Part shown: piece by piece, positions 1 to 64,000 of the stretch | Layout of the letters: each line of letters starts with the position of its first letter | How positions within the stretch are numbered: the stretch's first letter is position 1 | Virus record (IMG/VR): IMGVR_UViG_3300021438_000002 | Direction: 5' to 3' (one strand) | DNA from: an uncultured virus (IMG/VR IMGVR_UViG_3300021438_000002) | Lineage: Duplodnaviria > Heunggongvirae > Uroviricota > Caudoviricetes | Length of the DNA stretch: 64,000 nucleotides | Notes under the pieces: model-generated | The model's input: the letters and a program-made list of their open reading frames with translations, nothing else | What the model was told of the DNA's origin: nothing | Database searches by the model: none | Translations under genes and position numbers: made by a program

Positions 1-38
1 TAGTCGGCACTGCTGCTGCCAACATAATCGCACAAGGT

Positions 39-503
39 GTGCATGAAGTTCCAGGAGACATGCCTGCTCATGATTGGCTAGAGAATGCATGGAAACCCTC
101 TGCACGAGACCGAATCGATGCTCTGCGAACCCCCCAAGTGCTGCAAGAAAACCACCCTATCGATGTTGCTGCTACTTTAAGCCATGAAAATCTTAATTAT
201 CTTAGAGGTCGTGCTAGGGAAGCCACGCCACAACACGAGTCAAATAGAAAAACTACGACATACCAGTATTCCAATTCAAAGCCAGACCCAGATGACATTA
301 AAGCAGCGGTAGAGGCTCGGCATGGACGACCAACACTAGATTTAATCGGCACATCTGGCGTATGGACTGGAGATGAAGAGACAGATGAAAAGGCTACTCT
401 GCCTGCTCCAAAACCTACTTTGCCATTAGACCTAAATCCATACGAGCGAGTAAAGCGTATTACTGACCCAATGGGTCGACGCAGTTATGTACAGGGAGAT
501 TAA
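39..503 (+). CDS. hypothetical protein (probably 5'-truncated by the window edge) with C-terminal SGVWTG[DE]E motif
   Basis: ORF track; shares the C-terminal SGVWTG motif with 506..2236. Confidence 0.6.
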   Translation: MHEVPGDMPAHDWLENAWKPSARDRIDALRTPQVLQENHPIDVAATLSHENLNYLRGRAREATPQHESNRKTTTYQYSNSKPDPDDIKAAVEARHGRPTLDLIGTSGVWTGDEETDEKATLPAPKPTLPLDLNPYERVKRITDPMGRRSYVQGD

Positions 504-505
504 AG

Positions 506-2236
506 ATGCCATACAACGTTGAACCTTTACGCCAACAAGGCTACACAGCAGCGGCATTAACTGCCAGTGGTTTTGCCAAGGTATGTGAACATGGCAACTG
601 GATGCACACTCCTAATAACGCCCCACTGCCTGCACACGATGCTGGGTACCACAATCCAGACCGTAATGGTATTGGTGGGTATTACCCAGACGTAAATGGT
701 AGTCATGGTCAAGGTGACCTAAGATTTGACCAATTCCATGAAAAAGATTTAACTGCTCGTGGTTATGATACTGATGAAATAATTGGTCATCTATTGACTA
801 CAAACGGCAACGTGAGCATGTGCCCTCACGGTGGCGTAGTACCTAACGGTAGCGGTAGTTGCGGTCCTGGTTCCCATGAACCGCATTTTATGCGTGGCGT
901 AGAACGTAACATGAGTTGGTCTGAAAATGAAGACGCATTAACTGACCGTGACTCTGAGTGGCGAGGACACTACACCTGGAACCATGGAGACGAAGAAGAT
1001 GACGCCAGTGGTTGGGGTAGAAGCCCACGTAGTGAAGAAGAATTGATTCGTCAAGAACCCGAACGTGTAGCAGGTATACGAGACCGTATTGATAAAGTCA
1101 TGGCTCTTAACAACAGCCCAAGAGTTCAAAACAGTGATTACACGGCACACGCTTTTCCTGCTGGTGAATTCTATGACAAATACTCTGTTGATGATAGAAG
1201 TCCTGAACAAGCCTCTCATGATGGCATGTACGGTGGTACTCACACTGTAATTGGTTACCACAAGGGCACTGCTGTTGGAAGACTGACTTATGACTCTGAA
1301 GGTCACGTTGGTGGTTGGTACATCGACCACAAACATCAAAAAGGACCAGTAAGCATAAAAATGCTTGCCGCAGCACACCAGCATCTTTTGGATTTAGGTA
1401 ACCCTATTGGGATGCTTAAATCGGACACAACATCTTCAAACTCTGCTGCCGTAATTAGAAAAATTGACCCTAACAGCACCTATTTAAGACAAGGCGGTGC
1501 AAACAGTGGTTGGAATGATGACACTGAATGGGACCCAAGGAGGAGTGACGAGGGTATACACCCGATGCTTCCAGAGCACACAGAGCGTCGTTCTAGGGGA
1601 GAATGGCAAGATTTAAGTGAAACCACAGGATTAAACATCCATGAACTTCACGCAATTAGTCCAGATGAGACTAACCGACAAAAAGCAGACCTAGATAGAG
1701 TTAGCGATGAAGCGGCAGACATTCACCAGGCTTACAAAGATGTAGTAAAAAGTCGAGAAAAACAAGCAGAATTAAAACTAAAGACCGAAACTAGAGATGC
1801 TATCCCTTCAAGAATTGCTCAGTTCTCTATTCCAGCAGGGTATTTAGGTGACACGGCTAATCTTGAAACTCAAATGCCTGAAAATGTGGCTGACACAATA
1901 GGTCAGCCCAACCCTCACCAACCTGCTTGGAGAAGGAATACTTTTGCTAGTGCTGGCTTAGATACGCTGGCATCAGCAAATGACCTTACAACTACTGTTG
2001 ATTTGACAAGACGGCAGATAGCCACAACTCGCTTTAGAAGTTCTGAGCATCAACGCCGAAATCAAATGGACGCCGACATCAGACGTGGGGCTAACCCTGA
2101 CGAAGAACTAATGAAAAGAGTTAGTGCAGATTCTTCAGGAGTTTGGACAGGCGAAGAAGACACTCCTGTGCAAAAAAGCCCAGAAGAACGTGCTCGTGCA
2201 CTAATGGGCATTCCTAGACATAGAAGAGAGTTCTAA
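506..2236 (+). CDS. large accessory protein with a possible central GNAT-like domain
   Basis: HTVIGYHKGTAVGRLTY...VGGWYIDHKHQKG...KMLAAAH resembles a GNAT beta-beta/motif A region; CxHG motif occurs twice; C-terminal SGVWTG motif. Confidence 0.45.
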   Translation: MPYNVEPLRQQGYTAAALTASGFAKVCEHGNWMHTPNNAPLPAHDAGYHNPDRNGIGGYYPDVNGSHGQGDLRFDQFHEKDLTARGYDTDEIIGHLLTTNGNVSMCPHGGVVPNGSGSCGPGSHEPHFMRGVERNMSWSENEDALTDRDSEWRGHYTWNHGDEEDDASGWGRSPRSEEELIRQEPERVAGIRDRIDKVMALNNSPRVQNSDYTAHAFPAGEFYDKYSVDDRSPEQASHDGMYGGTHTVIGYHKGTAVGRLTYDSEGHVGGWYIDHKHQKGPVSIKMLAAAHQHLLDLGNPIGMLKSDTTSSNSAAVIRKIDPNSTYLRQGGANSGWNDDTEWDPRRSDEGIHPMLPEHTERRSRGEWQDLSETTGLNIHELHAISPDETNRQKADLDRVSDEAADIHQAYKDVVKSREKQAELKLKTETRDAIPSRIAQFSIPAGYLGDTANLETQMPENVADTIGQPNPHQPAWRRNTFASAGLDTLASANDLTTTVDLTRRQIATTRFRSSEHQRRNQMDADIRRGANPDEELMKRVSADSSGVWTGEEDTPVQKSPEERARALMGIPRHRREF

Positions 2237-2535
2237 TGTCAGTAGCCAAAGCAGGTATTCGCAGTACCGCAGAAGCCTATGCTTACGAAACAATTAGGGG
2301 TAACAAGCGTGCCAAGCAGATTGCCAAAGCAAAAACTCCTATTGCCCCCATAAGGCAAGCCATGATTGAGCATGAGATAAAAAGACCAAATGATACTAGG
2401 CGTTCATCGGTACACAACGCTATTCAGTTCGCTAAATTTATGAACGTGCCTAAACCAGAAATGGTTAAAACACTTTATGGCGGTCTTATACGTGGAGCCG
2501 TAAACGGCATTAAAGACAACTGGTCAGAAAGATAA
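2236..2535 (+). CDS. small basic hypothetical protein
   Basis: ORF coupled to the previous gene by a TAATG overlap. Confidence 0.6.
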   Translation: MSVAKAGIRSTAEAYAYETIRGNKRAKQIAKAKTPIAPIRQAMIEHEIKRPNDTRRSSVHNAIQFAKFMNVPKPEMVKTLYGGLIRGAVNGIKDNWSER

Positions 2536-2537
2536 TC

Positions 2538-3173
2538 ATGGGTTTAAAAAGAGTAATTCCTGACGGAATGACACAAACTGCGTTCATTAAGCAAAGGGCA
2601 CAGGAAGTACCTGATTTTGATTGGAAAGAGCACGACAGATTAATTGGCAAGGCTGGTTCTACTCCATTGTTCATGTCTGCAAGAGAAATCCTAACCACTC
2701 ATAACCTTTTAGAAGACCAAGGGGTAAGATTTGGTACGCCTAATAGAAAAGACATTATTGAAAGAAAAACCGCAGAGAGTATTTACAATCCCGATAATGC
2801 TGTAGGTTCAGACCTTGGTAGCGGTAGAGCAGGTGGTTTAGCCGACAGCATCACTAAAAACGGCTATGACTGGAGTAGACCTATTCCACTAGCAGTTAAA
2901 GGTGTTGACCACTCTAATGACGCCCATACACAAATGCTGCAGAAAAAAATGACTCCTATGGTAGTTAATGGTCATCACAGATTGGCTTACATGTGGACAT
3001 TCCACCCAGATGAGCCTATGCCTGTCGACATTGCAAACTACAATCACATCTTCCTTCCAAAAGAAGACCATGTCATAAACGACGTGTACTTTGGGCATGA
3101 CACTCCAGAAGCGGCAATAGCCAGCCATAAAGAATACCTAGCAAGAGCAAGAAGACCAGATGACAGAGAATAG
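2538..3173 (+). CDS. ParB/sulfiredoxin N-terminal-like domain protein
   Basis: LADSITKNGYDWSRPIPL...VVNGHHRL...PMPV matches the ParB/Srx GxxR signature. Confidence 0.65.
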   Translation: MGLKRVIPDGMTQTAFIKQRAQEVPDFDWKEHDRLIGKAGSTPLFMSAREILTTHNLLEDQGVRFGTPNRKDIIERKTAESIYNPDNAVGSDLGSGRAGGLADSITKNGYDWSRPIPLAVKGVDHSNDAHTQMLQKKMTPMVVNGHHRLAYMWTFHPDEPMPVDIANYNHIFLPKEDHVINDVYFGHDTPEAAIASHKEYLARARRPDDRE

Positions 3174-3990
3174 ACCAAGACCATTACAGGTAACTGTCCA
3201 TGTGGCAGGTAGAGATGGCAAAATCAAAGGTACTCCGCTACCTATTGCTAATCCAGGACAGCATGAAGAGGCTGTTTTAATTAGTCAACGTGCAAAAGAA
3301 GTCCCTGACTTTGACCAAGCAGAGCACGACCGCATCTTCCAGAAGCGTATGGTTAATGGAGTTCCACACTGGACTGCTCCACACCAGATGACTGCTCGTG
3401 AGATACTTTCTACTCACCGTCTTGAAGGTGACGAGAGTGTGCCTCGAAGCGAGGTATACGAAGAAAAGATGAATGACCTTCAAGTACCTAAGTACCTCAA
3501 AAGCACAATGCGACCATACGACCTAGATTGGCACAATAGAGTTACAGCAGTCAACATGGACTCTACTTATGGTTCTGGCACTGGTGCTGGTATTGACGAC
3601 AACATTACTCATCATGGTTACGACTGGTCTAAACCAGTTCAACTTTCTACTTTAGGTGTTCATCCGTCTCAACTTTATGACATGTCTATTGCTGACCAAC
3701 CACGACTAGCAAATGGTGGTCACCGTGTAATGTGGATGTTTACCCACCACCCAGATGTGCCAATTCCTGTTGATACAGAGCCTCGTCGTTCAGGCATGGG
3801 TATTACACCAAGTCACCACATAACCAACATAAATGCCATGAGTGATGCGGCAAATAACGGTTTAAAGCCAGATGACGTTGCAAAGATGAAAGATGCTCAA
3901 GCACAAGAAGAGAGCGAAAGAGTTGAGAATTGGCGTGGTTCAATGGCAGCCGCATACCCTGAGAAGTACGGCTCCTTGCCAAAAGACTAA
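3160..3990 (+). CDS. ParB/sulfiredoxin N-terminal-like domain protein, paralog of 2538..3173
   Basis: IDDNITHHGYDWSKPVQL...LANGGHRV...PIPV; clear alignment to the upstream ORF. Confidence 0.6.
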   Translation: MTENRPRPLQVTVHVAGRDGKIKGTPLPIANPGQHEEAVLISQRAKEVPDFDQAEHDRIFQKRMVNGVPHWTAPHQMTAREILSTHRLEGDESVPRSEVYEEKMNDLQVPKYLKSTMRPYDLDWHNRVTAVNMDSTYGSGTGAGIDDNITHHGYDWSKPVQLSTLGVHPSQLYDMSIADQPRLANGGHRVMWMFTHHPDVPIPVDTEPRRSGMGITPSHHITNINAMSDAANNGLKPDDVAKMKDAQAQEESERVENWRGSMAAAYPEKYGSLPKD

Positions 3991-4010
3991 CTCAGCAGTA
4001 GCCTTAGAGC

Positions 4011-4520
4011 ATGATTACAGTCACGCTCACTGAAGCCGAAATTCGTCGTTGTACTTATCTAGCCGTTGAAAGATGGCTCCAGAAGATGGATAGTGAAGAC
4101 AAAGAGTCTTACGCTATCGGTCGGAAGAATAAGTACCTAGAGCATGACCTTGTTAATTCAGTTCGTGCGAACATCTCCGAGTGGGCAGTAGCCAGACATT
4201 ACGCCCTGTCATGGAATGGTGGATTTACTTATCCAAACAGTGAGCATGGTCGTCGTCGCTATCTGCCAGATGTGGGCACTAATCTTGAGGTTCGTACCCG
4301 TAGAACTGGTGGTGAGTTTGCTTTCTGGGAGTATGAGGTCAATAAAGAAGGCTACGCAGTATTTACCGAAGTAGTTGATGACGAGAACTTCAAAGAGGTC
4401 CGTATTGTGGGCTGGTTGCCCATTGAAGACTGTGGCAAGAAGGAATACTGGGATAGCGGTAATAAACGGTTCTATGTCCCTACAGAGGCTTTGAACAACC
4501 CAGAAAGTCTATTTGAATGA
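4011..4520 (+). CDS. hypothetical protein, possible PD-(D/E)XK-like fold
   Basis: SEWAVA...PDVGTNLEVRT motif; leaderless -10 box TAGCCT 6 nt before the ATG. Confidence 0.5.
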   Translation: MITVTLTEAEIRRCTYLAVERWLQKMDSEDKESYAIGRKNKYLEHDLVNSVRANISEWAVARHYALSWNGGFTYPNSEHGRRRYLPDVGTNLEVRTRRTGGEFAFWEYEVNKEGYAVFTEVVDDENFKEVRIVGWLPIEDCGKKEYWDSGNKRFYVPTEALNNPESLFE

Positions 4521-5074
4521 CCGCCATTAAACCTTTTGTCATGTACGAAACCAAAATCAAAGATTTTACCCTCAACCTAGAGGATGGGCGGTCTTTCTGG
4601 TTCCCAGAGACCCTATCTAATGGTCGTTCTAGTTACATCGCTTTTGAATGGCTTGTTCGGGAATTAGCCGAGTTGTACAAGGCTAAAACCACAAAGAATG
4701 ACCATGTAGATACTGTCGAACGTTTGTACGAACAAAAAGCCTATCTAGACCCATCCGTAGACCCTAAGAATACGCATGACCGTTTTGAGGTATGCCCATC
4801 ATCTGCCCAAGGTATGAATAACGTTGGTCCAACAATTAAAGCCCTACTAGACGATGGTGATTACCACACTGCCTATGAAATCTGTGTAGAGAGTGGTTAT
4901 GGGCTAAATGACTTCTATGTGTTTACCAATACTCGTCAATTTGACGTGTCTGTGCCATTCAGGTTTTTTATAGTTCCTACGGAGACCCTTCTGGAGCATC
5001 TAGACAAAGAAGACCCTAGATACATCTCCAGAAGCACCTTATTAAGCCTTATTACTGAAACTAAACAGATTTAG
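4517..5074 (+). CDS. hypothetical protein
   Basis: ORF track; ATGA overlap with the upstream gene. Confidence 0.6.
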   Translation: MTAIKPFVMYETKIKDFTLNLEDGRSFWFPETLSNGRSSYIAFEWLVRELAELYKAKTTKNDHVDTVERLYEQKAYLDPSVDPKNTHDRFEVCPSSAQGMNNVGPTIKALLDDGDYHTAYEICVESGYGLNDFYVFTNTRQFDVSVPFRFFIVPTETLLEHLDKEDPRYISRSTLLSLITETKQI

Positions 5075-5076
5075 TT

Positions 5077-5118
5077 TGTATAGACAACCTGTATAGACAT
5101 TGTTAAAATCTATACAGG
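5077..5118 (+). promoter_or_regulatory. sigma70-type promoter overlapped by an operator-like repeat, upstream of hsp20
   Basis: TAGACA(5081-86)-N17-TAAAAT(5104-09); TGTATAGACA direct repeat at 5077 and 5090; inverted repeat CCTGTATAGA-N11-TCTATACAGG at 5088-5118. Confidence 0.6.
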
Positions 5119-5205
5119 TACGCCAATTGGGTACCGTAAACAATAGTCTGCCTTATGGAGACTTTGCCAGATGGCAGACGCTTATCTACGTCTAAGGAGT
5201 AGAAA

Positions 5206-5727
5206 ATGCACATTAACGTACCAGAACCCTGGGACAAACATAAGCCCCCTTATCCATGGGGTCCAGACATCCACAAAGACAGTTACCAAAAGTGGCAGCA
5301 AGAAAAGCCAAAGGTACTCACTATTGCGGATTTATTCCCTCGCCTAGACCGCCTCTCCATAGGCTGGTCTCCACTTCTTGACCAACTCAAGGAGATTACC
5401 TCTACAAAGCCAACTTATCCTCCATACGACATTGTGTCGCTAAAGGATGACGTCAACCTGCTCAACGTGGCAGTAGCAGGCTTTACCAAGGATGAAATCA
5501 CTGTAACTGTCCAAGACTCTGTTTTGACCATCGAAGGTCGTCAGAATGATAAGCAGAAGGGTGAAGTTGTCTACCAGGGCATCGCAACCCGTGACTTCAA
5601 GTTATCTTTGGCAGTAGCCGAATACTGGGAAGTTACCAAGGCTAACCTTGAAAACGGTATGCTAACTATCCAGTTTAAGAAAGAACTGCCTGAAGAAAAG
5701 AAACCAAAAGTCATCGACATCAAGTAA
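5206..5727 (+). CDS. hsp20: small heat shock protein, Hsp20/IbpA family
   Basis: YPPYDIV...VAVAGFTKDEI...YQGIATRDF...ANLENGMLTI...PEEKKPKVIDI alpha-crystallin domain with C-terminal IxI; SD AAGGAG. Confidence 0.92.
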   Translation: MHINVPEPWDKHKPPYPWGPDIHKDSYQKWQQEKPKVLTIADLFPRLDRLSIGWSPLLDQLKEITSTKPTYPPYDIVSLKDDVNLLNVAVAGFTKDEITVTVQDSVLTIEGRQNDKQKGEVVYQGIATRDFKLSLAVAEYWEVTKANLENGMLTIQFKKELPEEKKPKVIDIK

Positions 5728-5745
5728 ACTAGTTACACCTCCCCT

Positions 5746-5982
5746 TTGCCTATGGCTTAGGGCACCAACCCTTTGGGGTTGCGTTTAAAACTGCTGCGGC
5801 TTGGCAACACGGACCGCAGGGTAAACGCCACCTAATGTTTCGTCATTAGGGAATGTTGCAGGACTGGTTAGCCCCTGGGCTAAAGTCAACTCTCGAAGTT
5901 GGTAGTGCAAATCTACACAGTCCACTGGTGTGTTTCGCCATCGCAAGAAAACGTAGACCGCCCGCCAGAGCGTATCTGGCAC
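5746..5982 (+). ncRNA. putative structured non-coding RNA(s), including a tRNA-like element at 5861-5924
   Basis: Consecutive hairpins (CAACCC/GGGTTG, GCGTTTA/TAAACGC enclosing CTGCGG/CCGCAG, CCTAATG/CATTAGG) and a cloverleaf closed by GGACTG/CAGTCC; no credible ORF. Confidence 0.5.
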
Positions 5983-5984
5983 TA

Positions 5985-6055
5985 TGGTTCTAAGTGTTAC
6001 GGTAGCACGGCGGTCTCCAACACCGTTAGCCTAGGTTCGACTCCTAGAGAATCAG
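5985..6055 (+). tRNA. trnW: tRNA-Trp (CCA)
   Basis: Acceptor TGGTTCT/AGAATCA plus G73; D stem GTGT/GCAC; anticodon arm GCGGT-CTCCAAC-ACCGT; T arm CTAGG-TTCGACT-CCTAG; no encoded CCA tail. Confidence 0.88.
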
Positions 6056-6081
6056 CGACTATACTAACCATAAGGAGAACT

Positions 6082-6258
6082 ATGCCATCATTTACTTTTA
6101 TTTGTGATAACTGTGGGGTTACCCAAACAATCACTGCCCAATTAAACGAAGAAATAAAACCACCTCATTGTGGCGTATGTGACTTGGACATGCGTAAAAT
6201 GTTTAAAGTCGGTGCCGTAACTTTTAAAGGTGGGGGCTGGGGAGGCAGTAGCCAATGA
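6082..6258 (+). CDS. FmdB-family zinc-ribbon protein
   Basis: MPSFTFICDNC...CGVC...FKGGGW; SD AAGGAG before the ATG at 6082, so the track start at 5899 is spurious. Confidence 0.8.
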   Translation: MPSFTFICDNCGVTQTITAQLNEEIKPPHCGVCDLDMRKMFKVGAVTFKGGGWGGSSQ

Positions 6259-6590
6259 TTCCAAAAAAAATTACTATAGGCACCCAGACCTGGGCAGTAG
6301 TCGAACATACCTCTAAAGAAGATGGCATGCTCTATGAGGATAACTACGGGTATACCTTAGAACGCATGAACATGATTGTTCTAGACAAAGAAGCCTCTGA
6401 AAGCCGTAAGCGTCAGGTACTGATGCACGAGATTCTTCATGCCATCCGTTTCACTTTCTTTACTGGAAGTAAGATGGCTCCCAAGTTAAACTTTGAGGAT
6501 ACAGAGCACTATTTCATTGGAATGTATGAAGAAACCCTTCTGATGGTGCTAAAAGACAACCCAGACCTAGTTAATTATTTTTTGAATTAA
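6255..6590 (+). CDS. small HEXXH metallopeptidase-like protein
   Basis: QVLMHEILHAI motif. Confidence 0.6.
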   Translation: MIPKKITIGTQTWAVVEHTSKEDGMLYEDNYGYTLERMNMIVLDKEASESRKRQVLMHEILHAIRFTFFTGSKMAPKLNFEDTEHYFIGMYEETLLMVLKDNPDLVNYFLN

Positions 6591-6699
6591 CAGGTTTATC
6601 TACCCCAAAAACCATGTTAGGGTAGTACACATAACTTAATAGAGTGTCACTTCGACAATAAACGACCAAGTACTAACGCAAGGAAAGGTAGGTCGCTAA

Positions 6700-7227
6700 A
6701 TGAAAAAGTACGTAATAATAGCCAGCATACTTGTCACACTTGCTGGTTGTTCTGCATCTACGGCAACTGCTGTAGATAAGGACATACAAGTAACAAAGCA
6801 ACATCAAGTAAAGCCACTAGCCCTAGTTCAAACAGCAAAAGCACATCGCAATGCTGCTCGAATGAAGGAAGTGGTCAACTACCTAAAAACACGTGTAGGA
6901 AGAACTTCTTATGTGTTTTCAGGTGCCAGTCCTCGTGGATGGGACTGTTCAGGTCTAGTTAGATGGACTTATGAACGATTCGGTATTGAACTACCACATT
7001 CAGCAAATAAGCAAGGGCATCTAGGTAAACGGGTTCACAAACCTAAACTAGGTGACATTGTAGTGTTTGCTTACAATGGTTCTACTAATTTCTATCATGC
7101 CGCTATTTACATTGGCAATGGCAAAATAATTAACGCACACTATGGAGCCCACGCTACTATCATCCAACCTTTGACTGACTATGCAAATGGTCAAATAAGG
7201 TTTGTGAGAGTAATCCCGACTCTATAG
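6700..7227 (+). CDS. secreted/lipoprotein NlpC/P60 peptidoglycan hydrolase
   Basis: Signal peptide with LAGC lipobox; YVFSG...GWDCSGLV, GDIV, HAAIYIG, NAH catalytic motifs. Confidence 0.9.
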   Translation: MKKYVIIASILVTLAGCSASTATAVDKDIQVTKQHQVKPLALVQTAKAHRNAARMKEVVNYLKTRVGRTSYVFSGASPRGWDCSGLVRWTYERFGIELPHSANKQGHLGKRVHKPKLGDIVVFAYNGSTNFYHAAIYIGNGKIINAHYGAHATIIQPLTDYANGQIRFVRVIPTL

Positions 7228-7232
7228 GCAGT

Positions 7233-7268
7233 AGCCCCATCAGTTTAGGCTGGTGGGGCTTCTTCTTT
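7233..7268 (+). terminator. intrinsic terminator
   Basis: AGCCCCATCAG/CTGGTGGGGCT stem followed by TCTTCTTT. Confidence 0.7.
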
Positions 7269-7284
7269 ATGCCATACTGTTGGT

Positions 7285-7416
7285 ATGTGTATTGAATGTT
7301 GCAGTGAACAAATCCAAGGCTCGCTTACTAAGGCTGGAGCAGGGGCTATGAGCACCAAGTTTGAAGGTGCTGGAGAAAGCACCGTTGAGTATGGCGAGAA
7401 GAGCAGTGCCGAATAA
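7285..7416 (+). CDS. micro-protein MCIECCSEQ... (43 aa)
   Basis: Read by hand; leaderless CATACT-N6-ATG; TAATG coupling to the next ORF. Confidence 0.55.
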   Translation: MCIECCSEQIQGSLTKAGAGAMSTKFEGAGESTVEYGEKSSAE

Positions 7417-7532
7417 TGGCTCCATTAAGTCCACAGTTCCAACACTCCAGAGGTCTATACACAGAACCTAGATGGAGTTACGGTCAATACGTAGTTGGTC
7501 CAAACTCCGACTTGCCGAGAAGGGAAAAGTAA
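7416..7532 (+). CDS. micro-protein MAPLSPQF... (38 aa)
   Basis: Read by hand; TAATG overlaps at both ends. Confidence 0.5.
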   Translation: MAPLSPQFQHSRGLYTEPRWSYGQYVVGPNSDLPRREK

Positions 7533-7639
7533 TGCCAGGAATTCCTAGCGGAGAAGATGCCGCTCCAGTAGACCCAACTTTGTTCTCTTACATAACCTAT
7601 GAGGATAACGAAGAGGAAGATGAAGATGCAGGCGAGTGA
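7532..7639 (+). CDS. acidic micro-protein MPGIPSGEDAAP...EEEDEDAGE (35 aa)
   Basis: Read by hand; TAATG coupling. Confidence 0.5.
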   Translation: MPGIPSGEDAAPVDPTLFSYITYEDNEEEDEDAGE

Positions 7640-7910
7640 CCTACTTAGTCTCCAACTTCGTGAAGCAGCAATGCGACGCAGTAGCCGTGACATCCCAGAA
7701 CCTGGGTATTCAGGTACAGGCTATTGGTGGAGGAACTATCCTGCTTATGTTGGTGGCTTAGGAGATTACAACGCAGCCGCCTCATCTACTGGCGGTAATC
7801 TTGAAGCAATACAAGCAACATCAACTCTAGGCTCCGAGGCAGTAGCCAAGGACGCAGGTATTGATGATGTACCTACTGGACAATCAGTTGGTGGCACAGC
7901 AGCGTCCTAG
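7626..7910 (+). CDS. hypothetical protein (start likely ATG 7626)
   Basis: ORF track 7599..7910; start shifted because the upstream micro-ORF overlaps it. Confidence 0.5.
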   Translation: MQASDLLSLQLREAAMRRSSRDIPEPGYSGTGYWWRNYPAYVGGLGDYNAAASSTGGNLEAIQATSTLGSEAVAKDAGIDDVPTGQSVGGTAAS

Positions 7911-8017
7911 TTCACGGTGCTTTTTTACTGCTTAGGCAGTATCCTATTTTTTGTAAAACAATTCATTACCTCACTTGTTCACAATCTGTACTCTCCATTC
8001 AAGTTAGAGGAAAAGAA

Positions 8018-8281
8018 ATGAAACTTACTGGAAATGTCCTTCTTAGAATTTTGGCGACGTTTGTTGCGTCCGCTCTTGGTGTTATCGGTGCTGGTAGCCT
8101 CGGTGGGGTTGCTCCTGCTACTGCTGCTCTCGTTGGTGGTATTTTGGCTGTAGCCAAAGTAATTGAACGCCTATCCATTGCCTTCCTAGAAGATGGCAAA
8201 CTATCTAACGCTGAAATCAATGCTGCCTTCCAGCAGTCTGTTCAGTTGAAGAACGTCAAAGAAGAAGAGCCGAAGAAGTAA
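8018..8281 (+). CDS. small membrane protein, holin-like
   Basis: Two hydrophobic segments and a charged C-terminal tail. Confidence 0.55.
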   Translation: MKLTGNVLLRILATFVASALGVIGAGSLGGVAPATAALVGGILAVAKVIERLSIAFLEDGKLSNAEINAAFQQSVQLKNVKEEEPKK

Positions 8282-9744
8282 TGAAGGGTCTGCGTAAATT
8301 CGCAGCACTATTCGTTCCCCTCACAACGCTATTTCTTCTATTTGGCTTGTCCAGCCCTGCTATGGCTGACAGCACAACTGACTATAACCAAAAGGTTGCT
8401 GAAGCACAGGCAAAGGTACAAGACCTTCAGAATCAGTTAAACAATGCACAGGCTAACCTAGACAGTTGGACTAACTCGTCTAACTCTCAGGCTGACCTTA
8501 TTAACTCTGCCCAGACTGCCGCTACCGAAGCAAAAGACGCTTTAGAGGCTGCTGTGTCTGATTACAATAGTAAAAAGGCTGATTACGATGCAGCGTTTGC
8601 TGATGTTCAGGCTGCTGAAGCAGTAGTCGCTCAGGCAGTAGCCGCAGTAAATGCTGCTGCTGATGTTGTGGATTCTACTTATGATTCTTACGCAGTAGCC
8701 CAGCAAAACGCTGATAATGCTCAGGCAGTTATGAATCAGGCTAAAAATGACTATGACACCAAGTTAATCAACGCTGGTGGTCAAGGCAGTAGTGCAGGTT
8801 TGAAGGTAGATGTCTACACAGGTATCGGTCGTTATGGAAACCCTCCACAAAAGTCAGATACTGTTTACACCAAGTGTAAGACAACTACTGTAAGCAACAT
8901 TGACCTTAACTGGGGTGGCGGTGACATTCTAGGTTGTGGTTCTGATTACATCATGCTTCACTACAAGGGTTACATCACATACCCAACAACCACTAAAGTT
9001 TACTTCCAGGCTCCTGCTGATGACGGTTTCTACATGTCTATCAATGGAACTCAGGTAATTAACGACTGGTCACTAAAAGGTTGTGGAGCAAACTCCACAG
9101 GACTGTTCTCCTTTACGGGAGGTAAGTCATACGCTATTGACGCTTGGTTCTACGAATGGACTGGCGGTGCTTGTTCTAGCCTTTACTACAAACCTCTTAA
9201 TGGAGGTTCCTACGCAGTAGCCCCAGCGTCCTTCTTTACACAGGACGCAGTAGTCACCATGATTAAAGACCCAGCATTGCTTGCTGTATTAAACGCTAAG
9301 ACCGCTCTTTATGTTCAGGCAGTAGCCGCTGAAGAACAGGCAGGCGTGGTCTATGGAGATGCTTGTGATGTCTATGATGGAGCAAATGTCGCTTATGGAT
9401 ACGCTGGAACTTCATTGGCAAATAAACACGCTATTTTGGTTCCGCTAGAATCCGTTATGAGTAATGCTGAATCTAACTGGCAAAACAGAAGTGATGACAA
9501 AGTAGTTGCTGACGCTAACTTGCGTGACCTAAAGGCTGAATACAGTAGCACTTTTGCTGCCATTGAGTCTGCGGCACAGCAGGTAGATGACCTAGAAGCC
9601 AGAGTTGCTCAAGCAAAAGTGGACCTAGCAAACATTCCAAAACCTACTGCTGCGGATAAGCGTAAACCAAAGAAGAATAACCCAAAGTATTTTGCTGATG
9701 GTGCATACATTCCTAGACAAGTGTTCTTAATAAATTTAAAATAA
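8281..9744 (+). CDS. secreted coiled-coil protein with a central PA14 (lectin) domain; short frameshift isoform
   Basis: Signal peptide ending AMA; Ala/Gln heptads flank the PA14 motifs NIDLNWGGG, ADDG, INDW, FYEWTGG. Confidence 0.8.
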   Translation: MKGLRKFAALFVPLTTLFLLFGLSSPAMADSTTDYNQKVAEAQAKVQDLQNQLNNAQANLDSWTNSSNSQADLINSAQTAATEAKDALEAAVSDYNSKKADYDAAFADVQAAEAVVAQAVAAVNAAADVVDSTYDSYAVAQQNADNAQAVMNQAKNDYDTKLINAGGQGSSAGLKVDVYTGIGRYGNPPQKSDTVYTKCKTTTVSNIDLNWGGGDILGCGSDYIMLHYKGYITYPTTTKVYFQAPADDGFYMSINGTQVINDWSLKGCGANSTGLFSFTGGKSYAIDAWFYEWTGGACSSLYYKPLNGGSYAVAPASFFTQDAVVTMIKDPALLAVLNAKTALYVQAVAAEEQAGVVYGDACDVYDGANVAYGYAGTSLANKHAILVPLESVMSNAESNWQNRSDDKVVADANLRDLKAEYSSTFAAIESAAQQVDDLEARVAQAKVDLANIPKPTAADKRKPKKNNPKYFADGAYIPRQVFLINLK

Positions 9745-10010
9745 TACCCCCAAAGGAGTTTCACAACGATAATCCAGTTGCGGGAATTCCACTGTTGGGG
9801 GCAGCATTTCAAGGATTAGCAGACGCATTTAATGCTCTAGGTAACATTGGTGCAGATTTGCCACCCGCTGTGCGAGAAAAAGCACAAAAGGTAGTTATTT
9901 CCGCAATTATCGTTACACAAGTAGCAACACAGGCTGCAACTATGGCTGCTAGTAGTGCAGCAAGTGCGGCATCAAGTTCATCAGGCTCTAGCCGAAGGAA
10001 AGAAAAGTGA
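9741..10010 (+). CDS. -1 frame extension of the PA14 protein with a hydrophobic C-terminal segment
   Basis: Frame open from 9717 with no ATG before the hydrophobic tail; slippery sequence A AAT TTA AAA plus downstream stem-loop. Confidence 0.65.
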   Translation: MIPPKEFHNDNPVAGIPLLGAAFQGLADAFNALGNIGADLPPAVREKAQKVVISAIIVTQVATQAATMAASSAASAASSSSGSSRRKEK

Positions 10011-10171
10011 AGTTTCTAAACGATTTAATCGGACAAATCTGGACATTACTCGGTATGTTCGTAGCATGGATTGTACTAGAAGGCTCTGCTAAGGCAGTAG
10101 TCGGCTGGTGCATCATCGTGTCATTAGTTATCTGGATGGCTACGTTTCCACTGCGAAATAAAGATGAATAA
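10007..10171 (+). CDS. small two-TM membrane protein (54 aa)
   Basis: Read by hand: MKFLNDLIGQIWTLLGMFVAWIVLEG...WCIIVSLVIWMATFPLR; GTGA overlap. Confidence 0.65.
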   Translation: MKFLNDLIGQIWTLLGMFVAWIVLEGSAKAVVGWCIIVSLVIWMATFPLRNKDE

Positions 10172-10179
10172 GAGACAAT
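10154..10179 (+). promoter_or_regulatory. putative late promoter CGAAA-N12-AGAGACAAT
   Basis: Same spacing and motif recur at 17508 and 45437. Confidence 0.5.
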
Positions 10180-10205
10180 AGTAATAATCACCCGAAAGGA
10201 TTATC

Positions 10206-10646
10206 ATGCCAGAAGCAATTTACAAAGAACCATTCCCTAAAGCAAAGCGTGGCGATGGGTTCAAAAACATGGCTAGTTACCGTACACACCCACACCGTGG
10301 TGTTGACTGGTCAGTTCCGTCACACAGCCCAATTCATGCAATCACTGGTGGAACCATCATGGTTGAAAAGTGGACAGATGTTCTAGGTAACATCGTTATC
10401 CAATCAACCTATGACGGTCACTTCCTTCTATACGCACACCTAGCAAAGCCAAGCCCACTTAAGGTAGGCGACAAGGTAGTTGCTGGAGTTACCGTTATTG
10501 GTGAAGTAGGTGGCGGTAAGGACACGCCTAGCGGTACAGCCAGTACAGGCTCGCACCTCCACGTCACATACGGAACAGTTCAGGACCTAGTTTCTGCTGA
10601 TTTGAGCAAACTAAACGACTTGTTTGCAGTATTGGACAAGAAGTAA
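10206..10646 (+). CDS. M23 peptidase, probable endolysin
   Basis: HRGVD, YAHL and HLH zinc-binding motifs; flanked by membrane protein genes. Confidence 0.85.
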   Translation: MPEAIYKEPFPKAKRGDGFKNMASYRTHPHRGVDWSVPSHSPIHAITGGTIMVEKWTDVLGNIVIQSTYDGHFLLYAHLAKPSPLKVGDKVVAGVTVIGEVGGGKDTPSGTASTGSHLHVTYGTVQDLVSADLSKLNDLFAVLDKK

Positions 10647-10836
10647 CAAATTGATTGAGCGTCAACCCCTAGCACCAAACAATCGTCAAGGCAGTAGCCT
10701 TCAACGTGAGTTTCGTGTTTCAGGGGTTACGCATCAACCAGTCAAATCAAATGAAGCACCAAGCATTCGTACATGGGCTCGTCGTGGACGACCTACTGGC
10801 GAAGGCTTTGGTGGCGGAAACAGAGTAGGCAGATAA
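10624..10836 (+). CDS. small basic hypothetical protein
   Basis: ORF track; fills the gap between lysis-cassette genes. Confidence 0.45.
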   Translation: MQYWTRSNKLIERQPLAPNNRQGSSLQREFRVSGVTHQPVKSNEAPSIRTWARRGRPTGEGFGGGNRVGR

Positions 10837-10837
10837 C

Positions 10838-11182
10838 ATGGACCAAGTTGTTATTTACTGGGCTGCTGGCGTTATTACTGTCGGTACAGCATTGGGCATG
10901 TTATGGAGGCTCCTTAAGCCACTTTGCGATAGGCTCCATGTCGTTATGGACAACTGGGATGCTTTCATGAGAGATTGGTCAGGAGAACCCGCTGCTCCTG
11001 GTCGTTCAGCAGTTCCAGGTGTTATGGAGCGATTAAACCGTATTGACGGAGAATTAAAGCGTAATGGAGGTTCCTCCATGAAAGACGCCATCAATCGAAT
11101 TGAAAAGAAACTTACACAAATAGATGCTCGTCTTGAAGAAGGCAGTGAACGATTTGAAGTACTAGAGGAAAAGGTAAAGTAA
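10838..11182 (+). CDS. membrane-anchored DUF2746-like lysis-cassette protein
   Basis: N-terminal TM; PGVMERL...NGGSSMKDAINR motif typical of actinophage proteins. Confidence 0.65.
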   Translation: MDQVVIYWAAGVITVGTALGMLWRLLKPLCDRLHVVMDNWDAFMRDWSGEPAAPGRSAVPGVMERLNRIDGELKRNGGSSMKDAINRIEKKLTQIDARLEEGSERFEVLEEKVK

Positions 11183-12105
11183 TGCCTGAAGGCGGAATAC
11201 ACGCAGGTCCAGAACCAGGTCGGTTTTTAAAACCTGGAGAGTATAAATCCAAAGGAGCAGCAGGTAAAAGCGTAATTGCTAAAGCAACCGTTGGTCTTTC
11301 TAAGACAGTAACTCCAGGTAAAAAAGAAGCATCTGGTACAGCCACAGGCAGTAGTCCAGCACCTGCAGCAGCACCTGCGGCTAAACCAACTAGGGGTCGT
11401 AAACCAAAAGCAACCGCTGCTCCAGCAGCAGGTCCAAACCATCCAGGGGTTAGCACTGCTACAAATGGTACTGGCGAAGGTTCTTCAGAAGGTAAGCCAT
11501 TAGGTCGCTTTCAAGCCGCAGCATTGGGCAAGATTAACAACGTTATGGAGCATCCTTTTTTCAAGGCTGTTTCAGAAAAAGCAGCAAGCGATAGGCAAGC
11601 CGTTGCTGATGCTGAAGCAGCAAAAAAGCAAGAGGCAGCAGATGCTGAAGCATCCAAAAACCAGCAATGGTATGACCGCCAGAATCACGCCCACAAAAAC
11701 CTAACTGAAAGAATGAGCCTTCAGGCAAAGTTAGCAGAGGAAAAGGCTGCTGCTGCTCATGCTAGAAAACTAGAACTTCTTAATTCAAGACAACAAGCAG
11801 GTGCTAAACCCGTTGTTGCTCCAACTGCTGGTTCGTCTCCGTTCTCTCCAGGAAGCAAAGGAACTCTAGACTTAGGCACTATGACTGGTGGAACTGCTGC
11901 TGCACCTGCTGCGGCACCTGTTGCTGAACCTGCTGCAAAACCAGCCAGAGGTCGTAAACCAAAAGCCGCTGCCCCTGCAGAGACACCAGTAGAAACTCCT
12001 GCTACTCCTGCACCTGCAAATAAACCTGCAAGAGGTAAAGCCGCAGTTAAACCTGGAACACCAAGTACTGGTGGCATCATGAGTAAGTTTGATGCCAGTC
12101 GTTAA
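11182..12105 (+). CDS. Ala/Pro/Lys-rich protein with AT-hook-like RGRKPK repeats
   Basis: AAKPTRGRKPKA, AAKPARGRKPKA and KPARGK. Confidence 0.65.
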   Translation: MPEGGIHAGPEPGRFLKPGEYKSKGAAGKSVIAKATVGLSKTVTPGKKEASGTATGSSPAPAAAPAAKPTRGRKPKATAAPAAGPNHPGVSTATNGTGEGSSEGKPLGRFQAAALGKINNVMEHPFFKAVSEKAASDRQAVADAEAAKKQEAADAEASKNQQWYDRQNHAHKNLTERMSLQAKLAEEKAAAAHARKLELLNSRQQAGAKPVVAPTAGSSPFSPGSKGTLDLGTMTGGTAAAPAAAPVAEPAAKPARGRKPKAAAPAETPVETPATPAPANKPARGKAAVKPGTPSTGGIMSKFDASR

Positions 12106-12207
12106 AAACTATTTTTACTCTTTAGGCTTACAAATCAACGCAAATAAGGCAACCTTTTACTGTGACGAAAGTTACAACGTTTTAAACGGAGAGGTAGGTA
12201 TTAACTA

Positions 12208-12444
12208 GTGCCTATTATTCGTAAATTTGCCATTCAGGGGCATGCCGTCCCTAGTGGTCCAACTAGTCCTCGTGGACCGTTTCCTCCTGAAGTTCTGGCA
12301 CAGAACCCAAGAGCATACGAACCACAAGCAGCCGACTCCTTACACGTTGCACTAGATGATGTCCGCATGTTTCAATGTAAGATGTGCGGCGAAATCCTCT
12401 ACGAGGACGAACTCAACAATCATGATTGCGAAAGCGAGAAATAA
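12208..12444 (+). CDS. small protein with a C-terminal zinc finger
   Basis: CKMC...HDC; SD GGAGAGG upstream. Confidence 0.6.
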   Translation: MPIIRKFAIQGHAVPSGPTSPRGPFPPEVLAQNPRAYEPQAADSLHVALDDVRMFQCKMCGEILYEDELNNHDCESEK

Positions 12445-12447
12445 ATT

Positions 12448-14568
12448 ATGCCATCTAATAGCGGCAAACCCCTAGACAGTGCTGGAAACCTACAAGTAGA
12501 TTTCGTATGGGGTAACTTTGCTCCACAGCCAAACGATGTTCGCACAGTGGCATCGGACACTAACGTATCAACTTCAACAGCAACTGCTGCCGACCTTGTA
12601 GACGCCACCAAGAAGCGTATTGTTCCTTCTAAGGACAACCACGACAACATTCTTGCTGGTTGGAACGGGTACCCATCTTTCACTGGAAATGACTATGGAA
12701 GTTACAGCCGTGCCACAAACGGTACTGCAGTTACCAATACTCAGCAATACACCTATACTCCACAAGTAACCGTTCCAAAGGTTGATGGTCTAACCGACGT
12801 TAACGCTAAGGATGCTTTGCGTGACAATGGTTCTACTGGAACTATTACTGGTACTGTATTGGCTGCTGGTTCTTCTGCAGGTGGTCGTGTACAGATTATT
12901 GAAGCGGCACGTGCTGCTGGTGTTGCAGGTACAGTAACCCTTAAAGGTACAGCCCACGGCTTTACAACTGGTGACTATGTAGCCGTTTACGGTCTAACCA
13001 GCACAGTAGCCACACTAAATGGTGTCTACGGTCCGATTACTGCTTCTACTGACACATTTACCTTTGCTCACACCAACACCGTTTCTGGTGCAATTACTAA
13101 CGTAACAAGCATCACTGGTGCTTATGCTGTAGTAGTTTCTAAGAGCATTGCAACCACTGTTAGCGGTGCACTTGCTGCTGGTGTATTCTCGCTAGTCGCT
13201 GCATCAACAACACAGGTAACTGTTGGTATGACTGTGACTGGTACTGGTTTTGCTACTGGAACAACTGTTCAGTATCTAAACGGTACAACTGTTGGTCTAT
13301 CACTACCTACCACTGCTGCTATTGCTAACGGTGCTTCTGTAACATTTGCAAGCGTTCCTACTCAGGCAGTAGCCGCTAGAACTGTTGCTTACTCAGGTAC
13401 TGCAACTGCAGGTACTGCAACTGTAAACACTGTTGCTGCTCACGGTCTAAACGTAGGTGACTCAGTTAGCGTTATTGGTTCTACTGTCTTGGCTGCTACT
13501 ACTGGTATTGTTGCTTCTGCAGCAACTTCTTTGGTAGTTGCTGACGCAACCAACATTGCTGCTTCAGCAATTGTTACTGGTCCTGGTATTACACCTGGAA
13601 CTACCGTTAGCGGTTCTCCAACAGGTACTGCCGTTACTCTAAGCGGTAACAGCACTGCAGCCCTAGTTGCTCAGTCAGTAGTTACCACTGGTACTGCTAC
13701 TTCTGGTTCAACTACACTGACTATCCCAACAGGTACTGGTGTAAACGTTGCTACCAACACTGCTAATGGTCACCTAGTGACTGGTGTCGGTATCCCTGAC
13801 GGTACTTACGTATCATCTGGTGGTGGAACTACCTCAATCACTTTGAGCAAGGCTACTACTTTGGCTCTAAGCACTACCGCAGTAACCTTTAGCCTTGCTA
13901 AGTTTGCTTCAGGTACCGCAGGTTCAACCAGCCTAACTGTAGACAACAACACTGCTTTGGTTGTTGGTCAGACTGTTGTTGGTGCTGGTATCCTTGATGG
14001 AACTATCATCACTGCAATTAGCGGAACAACCGTTACCCTAAGTCAGGCTGCATTTGGTACCTTCTCAAGCAAGTTAGTTACTTTCAAGAACCTACTTACT
14101 TTTGGTACTGTTGCAACCTCTAAGTTGAACAACGCAGTTACCAGCAACATTGTAACTTCAGTTCTAGTTACTGCTGTTCCAAGCACTACTTCATTCCAGT
14201 ATGCTTTGACTGGTCTAACTAGTGCGGCTACATTTGCTGCTGCAAGCGACAACTATGTAGTCACCTCAGCAACTTCAACTGCTGCTGGTGTAACTCTAAA
14301 CGTTGCTTCTGGTACAGGTGTGGCTGGTATGGTTGGTGCAATCGTAACTGGTGCAGGTATCCCTGATGGTACATTCGTTACTGCTCGTTCAACCGATGCA
14401 TTGACACTAAGCAAGGCTCTAACTGCTGACCCAGGTGCTACACCACTAGTGTTCTACCCAGCATCAGTTGTTCCAGGTATTCGTACCAACACTGTCGTAA
14501 TTGGTAGCCAGAACGTTAGCGGAGCACAGGCGGGTTCAACAACAGTTACATACAACCTATACAACTAA
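12448..14568 (+). CDS. Thr/Gly/Ala-rich virion decoration or fibre protein; PASTA-like segment interrupted by beta-module repeats
   Basis: VTVPKVDGLTDVNAKDAL at the N-terminal side and VIGSQNV at the C terminus; five GxG[IF]xxGTx[VI]...LS repeats. Confidence 0.65.
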   Translation: MPSNSGKPLDSAGNLQVDFVWGNFAPQPNDVRTVASDTNVSTSTATAADLVDATKKRIVPSKDNHDNILAGWNGYPSFTGNDYGSYSRATNGTAVTNTQQYTYTPQVTVPKVDGLTDVNAKDALRDNGSTGTITGTVLAAGSSAGGRVQIIEAARAAGVAGTVTLKGTAHGFTTGDYVAVYGLTSTVATLNGVYGPITASTDTFTFAHTNTVSGAITNVTSITGAYAVVVSKSIATTVSGALAAGVFSLVAASTTQVTVGMTVTGTGFATGTTVQYLNGTTVGLSLPTTAAIANGASVTFASVPTQAVAARTVAYSGTATAGTATVNTVAAHGLNVGDSVSVIGSTVLAATTGIVASAATSLVVADATNIAASAIVTGPGITPGTTVSGSPTGTAVTLSGNSTAALVAQSVVTTGTATSGSTTLTIPTGTGVNVATNTANGHLVTGVGIPDGTYVSSGGGTTSITLSKATTLALSTTAVTFSLAKFASGTAGSTSLTVDNNTALVVGQTVVGAGILDGTIITAISGTTVTLSQAAFGTFSSKLVTFKNLLTFGTVATSKLNNAVTSNIVTSVLVTAVPSTTSFQYALTGLTSAATFAAASDNYVVTSATSTAAGVTLNVASGTGVAGMVGAIVTGAGIPDGTFVTARSTDALTLSKALTADPGATPLVFYPASVVPGIRTNTVVIGSQNVSGAQAGSTTVTYNLYN

Positions 14569-14591
14569 AAAACTAACAACAGGGCAGTACC

Positions 14592-15428
14592 ATGGCTAGA
14601 GGTAGAACTCAGGGTCGAATACCCCATTCGTCTCCATCTGCACAAGAACTGCAGAACCGCAACGACTCACGTGTGGGTCGTGGCGGTGGCTTTGGTATTA
14701 GCAAAAGGTCTGCCGATGAGCAGTATAAAAAACTTTTGCAAGGGGGAGCAGAGGGTGTCGCTGCTCCCCTTCCCCTGCCTTCTCGCTATGGCAAGAATGC
14801 TAAGACGGGTCTCTTTGTAGAGAGCCTTGCTATTTTCAATGATGAAGTTGAAAAAGCAGCAGGTATGGGCTATGACGTCACTGCTGGCGAATACTTAAAC
14901 TACGACGCTAACGGTGAGTTAACCGTCCCTAATTACACCAACTTTGCAGCGGATGCTCGTGTTGGTGCAGACATGGAGAGCCCTGCTCCCATCACAATCC
15001 GCCCAACATCTTCTTCCAACCCAAGACGTCCACGCACCGTGGCTGCTGGATACGACCCTGCTCGTAGAGTTCTTACAGTCGTTTTCCGTGATAGTACGTT
15101 CTACAACTACTATGATGTAACTCCGCACATGTGGGAATCTTTCCGTGGTTCTTGGTCTAAAGGTTGGTACATCAAGCGTTGGCTAGACAAGAAACCTCGT
15201 GGCATGGCAGACATGTCTTACGCTTCAGCCAGAGCACAAGAAGAACTTTACAGAACCGCTAGAACTAACCAGATTCTGTTTGATGCTACTCAAGACTATA
15301 GAACTCCAGCAGCGGCTAGACGTCAAAGGAAGTTTGAACGTGATACCATTGCAGAAGCAAACAGGCGAGCAAAAGCAGGTAAGAACCCTGCTACTGCTGG
15401 TAAGGCTCATCGACCGCATAAACCATAG
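14592..15428 (+). CDS. KTSC domain protein
   Basis: SS...AAGYDPARRVLTVVFRDSTFYNYYDV...SKGWYI. Confidence 0.75.
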   Translation: MARGRTQGRIPHSSPSAQELQNRNDSRVGRGGGFGISKRSADEQYKKLLQGGAEGVAAPLPLPSRYGKNAKTGLFVESLAIFNDEVEKAAGMGYDVTAGEYLNYDANGELTVPNYTNFAADARVGADMESPAPITIRPTSSSNPRRPRTVAAGYDPARRVLTVVFRDSTFYNYYDVTPHMWESFRGSWSKGWYIKRWLDKKPRGMADMSYASARAQEELYRTARTNQILFDATQDYRTPAAARRQRKFERDTIAEANRRAKAGKNPATAGKAHRPHKP

Positions 15429-15434
15429 GAATAC

Positions 15435-15755
15435 ATGCCCAAGGTACACGAAATCGGAAAAACTCGGTTTATACAAGTAATTGATTTCCCAGTTAAATGG
15501 GGATGGAAAATAGTGGTACGTGGTTGGACTCAAGAAATTGAAGAGCCTTTTCGAATTGCTACTCCAGTAATCTTTAGACTACCGCTCCATAAGGCGATTG
15601 TTTTTGGCAAGTGGAATGGTCAACAAGAAGATGAAGAATCGGCACTCAATAACGCAATGCAAGGACGGCTACTAACTTATGAAGATTTTGAAGAAGGCTG
15701 GACGCCAGCCCCAGACCAAACTGCAGAAGAGGGTTGGTGGGATTTCAAGTCCTGA
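15435..15755 (+). CDS. hypothetical protein
   Basis: ORF track; SD AGGA upstream. Confidence 0.6.
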   Translation: MPKVHEIGKTRFIQVIDFPVKWGWKIVVRGWTQEIEEPFRIATPVIFRLPLHKAIVFGKWNGQQEDEESALNNAMQGRLLTYEDFEEGWTPAPDQTAEEGWWDFKS

Positions 15756-15915
15756 ACTAACTGTCTGGGCAGAGAACTCGCTTTACACTATCGGCAAAAA
15801 CATTGCTGGTATGCGTGGCGGTACGCCAGAAGCCTTGAAAGAAGCCGAGATTGGTGCAGAAGCATTACTCGCTATTATTCAAGAACTACTAAAAAGGTCC
15901 GAAAATGAGTTTTGA
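15679..15915 (+). CDS. hypothetical protein upstream of the terminase
   Basis: ORF track; overlaps the terL start. Confidence 0.5.
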   Translation: MKILKKAGRQPQTKLQKRVGGISSPELTVWAENSLYTIGKNIAGMRGGTPEALKEAEIGAEALLAIIQELLKRSENEF

Positions 15916-17488
15916 AGACGATAAGTTCGAGGAAATAAACCCCGAATACTATACGAGCGAGCCTGCTGATACTGAGTCTTTTGAAGCCGATGAGCAACTT
16001 GATGAGTTATCTCAAGACTTTGTAAACCGCCTTGTAGACAAGATGATGCAGTTTCTTGTCGTCCTTGTTGGACACGACCTCCATACGTATCAGAAACCTC
16101 TGGCACGGAGAATGATGGAGTCCGTCATTATTGGTGACGGTAAAGAGGTCACCGCTTTAGCATCTCGTCAGTCAGGTAAATCCGAAACTGTAGCGGACAC
16201 TGTAGCCACTCTAATGATTTTGTTACCTCGTCTAGCCAAACTATACCCAGACCTTCTAGGTCAGTTTAAAGACGGTATTTGGGTAGGTCTGTTTGCTCCT
16301 ACGGAAGGACAGGCAGAAACCCTGTTCAATAGAACAGTTACTCGTTTAACCTCAGAACGAGCCTTAGAAGTTCTAGGTGACTCAGAGATTGATGACGAAG
16401 CCAAACGTATTGGTGGAGTTACTCGCCAGATTCGACTTAAGAACTCTGGCTCCTCCATAACAATGATGACTGCTAACCCAAGAGCAAAGATTGAGTCTAA
16501 GTCGTTCCATCTTATTGTTATTGACGAGTGCCAAGAAGCAGACGATTTTGTGGTTGCCAAGTCAATCTCTCCGATGCTTGCGTACTACGCAGGTACCATG
16601 GTAAAGACTGGCACACCTACAACCAGCAAGAACAACTTCTATAAAGCCATTCAATTAAACAAACGTTTGCAAACTCAACGAGGCAATAGGCAAAACCATT
16701 TCCAGTGGGACTGGCGTGAGGTAGCCAAGGTAAACCCTAAATACCACAAGTTCATTAAGCAGGAGATGCTGCGTATTGGAGAGGATTCCGATGAGTTCCA
16801 GATGTCGTATAACTGTAAATGGCTACTTGAACGAGGCATGTTTGTCACGAGTTCCGCTTTGGATGCTTTGGGTGACACTTCTCAGGAACTCGTCAAATCG
16901 TGGCACAAAACGCCAGTGGTCGTTGGAATTGACCCTGCACGAAAAGTTGACTCCACTGTCGTTACAGTCGTATGGGTTGACTGGGATAGACCTGATGAAT
17001 TTGGCTATTTTGACCACAGAGTACTTAACTGGCTCGAATTACAGGGTGACGACTGGGAAGAACAGTACTTTCAAATAGTCAACTTCCTAAGTAACTACGA
17101 CGTACTCGCTATTGGAGTAGACGCCAATGGTGTTGGAGACGCCGTTGCTCAACGTCTAAAACTGCTTATGGGGCGTGCAGAAGTAGTAGCAGTTACATCT
17201 AGCCCTACAGAACAATCTAGGCGTTACAAGCATCTACAGGCTCTTATTCAACGTCAGGCTTTGACCTACCCAGCCCACGCCCATACTCGTAGACTGCGTA
17301 TCTGGAAGCGATTCTACCAGCAAATGACTGATGCGGAAATCCAGTATAAAGGTCCTAACTTTATGGTTGCGGCTCCAGATGAAACTTATGCTCACGACGA
17401 CTTTGTGGATTCTTTGGCGATTGCCTGTTCTCTAACTCAAGAACTTGTTATGCCAGAAATAGAAGTGAGTAGTGGGGCATTCTTCTAA
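15905..17488 (+). CDS. terL: terminase large subunit
   Basis: Walker A ASRQSGKS, Walker B LIVIDE, motif III TGTP, nuclease VGIDPA...HDDFVDS. Confidence 0.93.
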   Translation: MSFEDDKFEEINPEYYTSEPADTESFEADEQLDELSQDFVNRLVDKMMQFLVVLVGHDLHTYQKPLARRMMESVIIGDGKEVTALASRQSGKSETVADTVATLMILLPRLAKLYPDLLGQFKDGIWVGLFAPTEGQAETLFNRTVTRLTSERALEVLGDSEIDDEAKRIGGVTRQIRLKNSGSSITMMTANPRAKIESKSFHLIVIDECQEADDFVVAKSISPMLAYYAGTMVKTGTPTTSKNNFYKAIQLNKRLQTQRGNRQNHFQWDWREVAKVNPKYHKFIKQEMLRIGEDSDEFQMSYNCKWLLERGMFVTSSALDALGDTSQELVKSWHKTPVVVGIDPARKVDSTVVTVVWVDWDRPDEFGYFDHRVLNWLELQGDDWEEQYFQIVNFLSNYDVLAIGVDANGVGDAVAQRLKLLMGRAEVVAVTSSPTEQSRRYKHLQALIQRQALTYPAHAHTRRLRIWKRFYQQMTDAEIQYKGPNFMVAAPDETYAHDDFVDSLAIACSLTQELVMPEIEVSSGAFF

Positions 17489-17507
17489 AAAGTTTGAGTT
17501 TGGGGTG

Positions 17508-17533
17508 CGAAAGCCCAATAAACAAGGGACACT
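17508..17533 (+). promoter_or_regulatory. putative late promoter CGAAA-N12-AGGGACACT
   Basis: Matches the motifs at 10154 and 45437. Confidence 0.5.
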
Positions 17534-17584
17534 TATTAATGGAAATACTAGTTCCTTTCCATTCCCGATTTAAGGAGATTACCT

Positions 17585-17980
17585 ATGGGTATCGGTCCAG
17601 CACCAATGTTCCCTGAAAGAGCACCACAGATGTACGAAATGAAGGGTGCAGGCAACCTCGAACGCCGTGGTCCTCTACGTTTCGAAGAAGGTATCGCAAC
17701 TGATACTGACATTCCAACCGATTTTGAGACAGGCATCATGAACGGCTTTGCAGCCGCTCCTGGTCGTCCAAACCGCAACGCTCCAGTATGGCAGAAGCCA
17801 GCAGACCAGACCATGGCAGAACGTGCCCACGTTGGTTCTGCATCATGGATTGAAGCACCAACCTATCTTGGCGAATTTGCTCACGGTTCATTCACGAACT
17901 ACTCAGAGCAGATTGTTGAAACTAAGGTTGTTTCTGGTGGACGTACAATGCGTCTTAACCCAACCGTCGTTCAGGACTAA
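17585..17980 (+). CDS. head-module hypothetical protein
   Basis: Strong SD AAGGAG; lies between terL and portal. Confidence 0.7.
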   Translation: MGIGPAPMFPERAPQMYEMKGAGNLERRGPLRFEEGIATDTDIPTDFETGIMNGFAAAPGRPNRNAPVWQKPADQTMAERAHVGSASWIEAPTYLGEFAHGSFTNYSEQIVETKVVSGGRTMRLNPTVVQD

Positions 17981-17996
17981 TTACCTCCGTTAACCT

Positions 17997-18029
17997 GCCT
18001 TCCGCTCTTATGGAGCGGAGGGTGGTTTT
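17997..18029 (+). terminator. possible terminator or processing hairpin
   Basis: CCTTCCGCTC/GAGCGGAGGG stem followed by TGGTTTT. Confidence 0.45.
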
Positions 18030-18046
18030 CGGCTTGAGGAGATAAG

Positions 18047-18292
18047 ATGGCACAGGTTCCAGCCAATCCTAAAATGTATGCGATGTTTGTCGCACAAGCA
18101 AAGGCTAAATACGCTACTTACCCAAGTCCAGGTGCAAGCCACTGGGTGCACTCTCAGTACGAGAAGCATGGTGGTAGATTCATTGAAACTTCTGAAAAGA
18201 CTAAGCAAGAGAAGTTAGCCAAACAACGCTTTGAAGCAAAGAAAAAGGCTATACTTGCTCGTAAGCATAAAGCACGCAGTAAGGACGACTAA
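18047..18292 (+). CDS. small basic protein
   Basis: SD GAGGAG; Lys-rich C terminus. Confidence 0.7.
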   Translation: MAQVPANPKMYAMFVAQAKAKYATYPSPGASHWVHSQYEKHGGRFIETSEKTKQEKLAKQRFEAKKKAILARKHKARSKDD

Positions 18293-20022
18293 TGTCTTTT
18301 ATGGACTTCTCTCCACCCTCATACAGGGCGGCGTCGTCAGACCTTACTATTTCTATCTCTCCATTAGGTTTGGTAGAACTTGCTGATGAAGAGTTTGAAG
18401 TCCACGGTCCTCGTCTAAACCGATACAGCCTTAACTGGGCTATGTACCTTGGTCACCACTGGGGATACCGTCGTGAACAAGGCGAAATGCAGATTTCCCT
18501 TAACTACTACCGTGCATTCATTGACTATCTAACCCGCTTTACTTTTGGTAATGGTATCCACTTCCGTAGCCCAAAACTTACTGAGGCTATCATCCCTAGC
18601 AGGCTTGAAAGAGTTTGGGAGATTGACAATGACAAGATGCGAGTCTTGTTTGAGATGTCCCAAACTGGTGCTGTTAATGGGGACTGCTTTGTTAAAGTAG
18701 CCTACGAAGAGCCTTGGGACGACAGTATTGGTCGCTTCCACCCAGGACGTGTTCGCATCCTTCCAATGAACCCAGCGTTCTGTTTTCCAGAGTTCCACCC
18801 ACACGATAGAACTCGTTTACTTAGATTCAAACAGAAGTACCGCTTTTGGGGCACAAGCCTTGAAGGTACTCGTCAGGTATTTACCTACACCGAAATCCTT
18901 ACCGATGACATTATCGAAGAGTACATCAACGATGAGTTGATTGACTCAAGACCAAATCCACTAGGTCTTATTCCAGTAGTTCACATCCCTAACATCCCAG
19001 TATCTGGTTCTCCATGGGGTCTAGCAGATGCCCATGACATTATTACTGTGAACCGTTCGTACAACGAAATCTCCACAGACATCGCTGACATCATCAACTA
19101 CCACGCTGCCCCTGTGACAGTTATTGTTGGTGCTAAGGCTTCTAACCTTGAAAAGGGTGCAAAGAAAGTCTGGGGTGGTCTACCTAAAGACGCTCAGGTG
19201 TTCAACCTTGAAGGTGGTGCTGCTGGTCTAGGTGGTGCTATGCAATACCTAGAGATGCTTAAGCGTTCTATGCACGAACTTATGAATGTTCCAGAAACTG
19301 CTCTGGGTCAGGTTCAGCCAATTTCAAACACTTCAGGTGTTGCACTTTCTATTCAGTTCCAACCTTTAATGAACCGTTATGCCCAGAAGAAGGCTCAATA
19401 CGGTAAAGGTCTAGAAAAGATTAACGAACTTATTATCCTTAACCTTGCGGTTAAAGAGCCTGACAGTTTAAAGTACGACCCAAACCAAGACGGTCCAATC
19501 AAAGAAGGTCAGTTACCACAACTTGACCCTAATGACCCTATTACTTACATTACTTACGCTCACTTCCCACAACCTCTACCTCTAGACAAACTTGTTCTTC
19601 TTAACGAACTTCAACAGAAAATGTCTATGGGTCTTGAGTCTAAAGAAGGTGCTTTGCGTGCCCTTGGCGAAGAGTTCCCTGAAGAGAAACTCGAAGAGAT
19701 TCGTATGGAACTTATTGAAGATGCTCAGGCTGATGGTGCTCTCAACCTAGTTAAGATTCAAGTACAGAAGCAGATTATGGACATGACTGGCATGATGCCA
19801 GGTCCTGACGGTACTGCTACTCCTATGGACCCAATGATGATGGGTGATGGAGACATACTGGGTGATGGCATTTTGGGTCCTACAGACCCTAAGAACCCTA
19901 CTCCACAGGGGCAGCAAGAAGTTGGTATGGAGTTACAGGGTGAACAACAGATTCGTCAAGACTTAGTACAAGATGCTTATGGAACTCAACTTCCATCACG
20001 CAGAACTGTAGATAAGGATTAA
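18292..20022 (+). CDS. portal protein, SPP1 gp6-like
   Basis: GDCFVKV, PVVHIPN, SNTSGVAL motifs; position after terL. Confidence 0.85.
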   Translation: MSFMDFSPPSYRAASSDLTISISPLGLVELADEEFEVHGPRLNRYSLNWAMYLGHHWGYRREQGEMQISLNYYRAFIDYLTRFTFGNGIHFRSPKLTEAIIPSRLERVWEIDNDKMRVLFEMSQTGAVNGDCFVKVAYEEPWDDSIGRFHPGRVRILPMNPAFCFPEFHPHDRTRLLRFKQKYRFWGTSLEGTRQVFTYTEILTDDIIEEYINDELIDSRPNPLGLIPVVHIPNIPVSGSPWGLADAHDIITVNRSYNEISTDIADIINYHAAPVTVIVGAKASNLEKGAKKVWGGLPKDAQVFNLEGGAAGLGGAMQYLEMLKRSMHELMNVPETALGQVQPISNTSGVALSIQFQPLMNRYAQKKAQYGKGLEKINELIILNLAVKEPDSLKYDPNQDGPIKEGQLPQLDPNDPITYITYAHFPQPLPLDKLVLLNELQQKMSMGLESKEGALRALGEEFPEEKLEEIRMELIEDAQADGALNLVKIQVQKQIMDMTGMMPGPDGTATPMDPMMMGDGDILGDGILGPTDPKNPTPQGQQEVGMELQGEQQIRQDLVQDAYGTQLPSRRTVDKD

Positions 20023-20166
20023 CGAATTCCTCAATAAATCATTGAGGTTTAGCAAGACAAGAATGCTTTTTTTAGGCATCCTTATCTTGTAACAAACTGA
20101 CAAGGTCATGTGGTACGCCGCAAGGCATTCGGAAAACGACCATCGAGAATGAAAGCAGAACCCATT

Positions 20167-20925
20167 ATGGATGAAAACAACCTGACAGCAGATGCTGTTG
20201 AAACCCCAGTAACTCTTGAAGCACTAGCAGAAGAAGTGAAGCCACTACCTACATTCACAGCCGATGACATCTCAAAGGCTCGTGCACAGGAAAAGCAGAA
20301 ACTTTATCCGCAGATTGATAAGTTGCAGGAAGAACTATCCCTTCTTCGTAAAGAGCGTGAAGAACGCATTGCCCAAGAGGAATCTCGTAAAGCAGCACGC
20401 CTACAGCGTGACGCAGAACGTGAAGCCGAAAAGAAGGCTAAAGAAGAAGAAGAAATGACCTTCAAAGACCTCCTTAAAACTAAGGAGCAAGAATGGTCAG
20501 AAAAACTTGAAGCAGAGCGTTCAGAGCGTGAGAAGGCATTCGCACTTCTTGAACGTGAGCGTGAGTTCCAAGAACTTCAGCAGTACCGTCAGCAGCGTCT
20601 TGAGGCTGAACGTGACAACATCATGCCAGAACTAATTGACATGATTGCTGGTGATTCTAGAGATGACATTGAGCAAAGCATTTCTAGATTGAAAGACAAG
20701 ACTGCTCAAATTGTGGACTCTGTTGCGAACGCATCACAGCAGACCCGCAAAGAGATGGTAGGAACCCGAATTACGGCTCCTGCCTCTGGACCCCTGGACA
20801 ATGACTCGGACCCTAGGTCATACTCTCCTGATGACATCTCTAAGATGTCTTTGGCTGATTATGCGAAGAATCGTGCCAAGTTGCTTGGCGGCAATAACCG
20901 TGGACAAGGGCTGTTCGGTAATTAA
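20167..20925 (+). CDS. capsid scaffolding protein
   Basis: Charged coiled coil between portal and capsid; C-terminal ISKMSLADYAKNR; likely ATG at 20167. Confidence 0.75.
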   Translation: MDENNLTADAVETPVTLEALAEEVKPLPTFTADDISKARAQEKQKLYPQIDKLQEELSLLRKEREERIAQEESRKAARLQRDAEREAEKKAKEEEEMTFKDLLKTKEQEWSEKLEAERSEREKAFALLEREREFQELQQYRQQRLEAERDNIMPELIDMIAGDSRDDIEQSISRLKDKTAQIVDSVANASQQTRKEMVGTRITAPASGPLDNDSDPRSYSPDDISKMSLADYAKNRAKLLGGNNRGQGLFGN

Positions 20926-20963
20926 TCACCTAACCTAATACCGCTCTTGAAAGGAGCAAACAA

Positions 20964-22106
20964 ATGGCAGGTTCTGCTATAACTGGTACTGGTGCCCTCG
21001 CAGGTGCCCCTACCGCTTACTCTGGCTCTAACTCACAGTTAAGCCAGTCAATCCAGACCATTTGGTCTAAAGAAATCCTGTTCCAAGCGATGCCTATTCT
21101 TCGCTTTGAGCAGTTCGCTGTGAAGAAGACCGAACTTGGTGTTGCACCAGGTCTACGTGTTAACTTCCTACGTTACAAGAACTTCTCAGTGGACCCAACT
21201 CCACTAACTGAAGGTGTACGTATGACCACCAACGCTCTAACTGCAGAGCAGATTGCTATTACTGTTGCCGAACACGGCTACGGTGTTGCTGTCTCTGAAC
21301 TATTGCTAAACGCATCGTTCGATGACATCATGGCTTCTGCATCTCGTTTGCTAGGTCGTCACATGGCTCAGTACCTTGATGTACAGGCTCGTCAGACTCT
21401 AGGTGCTGCTACTTCAGCAGTCTTCGGTTATGACCGCTCTGCATACAACAGTTCTACTAACTTCAACCTGTACAACGAAGGCACAAAGGCTACTAGCCTT
21501 GGTGGTGTTACTGCAGACCACAAGTTGACAACTGCTGCTATCAAGGATGCTGCTCTAACCCTTGCAGGTAAGAACATCCCTCGCATTGGTGAGACATACG
21601 TTCAGTTCATCCACCCTAAGCAGTCTCGTGACCTTCGTTCAAACCCAGAGTTTATCGAAGTAACTAAGTACGCTGCTCCAGGTAACTTCATGCTTGGTGA
21701 AATCGGTCGTCTATACGACGTTGTATTCATTGAGACCACTCAGGTAAACAAGTTGGCTTCAGGTACAAACATTGTAACTGGTGCTACTTACAGCCAGTCA
21801 GTTGGTACTGTTGCTGACCAGACTTCATACTCTGGTTCAAACGCAGTTAAGGTCAACACCGTTCCTGGTGGTGGAGGTAACCCAGTTGACGCTGGTGCTG
21901 CTGCAACCACTGGTACTACTGCTACTGACGTTTACGAGTCAATCATGATTGGTGACAACGCTTTCGGTCACGCAATCTCTCTACCAGTTGAACTCCGTGA
22001 TGGTGGTGTTCTAGACTTCGGTCGTGAGCACGCACTTGCATGGTACGCAATCTGGGGTCTAGGTGTTATCACCGACCAGGCTATTGTTAAGGTCTACACC
22101 GCTTAA
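20964..22106 (+). CDS. major capsid protein, N4-gp56-like HK97 fold
   Basis: LTEGV, EHG, YVQFIHP, GEIGRLYDVVFIET, DFGR motifs; SD AAGGAG. Confidence 0.9.
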   Translation: MAGSAITGTGALAGAPTAYSGSNSQLSQSIQTIWSKEILFQAMPILRFEQFAVKKTELGVAPGLRVNFLRYKNFSVDPTPLTEGVRMTTNALTAEQIAITVAEHGYGVAVSELLLNASFDDIMASASRLLGRHMAQYLDVQARQTLGAATSAVFGYDRSAYNSSTNFNLYNEGTKATSLGGVTADHKLTTAAIKDAALTLAGKNIPRIGETYVQFIHPKQSRDLRSNPEFIEVTKYAAPGNFMLGEIGRLYDVVFIETTQVNKLASGTNIVTGATYSQSVGTVADQTSYSGSNAVKVNTVPGGGGNPVDAGAAATTGTTATDVYESIMIGDNAFGHAISLPVELRDGGVLDFGREHALAWYAIWGLGVITDQAIVKVYTA

Positions 22107-22129
22107 TAGCCAAAGCCTCTCGTAGGGTA

Positions 22130-22153
22130 GGGGGGCTGGTTCGCCAGCCCCCC
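22130..22153 (+). terminator. GC-rich UUCG hairpin after the capsid gene (terminator or 3' stabiliser)
   Basis: GGGGGGCTGG-TTCG-CCAGCCCCCC. Confidence 0.6.
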
Positions 22154-22191
22154 AATTACGAATCCATTACGCAAACAAGGAGAAACACATC

Positions 22192-22560
22192 GTGGCAACA
22201 CAAAAAACTAGTCCATTGGACGCAACAGGTAAAGCAGCAGAAGACGCTGCAAAACGCAATGCCGAGGCATTGAAAGCACGAGCAGAGGAAATCTCTGTAG
22301 CACGTGCACAGGAAACCATCAGCCTAGAATCTGATGTGTTTGACCCAAAGAAACCAGACGCCCCACTTCTAATCGATGAGGTTGAAGAGGTTGGTGTTTC
22401 CATCAACAATGACACAGTAATCATTAGAACTATTACTGACATTGAAGACATGACTTTTGGCGTGGGTAACTCTTACACCTTTAAACAGGGTGTTCGCTAT
22501 AAAGTCCCACGAGAGTTAGCCGACTATCTACAGATGCTTGGCTACATCTGGCTTAACTAA
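22192..22560 (+). CDS. head-associated hypothetical protein
   Basis: SD AAGGAG; follows the capsid gene. Confidence 0.7.
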   Translation: MATQKTSPLDATGKAAEDAAKRNAEALKARAEEISVARAQETISLESDVFDPKKPDAPLLIDEVEEVGVSINNDTVIIRTITDIEDMTFGVGNSYTFKQGVRYKVPRELADYLQMLGYIWLN

Positions 22561-22574
22561 GCCTCCACAAAACT

Positions 22575-22620
22575 GTCCGTCCTGCTGGTAACTGCCCTCC
22601 TCCTAGCAGGACGGACTTTT
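22575..22620 (+). terminator. intrinsic terminator
   Basis: GTCCGTCCTGCT/AGCAGGACGGAC 12-bp stem followed by TTTT. Confidence 0.7.
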
Positions 22621-22684
22621 GTGTTTGGGCTGATTTATGAAGCAGAGTAGTCCACAATGGACTTAGAAGATTTCGGAGGTTTGC

Positions 22685-23746
22685 GTGGCAACCATCAGTA
22701 GCCTTGTTGATAAGGTCAGACTTGAACTAGGTGACATTGGCAAATCATTTGTCACCCAGTTTGTTGCTGATGGCACAACTGACAGGTTTCAGTTGCACTA
22801 CTTTCCTCTAGATGCCGAACAAGTTCATGTTTACAAGAACAACGTAGACATTACATTGGCTTCCACAGTGGAGGAATCTACTGGAATTCTGGTGCTTGAC
22901 GACGTTCCTGCTAGTGGAGATACTCTTTCCGTAAGCGGAAATTACTATAGATACTTCACGGCAGCAGAACTCACCTCACTAGTTACCTCCGCTGTGGAGC
23001 AACACTCTGCAGGGCACACTGATAGCCTGGGTCGCAAAATGACTGTGGATACCCTTCCTCTTGTGGAGGAATACCCAGTAACTGTTTACGCCACTACTTT
23101 GGCTCTTTATACTCTTGCTACTGACGCTGCCTTTGACATTGACATTCAGGCTCCAGATGGCGTAACTATTCCTCGTGCCGAACGTTATCGTCAACTTATG
23201 GAGATGATTCAGACTCGTCAAGCACAATACAAAGACCTTTGTGTAAACCTTGGTGTAGGTCTATACCGTGTCGATGTCTTTACTGTACGTAGAATCTCTA
23301 AAACTACAGGTCGTTATGTCCCTGTTTATGTTCCACAAGAAGTAGATGACCGCTCTTACCCACAGCGTGTGGATGACCAACTGCCTACTTATGGAAACCG
23401 TCCAACTGAATGGATTACGGAGGCTGGAGACCTTACTGCCTACCAGGGCACAGCCTTTACCAACACCTTCTCCATAAGCGGCAGTTTGACTGGCTACACT
23501 GTTGCGTGCCGCCTGCTTAACCAACGTGGCTCTGTGCTAGTAGTTCAAGAGTTCACAATGACTGACTTCCTACAGCAGTCCGCTACTGCATACACTATCG
23601 TGGGCAGTTTGACTGCTGACCAAACCTTGAGACTGGCAGAACGTACTTACTGGTCTTTAGTCAAGATAAATAGTACTACTCAAGAAGTCATTGAAATTGG
23701 TGGAGGAAACTTCTTCACTGCACGTTCAAGTACGGTCGTTATCTAA
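22685..23746 (+). CDS. putative head-tail adaptor/neck protein
   Basis: LVDKVRLELGD N terminus; position; SD GGAGG. Confidence 0.55.
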   Translation: MATISSLVDKVRLELGDIGKSFVTQFVADGTTDRFQLHYFPLDAEQVHVYKNNVDITLASTVEESTGILVLDDVPASGDTLSVSGNYYRYFTAAELTSLVTSAVEQHSAGHTDSLGRKMTVDTLPLVEEYPVTVYATTLALYTLATDAAFDIDIQAPDGVTIPRAERYRQLMEMIQTRQAQYKDLCVNLGVGLYRVDVFTVRRISKTTGRYVPVYVPQEVDDRSYPQRVDDQLPTYGNRPTEWITEAGDLTAYQGTAFTNTFSISGSLTGYTVACRLLNQRGSVLVVQEFTMTDFLQQSATAYTIVGSLTADQTLRLAERTYWSLVKINSTTQEVIEIGGGNFFTARSSTVVI

Positions 23747-23910
23747 TGTCGGGTCAGTACCCTACTGTAGACATAGTTATGCTTAATCCAACACATGTAG
23801 TGGAGCCCATTGCTTTACTAAACCCAACCGTTGGAGAACTGGATGTTGCGTTACTGGGAGAACTTAAACCAGTTTCAGACATCCTTCTCCTTCCAAAACC
23901 AACCAATTAA
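23746..23910 (+). CDS. micro-protein (54 aa) with repeated (V/I)xLLxP motif
   Basis: Read by hand; TAATG coupling. Confidence 0.45.
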   Translation: MSGQYPTVDIVMLNPTHVVEPIALLNPTVGELDVALLGELKPVSDILLLPKPTN

Positions 23911-23996
23911 CATAGGTAGTTCAGCCTCTATTGGGCTAGACTATCCCTTACAATGAAACAGGGTAATCCCCTTCAAATACAACGCTAGGAGCGTAA

Positions 23997-26900
23997 ATGG
24001 CTAACAAAGTCATCCTTGATACTGCCTATACTTTCACACCGTCTACCAAGACTATTGTGATTCCAAAGTACATTGCACGTGAGCGTCTTATTGAGATTGT
24101 TAACGTAACAACTCACCACACTCTTTACCAGCGTTATGAGACTACTCTAAACGCCACCTCATACACTGCTGTTGCGGCTTCTGTGGGTGTTTCAGAGTCA
24201 ACCACTATTGTTCTTAACAGAGACACTACTACTGGTCTGTTTGCCTCTACTGACAAACTACAGATTATTATTGACGAGCCAAACGTAGCGTTTACTCCTG
24301 CCGAAATAGTTATGGACCCTACCAATAAGCATCGTGTAACCACTCCACAGTCCCTAATTGATACTGACTTTGAGTATGGTACTCAGGTCTCTAAGTGGGA
24401 AAACCTGTCACACACTAACCTACGCCCATTTGCTTATGCCTCAGCAACATCTATAGTTTTTCCAGCATCTGGTTCAAACATTGCCCCAACTACCGCAGGT
24501 AAACGTTCCGTTACTGTATCTACTGGTACTACTAACCCAAGTCTTGTCGCTGGCGATGTAATTTCAGTCCAAGATACTCTTAACCCAATTGCTAATGGTG
24601 TGTTTGTTGTTGACTCAATTGCGGGTACTAACCCATACACATTTACCTACACAGCCCGTGCCGCATTTGCAAACACCAACAGTATTTTTGACACCTTCAA
24701 GACAGTAGTAACTAAAGGCAATCTTTACACCAACGCTCAAATCGGTGCTGCACCAACAATTGCTAACTCAGGTCCAATCGTCACAGTAACTACCACTATT
24801 CCTCACGGACTATCTCTTGGTAATGAAATCCAAGTCTCTGGTATTACAGGAACTAACCCACCTAACGGTGCGTTCGTAGTTTCTAACGTAATAAACCCTG
24901 CACAGTTCCAGTATGTACTAGACGCTGATGCTTTAACTCCTTCTGGTCTAACCACTACTAGTGCAAAGGTGTATGCTCGCCCACAAGGTGCTGTTCTTCA
25001 CCGCCCGTTTGATGGTGGAGTTATCTTCTCATCTAACGGCTCTTCCAACTACGAAACTACTACCCGTCAGACCCGTCGCTACTTCCGATACCAGTCAGGT
25101 AAAGGCATCCTATTCTCTTCTGGAACTATCCTTAAGCCTAATTTCCAGTTAGATGGTTTGAGTTACGCAACAGCAACCAACCTAGTTACAGTAACTACTA
25201 AAGACCAACACAATCTTCAACCTGGTTCTACCATTGTTGTTTCTGGTGCCAATGAAGCCTTGTTTAATGGTACGGTAACTATTTACGGAATAACTGGATA
25301 CAACAAGTTTACTTACACACCAACTACCTCTAGTGGTTCAGATGTCACTGCATCGGGAACCTACTACGCTTCTATTGTTAACTGGTATGGAGCAGTAAAC
25401 CGTTTAGGTATCTTTGACCAGCAGAATGGTTTGTTCTTTGAGTACGACGGTCAAACTTTATACGCTGTTCGTCGTAATTCTACATACCAAGTAACTGGTC
25501 GTGTGGATGTTGTTTCAGGTAGCGTTAACGTTACTGCTAACGCATCTTTCCCTACTGCCTTTAGCAAGCAATTGACTCCTGGAGACTTTGTTGTTCTTCG
25601 TGGTCAGTCATACCGTGTAGACAGTATCATTTCTGATAATGCCTTAACTATCTCTCCTGCCTACCGTGGTGGTGACGATGTAGTCGCTGCTAACTTAACT
25701 AAGACTGTAGACACTCGTGTAGCACAGTCACAGTGGAACTTAGACAGAATGGATGGAACTGGTCCTTCTGGGTACAACATAGACCTATCTCGTATGCAGA
25801 TGTTCTACATTGATTACTCTTGGTATGGAGCAGGATTTATCCGTTGGGGTCTTCGTGGAGCCAATGGAGATGTAACTTACGTCCACAAAATGCAGAACAA
25901 CAACGTTAACTTTGAAGCCTACATGCGTTCAGGTAACTTGCCAGGTCGCTATGAGTCAAGCACTCTGCCACCTAAAACAGCATTGACTACGGGCTTTAGC
26001 AGCGGTGTTACTACCCTGCCTGTTACATCTACTGCAGGGTTCCCTTCAAGCGGAACACTAGTTGTAAAGGGCGGTACCTTTGCTTTTACTCCAGCAACTA
26101 TTACCAGTTCGTCTGGTAACGGAACTACTATTACTCACCTAACTACTACAACTTTAACTACTGGACAAGTAGTAAACATTAGTGGGTGTAGTATCCCTGC
26201 CTATAACGGAACATTTGTTGTTACTGGTGCAAGTGCTGGAGTTAACTTTACAGTTGCAGGTAAGACTCAAGGAGCCTCTACTGGCGGAAGTGCCCAGGCT
26301 GCTGGTTTTGAGCACATAAACTACACAGGAATTACTTCAACTAGTTTTACAGGAGTAACTCGTGCTTTGGCTGGTGTAACTGCTGGAACTACTGTAACTA
26401 TGAACGTTGGTGCTAACTCAGGTACTGTCTCTTCTGCTTCAGGTATTCAGGTCGGTCAGCGAGTAATCTCTGCAACTTCTACTGCTGCCTTCCCTGATGG
26501 AACTTTTGTTACAGCCATCAACGGAACAACCATTACTTTCAGCCAAGCGTTAACAGGTTCTAAAGCAAACCCTGCTAACCCAACTGTTATCTTCCAACCT
26601 ATGAGTATTACTTCTGCTACTACATTCTTGACTGGTGCAACTAACCCAGGTGCAGTAGAACTTGCTTATCCTACTTACGCTCCAACTATTAGCCACTGGG
26701 GTACCTCAGTAATCATGGATGGTCGTTTTGATGATGACAAGTCCCTCTTGTTTACTTATGGTCAAACAGCAGTGACTACTGTTACTGCGGGTAGCACCGC
26801 TGCTCTAATGTCAATCCGTGTTGCCCCATCAGTCGATAACGGTAGGGCTGCGGCTTTTGGTCAGCGTGATTTGGTTAACCGTATGCAGTTGGTTCTTCGT

Positions 26901-27290
26901 GCTTTGGACATTTCGATGACTCAGGCAGCGGCTAACCCAACTCAGTTGCTTGTTACCGCTGTGCTAAACGGAACTCCTTCTACAAGCACTCCTTGGCTTC
27001 CTTTAACTTCACCTACGTCTAGCCTTGCTCAAATTGCTGATTATTCTGGTGGAACTACTACCGTTACTGGTGGAGAGGTTACTGGTGGATTCTTTGTAGG
27101 AACTACTGGCTCAATCGAACTTGATAAAGTTCGAGACCTTGGAAACTCAATCCTTGGTGGTGGAGGTGCTAACTCAAACTCAGGTATCTATCCTGATGGT
27201 CCTGATACCCTTACCATTGTGGTTAAGAACGTTGGTTTACAGACAGCGACTGTTGTAAGTCGTCTATCTTGGACAGAAGCACAGGCTTAA
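23997..27290 (+). CDS. large virion fibre/structural protein with inserted beta modules
   Basis: Thr/Gly-rich; SLIDTDFEYG, RQTRRYFRYQSGKG, IDYSWYGAG core; several HxLxxGxxIxVxG modules. Confidence 0.7.
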   Translation: MANKVILDTAYTFTPSTKTIVIPKYIARERLIEIVNVTTHHTLYQRYETTLNATSYTAVAASVGVSESTTIVLNRDTTTGLFASTDKLQIIIDEPNVAFTPAEIVMDPTNKHRVTTPQSLIDTDFEYGTQVSKWENLSHTNLRPFAYASATSIVFPASGSNIAPTTAGKRSVTVSTGTTNPSLVAGDVISVQDTLNPIANGVFVVDSIAGTNPYTFTYTARAAFANTNSIFDTFKTVVTKGNLYTNAQIGAAPTIANSGPIVTVTTTIPHGLSLGNEIQVSGITGTNPPNGAFVVSNVINPAQFQYVLDADALTPSGLTTTSAKVYARPQGAVLHRPFDGGVIFSSNGSSNYETTTRQTRRYFRYQSGKGILFSSGTILKPNFQLDGLSYATATNLVTVTTKDQHNLQPGSTIVVSGANEALFNGTVTIYGITGYNKFTYTPTTSSGSDVTASGTYYASIVNWYGAVNRLGIFDQQNGLFFEYDGQTLYAVRRNSTYQVTGRVDVVSGSVNVTANASFPTAFSKQLTPGDFVVLRGQSYRVDSIISDNALTISPAYRGGDDVVAANLTKTVDTRVAQSQWNLDRMDGTGPSGYNIDLSRMQMFYIDYSWYGAGFIRWGLRGANGDVTYVHKMQNNNVNFEAYMRSGNLPGRYESSTLPPKTALTTGFSSGVTTLPVTSTAGFPSSGTLVVKGGTFAFTPATITSSSGNGTTITHLTTTTLTTGQVVNISGCSIPAYNGTFVVTGASAGVNFTVAGKTQGASTGGSAQAAGFEHINYTGITSTSFTGVTRALAGVTAGTTVTMNVGANSGTVSSASGIQVGQRVISATSTAAFPDGTFVTAINGTTITFSQALTGSKANPANPTVIFQPMSITSATTFLTGATNPGAVELAYPTYAPTISHWGTSVIMDGRFDDDKSLLFTYGQTAVTTVTAGSTAALMSIRVAPSVDNGRAAAFGQRDLVNRMQLVLRALDISMTQAAANPTQLLVTAVLNGTPSTSTPWLPLTSPTSSLAQIADYSGGTTTVTGGEVTGGFFVGTTGSIELDKVRDLGNSILGGGGANSNSGIYPDGPDTLTIVVKNVGLQTATVVSRLSWTEAQA

Positions 27291-27308
27291 AACCTAGCGA
27301 GGGCGACC

Positions 27309-27989
27309 ATGCCAAGAAAAACACAGATACAAGTACGTAGAGATACTGCTGCCGAATGGACTAGAGTCAACCCTATCTTGGCGTCAGGCGAATCTGGATT
27401 CGAGATGGACACAGGTCGTACCAAGATTGGTAACGGCACGTCTACATGGAGCCAGTTAGGTTATCAAAACCTGCCCTTCTATGGAGCCTTTGAAGACACA
27501 ACTACTCAGACTATTGCTGCCGTAGACGTAGCGTATCCGATGAAGTTAAACACTACGGATTACGCCAACGGAATCTCCATAGCCTCAGATGGAACCAACC
27601 CAACTAGGATAACTTTCTCCACTGCTGGCACCTATAACCTCCAATGGTCTGGACAGTTTGTTAACTTTGATACTGGAAAGATTCCGATTGACATAGCGGT
27701 TTGGCTTCGTAAAAACGGTACTGACATTGCAGGAAGCACTGGTCACATTACTGTTCCTGCTAGGTACCTTAAAGGTGCAACAAACATTGATGGTTCCACC
27801 ATTGCTGGCTGGAACTTCTTTGTCAGAGTTGCGGCTGGTGATTACATCCAAATCATGTGGCATGCCGATAGCACCAACTTAAAGATTGCAGGGGTAGATT
27901 ACTACCCAGCCTTGTCATACTCTGCAGGTGTAACGCCTGCTCTTCCAGGAACTGCCTCCGTAGTAGTGACTGTAAGCCACGTCGCTTAG
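27309..27989 (+). CDS. fibre protein with Mtd-N/hyaluronidase-N-like anchor
   Basis: IQVRRDTAAEW...NPILASGE.GFE.DT...KIGNG...WSQL; C1q/TNF-like tip. Confidence 0.7.
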   Translation: MPRKTQIQVRRDTAAEWTRVNPILASGESGFEMDTGRTKIGNGTSTWSQLGYQNLPFYGAFEDTTTQTIAAVDVAYPMKLNTTDYANGISIASDGTNPTRITFSTAGTYNLQWSGQFVNFDTGKIPIDIAVWLRKNGTDIAGSTGHITVPARYLKGATNIDGSTIAGWNFFVRVAAGDYIQIMWHADSTNLKIAGVDYYPALSYSAGVTPALPGTASVVVTVSHVA

Positions 27990-28042
27990 GCAGACATTTA
28001 CGCCTGAATCAGGCAAACTAGATACAAGATTTAGGAGTCATT

Positions 28043-29047
28043 ATGGCTAACGCATCAAGAATACAAATACGTAAAGACACTGCCGCTAACTGGACCAGTG
28101 CGGCTCCTACCCTAGCCAATGGTGAATTGGGTTTAGAAACTGATAGTCAAACTATTAGAATTGGTGATGGAACCAGTACTTGGGCAAATTTGCCTACTGC
28201 AATTCAGGGAAACACTCAATACAAACTTCTTACTAGTCAAGACAGCATTACTACTGCTTCTCAAGCACAGTTATTCCCAAGTACTAACTTCAAATTTGAT
28301 GCCAACAGTACCTATGAAATTGAACTTTCTGCAGTACTAACGATTATTAGCCCACCTGCGGGAACATCACTAAACTCTGGAGATGGGTACTTGAGTTTTA
28401 GATTCAGGGACTTAGCAAATGCTGCTTCATACGTTGGTGGCACAGGCGGTGTTTCTAGAAACTACTTAACTTTGGCTATTTCTCCTAACGCAACAACAGT
28501 TATTCCAGGAATGATTGCTCGTGTGTCTGGTGCTGACATTGGAAACGTTACTGCTAATGACGGTGCAGGAACAATTACATTAGACACATTTGTCACGGTT
28601 GCCACAGGAACCACTATTTCTTTTTATTGTTTGGCTCCAACATTTGTTGAGTTAACTGCAGAAAGTGCACCAGAAGTAATCGTTTCAAGTTCTACTCCAG
28701 CAGCAGGTTGGACTGTGTATTCTTCTTCTGGAACTCCAGGAACTAGCGGATTTGGAGGAACTGGAAAAGTAACTCAAGTCAGCCTTAGAGAATTTGGCGT
28801 TAAAAGTGGAATGCTAGTATTAGCAAACCAGTTAAATACGGCAACCAACCAGTCAATACGTTGGTCCTTAAAAGTTAAAGGCGTAATCAAGACCAGCACT
28901 ACGCCAATTAACTTTTGGTCACCAATGATTGTTTGGTATAACTCAACTACTATTACGACCTATGTTCAAGCGTACATCGAAGCAGGGTCATACATGAAGA
29001 TTACAGAACTTCCAACAGCCACTACAGTTGGTTCTGGCTGGTACTAA
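28043..29047 (+). CDS. second fibre protein with Mtd-N-like anchor
   Basis: IQIRKDTAANW...PTLANGELGLETD...RIGDG...WANL. Confidence 0.7.
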   Translation: MANASRIQIRKDTAANWTSAAPTLANGELGLETDSQTIRIGDGTSTWANLPTAIQGNTQYKLLTSQDSITTASQAQLFPSTNFKFDANSTYEIELSAVLTIISPPAGTSLNSGDGYLSFRFRDLANAASYVGGTGGVSRNYLTLAISPNATTVIPGMIARVSGADIGNVTANDGAGTITLDTFVTVATGTTISFYCLAPTFVELTAESAPEVIVSSSTPAAGWTVYSSSGTPGTSGFGGTGKVTQVSLREFGVKSGMLVLANQLNTATNQSIRWSLKVKGVIKTSTTPINFWSPMIVWYNSTTITTYVQAYIEAGSYMKITELPTATTVGSGWY

Positions 29048-29655
29048 TGAGAGGGTCTAGTCCACAGGGCAGATTTAGCATTGACTACGAAGCGGCGTCA
29101 ATTTATGAAGGCATTGCCGATGACATGGGCAGACCTATTGGTACCGATGTTGACTGGTGGCAGTGGGAAGAGACTTCTTTCCAAACTACCTATCGTGCAG
29201 TGGTAGATGACATCTACGATGTCTCTAGTGCTGTCTATGGAGGTGGTCGTCGCTGGTCTTTGCCATTCAAGATGCCTGTGCTCATGGCTCAGTTGATTCG
29301 TTCAACTAACGTCATGAACGAACGTGGTTTCTATGTAACCGATACTCTTCGTCTAGTACTCAATGCTGGCGATGCTGAAAGACTTTTGCCTACTCTGCTT
29401 AGTAACTCAACCATGCACATCAAAGACCGTGTGGTCTATCGTGGTGAAGTATTCGTACCAACCCGTGTATTGCCTCGTGGTTCTTTTGCTAACCGTTGGG
29501 CTGTAGTAACTATCGACTGCAACCAGATGAATGCAGACGAATTAGTAAACGACCCACAGTTCCAAATCTACGCATCTCCTTCGGTGCGTGACCCTGAAAA
29601 TGACCCTTATGGCTATGGCTTACTCGGCTATGGTCAGACCCCTTATGGAGATTAA
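29047..29655 (+). CDS. putative head-closure/neck protein
   Basis: Position; DRVVYRGEVF beta-barrel-like motif. Confidence 0.5.
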   Translation: MRGSSPQGRFSIDYEAASIYEGIADDMGRPIGTDVDWWQWEETSFQTTYRAVVDDIYDVSSAVYGGGRRWSLPFKMPVLMAQLIRSTNVMNERGFYVTDTLRLVLNAGDAERLLPTLLSNSTMHIKDRVVYRGEVFVPTRVLPRGSFANRWAVVTIDCNQMNADELVNDPQFQIYASPSVRDPENDPYGYGLLGYGQTPYGD

Positions 29656-30504
29656 ATGACCGTTATACTTCCTGCCGTTGGCGATAACAACTGGGGCACT
29701 ACCCTAAACACAGCCGTATCTGGCGTAGACACTAGAGTGACTTCACTGGAATCAACCATTGTTTTAAAGTCTCCCTTAATCTCTCCGTCATTTACTACCC
29801 CTAGTTTGGGTGTGGCTACTGCTACCAGCATCAACAAGGTTACCCTTACTGCTCCAGCAACCAGTTCTACTTTGACTATTGCTGATGGAAAAGTGCTTAC
29901 TGTAAACAACACTATTACTCTAAGTTCGTCCACTGACGGGAACTCTTTAAACATTGGTACTGGAGGAACCCTAGGGACTGGGGCGTTTGCTACTGCCCCA
30001 ATACTTACCAGTGGAATTGGAACAACTGGTGGTTATGCCGCAACTACTAACTACCCACTATTCCCTGCTGCAAATGATACCTTGAGTTTGGCAGTGGGTA
30101 CTTACAAGATTGAACTATCAATGCAGTTAGATGTCGTTGGCTCAACTACTACTGCTGCCTTGTACTTTAGCCCTCGTGGTGCTGGAACTGCTGTGGGTAC
30201 ACTCACGTTTACTTCTCTAGGAACTACCACCCAATACGGCACTACTACCCAGATTTACACCAGCCTAATCGCTGCTTCTGGGGTTGCTCAGGTTACTAAC
30301 TCTGCAACAGGAAATCCTAGAAACTATCTTGTTAGAGGAACAGGAATTTTGCGAATAACAACTGCTGGAACAATTATTCCTAGTTACCAGTTCAGTGCAA
30401 CACTCACAGGGGCTAGTAGTTCTACTCTTTATGCCGATAACTACCTGCTTATTACACCACTCTCAACTTCAGCAACAGCGGCATCTACGGGTAGTTGGTC
30501 TTAA
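29656..30504 (+). CDS. fibre-like virion protein
   Basis: LPAVGDNNWGTTLN N terminus; SP.FTTP.LG shaft repeat; Thr/Ser-rich. Confidence 0.6.
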   Translation: MTVILPAVGDNNWGTTLNTAVSGVDTRVTSLESTIVLKSPLISPSFTTPSLGVATATSINKVTLTAPATSSTLTIADGKVLTVNNTITLSSSTDGNSLNIGTGGTLGTGAFATAPILTSGIGTTGGYAATTNYPLFPAANDTLSLAVGTYKIELSMQLDVVGSTTTAALYFSPRGAGTAVGTLTFTSLGTTTQYGTTTQIYTSLIAASGVAQVTNSATGNPRNYLVRGTGILRITTAGTIIPSYQFSATLTGASSSTLYADNYLLITPLSTSATAASTGSWS

Positions 30505-30506
30505 TA

Positions 30507-30635
30507 ATGCCTTTCTTATCACAAGCACAAAGAGCCTGGATGTGGGCTAACAAGCCAAAGATGGCTAAGGAATGGGAAGCCGCTACCCCTAAAGGTAAGA
30601 AACTTCCAAAGCGAGTTAAGCAAAATGGTAAGTAA
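30507..30635 (+). CDS. basic micro-protein MPFLSQAQRAWMWANKP... (42 aa)
   Basis: Read by hand. Confidence 0.6.
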   Translation: MPFLSQAQRAWMWANKPKMAKEWEAATPKGKKLPKRVKQNGK

Positions 30636-30843
30636 GATTTTGACTAAACTGGAACCTGCTCCAGTAGCGTATCCTAATGGAGGTGGACTAAAGAACATGG
30701 CTAACGGAAATAGTAAACGCCAGAAACTTGAGCGTGAGGCTTTGCTAAAACAGCATGAAGTAGAGATTGCTAAACTGGCTGAGAAGCACGCTAACGAAAA
30801 CAAACCAAAAGCAACAGCAAAGAGGTCAACAAGTGGCAAGTGA
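30625..30843 (+). CDS. small basic protein
   Basis: ORF track. Confidence 0.55.
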   Translation: MVSKILTKLEPAPVAYPNGGGLKNMANGNSKRQKLEREALLKQHEVEIAKLAEKHANENKPKATAKRSTSGK

Positions 30844-31141
30844 AGCATGGCAGAAAAAAGCAGGTAAGAATCCTAAAGGCGGACTCAATGAAAAAGGGCG
30901 TAAATCCTATGAGCGTGCCAATCCAGGTTCTGACCTTAAGGCTCCAGTAAAGAAGGGCAATAACCCTCGTAGAGCCTCGTTCTTGGCTCGTATGGGTGGT
31001 TCCCCTGGTCCAGAGCGTAAGCCTAATGGAGAACCAACAAGACTTCTACTATCCCTCCAAGCATGGGGTGCCAGTAGCAAGGCGGATGCCAAAAGCAAAG
31101 CAGCCGCAATTCGTAAAGCAAACCAGGGAAAGGGTAACTAA
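30833..31141 (+). CDS. basic DUF6321-like protein
   Basis: AWQKKAGKNPKGGLNEKGRKSY...RRASFLARM; GTG start at 30833 with SD GAGG. Confidence 0.65.
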   Translation: MASEAWQKKAGKNPKGGLNEKGRKSYERANPGSDLKAPVKKGNNPRRASFLARMGGSPGPERKPNGEPTRLLLSLQAWGASSKADAKSKAAAIRKANQGKGN

Positions 31142-31206
31142 TGCCTGAATGTAAATGCGACAACTGTGGTTGTGGCAAGAAAGAAGAGTCAAATGGCAGC
31201 ATGTAA
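31141..31206 (+). CDS. Cys-rich micro-peptide MPECKCDNCGCGKKEESNGSM
   Basis: Read by hand; TAATG coupling. Confidence 0.45.
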   Translation: MPECKCDNCGCGKKEESNGSM

Positions 31207-31264
31207 GTGCGGTAAGTGTGGTCCTTGTAAGACCGCAAAGTCTAAGAAGGCTAAGAAGAAGTAA
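31193..31264 (+). CDS. Cys/Lys micro-peptide MAACKCGKCGPCKTAKSKKAKKK
   Basis: Read by hand; its stop overlaps the next ATG. Confidence 0.45.
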   Translation: MAACKCGKCGPCKTAKSKKAKKK

Positions 31265-31431
31265 TGGCTATGTCAGACAAAGAACAAGACAAGAAGAGCA
31301 TGAAGGGTATGACCCCTGCTCAAAAGGCTAAGTTCAAGAAGGCAGACAAGAAGATGGACAAGAAGCCTATGTCCAGAGCAGCCGATACCAAGAAGGACAA
31401 CGCTCTAGCCAAGAAAATTAAAGGCAAGTAG
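31264..31431 (+). CDS. Lys-rich micro-protein (55 aa)
   Basis: Read by hand: MAMSDKEQDKKSMKGMTPAQKAKFKKADKK... Confidence 0.6.
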   Translation: MAMSDKEQDKKSMKGMTPAQKAKFKKADKKMDKKPMSRAADTKKDNALAKKIKGK

Positions 31432-31448
31432 TAAAACTTCTATAGATT

Positions 31449-31476
31449 AACCCTGACAATGTCAGGGTTTTTCTTT
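31449..31476 (+). terminator. intrinsic terminator overlapping the next promoter
   Basis: AACCCTGAC-AAT-GTCAGGGTT followed by TTTCTTT; CTGACA-N17-TATCCT overlaps it. Confidence 0.65.
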
Positions 31477-31546
31477 ATCCTTAGAGGGTAGTCATCCGTG
31501 CGGATGACTATTAGCACACGCTAACCTGCTCCTGTAATAAGGATTT

Positions 31547-31759
31547 TTGCTGATGTTGAACAACAAGCCGTGGTGGGAACAAGTCAATGACTTTGACACT
31601 CACAACGAACGGGAAGAGTTCCTTGAAGGTGTCCGCCGTACTGGTGGAACAGCCTACTTGAGACCCTCCTACACTCGCCAAGCCAAAATGCTTGGATGGG
31701 TAGCAGGTTACCGTAGCCGAAAGTTTGACCAGCCAAAATCTCACACAGGTAAGAAGTAG
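31547..31759 (+). CDS. hypothetical protein
   Basis: ORF track; SD AAGGA. Confidence 0.5.
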   Translation: MLMLNNKPWWEQVNDFDTHNEREEFLEGVRRTGGTAYLRPSYTRQAKMLGWVAGYRSRKFDQPKSHTGKK

Positions 31760-32072
31760 CGTGGAAGCAGTAATAGCAGCCCTACACTCAGCAGCACATA
31801 ACGCAGCGTCATACATGACGGAAGACTTGCGTAATAAAGCCCTGTCTGCTGGCTGGCATCCTGACGTTACGGAGAATCTCCACGTCACTTTTAATGGCAA
31901 AACTTTCTCTAGCCATGTACACCCAGATTTCCATGAACGTGCTTTTACCCACGAGTTTGGTAAAGAGGGTGTTCCACCTACTAACGTGCTCCGTAAGTTT
32001 TCCCAGAGTCATGGAGATGGCGAACGTTCTTTCCTCCTTAACTTCCATAAGCATGTTGGGGGACTTAAATGA
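31725..32072 (+). CDS. putative tail completion protein
   Basis: Position before the tail terminator; HEFG...PP..VLR motif. Confidence 0.5.
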   Translation: MTSQNLTQVRSSVEAVIAALHSAAHNAASYMTEDLRNKALSAGWHPDVTENLHVTFNGKTFSSHVHPDFHERAFTHEFGKEGVPPTNVLRKFSQSHGDGERSFLLNFHKHVGGLK

Positions 32073-32752
32073 GTTTTCTATTAGGTGAAGACCAAGCCCT
32101 AAAACTTCGTTTGCAGGGCATGACTGTTACTGACCAAAAGGCTACTGGAGATAACTTCAATCGTCAGGTTGCTGTTTGGTTTGGATTCCCTGACCAGGAA
32201 ATCCGTGCTCAATCCTACCCATACGTTACTATTGAAATGATTGACATTCAGCATGACGCTGGTCGTGAAATGCGTGGCACCACTGACGCAGACTACCTAA
32301 TCCCTGCAGATGTTACCGTTTCATCTGACACCACTTACGTTCTTGATTACCCTATTCCTGTCAACATCGATTACCAAGTTACAACCTATTCCCGTAATCC
32401 GTTACACGACAGACAAATAGTTCAGCAGTTACTATTCAAAAAACTGCCTCACAGATTTGGCTACCTAGAGATTCCAGAGAAGAGTGTTACGGTCGGAACT
32501 ACGACTACTAATACAATTACTGTGCGTCGCATGGATGTCATGGATGTTTCCAAAAGAGACATCGTGGAACAGGGTAAACGCCTGTACCAAAATGTAGTTA
32601 CTGTTCGAGTCTCGTCAGAGGTTTCAAACCACGAGTTCGAGGCAACAACTAGTTACAAAGTTAAAACTATCGACCTCAAGACTCATCAGGGTCTTACCGC
32701 TACTACAAGTCCTTACACTCGGTTCCCCCTCCATAATCAATCACCCTTCTAA
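32069..32752 (+). CDS. tail terminator-like protein
   Basis: YPYVTIEMID...PIPVNIDYQVTTYSR; immediately upstream of the sheath gene. Confidence 0.65.
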   Translation: MSFLLGEDQALKLRLQGMTVTDQKATGDNFNRQVAVWFGFPDQEIRAQSYPYVTIEMIDIQHDAGREMRGTTDADYLIPADVTVSSDTTYVLDYPIPVNIDYQVTTYSRNPLHDRQIVQQLLFKKLPHRFGYLEIPEKSVTVGTTTTNTITVRRMDVMDVSKRDIVEQGKRLYQNVVTVRVSSEVSNHEFEATTSYKVKTIDLKTHQGLTATTSPYTRFPLHNQSPF

Positions 32753-32768
32753 CTAAGGAGAAACACAA

Positions 32769-34799
32769 ATGGCGGTATACAAACGCCCTGGAGTTTATGT
32801 AAATGAACTCGCAAGTTACGCTGCACCAATTGCAGACGTCGGTAGTGCTAACGCTGCTGGTGCTGTGGTCGCTGCATTCCCTCAAGGTCCAAGCACCGTT
32901 ACTAAAGTATCCTCATGGTTTGAATTTAAAAAACTATTTGGTGAACTAAACCCTGCTTATCCATCGACTTACTCAGTAAACCAATACTTCAATAACGGAG
33001 GTGCTGACCTTTACGTTCGTCGTATTCTCAACACTACTAACACAAGCGGTTTGTCTAATGCTACTGCCGCAAGAGCGGGTGTTAACAACCTCAAGACTAG
33101 TGCTTCCAACATGTTCTATTGGGTAGCCAAGAACTTGGGTAAAGACGGAAACCAACTTAAAGTAAAGTTGGAGAAGTCATCAACTATTGGTTGGAACGCA
33201 AACTACAAGCCAGATGGTGTGACTGCTGCTGCAAACACAGGTGCGTATGACATCTCTATCTACCGTAACTACAACGGTGTAGACACTCTGCTTGAGCAAT
33301 TCTTTGGTGTGTTCTTTAGCACCCAGGTTGCTGGTGAAGACATTAAGTTGTCGCCAGACTATGCTCCTACTGTTCTGAACTACGGTTCAAACTTTGTAAG
33401 CATTGCCAACTTGGACTTTAACATTCAGTTAGGCACCGTATCAAGTGCTGCAACTGACGTCTATGAACCTGTTCTTGCTACATCAACTCTGTCGGGGGCT
33501 ATTGGAAATACTCCATACGCTTACTCAGACTGGATTGGTGGCTCAGTTGCAACAGGTACTGTGGCACTTACTTCGATTGCTTGGGTATCTGCAACAAGTG
33601 CTACCGCAACGTACTCTAACGCTACCCAGTTAGCGGTAGTAGGTCAGACACTTACTCTTTCAGGAGTAACAGGAACTAACAACACATACAACCAGACTGT
33701 AGTTGTAACTGCTATCGGTGGTTCTTCAACTCCGTTTACTTTCACGTTTACCCCAACCACAACTGCTTTTGTTAACGTGGCAGGTGCTGCTGGTGTAGTA
33801 ACAGGGTTTACAAACACATGGGACTTTGGAACAGCAGGAACTTACTCCAGCACCAAGAACACCATCATCAGCGAGTTCTTGACTGTAAACCAGCCATTAG
33901 TATTCTGGTTTCCTGACCTGATTACTCGTGCAGGAGCAAACAGCATGTGGGATAGCAACGTCGCAAACGTATACAACAAGTACATTGACTTCTCTGCTAA
34001 CGGAACTGGTAATCAACAGGGTGTCACTATCAAGCACTTTGTTATTGTGGAGACAGGTTACACTACTGCTAACTCAGGTGGAAACTCAAGCAATGCGGTT
34101 ACTCTTGCACTTGGTGCTGCTGATGACATTACTGCAAATGCTCAGGCTGCTGTGTACTTCCCATCAATTTACATTCGTGATGCGGCTGGAAACTCAGGTT
34201 CGTCAATTCGTTTGATGGGTCCTTCTGGTGCTGTTGCAGGTCTATACCTAAACACTGACCGTACCGTTGGTCCATGGAAGAGCCCTGCAGGTATTACTGC
34301 AAAGATTGTGGATGCGGCTGCTCTAGAACACTCATTTACTAATGATGAGTTGGACCTACTAAACATAGGTAACTTGACCAGCAATGCCTACTATCCAGTA
34401 AACGCTATCCGTAATCTTCCTGGTGCTGGCGTAGTGGTAATGGGTGCTCGTACTCTAAAGCAAGATGGAACCGCAAACCGCTATGTGGCTATGCGTCGTT
34501 CCCTTACTTACATCGAGAAGAACCTAAACGACCTATCGTTGTTTGCGTTGTTCGAGAGTAACGACGAAGTTCTGTGGTCACGTCTCAAGACAGTTCTTGG
34601 TAACTTCTTGAACAACTACCGTAACCAAGGTGGTCTACGTGGTGAAAAGGCAGACGATGCCTTCTTCATCAAGATTGACACAGACAACAACACCCCAGCA
34701 ACCATTGCTGCAGGTGAGGTCCACATCGAAGTTGGTGTTGCTCTTGAGTACCCAGCCGAGTTCATTGTTATCAACCTCAGTCAAAAGACTGCAATTTAA
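32769..34799 (+). CDS. tail sheath protein
   Basis: YKRPGVYVNE, YFNNGG, PSGAVAG, KSPAG, GARTL, RYVAMRR, PAEFIVI. Confidence 0.93.
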   Translation: MAVYKRPGVYVNELASYAAPIADVGSANAAGAVVAAFPQGPSTVTKVSSWFEFKKLFGELNPAYPSTYSVNQYFNNGGADLYVRRILNTTNTSGLSNATAARAGVNNLKTSASNMFYWVAKNLGKDGNQLKVKLEKSSTIGWNANYKPDGVTAAANTGAYDISIYRNYNGVDTLLEQFFGVFFSTQVAGEDIKLSPDYAPTVLNYGSNFVSIANLDFNIQLGTVSSAATDVYEPVLATSTLSGAIGNTPYAYSDWIGGSVATGTVALTSIAWVSATSATATYSNATQLAVVGQTLTLSGVTGTNNTYNQTVVVTAIGGSSTPFTFTFTPTTTAFVNVAGAAGVVTGFTNTWDFGTAGTYSSTKNTIISEFLTVNQPLVFWFPDLITRAGANSMWDSNVANVYNKYIDFSANGTGNQQGVTIKHFVIVETGYTTANSGGNSSNAVTLALGAADDITANAQAAVYFPSIYIRDAAGNSGSSIRLMGPSGAVAGLYLNTDRTVGPWKSPAGITAKIVDAAALEHSFTNDELDLLNIGNLTSNAYYPVNAIRNLPGAGVVVMGARTLKQDGTANRYVAMRRSLTYIEKNLNDLSLFALFESNDEVLWSRLKTVLGNFLNNYRNQGGLRGEKADDAFFIKIDTDNNTPATIAAGEVHIEVGVALEYPAEFIVINLSQKTAI

Positions 34800-34818
34800 T
34801 CCGAAGGAAACATAAACG

Positions 34819-35445
34819 ATGGCTACTATCATCAACAACCGTTCTCAACTTGAGACCGACCCAATCAGAAACTTTAGGTTCCTGGTTACATTCCAGCCAC
34901 AGCAAACCTCTAACAGCCCTTTGATGAAAACATCAAAGGTTGCTATTGGTTTCACCTCGGTATCGGGTTTGTCAGTAACCACTGACTCAATCCCTTACCG
35001 TGAAGGTGGCTACAACACCACTGTCCACCAGATTCCAGGTCAGACTTCATTCTCTCCTGTAACTCTACAGCGTGGTGTTATCCTAGGTACCTCACAGCAC
35101 TGGGACTGGATGCGTAAACTATTCGCAACTGTTCAGGCTAACGGTACTACCGCTGCTGGTCAGAATGAGAACTTCCGTTGCGACCTTGAGATTGCTGTGC
35201 TATCGCACCCAATCCCAGGCTCAGGTGGAACTACCGAACTAACTGGTGCTAACAACAATGGAACCTCAACCGACCATGTTGCTATGCGATTCAAGGTTTA
35301 CAACGCATGGATTACTTCTATTGCGTACTCAGACCTAAACGCTGGTGACAACGCTATTCTGGTAGAGCAGATGACTCTAGTCCACGAAGGCTTCGATGTT
35401 AACTGGGCTCCAGACCTAACCACAAAGGCACTAGCCTTTAAATAA
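34819..35445 (+). CDS. tail tube protein, T4 gp19-like
   Basis: DPIRNFRFLV, GFTSVSGL, YREGG, PGQT, VTLQRG, NAW...LNA. Confidence 0.92.
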   Translation: MATIINNRSQLETDPIRNFRFLVTFQPQQTSNSPLMKTSKVAIGFTSVSGLSVTTDSIPYREGGYNTTVHQIPGQTSFSPVTLQRGVILGTSQHWDWMRKLFATVQANGTTAAGQNENFRCDLEIAVLSHPIPGSGGTTELTGANNNGTSTDHVAMRFKVYNAWITSIAYSDLNAGDNAILVEQMTLVHEGFDVNWAPDLTTKALAFK

Positions 35446-35467
35446 CCCTCACTAAAGGAAAACTCAC

Positions 35468-36280
35468 ATGGTAGAACAAACATTTAACGCAGCAACTAAC
35501 CCAAACTTGGCTAATGACTTGATTGGAAAAGCAACTGCAGAACAGAACAACACACCAGCAAAAGCCGAAATAACCCCTCCTTCGGATACCTTGGTGAACC
35601 TCCCTGCTGGATACGTAAGTCCAGACGGGGAGGTCATCAAGACCGCAGAAGTTCGAGAACTCAATGGTAAAGACGAAGAGTTCTTGAGTAAGACACCAAC
35701 TATTGGTAAGGCACTGAACACTGTGCTAAACCGAGCCGTAGTAAGTATTGGTAACATTCCTGCTACGGAAAAGATTCTAGACTCACTCCTGGCTGGTGAC
35801 CGAGATTCCTTGCTTATAGGAATTTACCGTGCCACCTTTGGAACTACCGCAGAAATGGGTGTTCTATGTCAGGGGTGTAATGACATCAAGGTAGTAGGCA
35901 TTGATGTTAATGAGGACATCAAGACTAAGGTCTTGCTTGACCCTGCTGACCGCACATTCACTGTGGAAGGTAAGAAGGGCGAGTTCCTAGTCACACTTCC
36001 TACTGGAGCAACGCAGCGTGAGTTAATCTCTAATCCTGATAGGACATTAGCAGAACTTCAGACAGTTATTTTGGAGCACTGCATTATGGAGATTAATGGA
36101 GCACCCGTGGTAAGCAAGCAACAGGTTCTAAACCTAGGGCTTGTAGACCGCCGCAAACTCTTAGAAGAAATTACATCTCGCAACCCTGGTCCACAATTCG
36201 ATAACATTACGGTCACCTGTCCCGACTGTGAGGGAAAGGTAGAAGTTCCGATTAGTCTCGGGGCTTTGTTTCGAATCTAG
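35468..36280 (+). CDS. tail/baseplate hub assembly chaperone, T4 gp26-like
   Basis: VRELNGKDEE, GDRDSLLIGI, two CxxC pairs; lies between tube and tape measure genes. Confidence 0.75.
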   Translation: MVEQTFNAATNPNLANDLIGKATAEQNNTPAKAEITPPSDTLVNLPAGYVSPDGEVIKTAEVRELNGKDEEFLSKTPTIGKALNTVLNRAVVSIGNIPATEKILDSLLAGDRDSLLIGIYRATFGTTAEMGVLCQGCNDIKVVGIDVNEDIKTKVLLDPADRTFTVEGKKGEFLVTLPTGATQRELISNPDRTLAELQTVILEHCIMEINGAPVVSKQQVLNLGLVDRRKLLEEITSRNPGPQFDNITVTCPDCEGKVEVPISLGALFRI

Positions 36281-36302
36281 TCGCCTAGATTACGAAGCAC
36301 TG

Positions 36303-36434
36303 ATGTACCAATGGTCTACATTGGCAGTGGCATTTCAGGGTTGGTCTTTGAAAGACATTCAAAGATTAAGCAATAGAGAACGCAAGAACTGGCTAGAAAT
36401 AGGCAGAGAACTTGGACGAGTTGTAAGGACATAG
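36303..36434 (+). CDS. small chaperone partner (gpT/gp51-like), possibly a +1 frameshift extension
   Basis: MYQW...GWSLKDIQRLSNRERKNWL; frame open from 36243; no clear SD. Confidence 0.6.
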   Translation: MYQWSTLAVAFQGWSLKDIQRLSNRERKNWLEIGRELGRVVRT

Positions 36435-36435
36435 C

Positions 36436-39027
36436 ATGGCAAACATAGTCAATAACCTTATGGGTGGTATGACAATCGAGAAGTTGTCGGGGGCGTTCTC
36501 TTCTGCCGAAAAGTCCAGTGCAAAGATTACTGAAAACCTACAAAAGGCAAATGGTTTTGCCAGCAAACTAGGCTCAAGCATAAAGAACGCTTTTGGTGGT
36601 GGAACTGGTACTGGGCAGCAGTCGCTTGGTGCTGGTCAAACTGGAAACTCCATGGCTAATTCACTTGGAGGGTTTACTGGTGGTGGCGGTGGAGCGTCCA
36701 TGACCAATGTCTGGGGCAAGTTTGGCTCTATGGCTGCTGGCATGGGCTCTGCTCTCGATGCAAAACCAATGAGTCAAGGTGACCCTAGACTTGCCAGCGT
36801 TATGTTGGGTAACGTAACAGAGGGCGTTCACCAGATGCTCCCTGACATGGGGGCAACAATGACCCGTGCTACTGAGTACTACAACGCTACTATGTATGCA
36901 GGTAACCGCTTCCCTCGTGCCACTAATGGCATGACTGCTTTAGGTCGTAACATAGGTCTTCCAGTTGGCATGCCTAGCATCCAAGACATGACGCTAGGAA
37001 CTATAAACGACACTGGAGGATTAACCTCCGTTGGTGCCGATGCTCGTGTTGCCAAGTACTTACTTGGTCGAGGCATGAATGCCTCTGGTCAAAAAGATAG
37101 CACCTATCAACAAACTCTTCGTACCATTGGTAACGCTGGTAAATACTTAAACATTTCTAACGAATCAGCAGCACGGTCTATTGAGGGATTGACCAGTGCC
37201 TCTGGTGCTTCAAAGATGCTCAGAAACTTTGGTATTTATACTTCTGACTTAGAGACTGGAAAAGAAAAAACTCAAGGTCAAATCTTTGAAGAACTGTACA
37301 GTAGGATGACTGGCGGTCGAGACCAAATGAGTCTTGAAGACTTGAACGCCAGTTTCCGTAGAGGTGCTGGTAGTCAACTTCTTCAAGGTGCATTTGGCAA
37401 TGACGAAGCACAACAAGAGATGTTTAAGCAATTTGCAAGAGAAAAAACTTTTGGAAGCAACATGGATTTGTCTAACCAAGACGCCATGAACAAAATCTAC
37501 AACGATTTGGGTCCTAGCGGAGCATTTGGTTTAGGTTCTGGTATGGCTTCTGGTAATGCTAACCCAATGAACTCTCTTTACGCTTTGAACTCTTCTGAAA
37601 CAAACCAGTTAGATAAAGCAGAGCAGGCGTACATTCAAGGTATCACCGCAGCCGTACAACCTCTGCAACTACTAAATGATGTTTCGGGTACTCTTGCTGC
37701 AACTATGGCAGGTGTGAATTTAGCCTTCCTATCCACAATGAAAACAAGCAAAGTTTATGAAGGTGGGTCTAAAGCACTTGGTTCTGTTGCTTCTTGGGCT
37801 GGAGGAAATGCTTTAGAACTTGGTAAAGCAGCAGTTCAGTTTGCAATGGGTGACTGGGTGGGAGCAGCAACAACTGCCGTTATTCCTGCGACTAACTTGG
37901 CACTGGGTACTGCAGGGTTAGCAGCCATGGGTGCCGCTGGATTAGCCACAACTGTTGCTGGTGGAGGTCTATGGATGGACAACGCTGGACCTGTTAACAA
38001 CAAGCGTAACCCTAAAAACGAAGATAAGAACCTAGGTGGTGGAGAAGCACTACCTAGCGGTGGTGGAGAAGCCCTGCCTAGTTCATCTGGTGGAGCAATG
38101 GCTGCACCTATTCCAGGCGGTCATGTTGTAAAGGGAGCGGATTTTAATGACCGCACTGGTGTTTACTTTAAAACTACTGGTCGCCCACACATGGGTAAAG
38201 ACTACCAAGCATCCGAAGGTAGCCCAGTGTATGCAGTAACTGGAGGAAAAGTAGTTAAGGCTGAGGGAAGTACCAAACGGTTCTACATAGGTACAGAAGC
38301 AGATAGAAGAAAATCTAGTACGGTTTACGATGGACTTGAGAGCGATAAAACCTTTAGCCTAGGTTTGCAAGTGCACGTTCTTCACCCTAGTGGTTACAAG
38401 TTTATCTATGGTCACTTGAGTCAAATTTCAAGCAAGGTAAAACAAGCGGCACAAAGTGGCGGAGAAATTAGTAAGAATGATTTGATTGGTCTTTCTGGTC
38501 ACTCTGGAAGTACTACTGGTCCTCACTTGCACTTTGAAGTTCAAGACAAAAACGGTACAAAAGTAAATCCTAAGACCGTTATTGATAAGTTAAACGCCCA
38601 AGCAAACCTAACTGGAGGTGCTGCTGGCTCCACTGGCTCTGCTGCTGGCTCTACTGGGTCTACTGGGTCTACTGGGTCTGCTAGTCAGATGTCTGCTGCC
38701 CAAGCCCTTGTTTCTAGCGGTGGCTTCTTTGGGGCTAACGCACAGCAGATTCAAGCCATTGTTGCATCCCTTGGTTCTGGTGACATGAAGGCTATGCAGG
38801 GGGCTGTGAACGCAATGGTTAACCTTGCTGGTGGTAGTAAGGCAGTGTCATCCGCTACTGCAAATACCCCAGGCACTGGAGCAAACACCGCTAAAGGCTC
38901 AGGCAACAATGTAAACATTACTTTGCAATTACCTGACGTTAGTGAGTCAGAAGCATCTAAGTTTGCCAAACTAGTTAAACAGTACCTAGACGATGGTACT
39001 TTGCAATCTAACATGGGGAGTTACTAA
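36436..39027 (+). CDS. tape measure protein with C-terminal M23 peptidase
   Basis: Gly/Ala-rich helical body; HMGKDY, YGHL, TGPHLHFEV. Confidence 0.82.
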   Translation: MANIVNNLMGGMTIEKLSGAFSSAEKSSAKITENLQKANGFASKLGSSIKNAFGGGTGTGQQSLGAGQTGNSMANSLGGFTGGGGGASMTNVWGKFGSMAAGMGSALDAKPMSQGDPRLASVMLGNVTEGVHQMLPDMGATMTRATEYYNATMYAGNRFPRATNGMTALGRNIGLPVGMPSIQDMTLGTINDTGGLTSVGADARVAKYLLGRGMNASGQKDSTYQQTLRTIGNAGKYLNISNESAARSIEGLTSASGASKMLRNFGIYTSDLETGKEKTQGQIFEELYSRMTGGRDQMSLEDLNASFRRGAGSQLLQGAFGNDEAQQEMFKQFAREKTFGSNMDLSNQDAMNKIYNDLGPSGAFGLGSGMASGNANPMNSLYALNSSETNQLDKAEQAYIQGITAAVQPLQLLNDVSGTLAATMAGVNLAFLSTMKTSKVYEGGSKALGSVASWAGGNALELGKAAVQFAMGDWVGAATTAVIPATNLALGTAGLAAMGAAGLATTVAGGGLWMDNAGPVNNKRNPKNEDKNLGGGEALPSGGGEALPSSSGGAMAAPIPGGHVVKGADFNDRTGVYFKTTGRPHMGKDYQASEGSPVYAVTGGKVVKAEGSTKRFYIGTEADRRKSSTVYDGLESDKTFSLGLQVHVLHPSGYKFIYGHLSQISSKVKQAAQSGGEISKNDLIGLSGHSGSTTGPHLHFEVQDKNGTKVNPKTVIDKLNAQANLTGGAAGSTGSAAGSTGSTGSTGSASQMSAAQALVSSGGFFGANAQQIQAIVASLGSGDMKAMQGAVNAMVNLAGGSKAVSSATANTPGTGANTAKGSGNNVNITLQLPDVSESEASKFAKLVKQYLDDGTLQSNMGSY
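38035..38082 (+). repeat. 24-bp tandem duplication (GGGEALPS x2) in the tape measure linker
   Basis: ggtggtggagaagcactacctagc / ggtggtggagaagccctgcctagt. Confidence 0.8.
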
Positions 39028-40511
39028 TGGCAGGCTCATTTGGACCAGTAAAGCCACCGACACCGAACTGGGTAGAGACCTACTCGAATTATCTTGTACA
39101 GAATTCAAACAAAACAACTAAAGACAAGGTAACTGTCTCTACTAGTACTACTACTGCAGCCACCGTAACTTCGTGGGATAGAGCAGCCATGAATGACTCC
39201 GAAAAAAATGCTAAAGGAATTTTCAGTAAGGCAAGCCAAAAGTACACCAAAGCCGCCGATAAAGCCTCTGATACCACATCTTTGAAGGACGACATCGCAG
39301 CGGCTAAAGTTTATTTGGCAAGCCTTGAAAATGCTATTCAGGAAAACGCTAAAGGAATTTCTATTGCTAATAGTGTGACTTGGGCTACTACTCAAGAAAA
39401 AACTGCTGCTTTATCAACTTTAATTACTCAACAAACAAAACTAAATAAAGAGCATGCCCGTATTCAAGGCGTAATTGATTCTTTAAATGATTCACTTAAT
39501 ACTAAGGTGGTTGCAAAAGGCGATAAGGGCACTAACATTACCCACGATACAAAGACCGTTGCAGACACGCCTTCGGATTTTGTTAAGGGTATTGTGGCAC
39601 CACCACAGTTGAACCCAAACACCTCTCCAGCAGGGGCGTCACTTGTCTCTGCTCCCGCACCTCAAGTTGAAGAACAAACACAGGTCAGTACTGCTGGTCG
39701 TCCTAGTAAAGGGTTGTCTCTGACATACAATGTGCCTACAGTATCGGATGCTTACTTTAGCAACAACACAGAGTATTTAAAGGAAACTACCTACCGAGGT
39801 AATACCCCGCAAAAAGTTGAACGTGCAATGCAGTTGTTCAATAGTGCTTCAAATAGCAAAGGCATGTTTGCTATGACTAGCGTAACTAAGAACTTGTCTG
39901 GTGTTGCACCGAGCGGTGGCGACCCAGGTGGTGGAGCAGGATGGTCCTATGAAGCCGAATGGGTTAAATGGGGATTCCAATTTTTGTACAACCCAGCCAC
40001 AGTAACCATGACCTATGCCATGGCTCCAGCCATTGACCTAGGTATGTTGACTAGTGGTCGAGAAGGGTTTAACTTGATGGGCACTGATGGTAACTTCTCC
40101 ACTATTTCTTTTGAAATTATTATCAACAGAATGTTTGACATGAAGTACTTTAACAAAAACGGTACTTTAACTGAAGCAGGTAAAGCCCAGTACGGTAACC
40201 ATGTTCCTACTGCAAGAGACCAAATAGACATTTTCAAAAAGGGAACTATGTATGACATAGAGTACCTTCTACGCACTGCAAGCCAAGGTGCCTTGATTCA
40301 AAAGTCCTGGCTTCGTGGCTATACTGCTGACCTAGGATACGTAGGTGCTGCACCTGTTGAACTTCACTTAGGTAAATCTATGAGGTATTGGGGAATGCTT
40401 GCTGGTATGGAAGTGAACCACACTATCTTTAATGAACGAATGGTTCCTGTTTTTTCTTCTGTTTCGCTTACCTTCTCCCGTTATGTTGAACCGTCAAAGG
40501 CACCAAAATGA
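39027..40511 (+). CDS. tail tube initiator-like baseplate protein
   Basis: GFQFLYNPATV...FNERMVP; follows the tape measure gene. Confidence 0.65.
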   Translation: MAGSFGPVKPPTPNWVETYSNYLVQNSNKTTKDKVTVSTSTTTAATVTSWDRAAMNDSEKNAKGIFSKASQKYTKAADKASDTTSLKDDIAAAKVYLASLENAIQENAKGISIANSVTWATTQEKTAALSTLITQQTKLNKEHARIQGVIDSLNDSLNTKVVAKGDKGTNITHDTKTVADTPSDFVKGIVAPPQLNPNTSPAGASLVSAPAPQVEEQTQVSTAGRPSKGLSLTYNVPTVSDAYFSNNTEYLKETTYRGNTPQKVERAMQLFNSASNSKGMFAMTSVTKNLSGVAPSGGDPGGGAGWSYEAEWVKWGFQFLYNPATVTMTYAMAPAIDLGMLTSGREGFNLMGTDGNFSTISFEIIINRMFDMKYFNKNGTLTEAGKAQYGNHVPTARDQIDIFKKGTMYDIEYLLRTASQGALIQKSWLRGYTADLGYVGAAPVELHLGKSMRYWGMLAGMEVNHTIFNERMVPVFSSVSLTFSRYVEPSKAPK

Positions 40512-40783
40512 TTTACGCTGACAGCCGTTACGCAGATGGCACTATTTTTACTGCAAATGATTCTAGAACTAACTCGCCTAGAATTACGGTTTACCGCACA
40601 TTCCCTACTGCCCAATCAAAGTTCTACTACTACAACTGGGTTGAGAACGACCGTATAGACGCTGTGGCTAACGACCTTCTTGGCAGCCCGTTGCTTTGGT
40701 GGAAGATTATGGATTACAACCCTGAAGTCATTGACCCGTTTGACATTGTTGTGGGCACAACTATAAGGATTCCTCGTGACTAG
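40508..40783 (+). CDS. LysM-like baseplate protein (P2 gpX/T4 gp53-like)
   Basis: DRIDAVANDLLGSPLLWWKIMDYNP...GTTIRIP. Confidence 0.8.
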   Translation: MIYADSRYADGTIFTANDSRTNSPRITVYRTFPTAQSKFYYYNWVENDRIDAVANDLLGSPLLWWKIMDYNPEVIDPFDIVVGTTIRIPRD

Positions 40784-42065
40784 CCTTAAGAATAATAAGA
40801 AGTTTAGAAGTACTAGGTACACTGTGGAGTTCCCTACCTTCTCTAGCCTCCATGAAACTCAACCAAGAAAGGTTGAGTTGATTCAGGCTAAAGGTAAGCA
40901 TGACCTTCTTGTGCTTGAATACTCTCAGGTAAGCCCACTTTGGTTCTCCACAATAAAATCTGGAGTACCAGTGACATTTACGTGGCGGTATGGAAATGAC
41001 ACTAAGCATTGGATTGGTTATGTTCAGGGCATTAGCAAAACTGTTAACTCACAGCGTAGCAACCTTATGACCATTACTTGTTGGGGCTCTACCTTTGTAA
41101 TGAAGGCTAAGGACATTCGAGTGTTTACAAACATGACTATTCCTGATGTTGTAAAAAAGATAGTTACTGAACATGGGTATAGGTTCCATGGCGACCCTAA
41201 CGACTACCGACCAGCACAGTTAATCATGTCTGGGCAATCTGACTGGGAGTGGATTCAAATGCAGGCGGATTTGCTAGGCTATGGAGCCTATGCAGATGGT
41301 ATGGACTTTTACTTTAAAAAACTAGATAACCTAATTAACAGTTCATTTAATAATGCCGCTGTTCTTACTATGGACAATCAAGCAATACCTGTGGGGCAGG
41401 CTGTTTTTGATAAAACTCTCCAAAGATTTAAGGTGCTTAACAGCGAGTATGTGGAATCAGACAAGCAACACCTTCGCTCCGTTAAGAATGTTGGTGGAGT
41501 AGACCCAGTGACTAATGAAGGGTTCTTAGTCTCCAGAAGTCCACAAAAAGTTGGAACTAACCTCCGTAAGAACAACCATGATGTTTTGTTTAACCAGTAC
41601 CTTACGGAGACTGTGGCTAACAATCGAGCCGAGTCCATAGCATTGGCTCATGGAGCGGCTACTATGGGTAGGTTTAAAATGCCTGCTCATGCACAGGCTC
41701 AAGGTGACATCCGCATTAGACCTCATGCAGCCGTTTACATTGGTGGTACTGGTGAATTAACTGACGGATACTGGCTTGTTGAGGATGTGTGCCATACGTT
41801 TACCCTTGCTGGAGACCACGAAGTTACCCTTAACTTAGTTACTGATGGTATTGGTAACACTGTGCAAACTCCTTTTAGAAAGCGAGACGCCAGCACTGTT
41901 GGAACGATAAACTTAGAGCATGCTTTAAACGCATTGGGCAACGTTTTTAACTCGTTCTTGCCTAGTTCAGTTAGGCTACATCAACCAGAACCTGTTACTA
42001 ATCAAGGTAACCAAGGGTTTAAGCGTACTCCTGCTGTATGGCGGTCAACCAAGATGGGAAGATAA
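40776..42065 (+). CDS. baseplate hub protein (gpD/VgrG-like)
   Basis: QSDWEWI, GD..IRP..V.I.G, GYWLVEDVCH. Confidence 0.8.
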   Translation: MTSLKNNKKFRSTRYTVEFPTFSSLHETQPRKVELIQAKGKHDLLVLEYSQVSPLWFSTIKSGVPVTFTWRYGNDTKHWIGYVQGISKTVNSQRSNLMTITCWGSTFVMKAKDIRVFTNMTIPDVVKKIVTEHGYRFHGDPNDYRPAQLIMSGQSDWEWIQMQADLLGYGAYADGMDFYFKKLDNLINSSFNNAAVLTMDNQAIPVGQAVFDKTLQRFKVLNSEYVESDKQHLRSVKNVGGVDPVTNEGFLVSRSPQKVGTNLRKNNHDVLFNQYLTETVANNRAESIALAHGAATMGRFKMPAHAQAQGDIRIRPHAAVYIGGTGELTDGYWLVEDVCHTFTLAGDHEVTLNLVTDGIGNTVQTPFRKRDASTVGTINLEHALNALGNVFNSFLPSSVRLHQPEPVTNQGNQGFKRTPAVWRSTKMGR

Positions 42066-42481
42066 TGAGCACACAAGAAACTGCAATTTCTTTACCGTTT
42101 AGATACGACAACTATGGAAACATAGTAAAGACCAATGACCAGCAAAAGATTTGGGAGGACCGAGTATTCTCCGTAATCGGAACCTCCATAGGTGAAAGAG
42201 TTATGCGAAGTAACTTTGGAACAGAAATAAAAGAAGCGTTGTTTGATACTCAAACTGGTATGGAGGAGAAGGTCAAAGACACTGTTACTAAAGCGTTTGA
42301 AAACTTCTTGCCAATGCTAACCCTTGCCGACATCACAAATGATTACGATTTAAAAGACAACATCATGAGTGTGACAATTACTTACGCTTTACCTAACCGT
42401 CAAATCATGGTTAGCACCGTCCCAGTTACTGTTGGAACCATCAGTATTTCAGGAAACAAACTACCTAAAGAGGCACTCTAA
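42065..42481 (+). CDS. baseplate wedge protein, gp25/gpW-like
   Basis: ISLPF...TSIGERVMRSNFGT. Confidence 0.85.
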   Translation: MSTQETAISLPFRYDNYGNIVKTNDQQKIWEDRVFSVIGTSIGERVMRSNFGTEIKEALFDTQTGMEEKVKDTVTKAFENFLPMLTLADITNDYDLKDNIMSVTITYALPNRQIMVSTVPVTVGTISISGNKLPKEAL

Positions 42482-45022
42482 ATGACCGTAGCACCAAAGA
42501 AGATAGTCCCCTCTGTTGATTACACTAGCAGAGATTACTCCGCCCTACGCCAAGAACTAATTGTTCGTGTGCAGGACCGAGTCCCTGGTTGGGCTGGCAA
42601 TGACCCTGCCGACTTTGGTCTAGCCCTCATTGAGTCTTTTGCCTACATGGGTGACTTAGTCAACTATTACATTGACCGAATTGCTAATGAGTCTTACCTA
42701 TTGACCGCAACTCAACGCCAAAGCGTGTTGAACTTGGCTGCTCAGTATGGCTATTATCCTCAAGGCTATACCTCAGCAACTACCACTATCACTTTTGTTA
42801 GCAACAAAGGATACCGTGGAGACATTGGTGGTTCAGTTTTGGAAAGCACTGATGCTTACCTAATTGTTCCTAATGACCACACTTTTGTAATTGGAGAAAC
42901 AGTTACTGTAACAGGGCATGCTGAGACATCTTCTACAGGTGGAAACTCGAGCACTTCCAGCACAGTCATTACGTTGACTGCTTCTAACTCAAGTATTGTT
43001 GCTGGTCAGGTAGTTTCTGGAACTGGCATCGCTGGCTCACCTACCGTAGTCTCCTGTGTTGGAACCACGCTTACTTTGAGTAGTGCACAGTCAATTGCTA
43101 ATGGAACTACCCTCTACTTTACTGCTGGTCAATACAACGGAACATTTACAATTACTGGTCTTACGTATTCTGGAGCCTCTCTCAGCGTTCCAGTTGGTAG
43201 CAACGTAATTAAATACCGTCCACAAGCAAACATTACTGGGTATACCGTCGCAGCAGTTCCTGCCATCTCGGGATACAGCATTACTTTTAACTATGCTTTC
43301 CCAGACACTAAAACTATGGCTATTGGTCAGAGCGTTATTGTTAGTGGAGTAACTATGTCAGGTAGCGGTACTGGAACTGTTAACGGAACATTTACTGTGT
43401 ATAGCATCGATACGGTTGCTGGAACTTTTACAGTCCAAGTGGCTTCTGCTAGTGCTCCAACCAAGACTTATGTTTCTGGAGGAATTGCTAACTACTCAAA
43501 CATTGCTGTTGGTGGTGCTAGTGGTTATGTATACGAAACTGGAAGTACCCTTATTCCAGCAGGAACGCAATTTTACCAGGATGTTACCTATAACAACGAA
43601 GTAATGGAAGTTTACTTTTCATTAAACGAAGATGTTTCTGTTCCTTACCAAGGAACTCTAAGCCACGTAGTTTACCAAGGTCGTAACATTGCTGGTTTAG
43701 CAGAAAACCTTGCTAACTCCAGTATCGTTGGTGATGTGTCTGGAGAGTTAGTTGGAACATCTGATGGAACCATTAACCAATACTATTTGCTGTCTCAAGC
43801 ATTTGTTGATGTAACGAGTATTGCGGTGTACGTAGCAAGCGGAAATTATTACGTTACTTGGCAGCAGGTAGACAACTTAAACGACTGGTCAAACGTGTCT
43901 ACTGTGTACACAACAAGCACAGACGAAGACGGCTACACCTACATTGTGTTTGGTGACGGAGTCTCTGGAGCCATACCTCCACAAGATTCTAAAATTAAAG
44001 TAGCGTATTTCGCTGGTGCGGGAGCCGAGGGAAACATTGAAGCAAATGGTTTGGAGTATTTTTACTTCCCAACTATTTCTTCTGCAGCCCAAACCGACAT
44101 AAAAACCTACATCGACATCAGTCACCCAGCGGCAACTGGTGGGTCAGACCCAGAATCAAGTGACAGTATCCGCAGCAATGCTCCCCGAGCACTTAGAGCC
44201 ATGAATCGTGCGGTGACTTTGCAGGACTTTATTGATTTATCTGTAGCCGTTCCTGGCGTAGCAAAGGCAAACGCTACTGCAGACATTTGGTCTTCAGTCA
44301 ATGTGTACATTGCTCCAACTGCCTCTGATTATTCTGTTGCACCTGTGGTAAGTGACTCTTTATTAACTAGCGTTGCTTCTTCTTTAACTAGTAAGTGTCA
44401 GATTGGAGCATCAGTTCAGGTCTCATCTGCTACCTATAAGAACATTTATCTACAAATTACGTACAGTATCTTGGATAACTTTAGTCAAGACGCTGTCGTA
44501 GCCGCATTAAAGGCTACTTTGACAGATGTCTACGCTTACAAAAACGTACAGTTTGGACAAACTATTATGTCAAGTGACATAGAGTACATTTGTAGAAATG
44601 TTTCTGGAGTTAATACCGCTAAAGTAACTGCCTTGTATAGAGACGGTGGTTCTGGGATTAATACTCTTGTTGCTTTCCCTAGTGAGTTGTTTGTTCTTAC
44701 TGAGGCTACATTGTCGTTTGTATTGGCTTCTTCAGATGCAACACTTACTGCTTTGTCTACTTCATACGCTGGAGCAATCGCTGGGTTCTCGTCAACTACC
44801 TTAACCTATGCCATTACCGTTGGTTCTGGAGATACCTCCATAACCATCACCCCAACTACGGCTAATGCTAACGCTACAATTAGCGTCAAGGACAAGCCAG
44901 TAACGAGTGGTACTGCAAGTACCTCGATTGGTTTGAGTGTTGGAAGTAACCCTATTTACATCATTGTTAGTGCCGCAGACGGAACTACAAACGCATACTA
45001 CTTGAATGTGATTAGACCATAA
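42482..45022 (+). CDS. baseplate J/gp6-like wedge protein with inserted beta modules and a C-terminal cadherin-like beta sandwich
   Basis: DYTSRDY, DFGLALIE, FGDGVSGAIP, GGSDPES, RAVTLQDF; C-terminal SSDATL...ADGTT..Y.L.V.R. Confidence 0.88.
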   Translation: MTVAPKKIVPSVDYTSRDYSALRQELIVRVQDRVPGWAGNDPADFGLALIESFAYMGDLVNYYIDRIANESYLLTATQRQSVLNLAAQYGYYPQGYTSATTTITFVSNKGYRGDIGGSVLESTDAYLIVPNDHTFVIGETVTVTGHAETSSTGGNSSTSSTVITLTASNSSIVAGQVVSGTGIAGSPTVVSCVGTTLTLSSAQSIANGTTLYFTAGQYNGTFTITGLTYSGASLSVPVGSNVIKYRPQANITGYTVAAVPAISGYSITFNYAFPDTKTMAIGQSVIVSGVTMSGSGTGTVNGTFTVYSIDTVAGTFTVQVASASAPTKTYVSGGIANYSNIAVGGASGYVYETGSTLIPAGTQFYQDVTYNNEVMEVYFSLNEDVSVPYQGTLSHVVYQGRNIAGLAENLANSSIVGDVSGELVGTSDGTINQYYLLSQAFVDVTSIAVYVASGNYYVTWQQVDNLNDWSNVSTVYTTSTDEDGYTYIVFGDGVSGAIPPQDSKIKVAYFAGAGAEGNIEANGLEYFYFPTISSAAQTDIKTYIDISHPAATGGSDPESSDSIRSNAPRALRAMNRAVTLQDFIDLSVAVPGVAKANATADIWSSVNVYIAPTASDYSVAPVVSDSLLTSVASSLTSKCQIGASVQVSSATYKNIYLQITYSILDNFSQDAVVAALKATLTDVYAYKNVQFGQTIMSSDIEYICRNVSGVNTAKVTALYRDGGSGINTLVAFPSELFVLTEATLSFVLASSDATLTALSTSYAGAIAGFSSTTLTYAITVGSGDTSITITPTTANANATISVKDKPVTSGTASTSIGLSVGSNPIYIIVSAADGTTNAYYLNVIRP

Positions 45023-45024
45023 CC

Positions 45025-45432
45025 ATGGAAGTAACCCACCCACTCTTTGGTATTTACCGAGGAATAATCCAGCACATAGATGACCCTTTAAAAAAGGGTC
45101 GTGTACGCCTACGTATTCCACAAGTACTAGCAAATGAAATTACTGACTGGGTATGGCTAAAAGAAACCCCTATGCTTCGCACTAGCGTGCCCAAGATTGG
45201 GCAGGGAGTGTGGATTATGTTCGAAGGTGGTAACGCCTCTTACCCATTATGGATAGGTACTTTTGGTAAAAACGTAGATTCAAAAAAGGTATTACCTTTA
45301 GTATCCACACTGGATTCTAAACCAAGTAGTTACTCTAACTTGGTATTCAAAGAAGCATTTGATGGAACAGAACTAGACATCACTAACTCCATAGTGGCTA
45401 TGGATACTTTGATAGATGGAGGCTCCGCTTGA
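45025..45432 (+). CDS. baseplate spike, gpV/gp5 OB-fold (short)
   Basis: GIYRG...DDP...GRVRLRIP...PKIGQGVWIMFEGG...PLWIG. Confidence 0.8.
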   Translation: MEVTHPLFGIYRGIIQHIDDPLKKGRVRLRIPQVLANEITDWVWLKETPMLRTSVPKIGQGVWIMFEGGNASYPLWIGTFGKNVDSKKVLPLVSTLDSKPSSYSNLVFKEAFDGTELDITNSIVAMDTLIDGGSA

Positions 45433-45436
45433 CCCC

Positions 45437-45462
45437 CGAAATCCTGAGTAATCAGGGACAAT
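45437..45462 (+). promoter_or_regulatory. putative late promoter CGAAA-N12-AGGGACAAT
   Basis: Matches the motifs at 10154 and 17508. Confidence 0.5.
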
Positions 45463-45485
45463 AGAACTAGAAATTAGGAGATACC

Positions 45486-46679
45486 GTGGCTTATCCAAAC
45501 TCTGCCTCAACCTTTACCAGAGTAACTAACTATAAGGACCTAGTCCTTGAGACTCAAATCAACCCTATCTATGTTGATTTGGAAAACTTAGAAGCAGACC
45601 TTATTGGTAACAACACTGGAGGTGTTGGTCTTCGTACATCCTACCTAATCAGTGGTGGTTCTGGAGGTGCTGGAACTTTTACGCAAGGCACAACCACATG
45701 GACAGGTGGTCTACAGAGTCGCCTAAACAACATGGACATTGGTCTGTACACTGCGTACAATGACCGTGTTGCCAGCCTAGGTCTAGGTGCCATCAATACC
45801 GCTGCTGCAAACATTGCCACAACTCCATTGGCAATTCGTGGAGCAGGCAGTTCTTCTACCATTACTGGTGCTTCTACAGATGGAACAACAGTTACCTATG
45901 TTGGAGCAAACAGTTTTGTTTCAGGTCAAACTGTAACCATCTCAGGTATTGTGTCATCTAAAGCCTATACAGGGTTTACTGGAACTACTGGTGCGTTTTC
46001 TTCTACAAGTTCTAGCCCATTCACTATTACTGGAACTCACGGCATTAATGGTGCTGCCTTGCCATCAACCGCATCTATTGTTATTAATGCTGCTAGTCCA
46101 GTAACTGTTACAGGAACTCTTTCGTACATCAGTTCTACTGCTTTGTCGTTTGTTTCAACTGCCAAGAAAATTGGGTACATAGCAACGGTAAGTGCAACTT
46201 CATCAGGAACTCTCTTGACTATGGCTACTGCTGATACTACAAACATTGGTGACGGTATGACTATGGTTATTTTGACTGGTACTGGAACATTAAACGGTGT
46301 GACAACCGTAACTGTTGCCTCTGGAACAACAGTTACTATGAGTGCAACACCTACGGTGGCACTCACGTCAGGTGCCGTAGTGATGTTTTATTGGGCAGCA
46401 AAAACTACCACTATTACTTTGACTGGGTTGCTCAATCTATCAAACGTAACTTTGGCATCGGCATCAGGAACTGGGTTTACTGTAACCAACAGCAACGCTC
46501 CTTCAGGAACTACTTGGACTTCTGGCGGAACAGCAATTAGCAAAACTAATGCAGCAGGTCTTACTGACTGGAAAACTTATGACGGAACTTCGGCAACTGT
46601 TGTTGCAACTGTAGATAGTGCAGGAACTTTTGTAGGCTCTGTCAGTGGCGGTAGTGCCTCAAGTACTTACAATAACTAG
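45486..46679 (+). CDS. tail fibre-like protein
   Basis: Thr/Gly/Ser-rich with beta modules; SD AGGAG. Confidence 0.65.
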   Translation: MAYPNSASTFTRVTNYKDLVLETQINPIYVDLENLEADLIGNNTGGVGLRTSYLISGGSGGAGTFTQGTTTWTGGLQSRLNNMDIGLYTAYNDRVASLGLGAINTAAANIATTPLAIRGAGSSSTITGASTDGTTVTYVGANSFVSGQTVTISGIVSSKAYTGFTGTTGAFSSTSSSPFTITGTHGINGAALPSTASIVINAASPVTVTGTLSYISSTALSFVSTAKKIGYIATVSATSSGTLLTMATADTTNIGDGMTMVILTGTGTLNGVTTVTVASGTTVTMSATPTVALTSGAVVMFYWAAKTTTITLTGLLNLSNVTLASASGTGFTVTNSNAPSGTTWTSGGTAISKTNAAGLTDWKTYDGTSATVVATVDSAGTFVGSVSGGSASSTYNN

Positions 46680-46689
46680 GAGTTAACCA

Positions 46690-49050
46690 ATGACCCAAGC
46701 AATCTATGGTGGCTCTGGTTCCATCTATGGACAAATTTACTATGGACAAAATCCGCAATTAAACTTTAGTGCCCAACCTATGTGGGCTCGTCCGTATCTA
46801 AATTATGGAACAATTCGTGTATTTTGGACTAATCCTACCCCTACTGCTGGAACTTCTTATGTTGGTATCCGTCTTCTTAGAAACTTTGACCAGTACCCAG
46901 AACACGCTGAAGACGGAAAGATTATTCTTGAAAGTTACGGAACAAACCCGACTTTAAATAGCCTTGGTTATCTTGATGACAGTTCTGTAATTGCAGGTCA
47001 ATTTGTTTATTACAGAATCTATTTGCTTATGGGTGCTGACTTTACTGAGGCTCCATTTGAATGGTTTGATGCTGGTACTGCGTTTTGTTTGGCTCCCGCA
47101 GCCCACGACAGCAAGACCCCAGTAAATACTTTTAAAAGCGTTTCATCTAGCAACGTTATAGGCGACGTCCGTATTCCGCAGGCTACTCTGATGACTACCC
47201 ATGATAAGTTCATGAGCCTTCTTCCATCCATTTACCAATACGGTAATGACCAAGGAATTGTTAAAGATGTTCCTACTCCAACTCAAAACAACGACAACCC
47301 ATTGTCTGTGTTTTTAAAGGGGTTCTCATTAACTCTTGATGATTTGATGACTTATGCAGATACTACTAAGCCAGACTCGTCTGGTCGTAGGTTAAACCCT
47401 AGCGTGGTAAACGTAAAGAGTTACCAGTTAGGTCTTCCGATGGACCAAGACGGCAATACTACTCAACAAAAGAAACTTATTCGTAACGCCATCTACACCT
47501 ATAGCCGTAAGGGTACTCGTATTGGTCTTGAAAGATTTGTAGAAGACATTACTGGTAATGACTCAACTATTACAGTTGGACCAAACTTAATGCTGTCTAT
47601 CCAAGATGCTTCGTTCTATAAAGGCATAGGCTTCTGGAAAGTAATTGGCACAGGTGCCACAATTACCTCTGATTTATTTGCTCCAATGGCTATTGGTACT
47701 GGAGAATCTGTATTCGATACTGAGTACACAGGAAAAGTTGTTGTGACATCAGCCAACACAAAAATTACTAATGGATTTGGTGCTCCATTAACCAAAGGTA
47801 TACCAGTAAGCCCGTCTACTGTTTATGACATGGTGTTCAACTACTACGCACCAAATAACTTTGCTTGGAGTATTGATTGGTATGACGTTAGTGGAACATC
47901 CCTTACTTCAGCCACAGGAAGCGTAACTGTAACAGCAAACACCTGGACTAAAGCCTCTGTAAGTTTTACTACTCCACTTACAGCGGTTAAAGGATTATTG
48001 TCATTTACTTTTGCGACTGTCGGAACATACTATCTAGACAGAATTGGTATTTTTCCTGACGTAGCATCTCCTGCTTATACTGAACCTCGTATGGTAACGG
48101 TGTTCTTAAACCCAACAAAAACCAATCTAATAACAAACCCATCTGTAGAAGTTGACACGACTGGGTGGTCTATTACTGGAACTGGAACTAGCATTGCACG
48201 AGTTGCGGAAACTACTACAGACATTCTTGGTCCGAGTTACACGCCTAATGGTTCGTATCTTTTAAAGTCTACATTTGCTACAGGTGCGTGTACTCTTTCT
48301 CCAAACACTACTACAGCCACCGCAAACAATTACTACACGTTTTCTATTTACTCGGCTACTAAAACAGGTAGTCAGCCCTTTGTACTGAACTTAAAAGCCA
48401 GCATGCCAGTTACAATGATTAGCAGCCAAGTGGTCGGTACTACAGGAACTGTTTGGTTCCAACAAGGTCACCCATTTCGTGTTGGAGATGCCATTAGTTT
48501 TACAGGCGGTTCATTGAACGGTACTTCATCTACAGTAACCGCCATTAACGATGCTTCGGTTTCGTTTGTTACTGCTGTAGGTGCGTACACAAAAATTAAC
48601 GACGCAAGTACTGCAACAATCTCCGTATCCGTAGCCTCCATAACAAACTCTGCAACGACTACTTGGGCTAGAAACTCTGTAACTATCTATGTTCCAGCAA
48701 CATGGAAAAGCACCAGTAGTACCTATGGAGTAATCACTCTAGCCCCGACCATTACTACAACAACTGCTAATGGAGTTATTTATTTTGATTCTGCTCAATT
48801 AGAAAACACAGTTACAGCAACCGATTATTTTGATGGTTCATTTACAAGTCAGGGTGGTCAGTGGGCTGGTACAGCATTCAACTCAGTAAGTTATTACTAC
48901 CCAAATCGCACCAAAAGAAGATTAAGACTAAGACTCGCTACTTATACAACTGGCTCAACTAGTTCAGACATTATCAAGGGTTATTTGCCAGCAAACACGC
49001 CTTACATTATCTCGGATTACATTGATGCTGGAGTCATTAAACTTTCGTAG
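46690..49050 (+). CDS. baseplate/tail protein (gpI-like) with carbohydrate-binding-like domains
   Basis: LLPSIY...YSRKGT..GL; NLITNPS.E and YFDGS CBM-like motifs. Confidence 0.7.
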   Translation: MTQAIYGGSGSIYGQIYYGQNPQLNFSAQPMWARPYLNYGTIRVFWTNPTPTAGTSYVGIRLLRNFDQYPEHAEDGKIILESYGTNPTLNSLGYLDDSSVIAGQFVYYRIYLLMGADFTEAPFEWFDAGTAFCLAPAAHDSKTPVNTFKSVSSSNVIGDVRIPQATLMTTHDKFMSLLPSIYQYGNDQGIVKDVPTPTQNNDNPLSVFLKGFSLTLDDLMTYADTTKPDSSGRRLNPSVVNVKSYQLGLPMDQDGNTTQQKKLIRNAIYTYSRKGTRIGLERFVEDITGNDSTITVGPNLMLSIQDASFYKGIGFWKVIGTGATITSDLFAPMAIGTGESVFDTEYTGKVVVTSANTKITNGFGAPLTKGIPVSPSTVYDMVFNYYAPNNFAWSIDWYDVSGTSLTSATGSVTVTANTWTKASVSFTTPLTAVKGLLSFTFATVGTYYLDRIGIFPDVASPAYTEPRMVTVFLNPTKTNLITNPSVEVDTTGWSITGTGTSIARVAETTTDILGPSYTPNGSYLLKSTFATGACTLSPNTTTATANNYYTFSIYSATKTGSQPFVLNLKASMPVTMISSQVVGTTGTVWFQQGHPFRVGDAISFTGGSLNGTSSTVTAINDASVSFVTAVGAYTKINDASTATISVSVASITNSATTTWARNSVTIYVPATWKSTSSTYGVITLAPTITTTTANGVIYFDSAQLENTVTATDYFDGSFTSQGGQWAGTAFNSVSYYYPNRTKRRLRLRLATYTTGSTSSDIIKGYLPANTPYIISDYIDAGVIKLS

Positions 49051-49062
49051 TATGCTGTCCGC

Positions 49063-49332
49063 ATGGACACTTTTTTCGTAGTAATTATTTCTGGTATGGC
49101 GGCAGGTTATGTCGTTGAATTCCTTGTGACTATCCTTGAAAAACTCATAAGTGGCAGAGTACTTAGGACTATTCTGACTGCTCCATTGAGCATTTTGGCT
49201 GTTTGGTCGTTTGGTTTATCTGGTTGGCTGATGGTAGTCGCAGGGTTAGCAGCGGCATTTTTTGCCTTGGTAATCTTGGGGTTAATCAACAAGCCACAAG
49301 TAGTTACGGCTCCCTTGACACGTAGGCTATAG
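49063..49332 (+). CDS. small membrane protein, possible holin
   Basis: Three hydrophobic segments; leaderless TATGCT-N6-ATG. Confidence 0.6.
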   Translation: MDTFFVVIISGMAAGYVVEFLVTILEKLISGRVLRTILTAPLSILAVWSFGLSGWLMVVAGLAAAFFALVILGLINKPQVVTAPLTRRL

Positions 49333-49339
49333 TAGCCCC

Positions 49340-50326
49340 ATGACCGTACCACTACCAGTTGAAGCATTCAGTCTAGAACTAGACGATAAAGAGTTCCGCC
49401 TACTCGTCGCCATGTGCCATCTATCAGCCTCTGACGGGGGCGTAGAAGCCACAATGGAGGACTTGGCAATCCTGACTCGTCGAGGCGAAGAGAACGTCCG
49501 TAGGGCTCTCAGAGGGCTGGAATCAAAAGGTCTTGTTCAGACCACTAGAACCAAGCGAAACCTTGGTCGTCTATACAAAAATCGATACACTTTGACCCAC
49601 TGTATGGTGGGGTCAGAAACAACTGTCATCCACCATACGGTGGGGTCAACAGGTGGTACGCAGGTGGTACCAGTTATTACTAATACTACTAATAGTCAAG
49701 TAAGTAGGGTAATAAATACTACGTATTTATTAGTGGGAAACGAAGTTCCCCACAAGGAGGAAACTATGAACCGATGGGAAGAAGACGACGACACAGTCGC
49801 ATTTGGATTACTGGATGGCGAACTACCAGCCAAGCAAGCACAGGCTAGAGTCAGCGATAAACGCAAGCCAAAGACTCGTGGCAATAGACCAGTCACAGAC
49901 TGGACAACCTACGATGTTGCCTGCGAGTTTTCCTACCGCCTCAGCCGCAAGTTCCCCTTGATTCCTGGGTTAGTCAATGTCAAAGGATTGGCAGGTGCCT
50001 TGGCTAAGAACCGCCGTGAGTACGGCATTACTTCGGTAGTCGAGATTGAAGTCATGGATTTATTCTTTGGCGATGAACGTCGATGGCGTGCTGCAGAACA
50101 GCATCCTGAAAAGATTCACGGTAAGTACCTACGCATGTTCACCACCAATTTGGAAGAGGCTCTAGGTAACCTGGGCATGCTTGACCAACTCAGCACAACA
50201 GCCACAGTAGAAACCAAAGGTTCTTTTGTGTATGCTTCTGATGGAACACGCTTCAACGATTCATTCTTGGGGCGTAAAGCGTTACAGCAACATGAGCAAG
50301 ATTTGGAGAACACCCGTGCCCTATGA
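49340..50326 (+). CDS. replication initiator with N-terminal winged HTH
   Basis: MEDLA...VRRALRGLESKGLV...NRYTL; upstream of a DnaC-like loader; internal repeats. Confidence 0.7.
   Translation: MTVPLPVEAFSLELDDKEFRLLVAMCHLSASDGGVEATMEDLAILTRRGEENVRRALRGLESKGLVQTTRTKRNLGRLYKNRYTLTHCMVGSETTVIHHTVGSTGGTQVVPVITNTTNSQVSRVINTTYLLVGNEVPHKEETMNRWEEDDDTVAFGLLDGELPAKQAQARVSDKRKPKTRGNRPVTDWTTYDVACEFSYRLSRKFPLIPGLVNVKGLAGALAKNRREYGITSVVEIEVMDLFFGDERRWRAAEQHPEKIHGKYLRMFTTNLEEALGNLGMLDQLSTTATVETKGSFVYASDGTRFNDSFLGRKALQQHEQDLENTRAL
49593..49731. repeat. putative replication origin (iterons plus AT-rich tract) inside the initiator gene
   Basis: CCAC-N6-GTGGGGTCA x2, CAGGTGGTAC x2, AT-rich tract, inverted repeat AATAAATAC/GTATTTATT. 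Confidence 0.55.
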
Positions 50327-51044
50327 TTTAAACTCTTTATCCCCGATGAAGCGTGCTTGGATTATGCATAACTCAAACATTCCTGAAAGGTTTTTTGGAT
50401 GGGGCAAAGAAGACATCCAAAGAGACCTAGGTGTATTTCCAAAAGAAGTTGAACATTGGCTAACTCAAGCCTTGTCTGGCAAAATCATCAAGTGCCAAGG
50501 TGGTTTAGGAACTACTGGAGTAGGACTAGGGTTTGATGGACCTCCAGGTCGTGGCAAGACTACTCATGCTGTAACTACAATCATGGAATTCATTAGAAAT
50601 CTTCCTGAAGATGAGGAAGAAATTGCCAAGATACTTGGTTACAAGTTAGAGGACTTGAGCCGTAAGTGTCGCCCAATCTACTACTTGACTTTCCCTGACT
50701 TGTTCAATCGCAAGAAAGCAATCTTTGATGCCCGTGACGAGGAACGCCAAAGACTTATTGACGAAATGGAAGGTCTTCACGGTCGTGCCAAGGACGACAG
50801 ACTCAACGTTCGTATCCTAGTTCTTGATGACCTAGGCAAAGAGTACGGCTCGACTTTTAATGACGCTGCCTTTGATGAAATCCTACGCTCACGCTATGAC
50901 AAAGCCATTCCAAACATAGTTACTACCAATGTTCTTATAGAGAACTGGGGCAAACAATACAAAGATGCCATGGGCTCATTCGCTTACGAGGCTTTTAGAC
51001 AAGTTACGTTGGATAATAGAACTGACCTACGGAGGTCAAATTGA
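50226..51044 (+). CDS. DnaC/IstB-like AAA+ helicase loader
   Basis: GPPGRGKT, ILVLDDLGKE, RY...IVTTN. Confidence 0.85.
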   Translation: MCMLLMEHASTIHSWGVKRYSNMSKIWRTPVPYDLNSLSPMKRAWIMHNSNIPERFFGWGKEDIQRDLGVFPKEVEHWLTQALSGKIIKCQGGLGTTGVGLGFDGPPGRGKTTHAVTTIMEFIRNLPEDEEEIAKILGYKLEDLSRKCRPIYYLTFPDLFNRKKAIFDARDEERQRLIDEMEGLHGRAKDDRLNVRILVLDDLGKEYGSTFNDAAFDEILRSRYDKAIPNIVTTNVLIENWGKQYKDAMGSFAYEAFRQVTLDNRTDLRRSN

Positions 51045-51346
51045 AAGGTTCTAGTATGGAAAGCGAATGGCGTACAGTCCAAATCTTCTTAGACGAAGAA
51101 GTGACTGGCGTGTTTGAGGTTCAAGTAAGCAATACAAACTCAAAGAAGTTATCTTGCTCTTGCAACACCTACGCTAATTCATCCAAGTGCAGGCACATCC
51201 GTTATGTAAAAAACGCCATGGACAATAACTCAGGTCACTACGCTATCCAGATACCAGCCACAGCAACCGAAGATGCCAGAGACATAAGTACTGCTGAGGA
51301 ATGGCGTAACTTTGTAGTTAAACACGCCAAAGTAATAGTCCTGTGA
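51041..51346 (+). CDS. SWIM zinc-finger protein
   Basis: CSC...CRH motif. Confidence 0.7.
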   Translation: MKGSSMESEWRTVQIFLDEEVTGVFEVQVSNTNSKKLSCSCNTYANSSKCRHIRYVKNAMDNNSGHYAIQIPATATEDARDISTAEEWRNFVVKHAKVIVL

Positions 51347-51762
51347 GAGGCGGCGACATCTCCAACGAGACATCCCCAAAGATTGTTGTTGTAATCGATG
51401 TTGTTGGAACTGTAGTAACTGAGGAAGTCAACAAAGGATTTCTAAGAAAAGAACAGATTCAAAGAGTAAAAACTATTGACTTGAAAAACGTTTCTCAGTT
51501 ATGGAACTTGGGTAACAAGTATGGGTTGTCAATAGAGTTAGCGGCTTTTGCCAGTGATGGTTGGACCCAAGAGATGCTAGAAGAAGTAATGGAAAAATTG
51601 GAAAGAAGAGTCTCAAATCCCTTCAACTATGCGGAAGTTTACGCAGACATTGAAGAACTAATCTCGGTACTTCCATACCGTGCAAACCTAAAGGGAGTAG
51701 TTGATGTGCAAGAACGTGTTGCACGATACGGCTCCTATGGTGTAGAACTAAATAATCTTTAA
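51343..51762 (+). CDS. hypothetical protein, possibly a degenerate HAD-like fold
   Basis: ORF track; IVVVID motif. Confidence 0.5.
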   Translation: MRGGDISNETSPKIVVVIDVVGTVVTEEVNKGFLRKEQIQRVKTIDLKNVSQLWNLGNKYGLSIELAAFASDGWTQEMLEEVMEKLERRVSNPFNYAEVYADIEELISVLPYRANLKGVVDVQERVARYGSYGVELNNL

Positions 51763-51779
51763 AAAAGAACGAGGGTAAA

Positions 51780-53030
51780 ATGGCTTACGATAACGAACAC
51801 AGACTTGTAAGCAAAGTCATCATGGACCGTGACATTGTCAGGGTTATTGAGCAAGGCATCAAAGACGAGTGGTTTGTTGATAGCGACCTACGTCGAGTTT
51901 GGAAGTTTGTTCGTGAGCACTACTCTAACTACCGTGAAGTGCCTACACACATAGCCGTCCATGACAACTTCCCTAACTTTAAAATCCTAAAAAATGTCGA
52001 AGACACTATCGATTATTTGATTGACCAGATGGTTTCATTCCGTCGCCGTACCCTGACCCGTAACGGTATCGAGAACGTAATCGAATTAGTCCAACAGAAT
52101 GACCACGAGGCTGCTCTGTCAGAAATGAGCAACACTGTCACAGTGGTAAACGCTCAAGGTGTCATTGGAACAACCCACTTAGACCTCACCAAGGACCCAG
52201 ATAAGTTTTGGGATGAATACCAAAGCGTGCAGAACTCGGTCCTCCTTGGGGTTCCTACGGGCTTTGACAAGATAGATAAGGCTACTGCAGGGCTACAGGG
52301 CGGTCAGTTGATTACTGTTATCGCTCCACCTAAGACAGGTAAGTCACAGATTTGCTTACGTATGGCTACCAACGTGCATGATGCGGGACTTACTCCAATG
52401 TTCCAATCCTTTGAGATGAACAACCACGAGCAGACTCAACGCTATTACTCCATGGCATCGAACGTTTCAAACGCAAGACTGCGTCTTGGAAACCTTAACA
52501 CTCAAGAAGAAGAACGATTAATCAAAACTATTGATGGGCTAAAGATTAAGCATCCATTCCACTTCGTGGATGCCGTTAACGGTTTAACAGTAGATTCACT
52601 GATGGCAAAGGCAGAACAACTAAAGCCTGATGTGCTGTTTGTTGACGGTGTATACCTGATGCTTGACCAAGTAACAGGCGAGGCAAATACTCCACAGGCT
52701 TTGACCAACATCACCCGTGCCCTAAAGCGTGTCGCTCAACGCCTAGACATCCCAGTAATTATCAGCACACAAACTTTGTTATGGAAGATGCGTGGCGGTA
52801 AAGTAACTGCGGACTCCATTGGTTACTCGTCATCATTTTTTCAAGACTCAGATGTCATCCTAGGTTTAGAAGAGGTAGAAGAAGACGATAAGGTTCGTCT
52901 ACTAAAAGTTGTTCAGGCTCGTAACTGTCCGCCATCCGAGACCAGCATTACTTGGAATTGGGAGACAGGATGTTTCCATGACGAATCAGCCAAGTGTTCT
53001 TACTGCACCGTGTATGGAATCAAGCCTTGA
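51780..53030 (+). CDS. dnaB: replicative DNA helicase
   Basis: GVPTGF..ID, APPKTGKS, SFEM, LFVDG, QDSDVIL. Confidence 0.9.
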   Translation: MAYDNEHRLVSKVIMDRDIVRVIEQGIKDEWFVDSDLRRVWKFVREHYSNYREVPTHIAVHDNFPNFKILKNVEDTIDYLIDQMVSFRRRTLTRNGIENVIELVQQNDHEAALSEMSNTVTVVNAQGVIGTTHLDLTKDPDKFWDEYQSVQNSVLLGVPTGFDKIDKATAGLQGGQLITVIAPPKTGKSQICLRMATNVHDAGLTPMFQSFEMNNHEQTQRYYSMASNVSNARLRLGNLNTQEEERLIKTIDGLKIKHPFHFVDAVNGLTVDSLMAKAEQLKPDVLFVDGVYLMLDQVTGEANTPQALTNITRALKRVAQRLDIPVIISTQTLLWKMRGGKVTADSIGYSSSFFQDSDVILGLEEVEEDDKVRLLKVVQARNCPPSETSITWNWETGCFHDESAKCSYCTVYGIKP

Positions 53031-54034
53031 AAACTTTTGACATCCCAACAGTCCTAACCGCTTTAGGTATGGACTACTCCGAACGTGGTGCCGAGGCTAA
53101 TGCTTTATGTCCTATGCATTCCAGACGCACAGGAAAAGAAGACCATTCGCCTTCGTGGTGGATAAACCTTGAGTCAGGCATGCACACTTGTTTCTCTTGT
53201 GGATACAAGGGCAACTTAGTCCAGTTAGTCTGTGACATAAAAGACTTTTACATAGAGGTCTGGGATGTCCGTACAGAGTACGACTACAAGGCAGCCGAGG
53301 CTTGGATTGCCAGCGTTGCTGAAGTTCCTATCGAAGTTCTTGTGGAGATGGTAAAGAGATTACCTACCTACATTCTGCCTTCACCTAAGCCAATCCAAAT
53401 GTCAGAGGCTAGATTAGCCGTGTTTACTGCCCCTCCTATGGAGGCTATGGAGAGTAGGTCCCTTTCCCCTGTGGAGGTCCATAGATACTCCGTAATGTGG
53501 GAGCCTGCCACCAAGACTTGGATACTTCCACTTCGAGACCCCGACACACATACCCTGTTGGGTTGGCAGGAAAAGGGTACAATTGACCGTACCTTTAAAA
53601 ACCGCCCAGTAGGACTACATAAGTCCAGGACATTATTCGGAATCGAGAACCAAAATAAAGATGTTGTATTTGTTGTGGAGTCTCCCCTTGATTGCGTCCG
53701 TATGGCTTCTGCTGGAGTTACTGGAGCGGTGGCAATCTGTGGAGCGACAGTCTCAGAAGAACAAATCAAACTAATCAGAGCCTCTGATAAAGTTATTGTT
53801 GCTTTAGACAATCCAAACTTTGATAAAGCAGGTCGCAAAGGTTGTGAAGAGTTTCGTAAGTACGCACGTCAATACGGAATGAACTTATTCTTCTTTAACT
53901 ATGGAATTTCTGAAAAGAAAGACCCAGGTGAGATGACAGATGAAGAGATACTTTGGGGAATAGCAACCGCTAAACCTTCAATACTTGGAGAACAGGCTTA
54001 TGTTTCAAGGAACATTGAAACCGTATCAGGTTGA
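52994..54034 (+). CDS. dnaG: DNA primase (CHC2 zinc finger plus TOPRIM)
   Basis: CPMH...CFSC; VVESPLD; ALDN; KDPG. Confidence 0.85.
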   Translation: MFLLHRVWNQALKTFDIPTVLTALGMDYSERGAEANALCPMHSRRTGKEDHSPSWWINLESGMHTCFSCGYKGNLVQLVCDIKDFYIEVWDVRTEYDYKAAEAWIASVAEVPIEVLVEMVKRLPTYILPSPKPIQMSEARLAVFTAPPMEAMESRSLSPVEVHRYSVMWEPATKTWILPLRDPDTHTLLGWQEKGTIDRTFKNRPVGLHKSRTLFGIENQNKDVVFVVESPLDCVRMASAGVTGAVAICGATVSEEQIKLIRASDKVIVALDNPNFDKAGRKGCEEFRKYARQYGMNLFFFNYGISEKKDPGEMTDEEILWGIATAKPSILGEQAYVSRNIETVSG

Positions 54035-55553
54035 CGCTGTCGCCAAGATGGTGGCTAAGAAGCAAGTCCTTGTCGCCTATGAAATGGGTCTCGGTAAAAC
54101 ACCGATGACTATTGCTGCTATTGAAAAGCAGTCACCCAAACTAACCTTGGTACTTTGCCTAGCCAGTTTGAAATACCAATGGCAAAAAGAAATAGCCAAG
54201 TTCTCAGACAGTACCTCCATAGTGATAGATGGAACGTCGACTCAACGAAGCAAACAATACGAACAAATGTTCGAACACAAGTATGTAATCATGAACTACG
54301 AACAAGTAGTTAACGATTGGGATGTCATTAAGAACATCGACTTCAATGCTGTGGTCTGTGACGAGGCAACCGCTATCAAAGGATTCAGGGCAAAGAGAGC
54401 CAAGCGAGTTAAAGACCTGGCTAAAAGAATTCCAATAAGATACGCCTTAACTGGCACACCTATTGAGAACGGCAGACCAGAAGAAATCTTCTCCATCATG
54501 CAGTTTGTAAACCCACAGGCTCTAGGTCGCTTTGACATTTTTGACAAGACATTTATAGTTCGTAATCACTTTGGCGGGGTTCAGAGATACCGCAATCTTC
54601 CTTTGCTCCATAAGACTTTAATGGACCACTCAGTCCGCAAAGCACAGAAGGATGAGGATGTTAAGCCGTATCTACCCGATGCTGTGTACCGAGACCCAAT
54701 CATTGTGAAGTTAGACCGCAAGAGCCAACAACTGTACGACCACATAGCCAAAGATTTATACAGGGTTCTTATGGAGGCTAAAGAACTATTGGGAAGCAAC
54801 TTCAACATTGCCGCTCACTATGGACAAACCTATGACGCTAATGACCCAGCCAATCAGATTCGTGGTGAAGTCATGTCCCGAATAACCGCACTACGAATGC
54901 TGTGTTCAAATCCTTTCTTACTCCATAACAGTGCGGCTAATTTTGAGAAGCACACAGGCAAAGGCAGTGCCTACATTCATTCCATCCTGGAGCAGTTAGA
55001 TGGCGTAGCAAAAACGCCAAAACAAGACACGCTTATTGCTTACCTTAAAGACCACCTAGACATAGACAACACCTACAAGGCTGTAGTATTTACTTCGTAT
55101 TTAGATTCAGTTAGTGCCATTACAAAATCTTTAAACGATTCAGGCTATGGAGCAGTAGCCTATACAGGAGAGATGAATGCCAAACAAAAAGAGTCAGCCA
55201 AAGTATCCTTTCAGACCGAGCAAGACGTTCGTGTTCTGGTATCTAGTGACGCTGGTGGCTATGGGGTGGATTTGCCTCAAGGTAATCTTTTAGTAAACTA
55301 TGACCAGCCATGGTCTGCTGGACTTTCCGTCCAACGCAATGGTAGAATCAACCGCACATCATCAGAGTGGGAAGTAATCACTGTGCAAGACATACTTGTG
55401 GCAGGCTCCATTGAGCAGAGGCAGTACGACATGCTAAAGCAAAAAGGAAATGTCGCAGGAGCAATCCTTGATGGCTCTGGAATTAATTCCAAGGGTGGGG
55501 TTGACTTAACTGTAGGCAGTCTTATAGACTTCCTAACAACCAAATTAATTTAG
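54000..55553 (+). CDS. SNF2-family helicase
   Basis: LKPYQ, EMGLGKT, CDEA, LTGTPIEN, QRNGRINR. Confidence 0.88.
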   Translation: MFQGTLKPYQVDAVAKMVAKKQVLVAYEMGLGKTPMTIAAIEKQSPKLTLVLCLASLKYQWQKEIAKFSDSTSIVIDGTSTQRSKQYEQMFEHKYVIMNYEQVVNDWDVIKNIDFNAVVCDEATAIKGFRAKRAKRVKDLAKRIPIRYALTGTPIENGRPEEIFSIMQFVNPQALGRFDIFDKTFIVRNHFGGVQRYRNLPLLHKTLMDHSVRKAQKDEDVKPYLPDAVYRDPIIVKLDRKSQQLYDHIAKDLYRVLMEAKELLGSNFNIAAHYGQTYDANDPANQIRGEVMSRITALRMLCSNPFLLHNSAANFEKHTGKGSAYIHSILEQLDGVAKTPKQDTLIAYLKDHLDIDNTYKAVVFTSYLDSVSAITKSLNDSGYGAVAYTGEMNAKQKESAKVSFQTEQDVRVLVSSDAGGYGVDLPQGNLLVNYDQPWSAGLSVQRNGRINRTSSEWEVITVQDILVAGSIEQRQYDMLKQKGNVAGAILDGSGINSKGGVDLTVGSLIDFLTTKLI

Positions 55554-55562
55554 GAGAATTAA

Positions 55563-56006
55563 ATGGCAAATACAGCACCAGAAGAGGGCTTACGTTTCTC
55601 AAGTCCAGATGACTTAGAATCACAAGTACGTGAGTACATCAAACTTAAATCAACAATGGAAGTCCTAGAGACCCGTCAGAAAGAACTTCGTGAGAAGTTG
55701 TTTGAAAAGATTGACGAGAATGGTTTTGAAGACGACAAGGGCAACGTAATCCTTGAACTCGAAGCCACCATTGAAGAGGTCGTACGCTTAGAGAAGCAGC
55801 GTCGAGTAACTCGTAAGATTGATGAAACCAAGGCGGATGAAATCATTGCTGAAAAGCAACTTGAGGACAGTGTCTACGAGATGAAGCGTGTCATTAATGA
55901 GGATGCTTTGATGGCTGCTCATTACGAAGGTAAGATTTCAGAAGATGAAATCGACGAGATGTTCCCTGCAAAAATTGTTTGGGCTCTAACTACCAAAAAG
56001 AAGTAA
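55563..56006 (+). CDS. hypothetical coiled-coil protein of the replication module
   Basis: SD AGGAG; ORF track. Confidence 0.65.
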   Translation: MANTAPEEGLRFSSPDDLESQVREYIKLKSTMEVLETRQKELREKLFEKIDENGFEDDKGNVILELEATIEEVVRLEKQRRVTRKIDETKADEIIAEKQLEDSVYEMKRVINEDALMAAHYEGKISEDEIDEMFPAKIVWALTTKKK

Positions 56007-56014
56007 TAGATTTC

Positions 56015-56494
56015 ATGGCTGGATTACGCAGCGACAAGGAAATCCTCAAAGCATTTGAAGGATTGAATCTCGCTCCTGGGTCTAAACAACCTAGACGTAC
56101 TGTGACTGAAAAGTCCCAGAAAATCCGTGCCAAGATTCTTGGTGAATCTAATGGTTGGGATAAATCCCCAATCATTAAAACCATCAAGGGAATAGAGACA
56201 GAGTTATTTACTGTCGGTGCACTTGCACTAGCATTAGAGAAACAAGTTGTCACTATCCGATTCTGGGAGAAGAAGGGATTTTTTCCTAACGCCCCCTATC
56301 GTCTACGTTCAAAAAGTTTGAATGGGAATAAAGTAAATGGTAATCGAGTTTATACTCGTGAACTAATTGAAATTGCTATTCAAGAGTTTAACCAACGTGG
56401 ACTTCTCGGCTCCGCTCGTATAGAGTGGAGTAAGCACGAGGACCTGACCGATGCAATAGTAAAGCGTTGGAAAGAATCCGTGGAGAAACCCTGA
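56015..56494 (+). CDS. MerR-like HTH DNA-binding protein
   Basis: FTVGALALAL...TIRFWEKKG..P...GNRVYT. Confidence 0.7.
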   Translation: MAGLRSDKEILKAFEGLNLAPGSKQPRRTVTEKSQKIRAKILGESNGWDKSPIIKTIKGIETELFTVGALALALEKQVVTIRFWEKKGFFPNAPYRLRSKSLNGNKVNGNRVYTRELIEIAIQEFNQRGLLGSARIEWSKHEDLTDAIVKRWKESVEKP

Positions 56495-56559
56495 GAGTCA
56501 ACCGACCTCATAACCAACCGAGACCGCAAGGCTCACTACCAAATAAGGAGATGGTCATT

Positions 56560-57213
56560 ATGACTATCAACAAGCCAATCATTGACGCAGATGATTACTT
56601 GACGGACGACATCGAAGATGTTGCTCCGAAACACGGCACAACCGTCCAAGCAGGATGGGCTGCTGCCGATGCTCTACTAAAGCCTAAGAAGGATTCTGGC
56701 GAATACGCTAGTGACTTCCGCTTTACTGAGCAAGCCCAACTCATTCGCTTTCTAGAGGATGAGCCGTTCTCCGTTTACTTCCAGCACTGGATTGACCGTG
56801 ATGGCAAGAAGTCGTTTGTATGTTTAGGCGATGACTGCCCTCTCTGCACCATTTCAGGCGACAAGCCACGTGGCAAGTTTGCTTTCAATGTCCTTGTCCT
56901 ATCGGACGAGGAGCCAGGTGTCATGATTTTGACAGCCCCTCCAACACTGGCTCGCCAGTTGAAGGCTGCAAATGATGACGCCAAGCGTGGTCCGTTGACC
57001 AAGTACTACTGGGCAATCTCTCGTCAAGGTTCAGGTCCTCAGACCACTTACACGCTTGACCGTGTTCGTGGCACCGACCTTGCCGAAGAGTGGGAACTCG
57101 ACCAAGAGGATGTGGAAGACTTAGTTGCTAACGCAACTAAGTACGACACAAGTGCAGTATACGTAACCCCTCGTGCGGAACTGCTAACCATCGCTAGGTC
57201 ACTAGTCTCCTAG
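56560..57213 (+). CDS. single-stranded DNA-binding protein, gp32-like
   Basis: IRFL...QHW...C...CPLC; R.G.G..TTY; SD AAGGAG. Confidence 0.7.
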   Translation: MTINKPIIDADDYLTDDIEDVAPKHGTTVQAGWAAADALLKPKKDSGEYASDFRFTEQAQLIRFLEDEPFSVYFQHWIDRDGKKSFVCLGDDCPLCTISGDKPRGKFAFNVLVLSDEEPGVMILTAPPTLARQLKAANDDAKRGPLTKYYWAISRQGSGPQTTYTLDRVRGTDLAEEWELDQEDVEDLVANATKYDTSAVYVTPRAELLTIARSLVS

Positions 57214-57224
57214 TCTCACTCACT

Positions 57225-57270
57225 AAAGAGGGCTAAGGTTTTACTTCCAATTCCGCCTTAGCCCTCTTTT
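57225..57270 (+). terminator. intrinsic terminator
   Basis: AAAGAGGGCTAAGG/CCTTAGCCCTCTTTT. Confidence 0.7.
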
Positions 57271-57288
57271 ACAATCTCTGAGGGAATA

Positions 57289-59310
57289 ATGAACATCATT
57301 ACAACTGCTGAACAGTTACAAGAGTTTGTGGAGTACTACTCCAAAGTCGATGCCTTTGCATTTGACGTAGAAACAATTGGCGAAGACCGCCTATACCCAG
57401 TCATCAACGATGTCTGCTGGATTTCCTTTGCGACCGAGGGTCGCTCAGATGTAATACCTATGGGTCACCCTAACGGTGAACTTGATGGGTACGATAAGCC
57501 TTTGCTACTTGAGGGTCAGCGTCGCCTAGCATCAGGCAAAGAAATTTTAGACACCCACTATTCCAAAGACACACGCAAGTGGGTGGCTAAGTTCGGTGAG
57601 GCTCCTAAGCAACTCAACCCTGCTGAAGTATTTAAAGCCATTGAACCATTAATGTTTAGTGACAAGTTAAAAGTGGCTCACAATGCTAAGTTTGATTTAA
57701 AGTCTGTAGCCAAATACTTTAAGGGTCGTGTACCAAGTAAGCCATACTTTGACACGCTGACTGCTGCATTCATAGTAAACAATTTAAACAAGAATGCCCT
57801 TAACCTAAAGGCATGCGTACAGCGTGAACTAGGCGTGGACATGAACAAAGGTATTGGTGAAAATGTTGCCCTACATTCTTTTAGCGATGTTGCTAACTAT
57901 TCTGGCATCGATGCAGAATTAACTTGGGACCTGTACAAAGTACTCAACGAAAAGATTACAGGTAATCTACAGAAGGTTTGGAAACTAGAGATGGATGTTC
58001 TTGCCGCCCTCTGCGACATGGAACTTACTGGGGCTTACATTGACCAAGACATGCTAGGTACCTTGGCTACCCAGATTGAACAGGACAAAGTTGCTGCTGA
58101 GGCTAAGGCGTACAAGATTGCTGGTAAAGCATTTCCTATCAACTCTGTTCCTACAAAGCAAAAGTTACTTTTTGCATCCCAAGATGGAAAGGCTCCAAGA
58201 TGTCGCCCAAATCTAAAGTACTCAAATGTTCTTACAGACAAAGGCAAGGAACTTGTCAGGTCATTGCCTCGAAACGCAGACCTATCCGAAGCCCTAAATG
58301 AAACTCACTTCTCAGTATCAGCAGAGGCTCTAGAGTACTACCGAGGAAAAGATGACCTAGTAGACGCACTGCTGGAGTACCAAGACCTAAACAAACTTAT
58401 GACTACCTATGTAACTCCTTACACAGGTGGCATGGTTAAGCGTGTAACCAATGGTAAAGAGACTAGTACCATGCGGAAGTCACTACTTATTAATGGTCGT
58501 GTCCACACCAACTTCAAGTCTCACGGGGCTGAGACAGGTAGATTCTCCTCCAGTGAACCTAACCTCCAGAACATTCCGTCTTCTGGAGACTATGGAAAAC
58601 TAGTTCGTGATTTGTTTGTTGCTCCCCCAGGACACAAACTTATTGTTGCTGACTACTCGCAGATTGAGCCACGCATCATCGCTTCATTTAGCCAAGACCC
58701 AATCCTCATAAACAACTACTTAACTGGTGGCGACATCTACACCACCATTGGTGACACCATGGGTGTAGACCGCAAGGCAGGTAAGGTTCTTGTGTTGGCT
58801 ATCTCTTATGGAGTTGGTCCCGACAAGATTGCTAGTTCCATAGGCTGTGGAGTTAACGATGCTAAGAAACTTCTTCGTGACTTTGAGGCAAAGTTCTCTA
58901 GCATTCCAAAGTACAAAGCCAAGGTGGTTCGTTTTGCTAAACAGTCTGGACCAATTCCATTTGTAGAAACTATCTTTGGTCGCCGTCGCTACATCCCCGA
59001 CCTACTAAGTAAAGACCAAGGACTATTGTCTCGTGCTGAACGCCAAGCGTTTAACACAGTCATCCAAGGTTCAGCCGCTGACATCATGAAGTTAGCACTT
59101 GTTCGTGCCCATTCTTGTTTTGTTAATGAACCTCGCATAAATGTTGTGCTTACTGTCCATGACGAGTTAGTAACCATTGCACCCGATGAACTCGCTGAGG
59201 AGGCTGCGGAGGCAATCAAAATCTCTATGGAGGGTATAAGATTGAATGTATTAAACGTTCCATTAATCACAGAGCCAAAGGTAGTAAACAAATGGGGAGA
59301 AGCCAAGTGA
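57289..59310 (+). CDS. polA: family A DNA polymerase with 3'-5' exonuclease
   Basis: FDVET, HNAKFD, TGRFSS..PNLQNIP, ADYSQIEPR, YG, IQGSAAD, VHDEL. Confidence 0.95.
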   Translation: MNIITTAEQLQEFVEYYSKVDAFAFDVETIGEDRLYPVINDVCWISFATEGRSDVIPMGHPNGELDGYDKPLLLEGQRRLASGKEILDTHYSKDTRKWVAKFGEAPKQLNPAEVFKAIEPLMFSDKLKVAHNAKFDLKSVAKYFKGRVPSKPYFDTLTAAFIVNNLNKNALNLKACVQRELGVDMNKGIGENVALHSFSDVANYSGIDAELTWDLYKVLNEKITGNLQKVWKLEMDVLAALCDMELTGAYIDQDMLGTLATQIEQDKVAAEAKAYKIAGKAFPINSVPTKQKLLFASQDGKAPRCRPNLKYSNVLTDKGKELVRSLPRNADLSEALNETHFSVSAEALEYYRGKDDLVDALLEYQDLNKLMTTYVTPYTGGMVKRVTNGKETSTMRKSLLINGRVHTNFKSHGAETGRFSSSEPNLQNIPSSGDYGKLVRDLFVAPPGHKLIVADYSQIEPRIIASFSQDPILINNYLTGGDIYTTIGDTMGVDRKAGKVLVLAISYGVGPDKIASSIGCGVNDAKKLLRDFEAKFSSIPKYKAKVVRFAKQSGPIPFVETIFGRRRYIPDLLSKDQGLLSRAERQAFNTVIQGSAADIMKLALVRAHSCFVNEPRINVVLTVHDELVTIAPDELAEEAAEAIKISMEGIRLNVLNVPLITEPKVVNKWGEAK

Positions 59311-59720
59311 GTCTTTTCAAAAAGAAAAAGACTAACCTATCCATGATAGACATGGCGTCCAGACTCCGTGGCTTTATACTTGATTCCCAAATACAAAACC
59401 CACACGAACTAGCAGAACTGCTTGGGCTGTCTGTCATCAGCGATGAAGTAGCCGAAAGAGAAGAAGAGGAAAGCGACATCCGTGTAGACCGCATTGCTCA
59501 TTTAGTTCCTTTGGCTTACACCTATGCACATTCCTTGGCTGAAGGTTCCATAGAGTTTCAGAAAAAGAATGTAGCAGATTTACAAGGGATACCTGAAGAA
59601 GTTTGGATGTTCAGTCGTCGCATGGTCGAGCAAGTAGCCATGTCAGCAATGCTCGGTTCCATTTCACAATTAATTGACATGGGTTTATTAGAAATTCCAA
59701 AACAAAGAGGTAGAAGATGA
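59292..59720 (+). CDS. hypothetical protein
   Basis: ORF track. Confidence 0.6.
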   Translation: MGRSQVSLFKKKKTNLSMIDMASRLRGFILDSQIQNPHELAELLGLSVISDEVAEREEEESDIRVDRIAHLVPLAYTYAHSLAEGSIEFQKKNVADLQGIPEEVWMFSRRMVEQVAMSAMLGSISQLIDMGLLEIPKQRGRR

Positions 59721-60106
59721 ACAGTGCTGATTGGTGGGCTAAAAAATTAAACAACCCACAACAACAAACAACTAGACCTGACCCAACACCACAGATGCCA
59801 CCTAGTCAACTGCCTATGAGTGCGATGCCCAGGTTTCCAGACCAAGGGCTACCCCCATTACCAGGGCAGAACAACAAAGCCCAGTCTTCTAAGCAGACTG
59901 CTACGTGTCCTGACTGCGGGTCAATCAACTTTATGGCTATTGAAAATGCGAAAGCACGCTGCTTTGACTGTGGGTACCCCACCGAACAGTCGGGGTCACG
60001 TTTCGGTGGTCTCGCTGGTGCACATGTTGAAGGCTCGGCAAAACCAGCACAAGGTAACAGCACTTCAGGCGGATACAACCCACAACAAATTATCGGAAGA
60101 GTCTAA
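59717..60106 (+). CDS. zinc-ribbon protein
   Basis: CPDC...CFDC. Confidence 0.65.
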   Translation: MNSADWWAKKLNNPQQQTTRPDPTPQMPPSQLPMSAMPRFPDQGLPPLPGQNNKAQSSKQTATCPDCGSINFMAIENAKARCFDCGYPTEQSGSRFGGLAGAHVEGSAKPAQGNSTSGGYNPQQIIGRV

Positions 60107-61152
60107 TGATTAACGCAGATGCTTTAAAAGTAATGGCACAACTAAACAAACGGTTTGGTGCAGACACAATTGTAATCGGAGGAAACATCCGTGGAGAACT
60201 TATCAAACGAATCACTACAGGAAGTACTACGTTTGACTACATCCTTGGGGGAGGGTTCCCAAGTAACCAGTGGAATGAACTTGTTGGTGAACCTTCACAT
60301 GGTAAAACCGCAATCGCCCTCAAGACCATTGCAGCCAACCAAGCCCAAGACCCAAACTTTACAACAGTCTGGGTTGCCGCAGAGCAGTGGGTCCCCGAGT
60401 ACGCAGAGATGTGTGGAGTAGATACGGACCGTGTTATCGTCATCGAAACGAACATCATGGAAGAGGCTTATGATGTCGTTATTGCTTTTGCTGAGTCTAA
60501 GTCTGTTGATGCTATTGTTATCGACTCTCTTCCTGCTCTTGTTCCCTCTCCTGAGTCTGAAAAGAACATGGACGAAATGACCGTTGGTCGTGGAGCCTTA
60601 CTGACCAACAAGTTCTTCCGCAAGGCTGGAGCCGCTATGAAGCGTAGCCTTACCGAGGATGAACGCCCAGTACTAGGTATCATTATCAACCAGTATCGTA
60701 TGAAAATTGGTGTGATGCATGGAGACCCACGCACTACCCCAGGAGGTCAGGGCAAGGACTACGCATACTTTACTCGCTCAGAGGTTCGTCGTGACGAGTA
60801 CATTGAGGCTGGCACTGGAGTCAATAAAGTTCGTGTAGGTCAACGTATCAAAGTCCGCACATTGAAGAACAAAACTGCTCCACCAAGTCGCACAGCGTAT
60901 GTAGATTTTTATTTTCAAGACCACAGCATCTATAAGGCTGGAGACTACGACACTGCCAAAGAAGTTGCTGCAATGGTAATTGTTAAAGGCATTGTTGACC
61001 GCAAGGGTGGTTGGATTTACTATGGAGAACGCAAGTGGCAGGGTCAAGAGGCTCTTGTTAATAGTCTCCGTGAAGAAGTAGACTTCTTTGAAGAGTTGAG
61101 GGAAAAGGTCTTATCAACACCAGACAGTTTTGTAGGAGGAACTGATGAGTAA
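60106..61152 (+). CDS. recA: RecA/UvsX recombinase
   Basis: TGS..D..LGGG, GEPSHGKT, IVIDS, INQ.R.KIG, TTPGG, KNK.APP. Confidence 0.93.
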   Translation: MINADALKVMAQLNKRFGADTIVIGGNIRGELIKRITTGSTTFDYILGGGFPSNQWNELVGEPSHGKTAIALKTIAANQAQDPNFTTVWVAAEQWVPEYAEMCGVDTDRVIVIETNIMEEAYDVVIAFAESKSVDAIVIDSLPALVPSPESEKNMDEMTVGRGALLTNKFFRKAGAAMKRSLTEDERPVLGIIINQYRMKIGVMHGDPRTTPGGQGKDYAYFTRSEVRRDEYIEAGTGVNKVRVGQRIKVRTLKNKTAPPSRTAYVDFYFQDHSIYKAGDYDTAKEVAAMVIVKGIVDRKGGWIYYGERKWQGQEALVNSLREEVDFFEELREKVLSTPDSFVGGTDE

Positions 61153-61387
61153 TAAGCGAGTAGTAATAAACGATGATGCTTGGGCTAAGAAACTTGAAAC
61201 CGAGTACGAAGAGTACATGTGGAACTGTGAGTCCATGGTTGATGGTGAAGAACCTGATGATTTTGTAACTTTGTCAGGAGAACCATTCTGTGGTTGCTCT
61301 ACTTGTTACACACGTGAACAACTGTTTTTCCTTATCCCTCGTATCATCGATGCTTCCCAGAAGGGTCAAGTAGAAGTTGAAGAGTGA
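61145..61387 (+). CDS. small hypothetical protein with CGCxxC
   Basis: ORF track. Confidence 0.55.
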   Translation: MSNKRVVINDDAWAKKLETEYEEYMWNCESMVDGEEPDDFVTLSGEPFCGCSTCYTREQLFFLIPRIIDASQKGQVEVEE

Positions 61388-61691
61388 GGGTCAGAAGCAG
61401 TCCCAGAAGCACGAGAAACGTCTCGCTAAAGCCGTAGGAGGGCAAACCACGGCTGCTTCTGGGGCGTTCTGGTCTCGCAAAGGTGACGTAAGAAGTAAGA
61501 CACTTCTTATAGAACACAAGTGGACGGGTAAAAAGTCAAAGACTATTCAGTCAGCAGAGTTGAAAAAGATAGTGACCGAAGCCATAATGGATGGTAGGTT
61601 ACCAGTGTTTGGTATCCACCTTGATGGCGAAGATTATGTAATCCTTATGGAGACTGACTTTCTAGAATTATGGAATAAAGTAAATGAGTGA
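61377..61691 (+). CDS. Holliday junction resolvase-like PD-(D/E)XK nuclease
   Basis: E..LA...SGA...KGDV...LIEHK. Confidence 0.7.
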   Translation: MKSEGQKQSQKHEKRLAKAVGGQTTAASGAFWSRKGDVRSKTLLIEHKWTGKKSKTIQSAELKKIVTEAIMDGRLPVFGIHLDGEDYVILMETDFLELWNKVNE

Positions 61692-62001
61692 AAACTGGAT
61701 ACACCAAGCAAGGTGCAAAACAGCAGACCCTGAAATCTTTTTTCCACCCAGAGACAAAGAGCAGTACAAAGTAGTTGCCGCAGAGGCTAAAGCATTTTGC
61801 CTAGGTCCCAACGGAAACAACCCTTGTCCAGTTCGCAAAGAATGTCTGTGGTTTGCTATAGAATCAGATGAACAGCACGGAATCTGGGGAGGGCTTTCTC
61901 ACCGAGAACGCAACGCTCTAGTCCGTAAATGGCAACGCAAATACAAGAACCAAATGACCTTAGAAGAATACATCGACCAACTAGATAAAAAGGAATACTA
62001 A
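61684..62001 (+). CDS. whiB: WhiB-family Fe-S transcription factor
   Basis: W...ARC...FFP...C...CPVRKECL...GIWGGLS..ER. Confidence 0.93.
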   Translation: MSENWIHQARCKTADPEIFFPPRDKEQYKVVAAEAKAFCLGPNGNNPCPVRKECLWFAIESDEQHGIWGGLSHRERNALVRKWQRKYKNQMTLEEYIDQLDKKEY

Positions 62002-62867
62002 TGCCAGCACCGAAGACCGACCTAAAGAAGTTTCTAGACGCCAAAGCAAAGCCGTCACGTTTGATTGGTGACATTGAACGTCACCTACAAAAGCGTCCAG
62101 TAGGAGACCGTAGCACCACTGTGCTACACCCATCAGAAATTATCAAGAAGGATTGGTGCAAGCGTGCATCCTACTTCCTATTGAATGGGCACACCAAGAT
62201 TGCTGAAAAGCCCAACCTACGCCTGCAGTCTATCTTTGATGAGGGTCACGCTATCCACCACAAGTGGCAGACATGGTTCCAAGAGATGGGTGTGCTGTAT
62301 GGTCGTTTTACTTGTACTTCATGTGACTTCAGCATCTTTGACCTAGGTGTTATGGACTGCCCACAGTGCGGAAAAAACACCTTTGAATACCGTGAGGTTA
62401 CCCTTAAGGATGACGAACTCCGTATTGCTGGGCATACAGATGGTTGGGTTAAGGATGACCGTGGAGACACGCTTATTGAAATCAAATCAATCGGTCCAGG
62501 AACTATCCGTAACGAACAGCCAGGGTTGTTTATGGATGCTGGTGGAGACTTCATGAAAGCATGGAAGAATGTTCGTCGTCCATTTGCCAGCCACATCCTG
62601 CAGGGTCAGGTATACCTAGAACTCATGAACCGCATGGGTTATGTGGGGGCTAATGGAGAGCCAATCAACGAGATTGTTTTCCTCTACGAACTTAAGGCTG
62701 ACCAAGACTATAAAGAGTTCACAGTAAAGCGTGACTACGAGTTGGTACAGCACGTCTTTGATGGAGCCGCAATGGTTGTGGAGGCTGTCAATAACAAGAA
62801 GGCTCCAGTATGTTCAAACAACTGGGCTGGTACTTGTAAGCAATGTGACCCATACATGGAGGACTAA
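62001..62867 (+). CDS. Cas4-like PD-(D/E)XK exonuclease
   Basis: HPSE...CKR, GHAIH, GHTDG, EIKS, QxxxY, C-terminal CKQC. Confidence 0.8.
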   Translation: MPAPKTDLKKFLDAKAKPSRLIGDIERHLQKRPVGDRSTTVLHPSEIIKKDWCKRASYFLLNGHTKIAEKPNLRLQSIFDEGHAIHHKWQTWFQEMGVLYGRFTCTSCDFSIFDLGVMDCPQCGKNTFEYREVTLKDDELRIAGHTDGWVKDDRGDTLIEIKSIGPGTIRNEQPGLFMDAGGDFMKAWKNVRRPFASHILQGQVYLELMNRMGYVGANGEPINEIVFLYELKADQDYKEFTVKRDYELVQHVFDGAAMVVEAVNNKKAPVCSNNWAGTCKQCDPYMED

Positions 62868-63313
62868 TGTCTGCGTTAGAACGATTTGGTGAGTGGAATC
62901 TACACTTTAATAAACCAGATACCGAGCAAGTAACCTTACCTTCAGACATCACAGATGTCAGTTCTGAAGAACTGGGTAATCTTTTTACTAGACTCACTGC
63001 TTGGACTGATTACATTGCCTCACAACTGGCTGTCGCACAGTTGGAAGAGCGTGGAGCCCAAAAGAAACTAGAGTTCCTAGAGAACACCCTGTTGGTTAAA
63101 CGAATGGGAGCCCATGTAAAGGGCGAACGAGTAACCACAGTTAAAGCAGAGATTGCTGTCCATCAAGATGTAGTGGACTTGTCTAACGAGTACGAAGAGA
63201 AGTATGCTTATCGTAAGTTAGTAGAAATGCTACTGAATAACCACGAGCGTGACCTATCCTTGGTCAGCCGTGAAATAACTAGACGCTCAAACGATTTTAG
63301 GAGAAACATCTAA
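62867..63313 (+). CDS. UvsY-like recombination mediator (putative)
   Basis: Helical protein; position after RecA and the exonuclease. Confidence 0.4.
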   Translation: MSALERFGEWNLHFNKPDTEQVTLPSDITDVSSEELGNLFTRLTAWTDYIASQLAVAQLEERGAQKKLEFLENTLLVKRMGAHVKGERVTTVKAEIAVHQDVVDLSNEYEEKYAYRKLVEMLLNNHERDLSLVSREITRRSNDFRRNI

Positions 63314-63711
63314 TGGGAAGAATGAAAGACCTTTACACACTTCAGCAAGACGAGGCAGACCTACAGGAACTTGGAGAGGTTCAAGACCTTCCACAAGCCA
63401 TCAAAGACATCATCCGCAAAAGCAGCCCAAACGCAGAGTTTGAAGAGGCTGTTCAGCAGAAGTTCCAACACGCAAAACACGTGCTACTTAGTAAGCACAA
63501 AGATTACGGACCAACCAACATCAGCCTAAGCCCAGGCGGACCACTCAATGGTCTGCGTGTACGCATGTGGGATAAGTTTGCCCGTATTAATCATCTGATT
63601 GACACTGGTGCAACACCAGAACACGAGAGCCTAAGAGACTCATTCCTAGACATGGCTAACTATGCAATCATTGCCATGTTGGTATTGGATGACGAGTGGG
63701 ACCGTGGCTAG
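63313..63711 (+). CDS. DUF1599 / nucleotide-modification-associated domain 1 protein
   Basis: KHKDYG...RMWDK.AR...ESLRDSFLDMANYAII. Confidence 0.75.
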   Translation: MGRMKDLYTLQQDEADLQELGEVQDLPQAIKDIIRKSSPNAEFEEAVQQKFQHAKHVLLSKHKDYGPTNISLSPGGPLNGLRVRMWDKFARINHLIDTGATPEHESLRDSFLDMANYAIIAMLVLDDEWDRG

Positions 63712-63943
63712 ATGGAAAGCCCTGTACTTTAAGTACAACCCCATGAACGCTAACAAACCCGCATCGATTGCTGACATTGCTTTTGACACAGGCGTTATTG
63801 CAGAGCGTGAACGCATCATCAAACTGCTAGAAGAAGCAAGAGATAAATGTGCTTGCTATCGTGAAGTCGGTATGCCTGTCTGTCGCCACCAGTTGAGCGT
63901 TGATGAGCAAATCGCTCTTATCAAAGGAGAAATCAATGGCTGA
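63662..63943 (+). CDS. hypothetical protein
   Basis: ORF track; AERERIIKLL motif. Confidence 0.5.
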   Translation: MQSLPCWYWMTSGTVARWKALYFKYNPMNANKPASIADIAFDTGVIAERERIIKLLEEARDKCACYREVGMPVCRHQLSVDEQIALIKGEING

Positions 63944-64000
63944 AAAGTTTATTTGTACAGGTTGCGGTAGAGACGCAATCCAAGATGACTACAACTACTG

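Follow-up and report, generated by a model that had tools for sequence, protein, structure and literature searches.

A strand-exclusive array of a nine-letter word lies next to two paralogous genes in a freshwater myovirus

The locus and the distribution of the word

The window analysed here, a stretch of 64,000 nucleotides, is from a freshwater myovirus that encodes WhiB and RecA. The terminase and capsid of this phage are closest to those of Streptomyces phages BRock and LuckySocke (the TerL proteins of the window and of BRock are 51% identical), and a WhiB gene is found at 61684-62001, in agreement with the actinophage origin and the WhiB protein that a first-pass annotation had read from the sequence. 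The MerR-like protein named there corresponds to a match at 55979-56494 that does exist but is weak (E 0.018, below Pfam's cut-off). The large terminase gene, which serves as a landmark outside the array, lies at 15905..17488 on the + strand (PHROG 2, E 8e-34). Phage-encoded DNA genes include those for SSB, RecA, a Holliday-junction resolvase and a Cas4-like exonuclease, while no lysogeny genes were found in the 64 kb and no ParA gene in the window. All genes of the window are on the + strand, so that co-orientation with transcription is indistinguishable from co-orientation with anything else.

Within 3995-13374 the word GCAGTAGYC occurs 18 times on the + strand (1.9 per kb; 13 copies of GCAGTAGCC and 5 of GCAGTAGTC) and never on the - strand, and an exact word scan of the remaining 54.6 kb gave one + copy (55152) and three reverse copies (29814, 46223 and 52280). 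These positions are exactly those listed in the first-pass annotation, and its four near-misses are genuine one-letter variants (5470 GCAGTAGCA, 7936 GCAGTATCC, 8786 GCAGTAGTG and 13003 ACAGTAGCC); such variants are scarce in the interval, 5 versus 18 exact copies. Base composition predicts 0.058 copies on one strand of 9380 bases, and 100 dinucleotide shuffles gave a mean of 1.25 and a maximum of 6 copies on both strands of the window, compared to the 22 observed. The word can be extended to the left by A at -2 (14/18 copies) and G at -1 (12/18). No copy is found in the window's 3.99 kb left of the array or in the 2.5 kb that precede the terminase gene, and with respect to the co-directional genes all copies are on the non-template strand.

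All 18 copies could be placed relative to the genes. Copy 1 (GCAGTAGCC, 3995..4003) is intergenic, separated by 7 bases from the ATG of 4011-4520, and is retained as GCAGTAGTC in the related contigs L143 and L144 although the flanks differ. Copy 2 (4185..4193; phase 0, Ala-Val-Ala) lies in 4011-4520 and is intact in L002, L143 and L144 but GCAGTGGCC in L145, and copy 3 (5611..5619; phase 0), in the Hsp20 gene 5206-5727, is intact in L143 and GCAGTTGCC in L145. Copy 4 (6245..6253; phase 1, Gly-Ser-Ser), at the end of a small zinc-ribbon ORF (6082-6258), ends 1 base before the ATG of 6255-6590 and has a homologous copy in G002 at 22425. The M78-like peptidase gene 6255-6590 carries copy 5 (GCAGTAGTC, 6294..6302; phase 0), which is intact in L143 and L145; outgroups carry ACTATTGTA here, so this copy arose by amino-acid-changing substitutions, an example of how copies have been created. 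Copy 6 (7228..7236), which is intergenic, directly adjoins the stop codon of 6700-7227 and extends into the 5' arm of a terminator-like hairpin within the array (7233..7260, + strand, 12 pairs with a T-rich tail). Copies 7 (7678..7686; phase 1, Arg-Ser-Ser) and 8 (7839..7847; phase 0) are found in 7599-7910, both intact in L143 and L145. The PA14-domain gene 8281-9744 contains, in phase 0 throughout, copies 9 (GCAGTAGTC, 8620..8628), 10 (8635..8643, intact in L145), 11 (8692..8700), 12 (9214..9222), 13 (GCAGTAGTC, 9247..9255) and 14 (9319..9327). Copy 15 (GCAGTAGTC, 10094..10102) is in phase 0 of a small membrane-like ORF (10007-10171). Copy 16 (10691..10699) lies between the M23 peptidase gene and 10838-11182, in phase 1 of ORF 10624-10836, which is doubtful, so this copy may be intergenic too. 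Copy 17 (GCAGTAGTC, 11348..11356; phase 1, Gly-Ser-Ser) is in 11182-12105, and the last, copy 18 (13366..13374; phase 0), falls within 12448-14568, a gene for 706 aa, and is separated from the terminase gene by 2.5 kb.

Codon usage and conservation in relatives

Of the 18 copies, 15 or 16 are located within ORFs. Codon usage was controlled for in two ways, by 500 synonymous-codon shuffles that kept all proteins and by 500 codon-order shuffles. The former gave a mean of 3.49 and a maximum of 7 copies, the latter a mean of 3.09 and a maximum of 5. The copies at 3995, 6245 and 7228 were not part of the shuffled codons and so contribute to every one of these counts; the coding part yielded about 0.1-0.5 copies under shuffling as opposed to 15 observed. 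Ala-Val-Ala/Val tripeptides are written with the word in 12 of 16 cases inside the interval versus 1 of 16 outside. The copies occupy two reading phases plus intergenic DNA: 12 encode Ala-Val-Ala/Val, those at 6245, 7678, 10691 and 11348 encode x-Ser-Ser, and those at 3995 and 7228 are intergenic, the same assignments as made at first pass. The earlier view that codon usage does not account for the word has thus withstood the codon-preserving shuffles.

The copies are also well conserved. In L002 (93.1% identity) all 18 are intact compared to 9.4 expected (p ~9e-6), and in L143 (70-93% local identity) 6 of 6 aligned copies are intact compared to 1.8 expected (p ~5e-5). Judged from these alignments, the copies are under purifying selection in the relatives. 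As relatives keep the copies under selection, the word array can be regarded as a real directional signal, and the proposal of a directional recognition array overprinted on genes holds after shuffling and through conservation at synonymous as well as non-synonymous positions. In all array-bearing contigs the copies are confined to one strand (+/- counts: L139 19/0, L143 9/0, L142 5/0, L144 3/0, L145 5/0 and G002 10/0). L139 has no copy in the 5.5 kb before its array and L143 none in the 9.6 kb that lead up to its paralog genes (described below), and the L036 fragment has 4 copies. Three complete related genomes contain 2-7 scattered copies each and no array, and close relatives with a terminase that is ~80% identical have no array.

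The adjacent paralogs

Immediately left of the array are two tandem ParB/sulfiredoxin-like genes on the + strand, paralog 1 (2538..3173, 211 aa) and paralog 2 (3160..3990, 276 aa), the latter with its stop codon 5 bases before the first array copy. The two are 35% identical and have the ITxxGYDWxxP and NGHHR motifs in common. A deletion (2553-3153) removes paralog 1 in a 93%-identical lineage (runs X2-X4 and L139). The model of paralog 2 (pLDDT 82) matched ParB, KorB, Osa, sulfiredoxin and PadC with Z 3.2-4.0 over residues 70-210 and Foldseek E 0.7-2, and the ParB/sulfiredoxin fold accounted for 8 of the top 13 VIA rows with the first model and 9 of the top 10 Foldseek rows with the better model. 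The G-x-H-R signature is conserved (H188 and R189 do not vary among 35 relatives), and the language-model look-alikes of the paralogs are ParB-CE, Osa and ParB_N clusters. None of the fold or family matches was individually significant (Foldseek E at least 0.4, Z < 5), Pfam gave no match for the paralog proteins or 47 remote relatives, a PDB sequence search gave none for the paralogs, and no helix-turn-helix is evident in the model. These signals, weak but consistent, suggest a ParB/sulfiredoxin fold for both proteins, in line with the ParB-like label that the adjacent paralogs had received earlier.

The paralog family is present in all five array-bearing lineages with a visible left edge (the window, L002/L139/L142, L143, L144 and L145), and a profile search (E <= 0.01; positive controls detected 3/3) did not find it in three complete and two near-complete array-less relatives. 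It should be underlined that all paralog-bearing lineages belong to one clade, so that their sharing of array and paralogs counts as about one independent event. The data show a real array, confined to one strand, maintained by selection and specific to certain lineages, which borders the paralog genes and is found together with them.

With regard to the paralogs as readers of the word, some observations point the other way: the fold matches are weak, no paralog gene was seen in G002 (10 copies, 26 kb sequenced) or L036 (4 copies, 9 kb), and in L145 the word is unchanged despite paralogs that are 31-39% identical, with the first copy 2.8 kb downstream.

Possible readers of the array and known systems

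We tentatively propose that a single sequence-specific factor recognises the 18 copies as oriented sites; it would most likely be phage-encoded, and the ParB/sulfiredoxin-fold paralogs are the candidates. Selection would have written the sites into coding and non-coding DNA, and a paralog protein, made beside its sites, would bind or load there in one orientation. The bound protein could then build a nucleoprotein domain across the ~9.4 kb accessory and lysis module, which lies between the paralog gene and the packaging genes, and this domain would control a machine that tracks DNA in one direction. The machine would most probably be host RNA polymerase, because the word is always on the non-template strand and the genes are co-directional with it; we infer both this and the binding of the word by the paralogs. 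Such an arrangement would be akin to that of mycobacteriophage L5-type stoperators, or to long-range control by the ParB-family clamp KorB. A parS-like or stoperator-like function, both among the candidates of the first-pass annotation, gains support in that the ParB-like genes adjoin the array and occur together with it. Chi-like and ops-like readings, which were not considered there, were both tested, and neither was established.

An unlikely alternative is that the word acts like Chi, attenuating or redirecting a helicase-nuclease (host AdnAB or RecBCD type, or the phage Cas4-like exonuclease with a helicase) that enters a putative free DNA end right of the array; the DNA would thereby be protected and RecA-dependent recombination or replication started, as in lambdoid phage LLS. 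The copies are indeed on the top strand and to the left of the terminase gene, which is transcribed rightward. If the benefit grew with each added site, the build-up of many copies would be explained, the phage has the SSB, RecA, resolvase and exonuclease genes mentioned above, and array-less relatives could use other hosts or strategies. LLS and MD8 likewise have one short word in 20-32 copies, nearly all on the top strand and concentrated in the part of the circular map that precedes the terminase genes, and in both phages the clustered Chi sites point to the end left open by the terminase cut (PMC12315714). In contrast to the array, their word is the host's known Chi, and growth of LLS is RecBCD-dependent (PMC12315714); the present word is longer and infrequent in all 701 sampled actinobacterial genomes, and the phage has recombination genes of its own. 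It was over-represented in none of 401 sampled Actinomycetia genomes (maximum ~100 copies in 2.4 Mb, against 160 for the reversed-word control; 5-38 copies in each of about 31 genomes of 1.2-1.7 Mb), nor was the 10-mer in any of 301 genomes sampled across the phylum (maximum 23; 19 in 1.8 Mb in the best small genome). This lack of enrichment in the sampled genomes weakens a host-Chi reading. At no more than one copy per 24 kb, the word is much sparser there than known Chi sequences (one site per few kb), although the sampled genomes may not include the host. The word specifies 9-11 letters, and we know of no Chi sequence longer than 5-8. Moreover, the 344-base terminal repeat of LuckySocke has its left end 25 kb upstream of its terminase gene, and the 2.5 kb before the terminase gene of the window are empty of copies.

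It is distinctly unlikely that the word is ops-like, i.e. that it forms a non-template-strand hairpin (G-G-C / A-G-T-A / G-C-C) in DNA opened by RNA polymerase and is read by an elongation factor, with processive transcription across the module, internal terminator included, as the outcome. GCAGTAGTC shares 8 of 9 letters with the ops9 oligonucleotide co-crystallised with RfaH, and with the preceding G (12/18 copies) it matches 7 of 8 specified ops letters, including C3, G5, T6, A7 and G8, mutation of any of which reduces or abolishes recruitment (PMC5995543). All copies are on the non-template strand as in ops, the same mini-hairpin is possible, and a terminator-like hairpin lies inside the array; the sole variable letter of the word (C or T) is opposite G, so a G-C or G-T pair could persist. 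However, the mismatch is at position 4, where G4C abolishes RfaH recruitment, and ops also requires T11-G12 and a NusG paralog (PMC5995543). Here these pause letters are unconserved after the word, and no NusG-family gene was found among the window proteins (E <= 1) or in three complete and two near-complete relatives. There is no covariation, C9 being invariant whatever the letter at -1, and we estimate that a 7/8 match arises by chance with a probability of a few percent, allowing for the number of motifs compared. Finally, ops elements are usually single and in 5' leaders, whereas the array has 18 copies, mostly inside ORFs.

Very unlikely are nick sites, at which one strand would be cut by a phage nuclease (the ParB/Osa-like paralogs being possible candidates), with localised single-strand interruptions like those of T5 and phiKMV-like phages as the result. 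The strict confinement to one strand, as for the nicks of known nicked phage genomes, and the high sequence specificity would fit, and the paralogs' weak look-alikes include 'ParB catalytic effector' clusters and Osa, which is a DNase; on the other hand, known phages have few nicks, which are distributed along the genome, as compared to 18 sites in 9.4 kb, and a selective reason for so dense a local cluster is not obvious. Most improbable is a packaging or ejection signal, a function also proposed in the first-pass annotation, whose oriented sites load or orient terminase or pace DNA entry, as KOPS words orient FtsK: the array is directly upstream of the terminase gene on the same strand and family searches recognised no small terminase subunit, but the array spans 9.4 kb as opposed to the tens to hundreds of bases of known pac and cos recognition elements, leaves the 2.5 kb adjoining the terminase gene empty, is absent from close relatives with a ~80% identical terminase, and has a flat contig depth (35-40 across 3.5-20 kb), which rules out a collapsed long terminal repeat.

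Our preferred reading, oriented sites for a phage-encoded reader, has two known counterparts. The ParB-parS and KorB-OB systems have palindromic sites bound by dimers through a helix-turn-helix, and to our knowledge ParB-family sites are palindromic and not polar, whereas no ParA gene, helix-turn-helix or significant family match was found in the present case. They are alike in that the presumed sites come straight after a ParB/sulfiredoxin-fold gene, several of them over kilobases and inside genes, which is also how chromosomal parS clusters and the KorB sites of plasmid RK2 are spread. The array is confined to 9.4 kb, has a word of 9-11 letters, lies mostly in ORFs and is accompanied by no repressor or lysogeny genes found in the 64 kb. 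In contrast, L5-type stoperators of cluster A mycobacteriophages are 13-mers that occur throughout the genome, for the most part in short gaps between genes, and their reader is the immunity repressor of a temperate phage, a two-domain helix-turn-helix protein (PMC9283540). Like the array, however, they are asymmetric sites (more than 20), dispersed and not in tandem, in an actinophage for one phage protein, and all are co-oriented with transcription, an orientation which stoperators need in order to function (PMC9283540).

A strand-specific and selected array of GCAGTAGYC copies

A pattern search of both strands gave 22 matches to GCAGTAGYC in the 64 kb window, and 18 of these lie on the + strand within 3995-13374, at coordinates that match exactly those reported by the first-pass annotation; the four near-misses it had listed are likewise one-letter variants of the word. 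Outside the array we found one + strand copy (55152) and three - strand copies (29814, 46223 and 52280), which corresponds to a density of 1.9 copies per kb in the array versus 0.018 per kb on the + strand elsewhere. In 100 shuffles of the window that preserved its dinucleotides, the mean was 1.25 copies and the maximum 6, and the base composition predicts 0.058 copies per single strand of 9380 bases. The array is confirmed as a real, selected and strand-specific signal.

Every long ORF in the window is encoded on the + strand. The word is read as GCA-GTA-GYC (Ala-Val-Ala/Val) in 12 copies and in the next phase (x-Ser-Ser) in four, including copy 10691, whose host ORF looks doubtful, while the remaining phase would create a TAG stop; copies 3995 and 7228 are intergenic. 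The first-pass annotation had argued that codon usage alone does not explain the copies and had proposed codon-preserving shuffles as a check, and its argument holds under such shuffles. When synonymous codons were shuffled inside each of the 17 genes of the interval, with proteins and per-gene codon usage kept, the mean was 3.49 copies and the maximum 7 (n = 500); whole-codon shuffles gave a mean of 3.09 and a maximum of 5. Since three copies lie outside the shuffled codons and were counted in every shuffle, the coding part yields well under one shuffled copy compared to 15 observed. The interval (2710 codons) contains 16 Ala-Val-Ala/Val tripeptides, 12 of them spelled with the word, and the other 17209 codons also contain 16, one of them so spelled. 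Both the peptide and its spelling are thus enriched, which points to selection acting on the DNA.

With regard to sequence context, the bases ahead of the word include A in 14 and G in 12 of the 18 copies, and those following it vary (+1: A4 C4 G8 T2; +2: A6 C7 G2 T3). The preponderance of exact copies (18) over one-letter variants (5) indicates that recognition is highly specific. A promoter or ribosome-site role was rejected because the distance to start codons is not constant, and sigma-70-like sites were not enriched (18 found versus 24 expected). A literature search for the word itself returned primer lists only.

The phage, the module under the array and its relatives

A family scan located the large terminase (15905-17488), structural genes (portal, major capsid, tail sheath, tube and baseplate proteins) and replication genes (DnaB-like helicase, primase, SNF2 helicase and DNA polymerase A). 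It also found a WhiB protein, which belongs to a recombination module at 56467-62867 together with an SSB-like protein, DNA polymerase A, RecA (60106-61152), a Holliday-junction resolvase (61377-61691) and a Cas4-like exonuclease (62001-62867). For both terminase and capsid, the nearest named matches come from Streptomyces phages BRock and LuckySocke (51-60% amino-acid identity); the phage collection held no near-identical record, and the last 50 bases of the window had no match in IMG/VR. Since the window DNA was matched in freshwater metagenome runs (18 runs, at contig level) and the protein of gene 3160-3990 is encoded on a 97,882-base contig, the phage is a myovirus with a genome of roughly 98 kb that infects a freshwater actinobacterium. 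One virion structural protein, of 1097 aa (23997-27290), shares 42-44% identity along about 90% of its sequence with structural proteins of the marine cyanomyoviruses S-PM2, S-RSM4, Syn1 and S-RIM44, so that this gene is shared across host phyla in a phage whose terminase and capsid are nearest to Streptomyces phages. The adjacent proteins encoded at 27309-27989 and 28043-29047 both start with an Mtd_N domain, which forms the N-terminal part of the major tropism determinant in phages with diversity-generating retroelements; the window showed no reverse transcriptase.

The module under the array is accessory and lysis-like. It encodes Hsp20, tRNA-Trp (5985-6056), a small zinc-ribbon ORF, an M78-like peptidase, an NlpC/P60 lipoprotein, an M23 peptidase (10206-10646) and several unknowns, and its gene for a PA14-domain protein (8281 onward), which is followed by a 71-aa ORF (9795-10010), carries six of the copies. 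The NlpC/P60 peptidase (6700-7227) carries a lipoprotein signal at residues 1-18 (LPAM_1), an unusual feature in a phage lysin. Just 5' of the tRNA, the only match of the RNA-family scan, is a window-specific 252-base non-coding stretch (5731-5982) with no Rfam match, replaced by 8 bases in L002 and L139, two relatives that bear the array, and in further runs of the 93%-identical lineage (X2-X4). Large tandem paralogs of 576 aa and 544 aa, about 31% identical and with no family match, are encoded at 506-2236 and at 17482-19116 of L139 (minus strand of the locus), just 5' of the ParB/sulfiredoxin-like paralogs described below; they also occur in the array-bearing relatives L143 and L145.

Many relatives were found in IMG/VR and JGI metagenomes. 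All 18 copies are intact in L002, whose 9480 aligned bases are 93.1% identical to the window; neutral decay predicts 9.4 (p about 9e-6). The 71.8 kb relative L139 carries 19 copies in 20 kb, all of them on the + strand, and the first is preceded by 5.5 kb free of the word. L143 (70-93% local identity) has nine + and no - strand copies, and all six window copies that could be aligned are intact there versus 1.8 expected (p about 5e-5). Both L143 and a further relative, L144, retain intergenic copy 3995 despite differing flanks. An additional copy at window position 7773 is found in L139 and L002; as it is also present in L143, it was lost by the window. The more distant L145 has five + and no - strand copies, and four of the eight window copies mapped are intact; two have lost the word through synonymous changes of GTA to GTG or GTT. 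Outgroup comparison showed that several copies were created by amino-acid-changing substitutions, and site 6294 reads ACTATTGTA in four outgroups. A further relative, the G002 fragment, has ten + and no - strand copies and none in an 11.7 kb block of minus-strand genes. On its contig, a 580-base non-coding region between divergent gene blocks (12594-13174) contains several ATAGCC-CTAGAA-like repeats besides two of the ten copies, and could be an origin, a promoter region or a genome terminus of this phage.

The gene order 5' of the terminase is conserved throughout the wider family, in which 80 terminase-anchored loci have 0-3 copies each and three complete genomes (93-96 kb) have 7, 5 and 2 copies and no array. 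The conservation among close relatives and the array-less wider family thus show the array to be a lineage-specific signal that selection maintains. Other frequent polar k-mers in array-less relatives served as negative controls: the analogous arrays of GCAGAAGCA, GCAACAG, GCAGCAG, CAGAAGAAG and CTACTGCA each use one reading phase, most of them being confined to a single Ala-rich gene, and they were therefore rejected as codon or repeat effects. ACCCAGA (15/0 in L145, 12/0 in L143 and 16/3 in the window) was also rejected, as it is spread genome-wide and reads as Pro-Asp/Glu codons.

The adjoining ParB/sulfiredoxin-like paralogs

Copy 3995 lies inside the 20-base spacer that follows gene 3160-3990, which ends 5 bases ahead of the copy. 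This gene and its neighbour 2538-3173 encode paralogs that are 35% identical and share the motifs I-T-x-x-G-Y-D-W-x-x-P and N-G-(G/H)-H-R. Neither matched Pfam or PHROGs. A profile search of 1.84 billion representatives yielded a family of 49 relatives, and the ParB-type Pfam family was absent from all 47 remote relatives scanned; two relatives of the paralogs are encoded on contigs of 69 and 96 kb. Against PDB sequences, a 9-sequence profile gave one non-significant row (E 0.85, RNA polymerase beta' chain) and a 35-sequence profile gave none.

A model of the 3160-3990 protein built from 35 sequences reached pLDDT 82, and ParB, KorB, PadC or Osa chains made up nine of its top ten Foldseek rows (E 0.7-2); overall, fold matches to ParB, KorB, PadC, Osa and sulfiredoxin ranged from E 0.4 to 2. 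VIA-align gave Z 3.2-4.0 to the same five folds over residues 70-210. The top seven rows for the first model had included sulfiredoxin, pNOB8 ParB-N, a serine kinase, PadC, Osa and KorB. A wide VIA search with the better model was uninformative on the core, its rows being dominated by the C-terminal helical hairpin. Two residues, H188 and R189, show no variation and G186 almost none, giving a conserved G-x-H-R that fits the G-x-x-R nucleotide-binding motif of the superfamily. Language-model look-alikes fell in 'ParB catalytic effector', Osa-type and ParB_N clusters, with few shared features, and are taken as a lead only. Taken together, these results make it probable that the protein has a ParB/sulfiredoxin-fold domain with a helical hairpin C-terminal to it.

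One to three tandem copies of the paralog family are present in every lineage that shows the left edge of the array, namely the window, L002/L139/L142, L143, L144 and L145. The family was absent from three complete and two near-complete array-less relatives (positive controls 3/3). Since the paralog-bearing lineages form one clade, this amounts to about one independent association. No paralog gene was found in the 26 kb of the G002 fragment, despite its ten copies.

Candidate functions and known directional systems

We tentatively favour the possibility that the array consists of oriented sites for a phage-encoded protein, the paralogs being the candidates, and that these sites act on a tracking machine, probably RNA polymerase. 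A bolder form of this reading, which we regard as doubtful, makes the array the cis half of a new directional system of a lytic phage, in which a Pfam-less ParB/sulfiredoxin-fold family would read an asymmetric ops-like word and govern a tracking enzyme module-wide; the word might then be read on single-stranded or melted DNA. If true, a protein of the ParB superfamily would for the first time have a site set that is polar and non-palindromic, and Actinobacteria would provide a case of an ops-like code used independently of RfaH.

A Chi word recurs every few kb in the chromosome of its host, is oriented so that its 3' side is met first by a nuclease coming in from the free DNA end nearby, and is recognised by RecBCD, AddAB or a similar enzyme, whose nuclease activity is thereby attenuated. 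That the array represents Chi-like sites is unlikely, even though its geometry equals that of Chi clusters in two phages described in one report: in LLS the top strand carries 20 of 23 Chi sites, which cluster at the end of the genome that precedes the terminase genes, and in MD8 the ratio is 32 to 0 (PMC12315714). Actinobacterial genomes were sampled by a RecA-based search that led to a freshwater assembly labelled Rhodoluna and from there to genomes of the class and the phylum. The word was enriched in none of 401 Actinomycetia and 301 phylum-wide genomes, a result that rests partly on 10 and 11 genomes, respectively, flagged as unpublished. The densest sampled genome had about one copy per 24 kb, and small genomes (1.2-1.7 Mb) had 5-38 copies, like the reversed-word control. 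This weakens the Chi reading, although the phage's own host may lie outside the sample. In the assembly labelled uncultured Rhodoluna sp., a 7.5 kb contig (L131) codes for a RecA that shares 59% identity with that of the phage; this contig may be a binned phage sequence and may point to the host group.

It is quite unlikely that the array is an ops-like signal on the non-template strand. From ops9, the oligonucleotide co-crystallised with RfaH, which PMC5995543 gives along with ops12, the GCAGTAGTC variant differs by a single mismatch at position 4 (8 of 9 letters match), and the array word matches seven of the eight letters of the non-template-strand ops core GGCGGTAG, with the mismatch at G4. 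C3, G5, T6, A7 and G8 are thereby retained, together with a potential C3:G8 pair. However, G4C abolishes RfaH recruitment (PMC5995543), and the T11-G12 pause letters are not conserved 3' of the word. Nor was a NusG-family protein (PF02357) found among the window proteins or in five related phage records, in a search that rang for 10 of 14 control genomes; for the phage itself, this search and that for ParA covered the window's 64 kb of roughly 98 kb.

Nick sites, which would share the single-strand polarity of the array and give localised single-strand interruptions of the T5 or phiKMV type in virion DNA, are improbable, and a packaging or ejection signal more so still. In LuckySocke (OR725497.1) the first and last 344 bases are identical, indicating a short direct terminal repeat, and the left end lies 25 kb 5' of the terminase gene; the feature tables of both end stretches of this record list no repeat feature. 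A collapsed long terminal repeat of the T5 or BRock style was rejected because the contig depth is flat in the probable source run (35-40 over 3.5-20 kb).

Polar dispersed short words are rare and informative: among the well-understood cases compared, Chi, KOPS, stoperators and ops each led to a machine that reads DNA directionally. The word is clearly selected in abundant uncultured freshwater actinophages, over coding sequence and at the cost of amino-acid changes. Identification of its reader would reveal one of three things, namely a first recombination-hotspot-like word for the host bacterial group, stoperator-type elongation control outside temperate mycobacteriophages, or a new activity for the ParB superfamily.

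The array differs from parS, a palindrome bound by a ParB dimer, in that its word is non-palindromic and all copies are on one strand; no ParA-type family was found among the window proteins. With regard to repressors, no helix-turn-helix repressor was identified in the window proteins, and the candidates are a weak MerR-like match at 55979-56494 (E 0.018, below the cut-off) and the ParB-like paralogs. Among actinophages, the L5-type stoperators provide a precedent in which a phage protein, the cognate repressor, reads sites that are oriented and dispersed; they are more than 20 asymmetric 13-mers that are oriented with transcription and lose function on reversal (PMC9283540). All 18 array copies are likewise on the coding strand, a weak test since every window gene is on the same strand. 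In contrast, stoperators are genome-wide and mostly intergenic, in promoters and short gaps between genes (PMC9283540), whereas 2-3 of the 18 array copies are intergenic and all are confined to 9.4 kb of about 98 kb.
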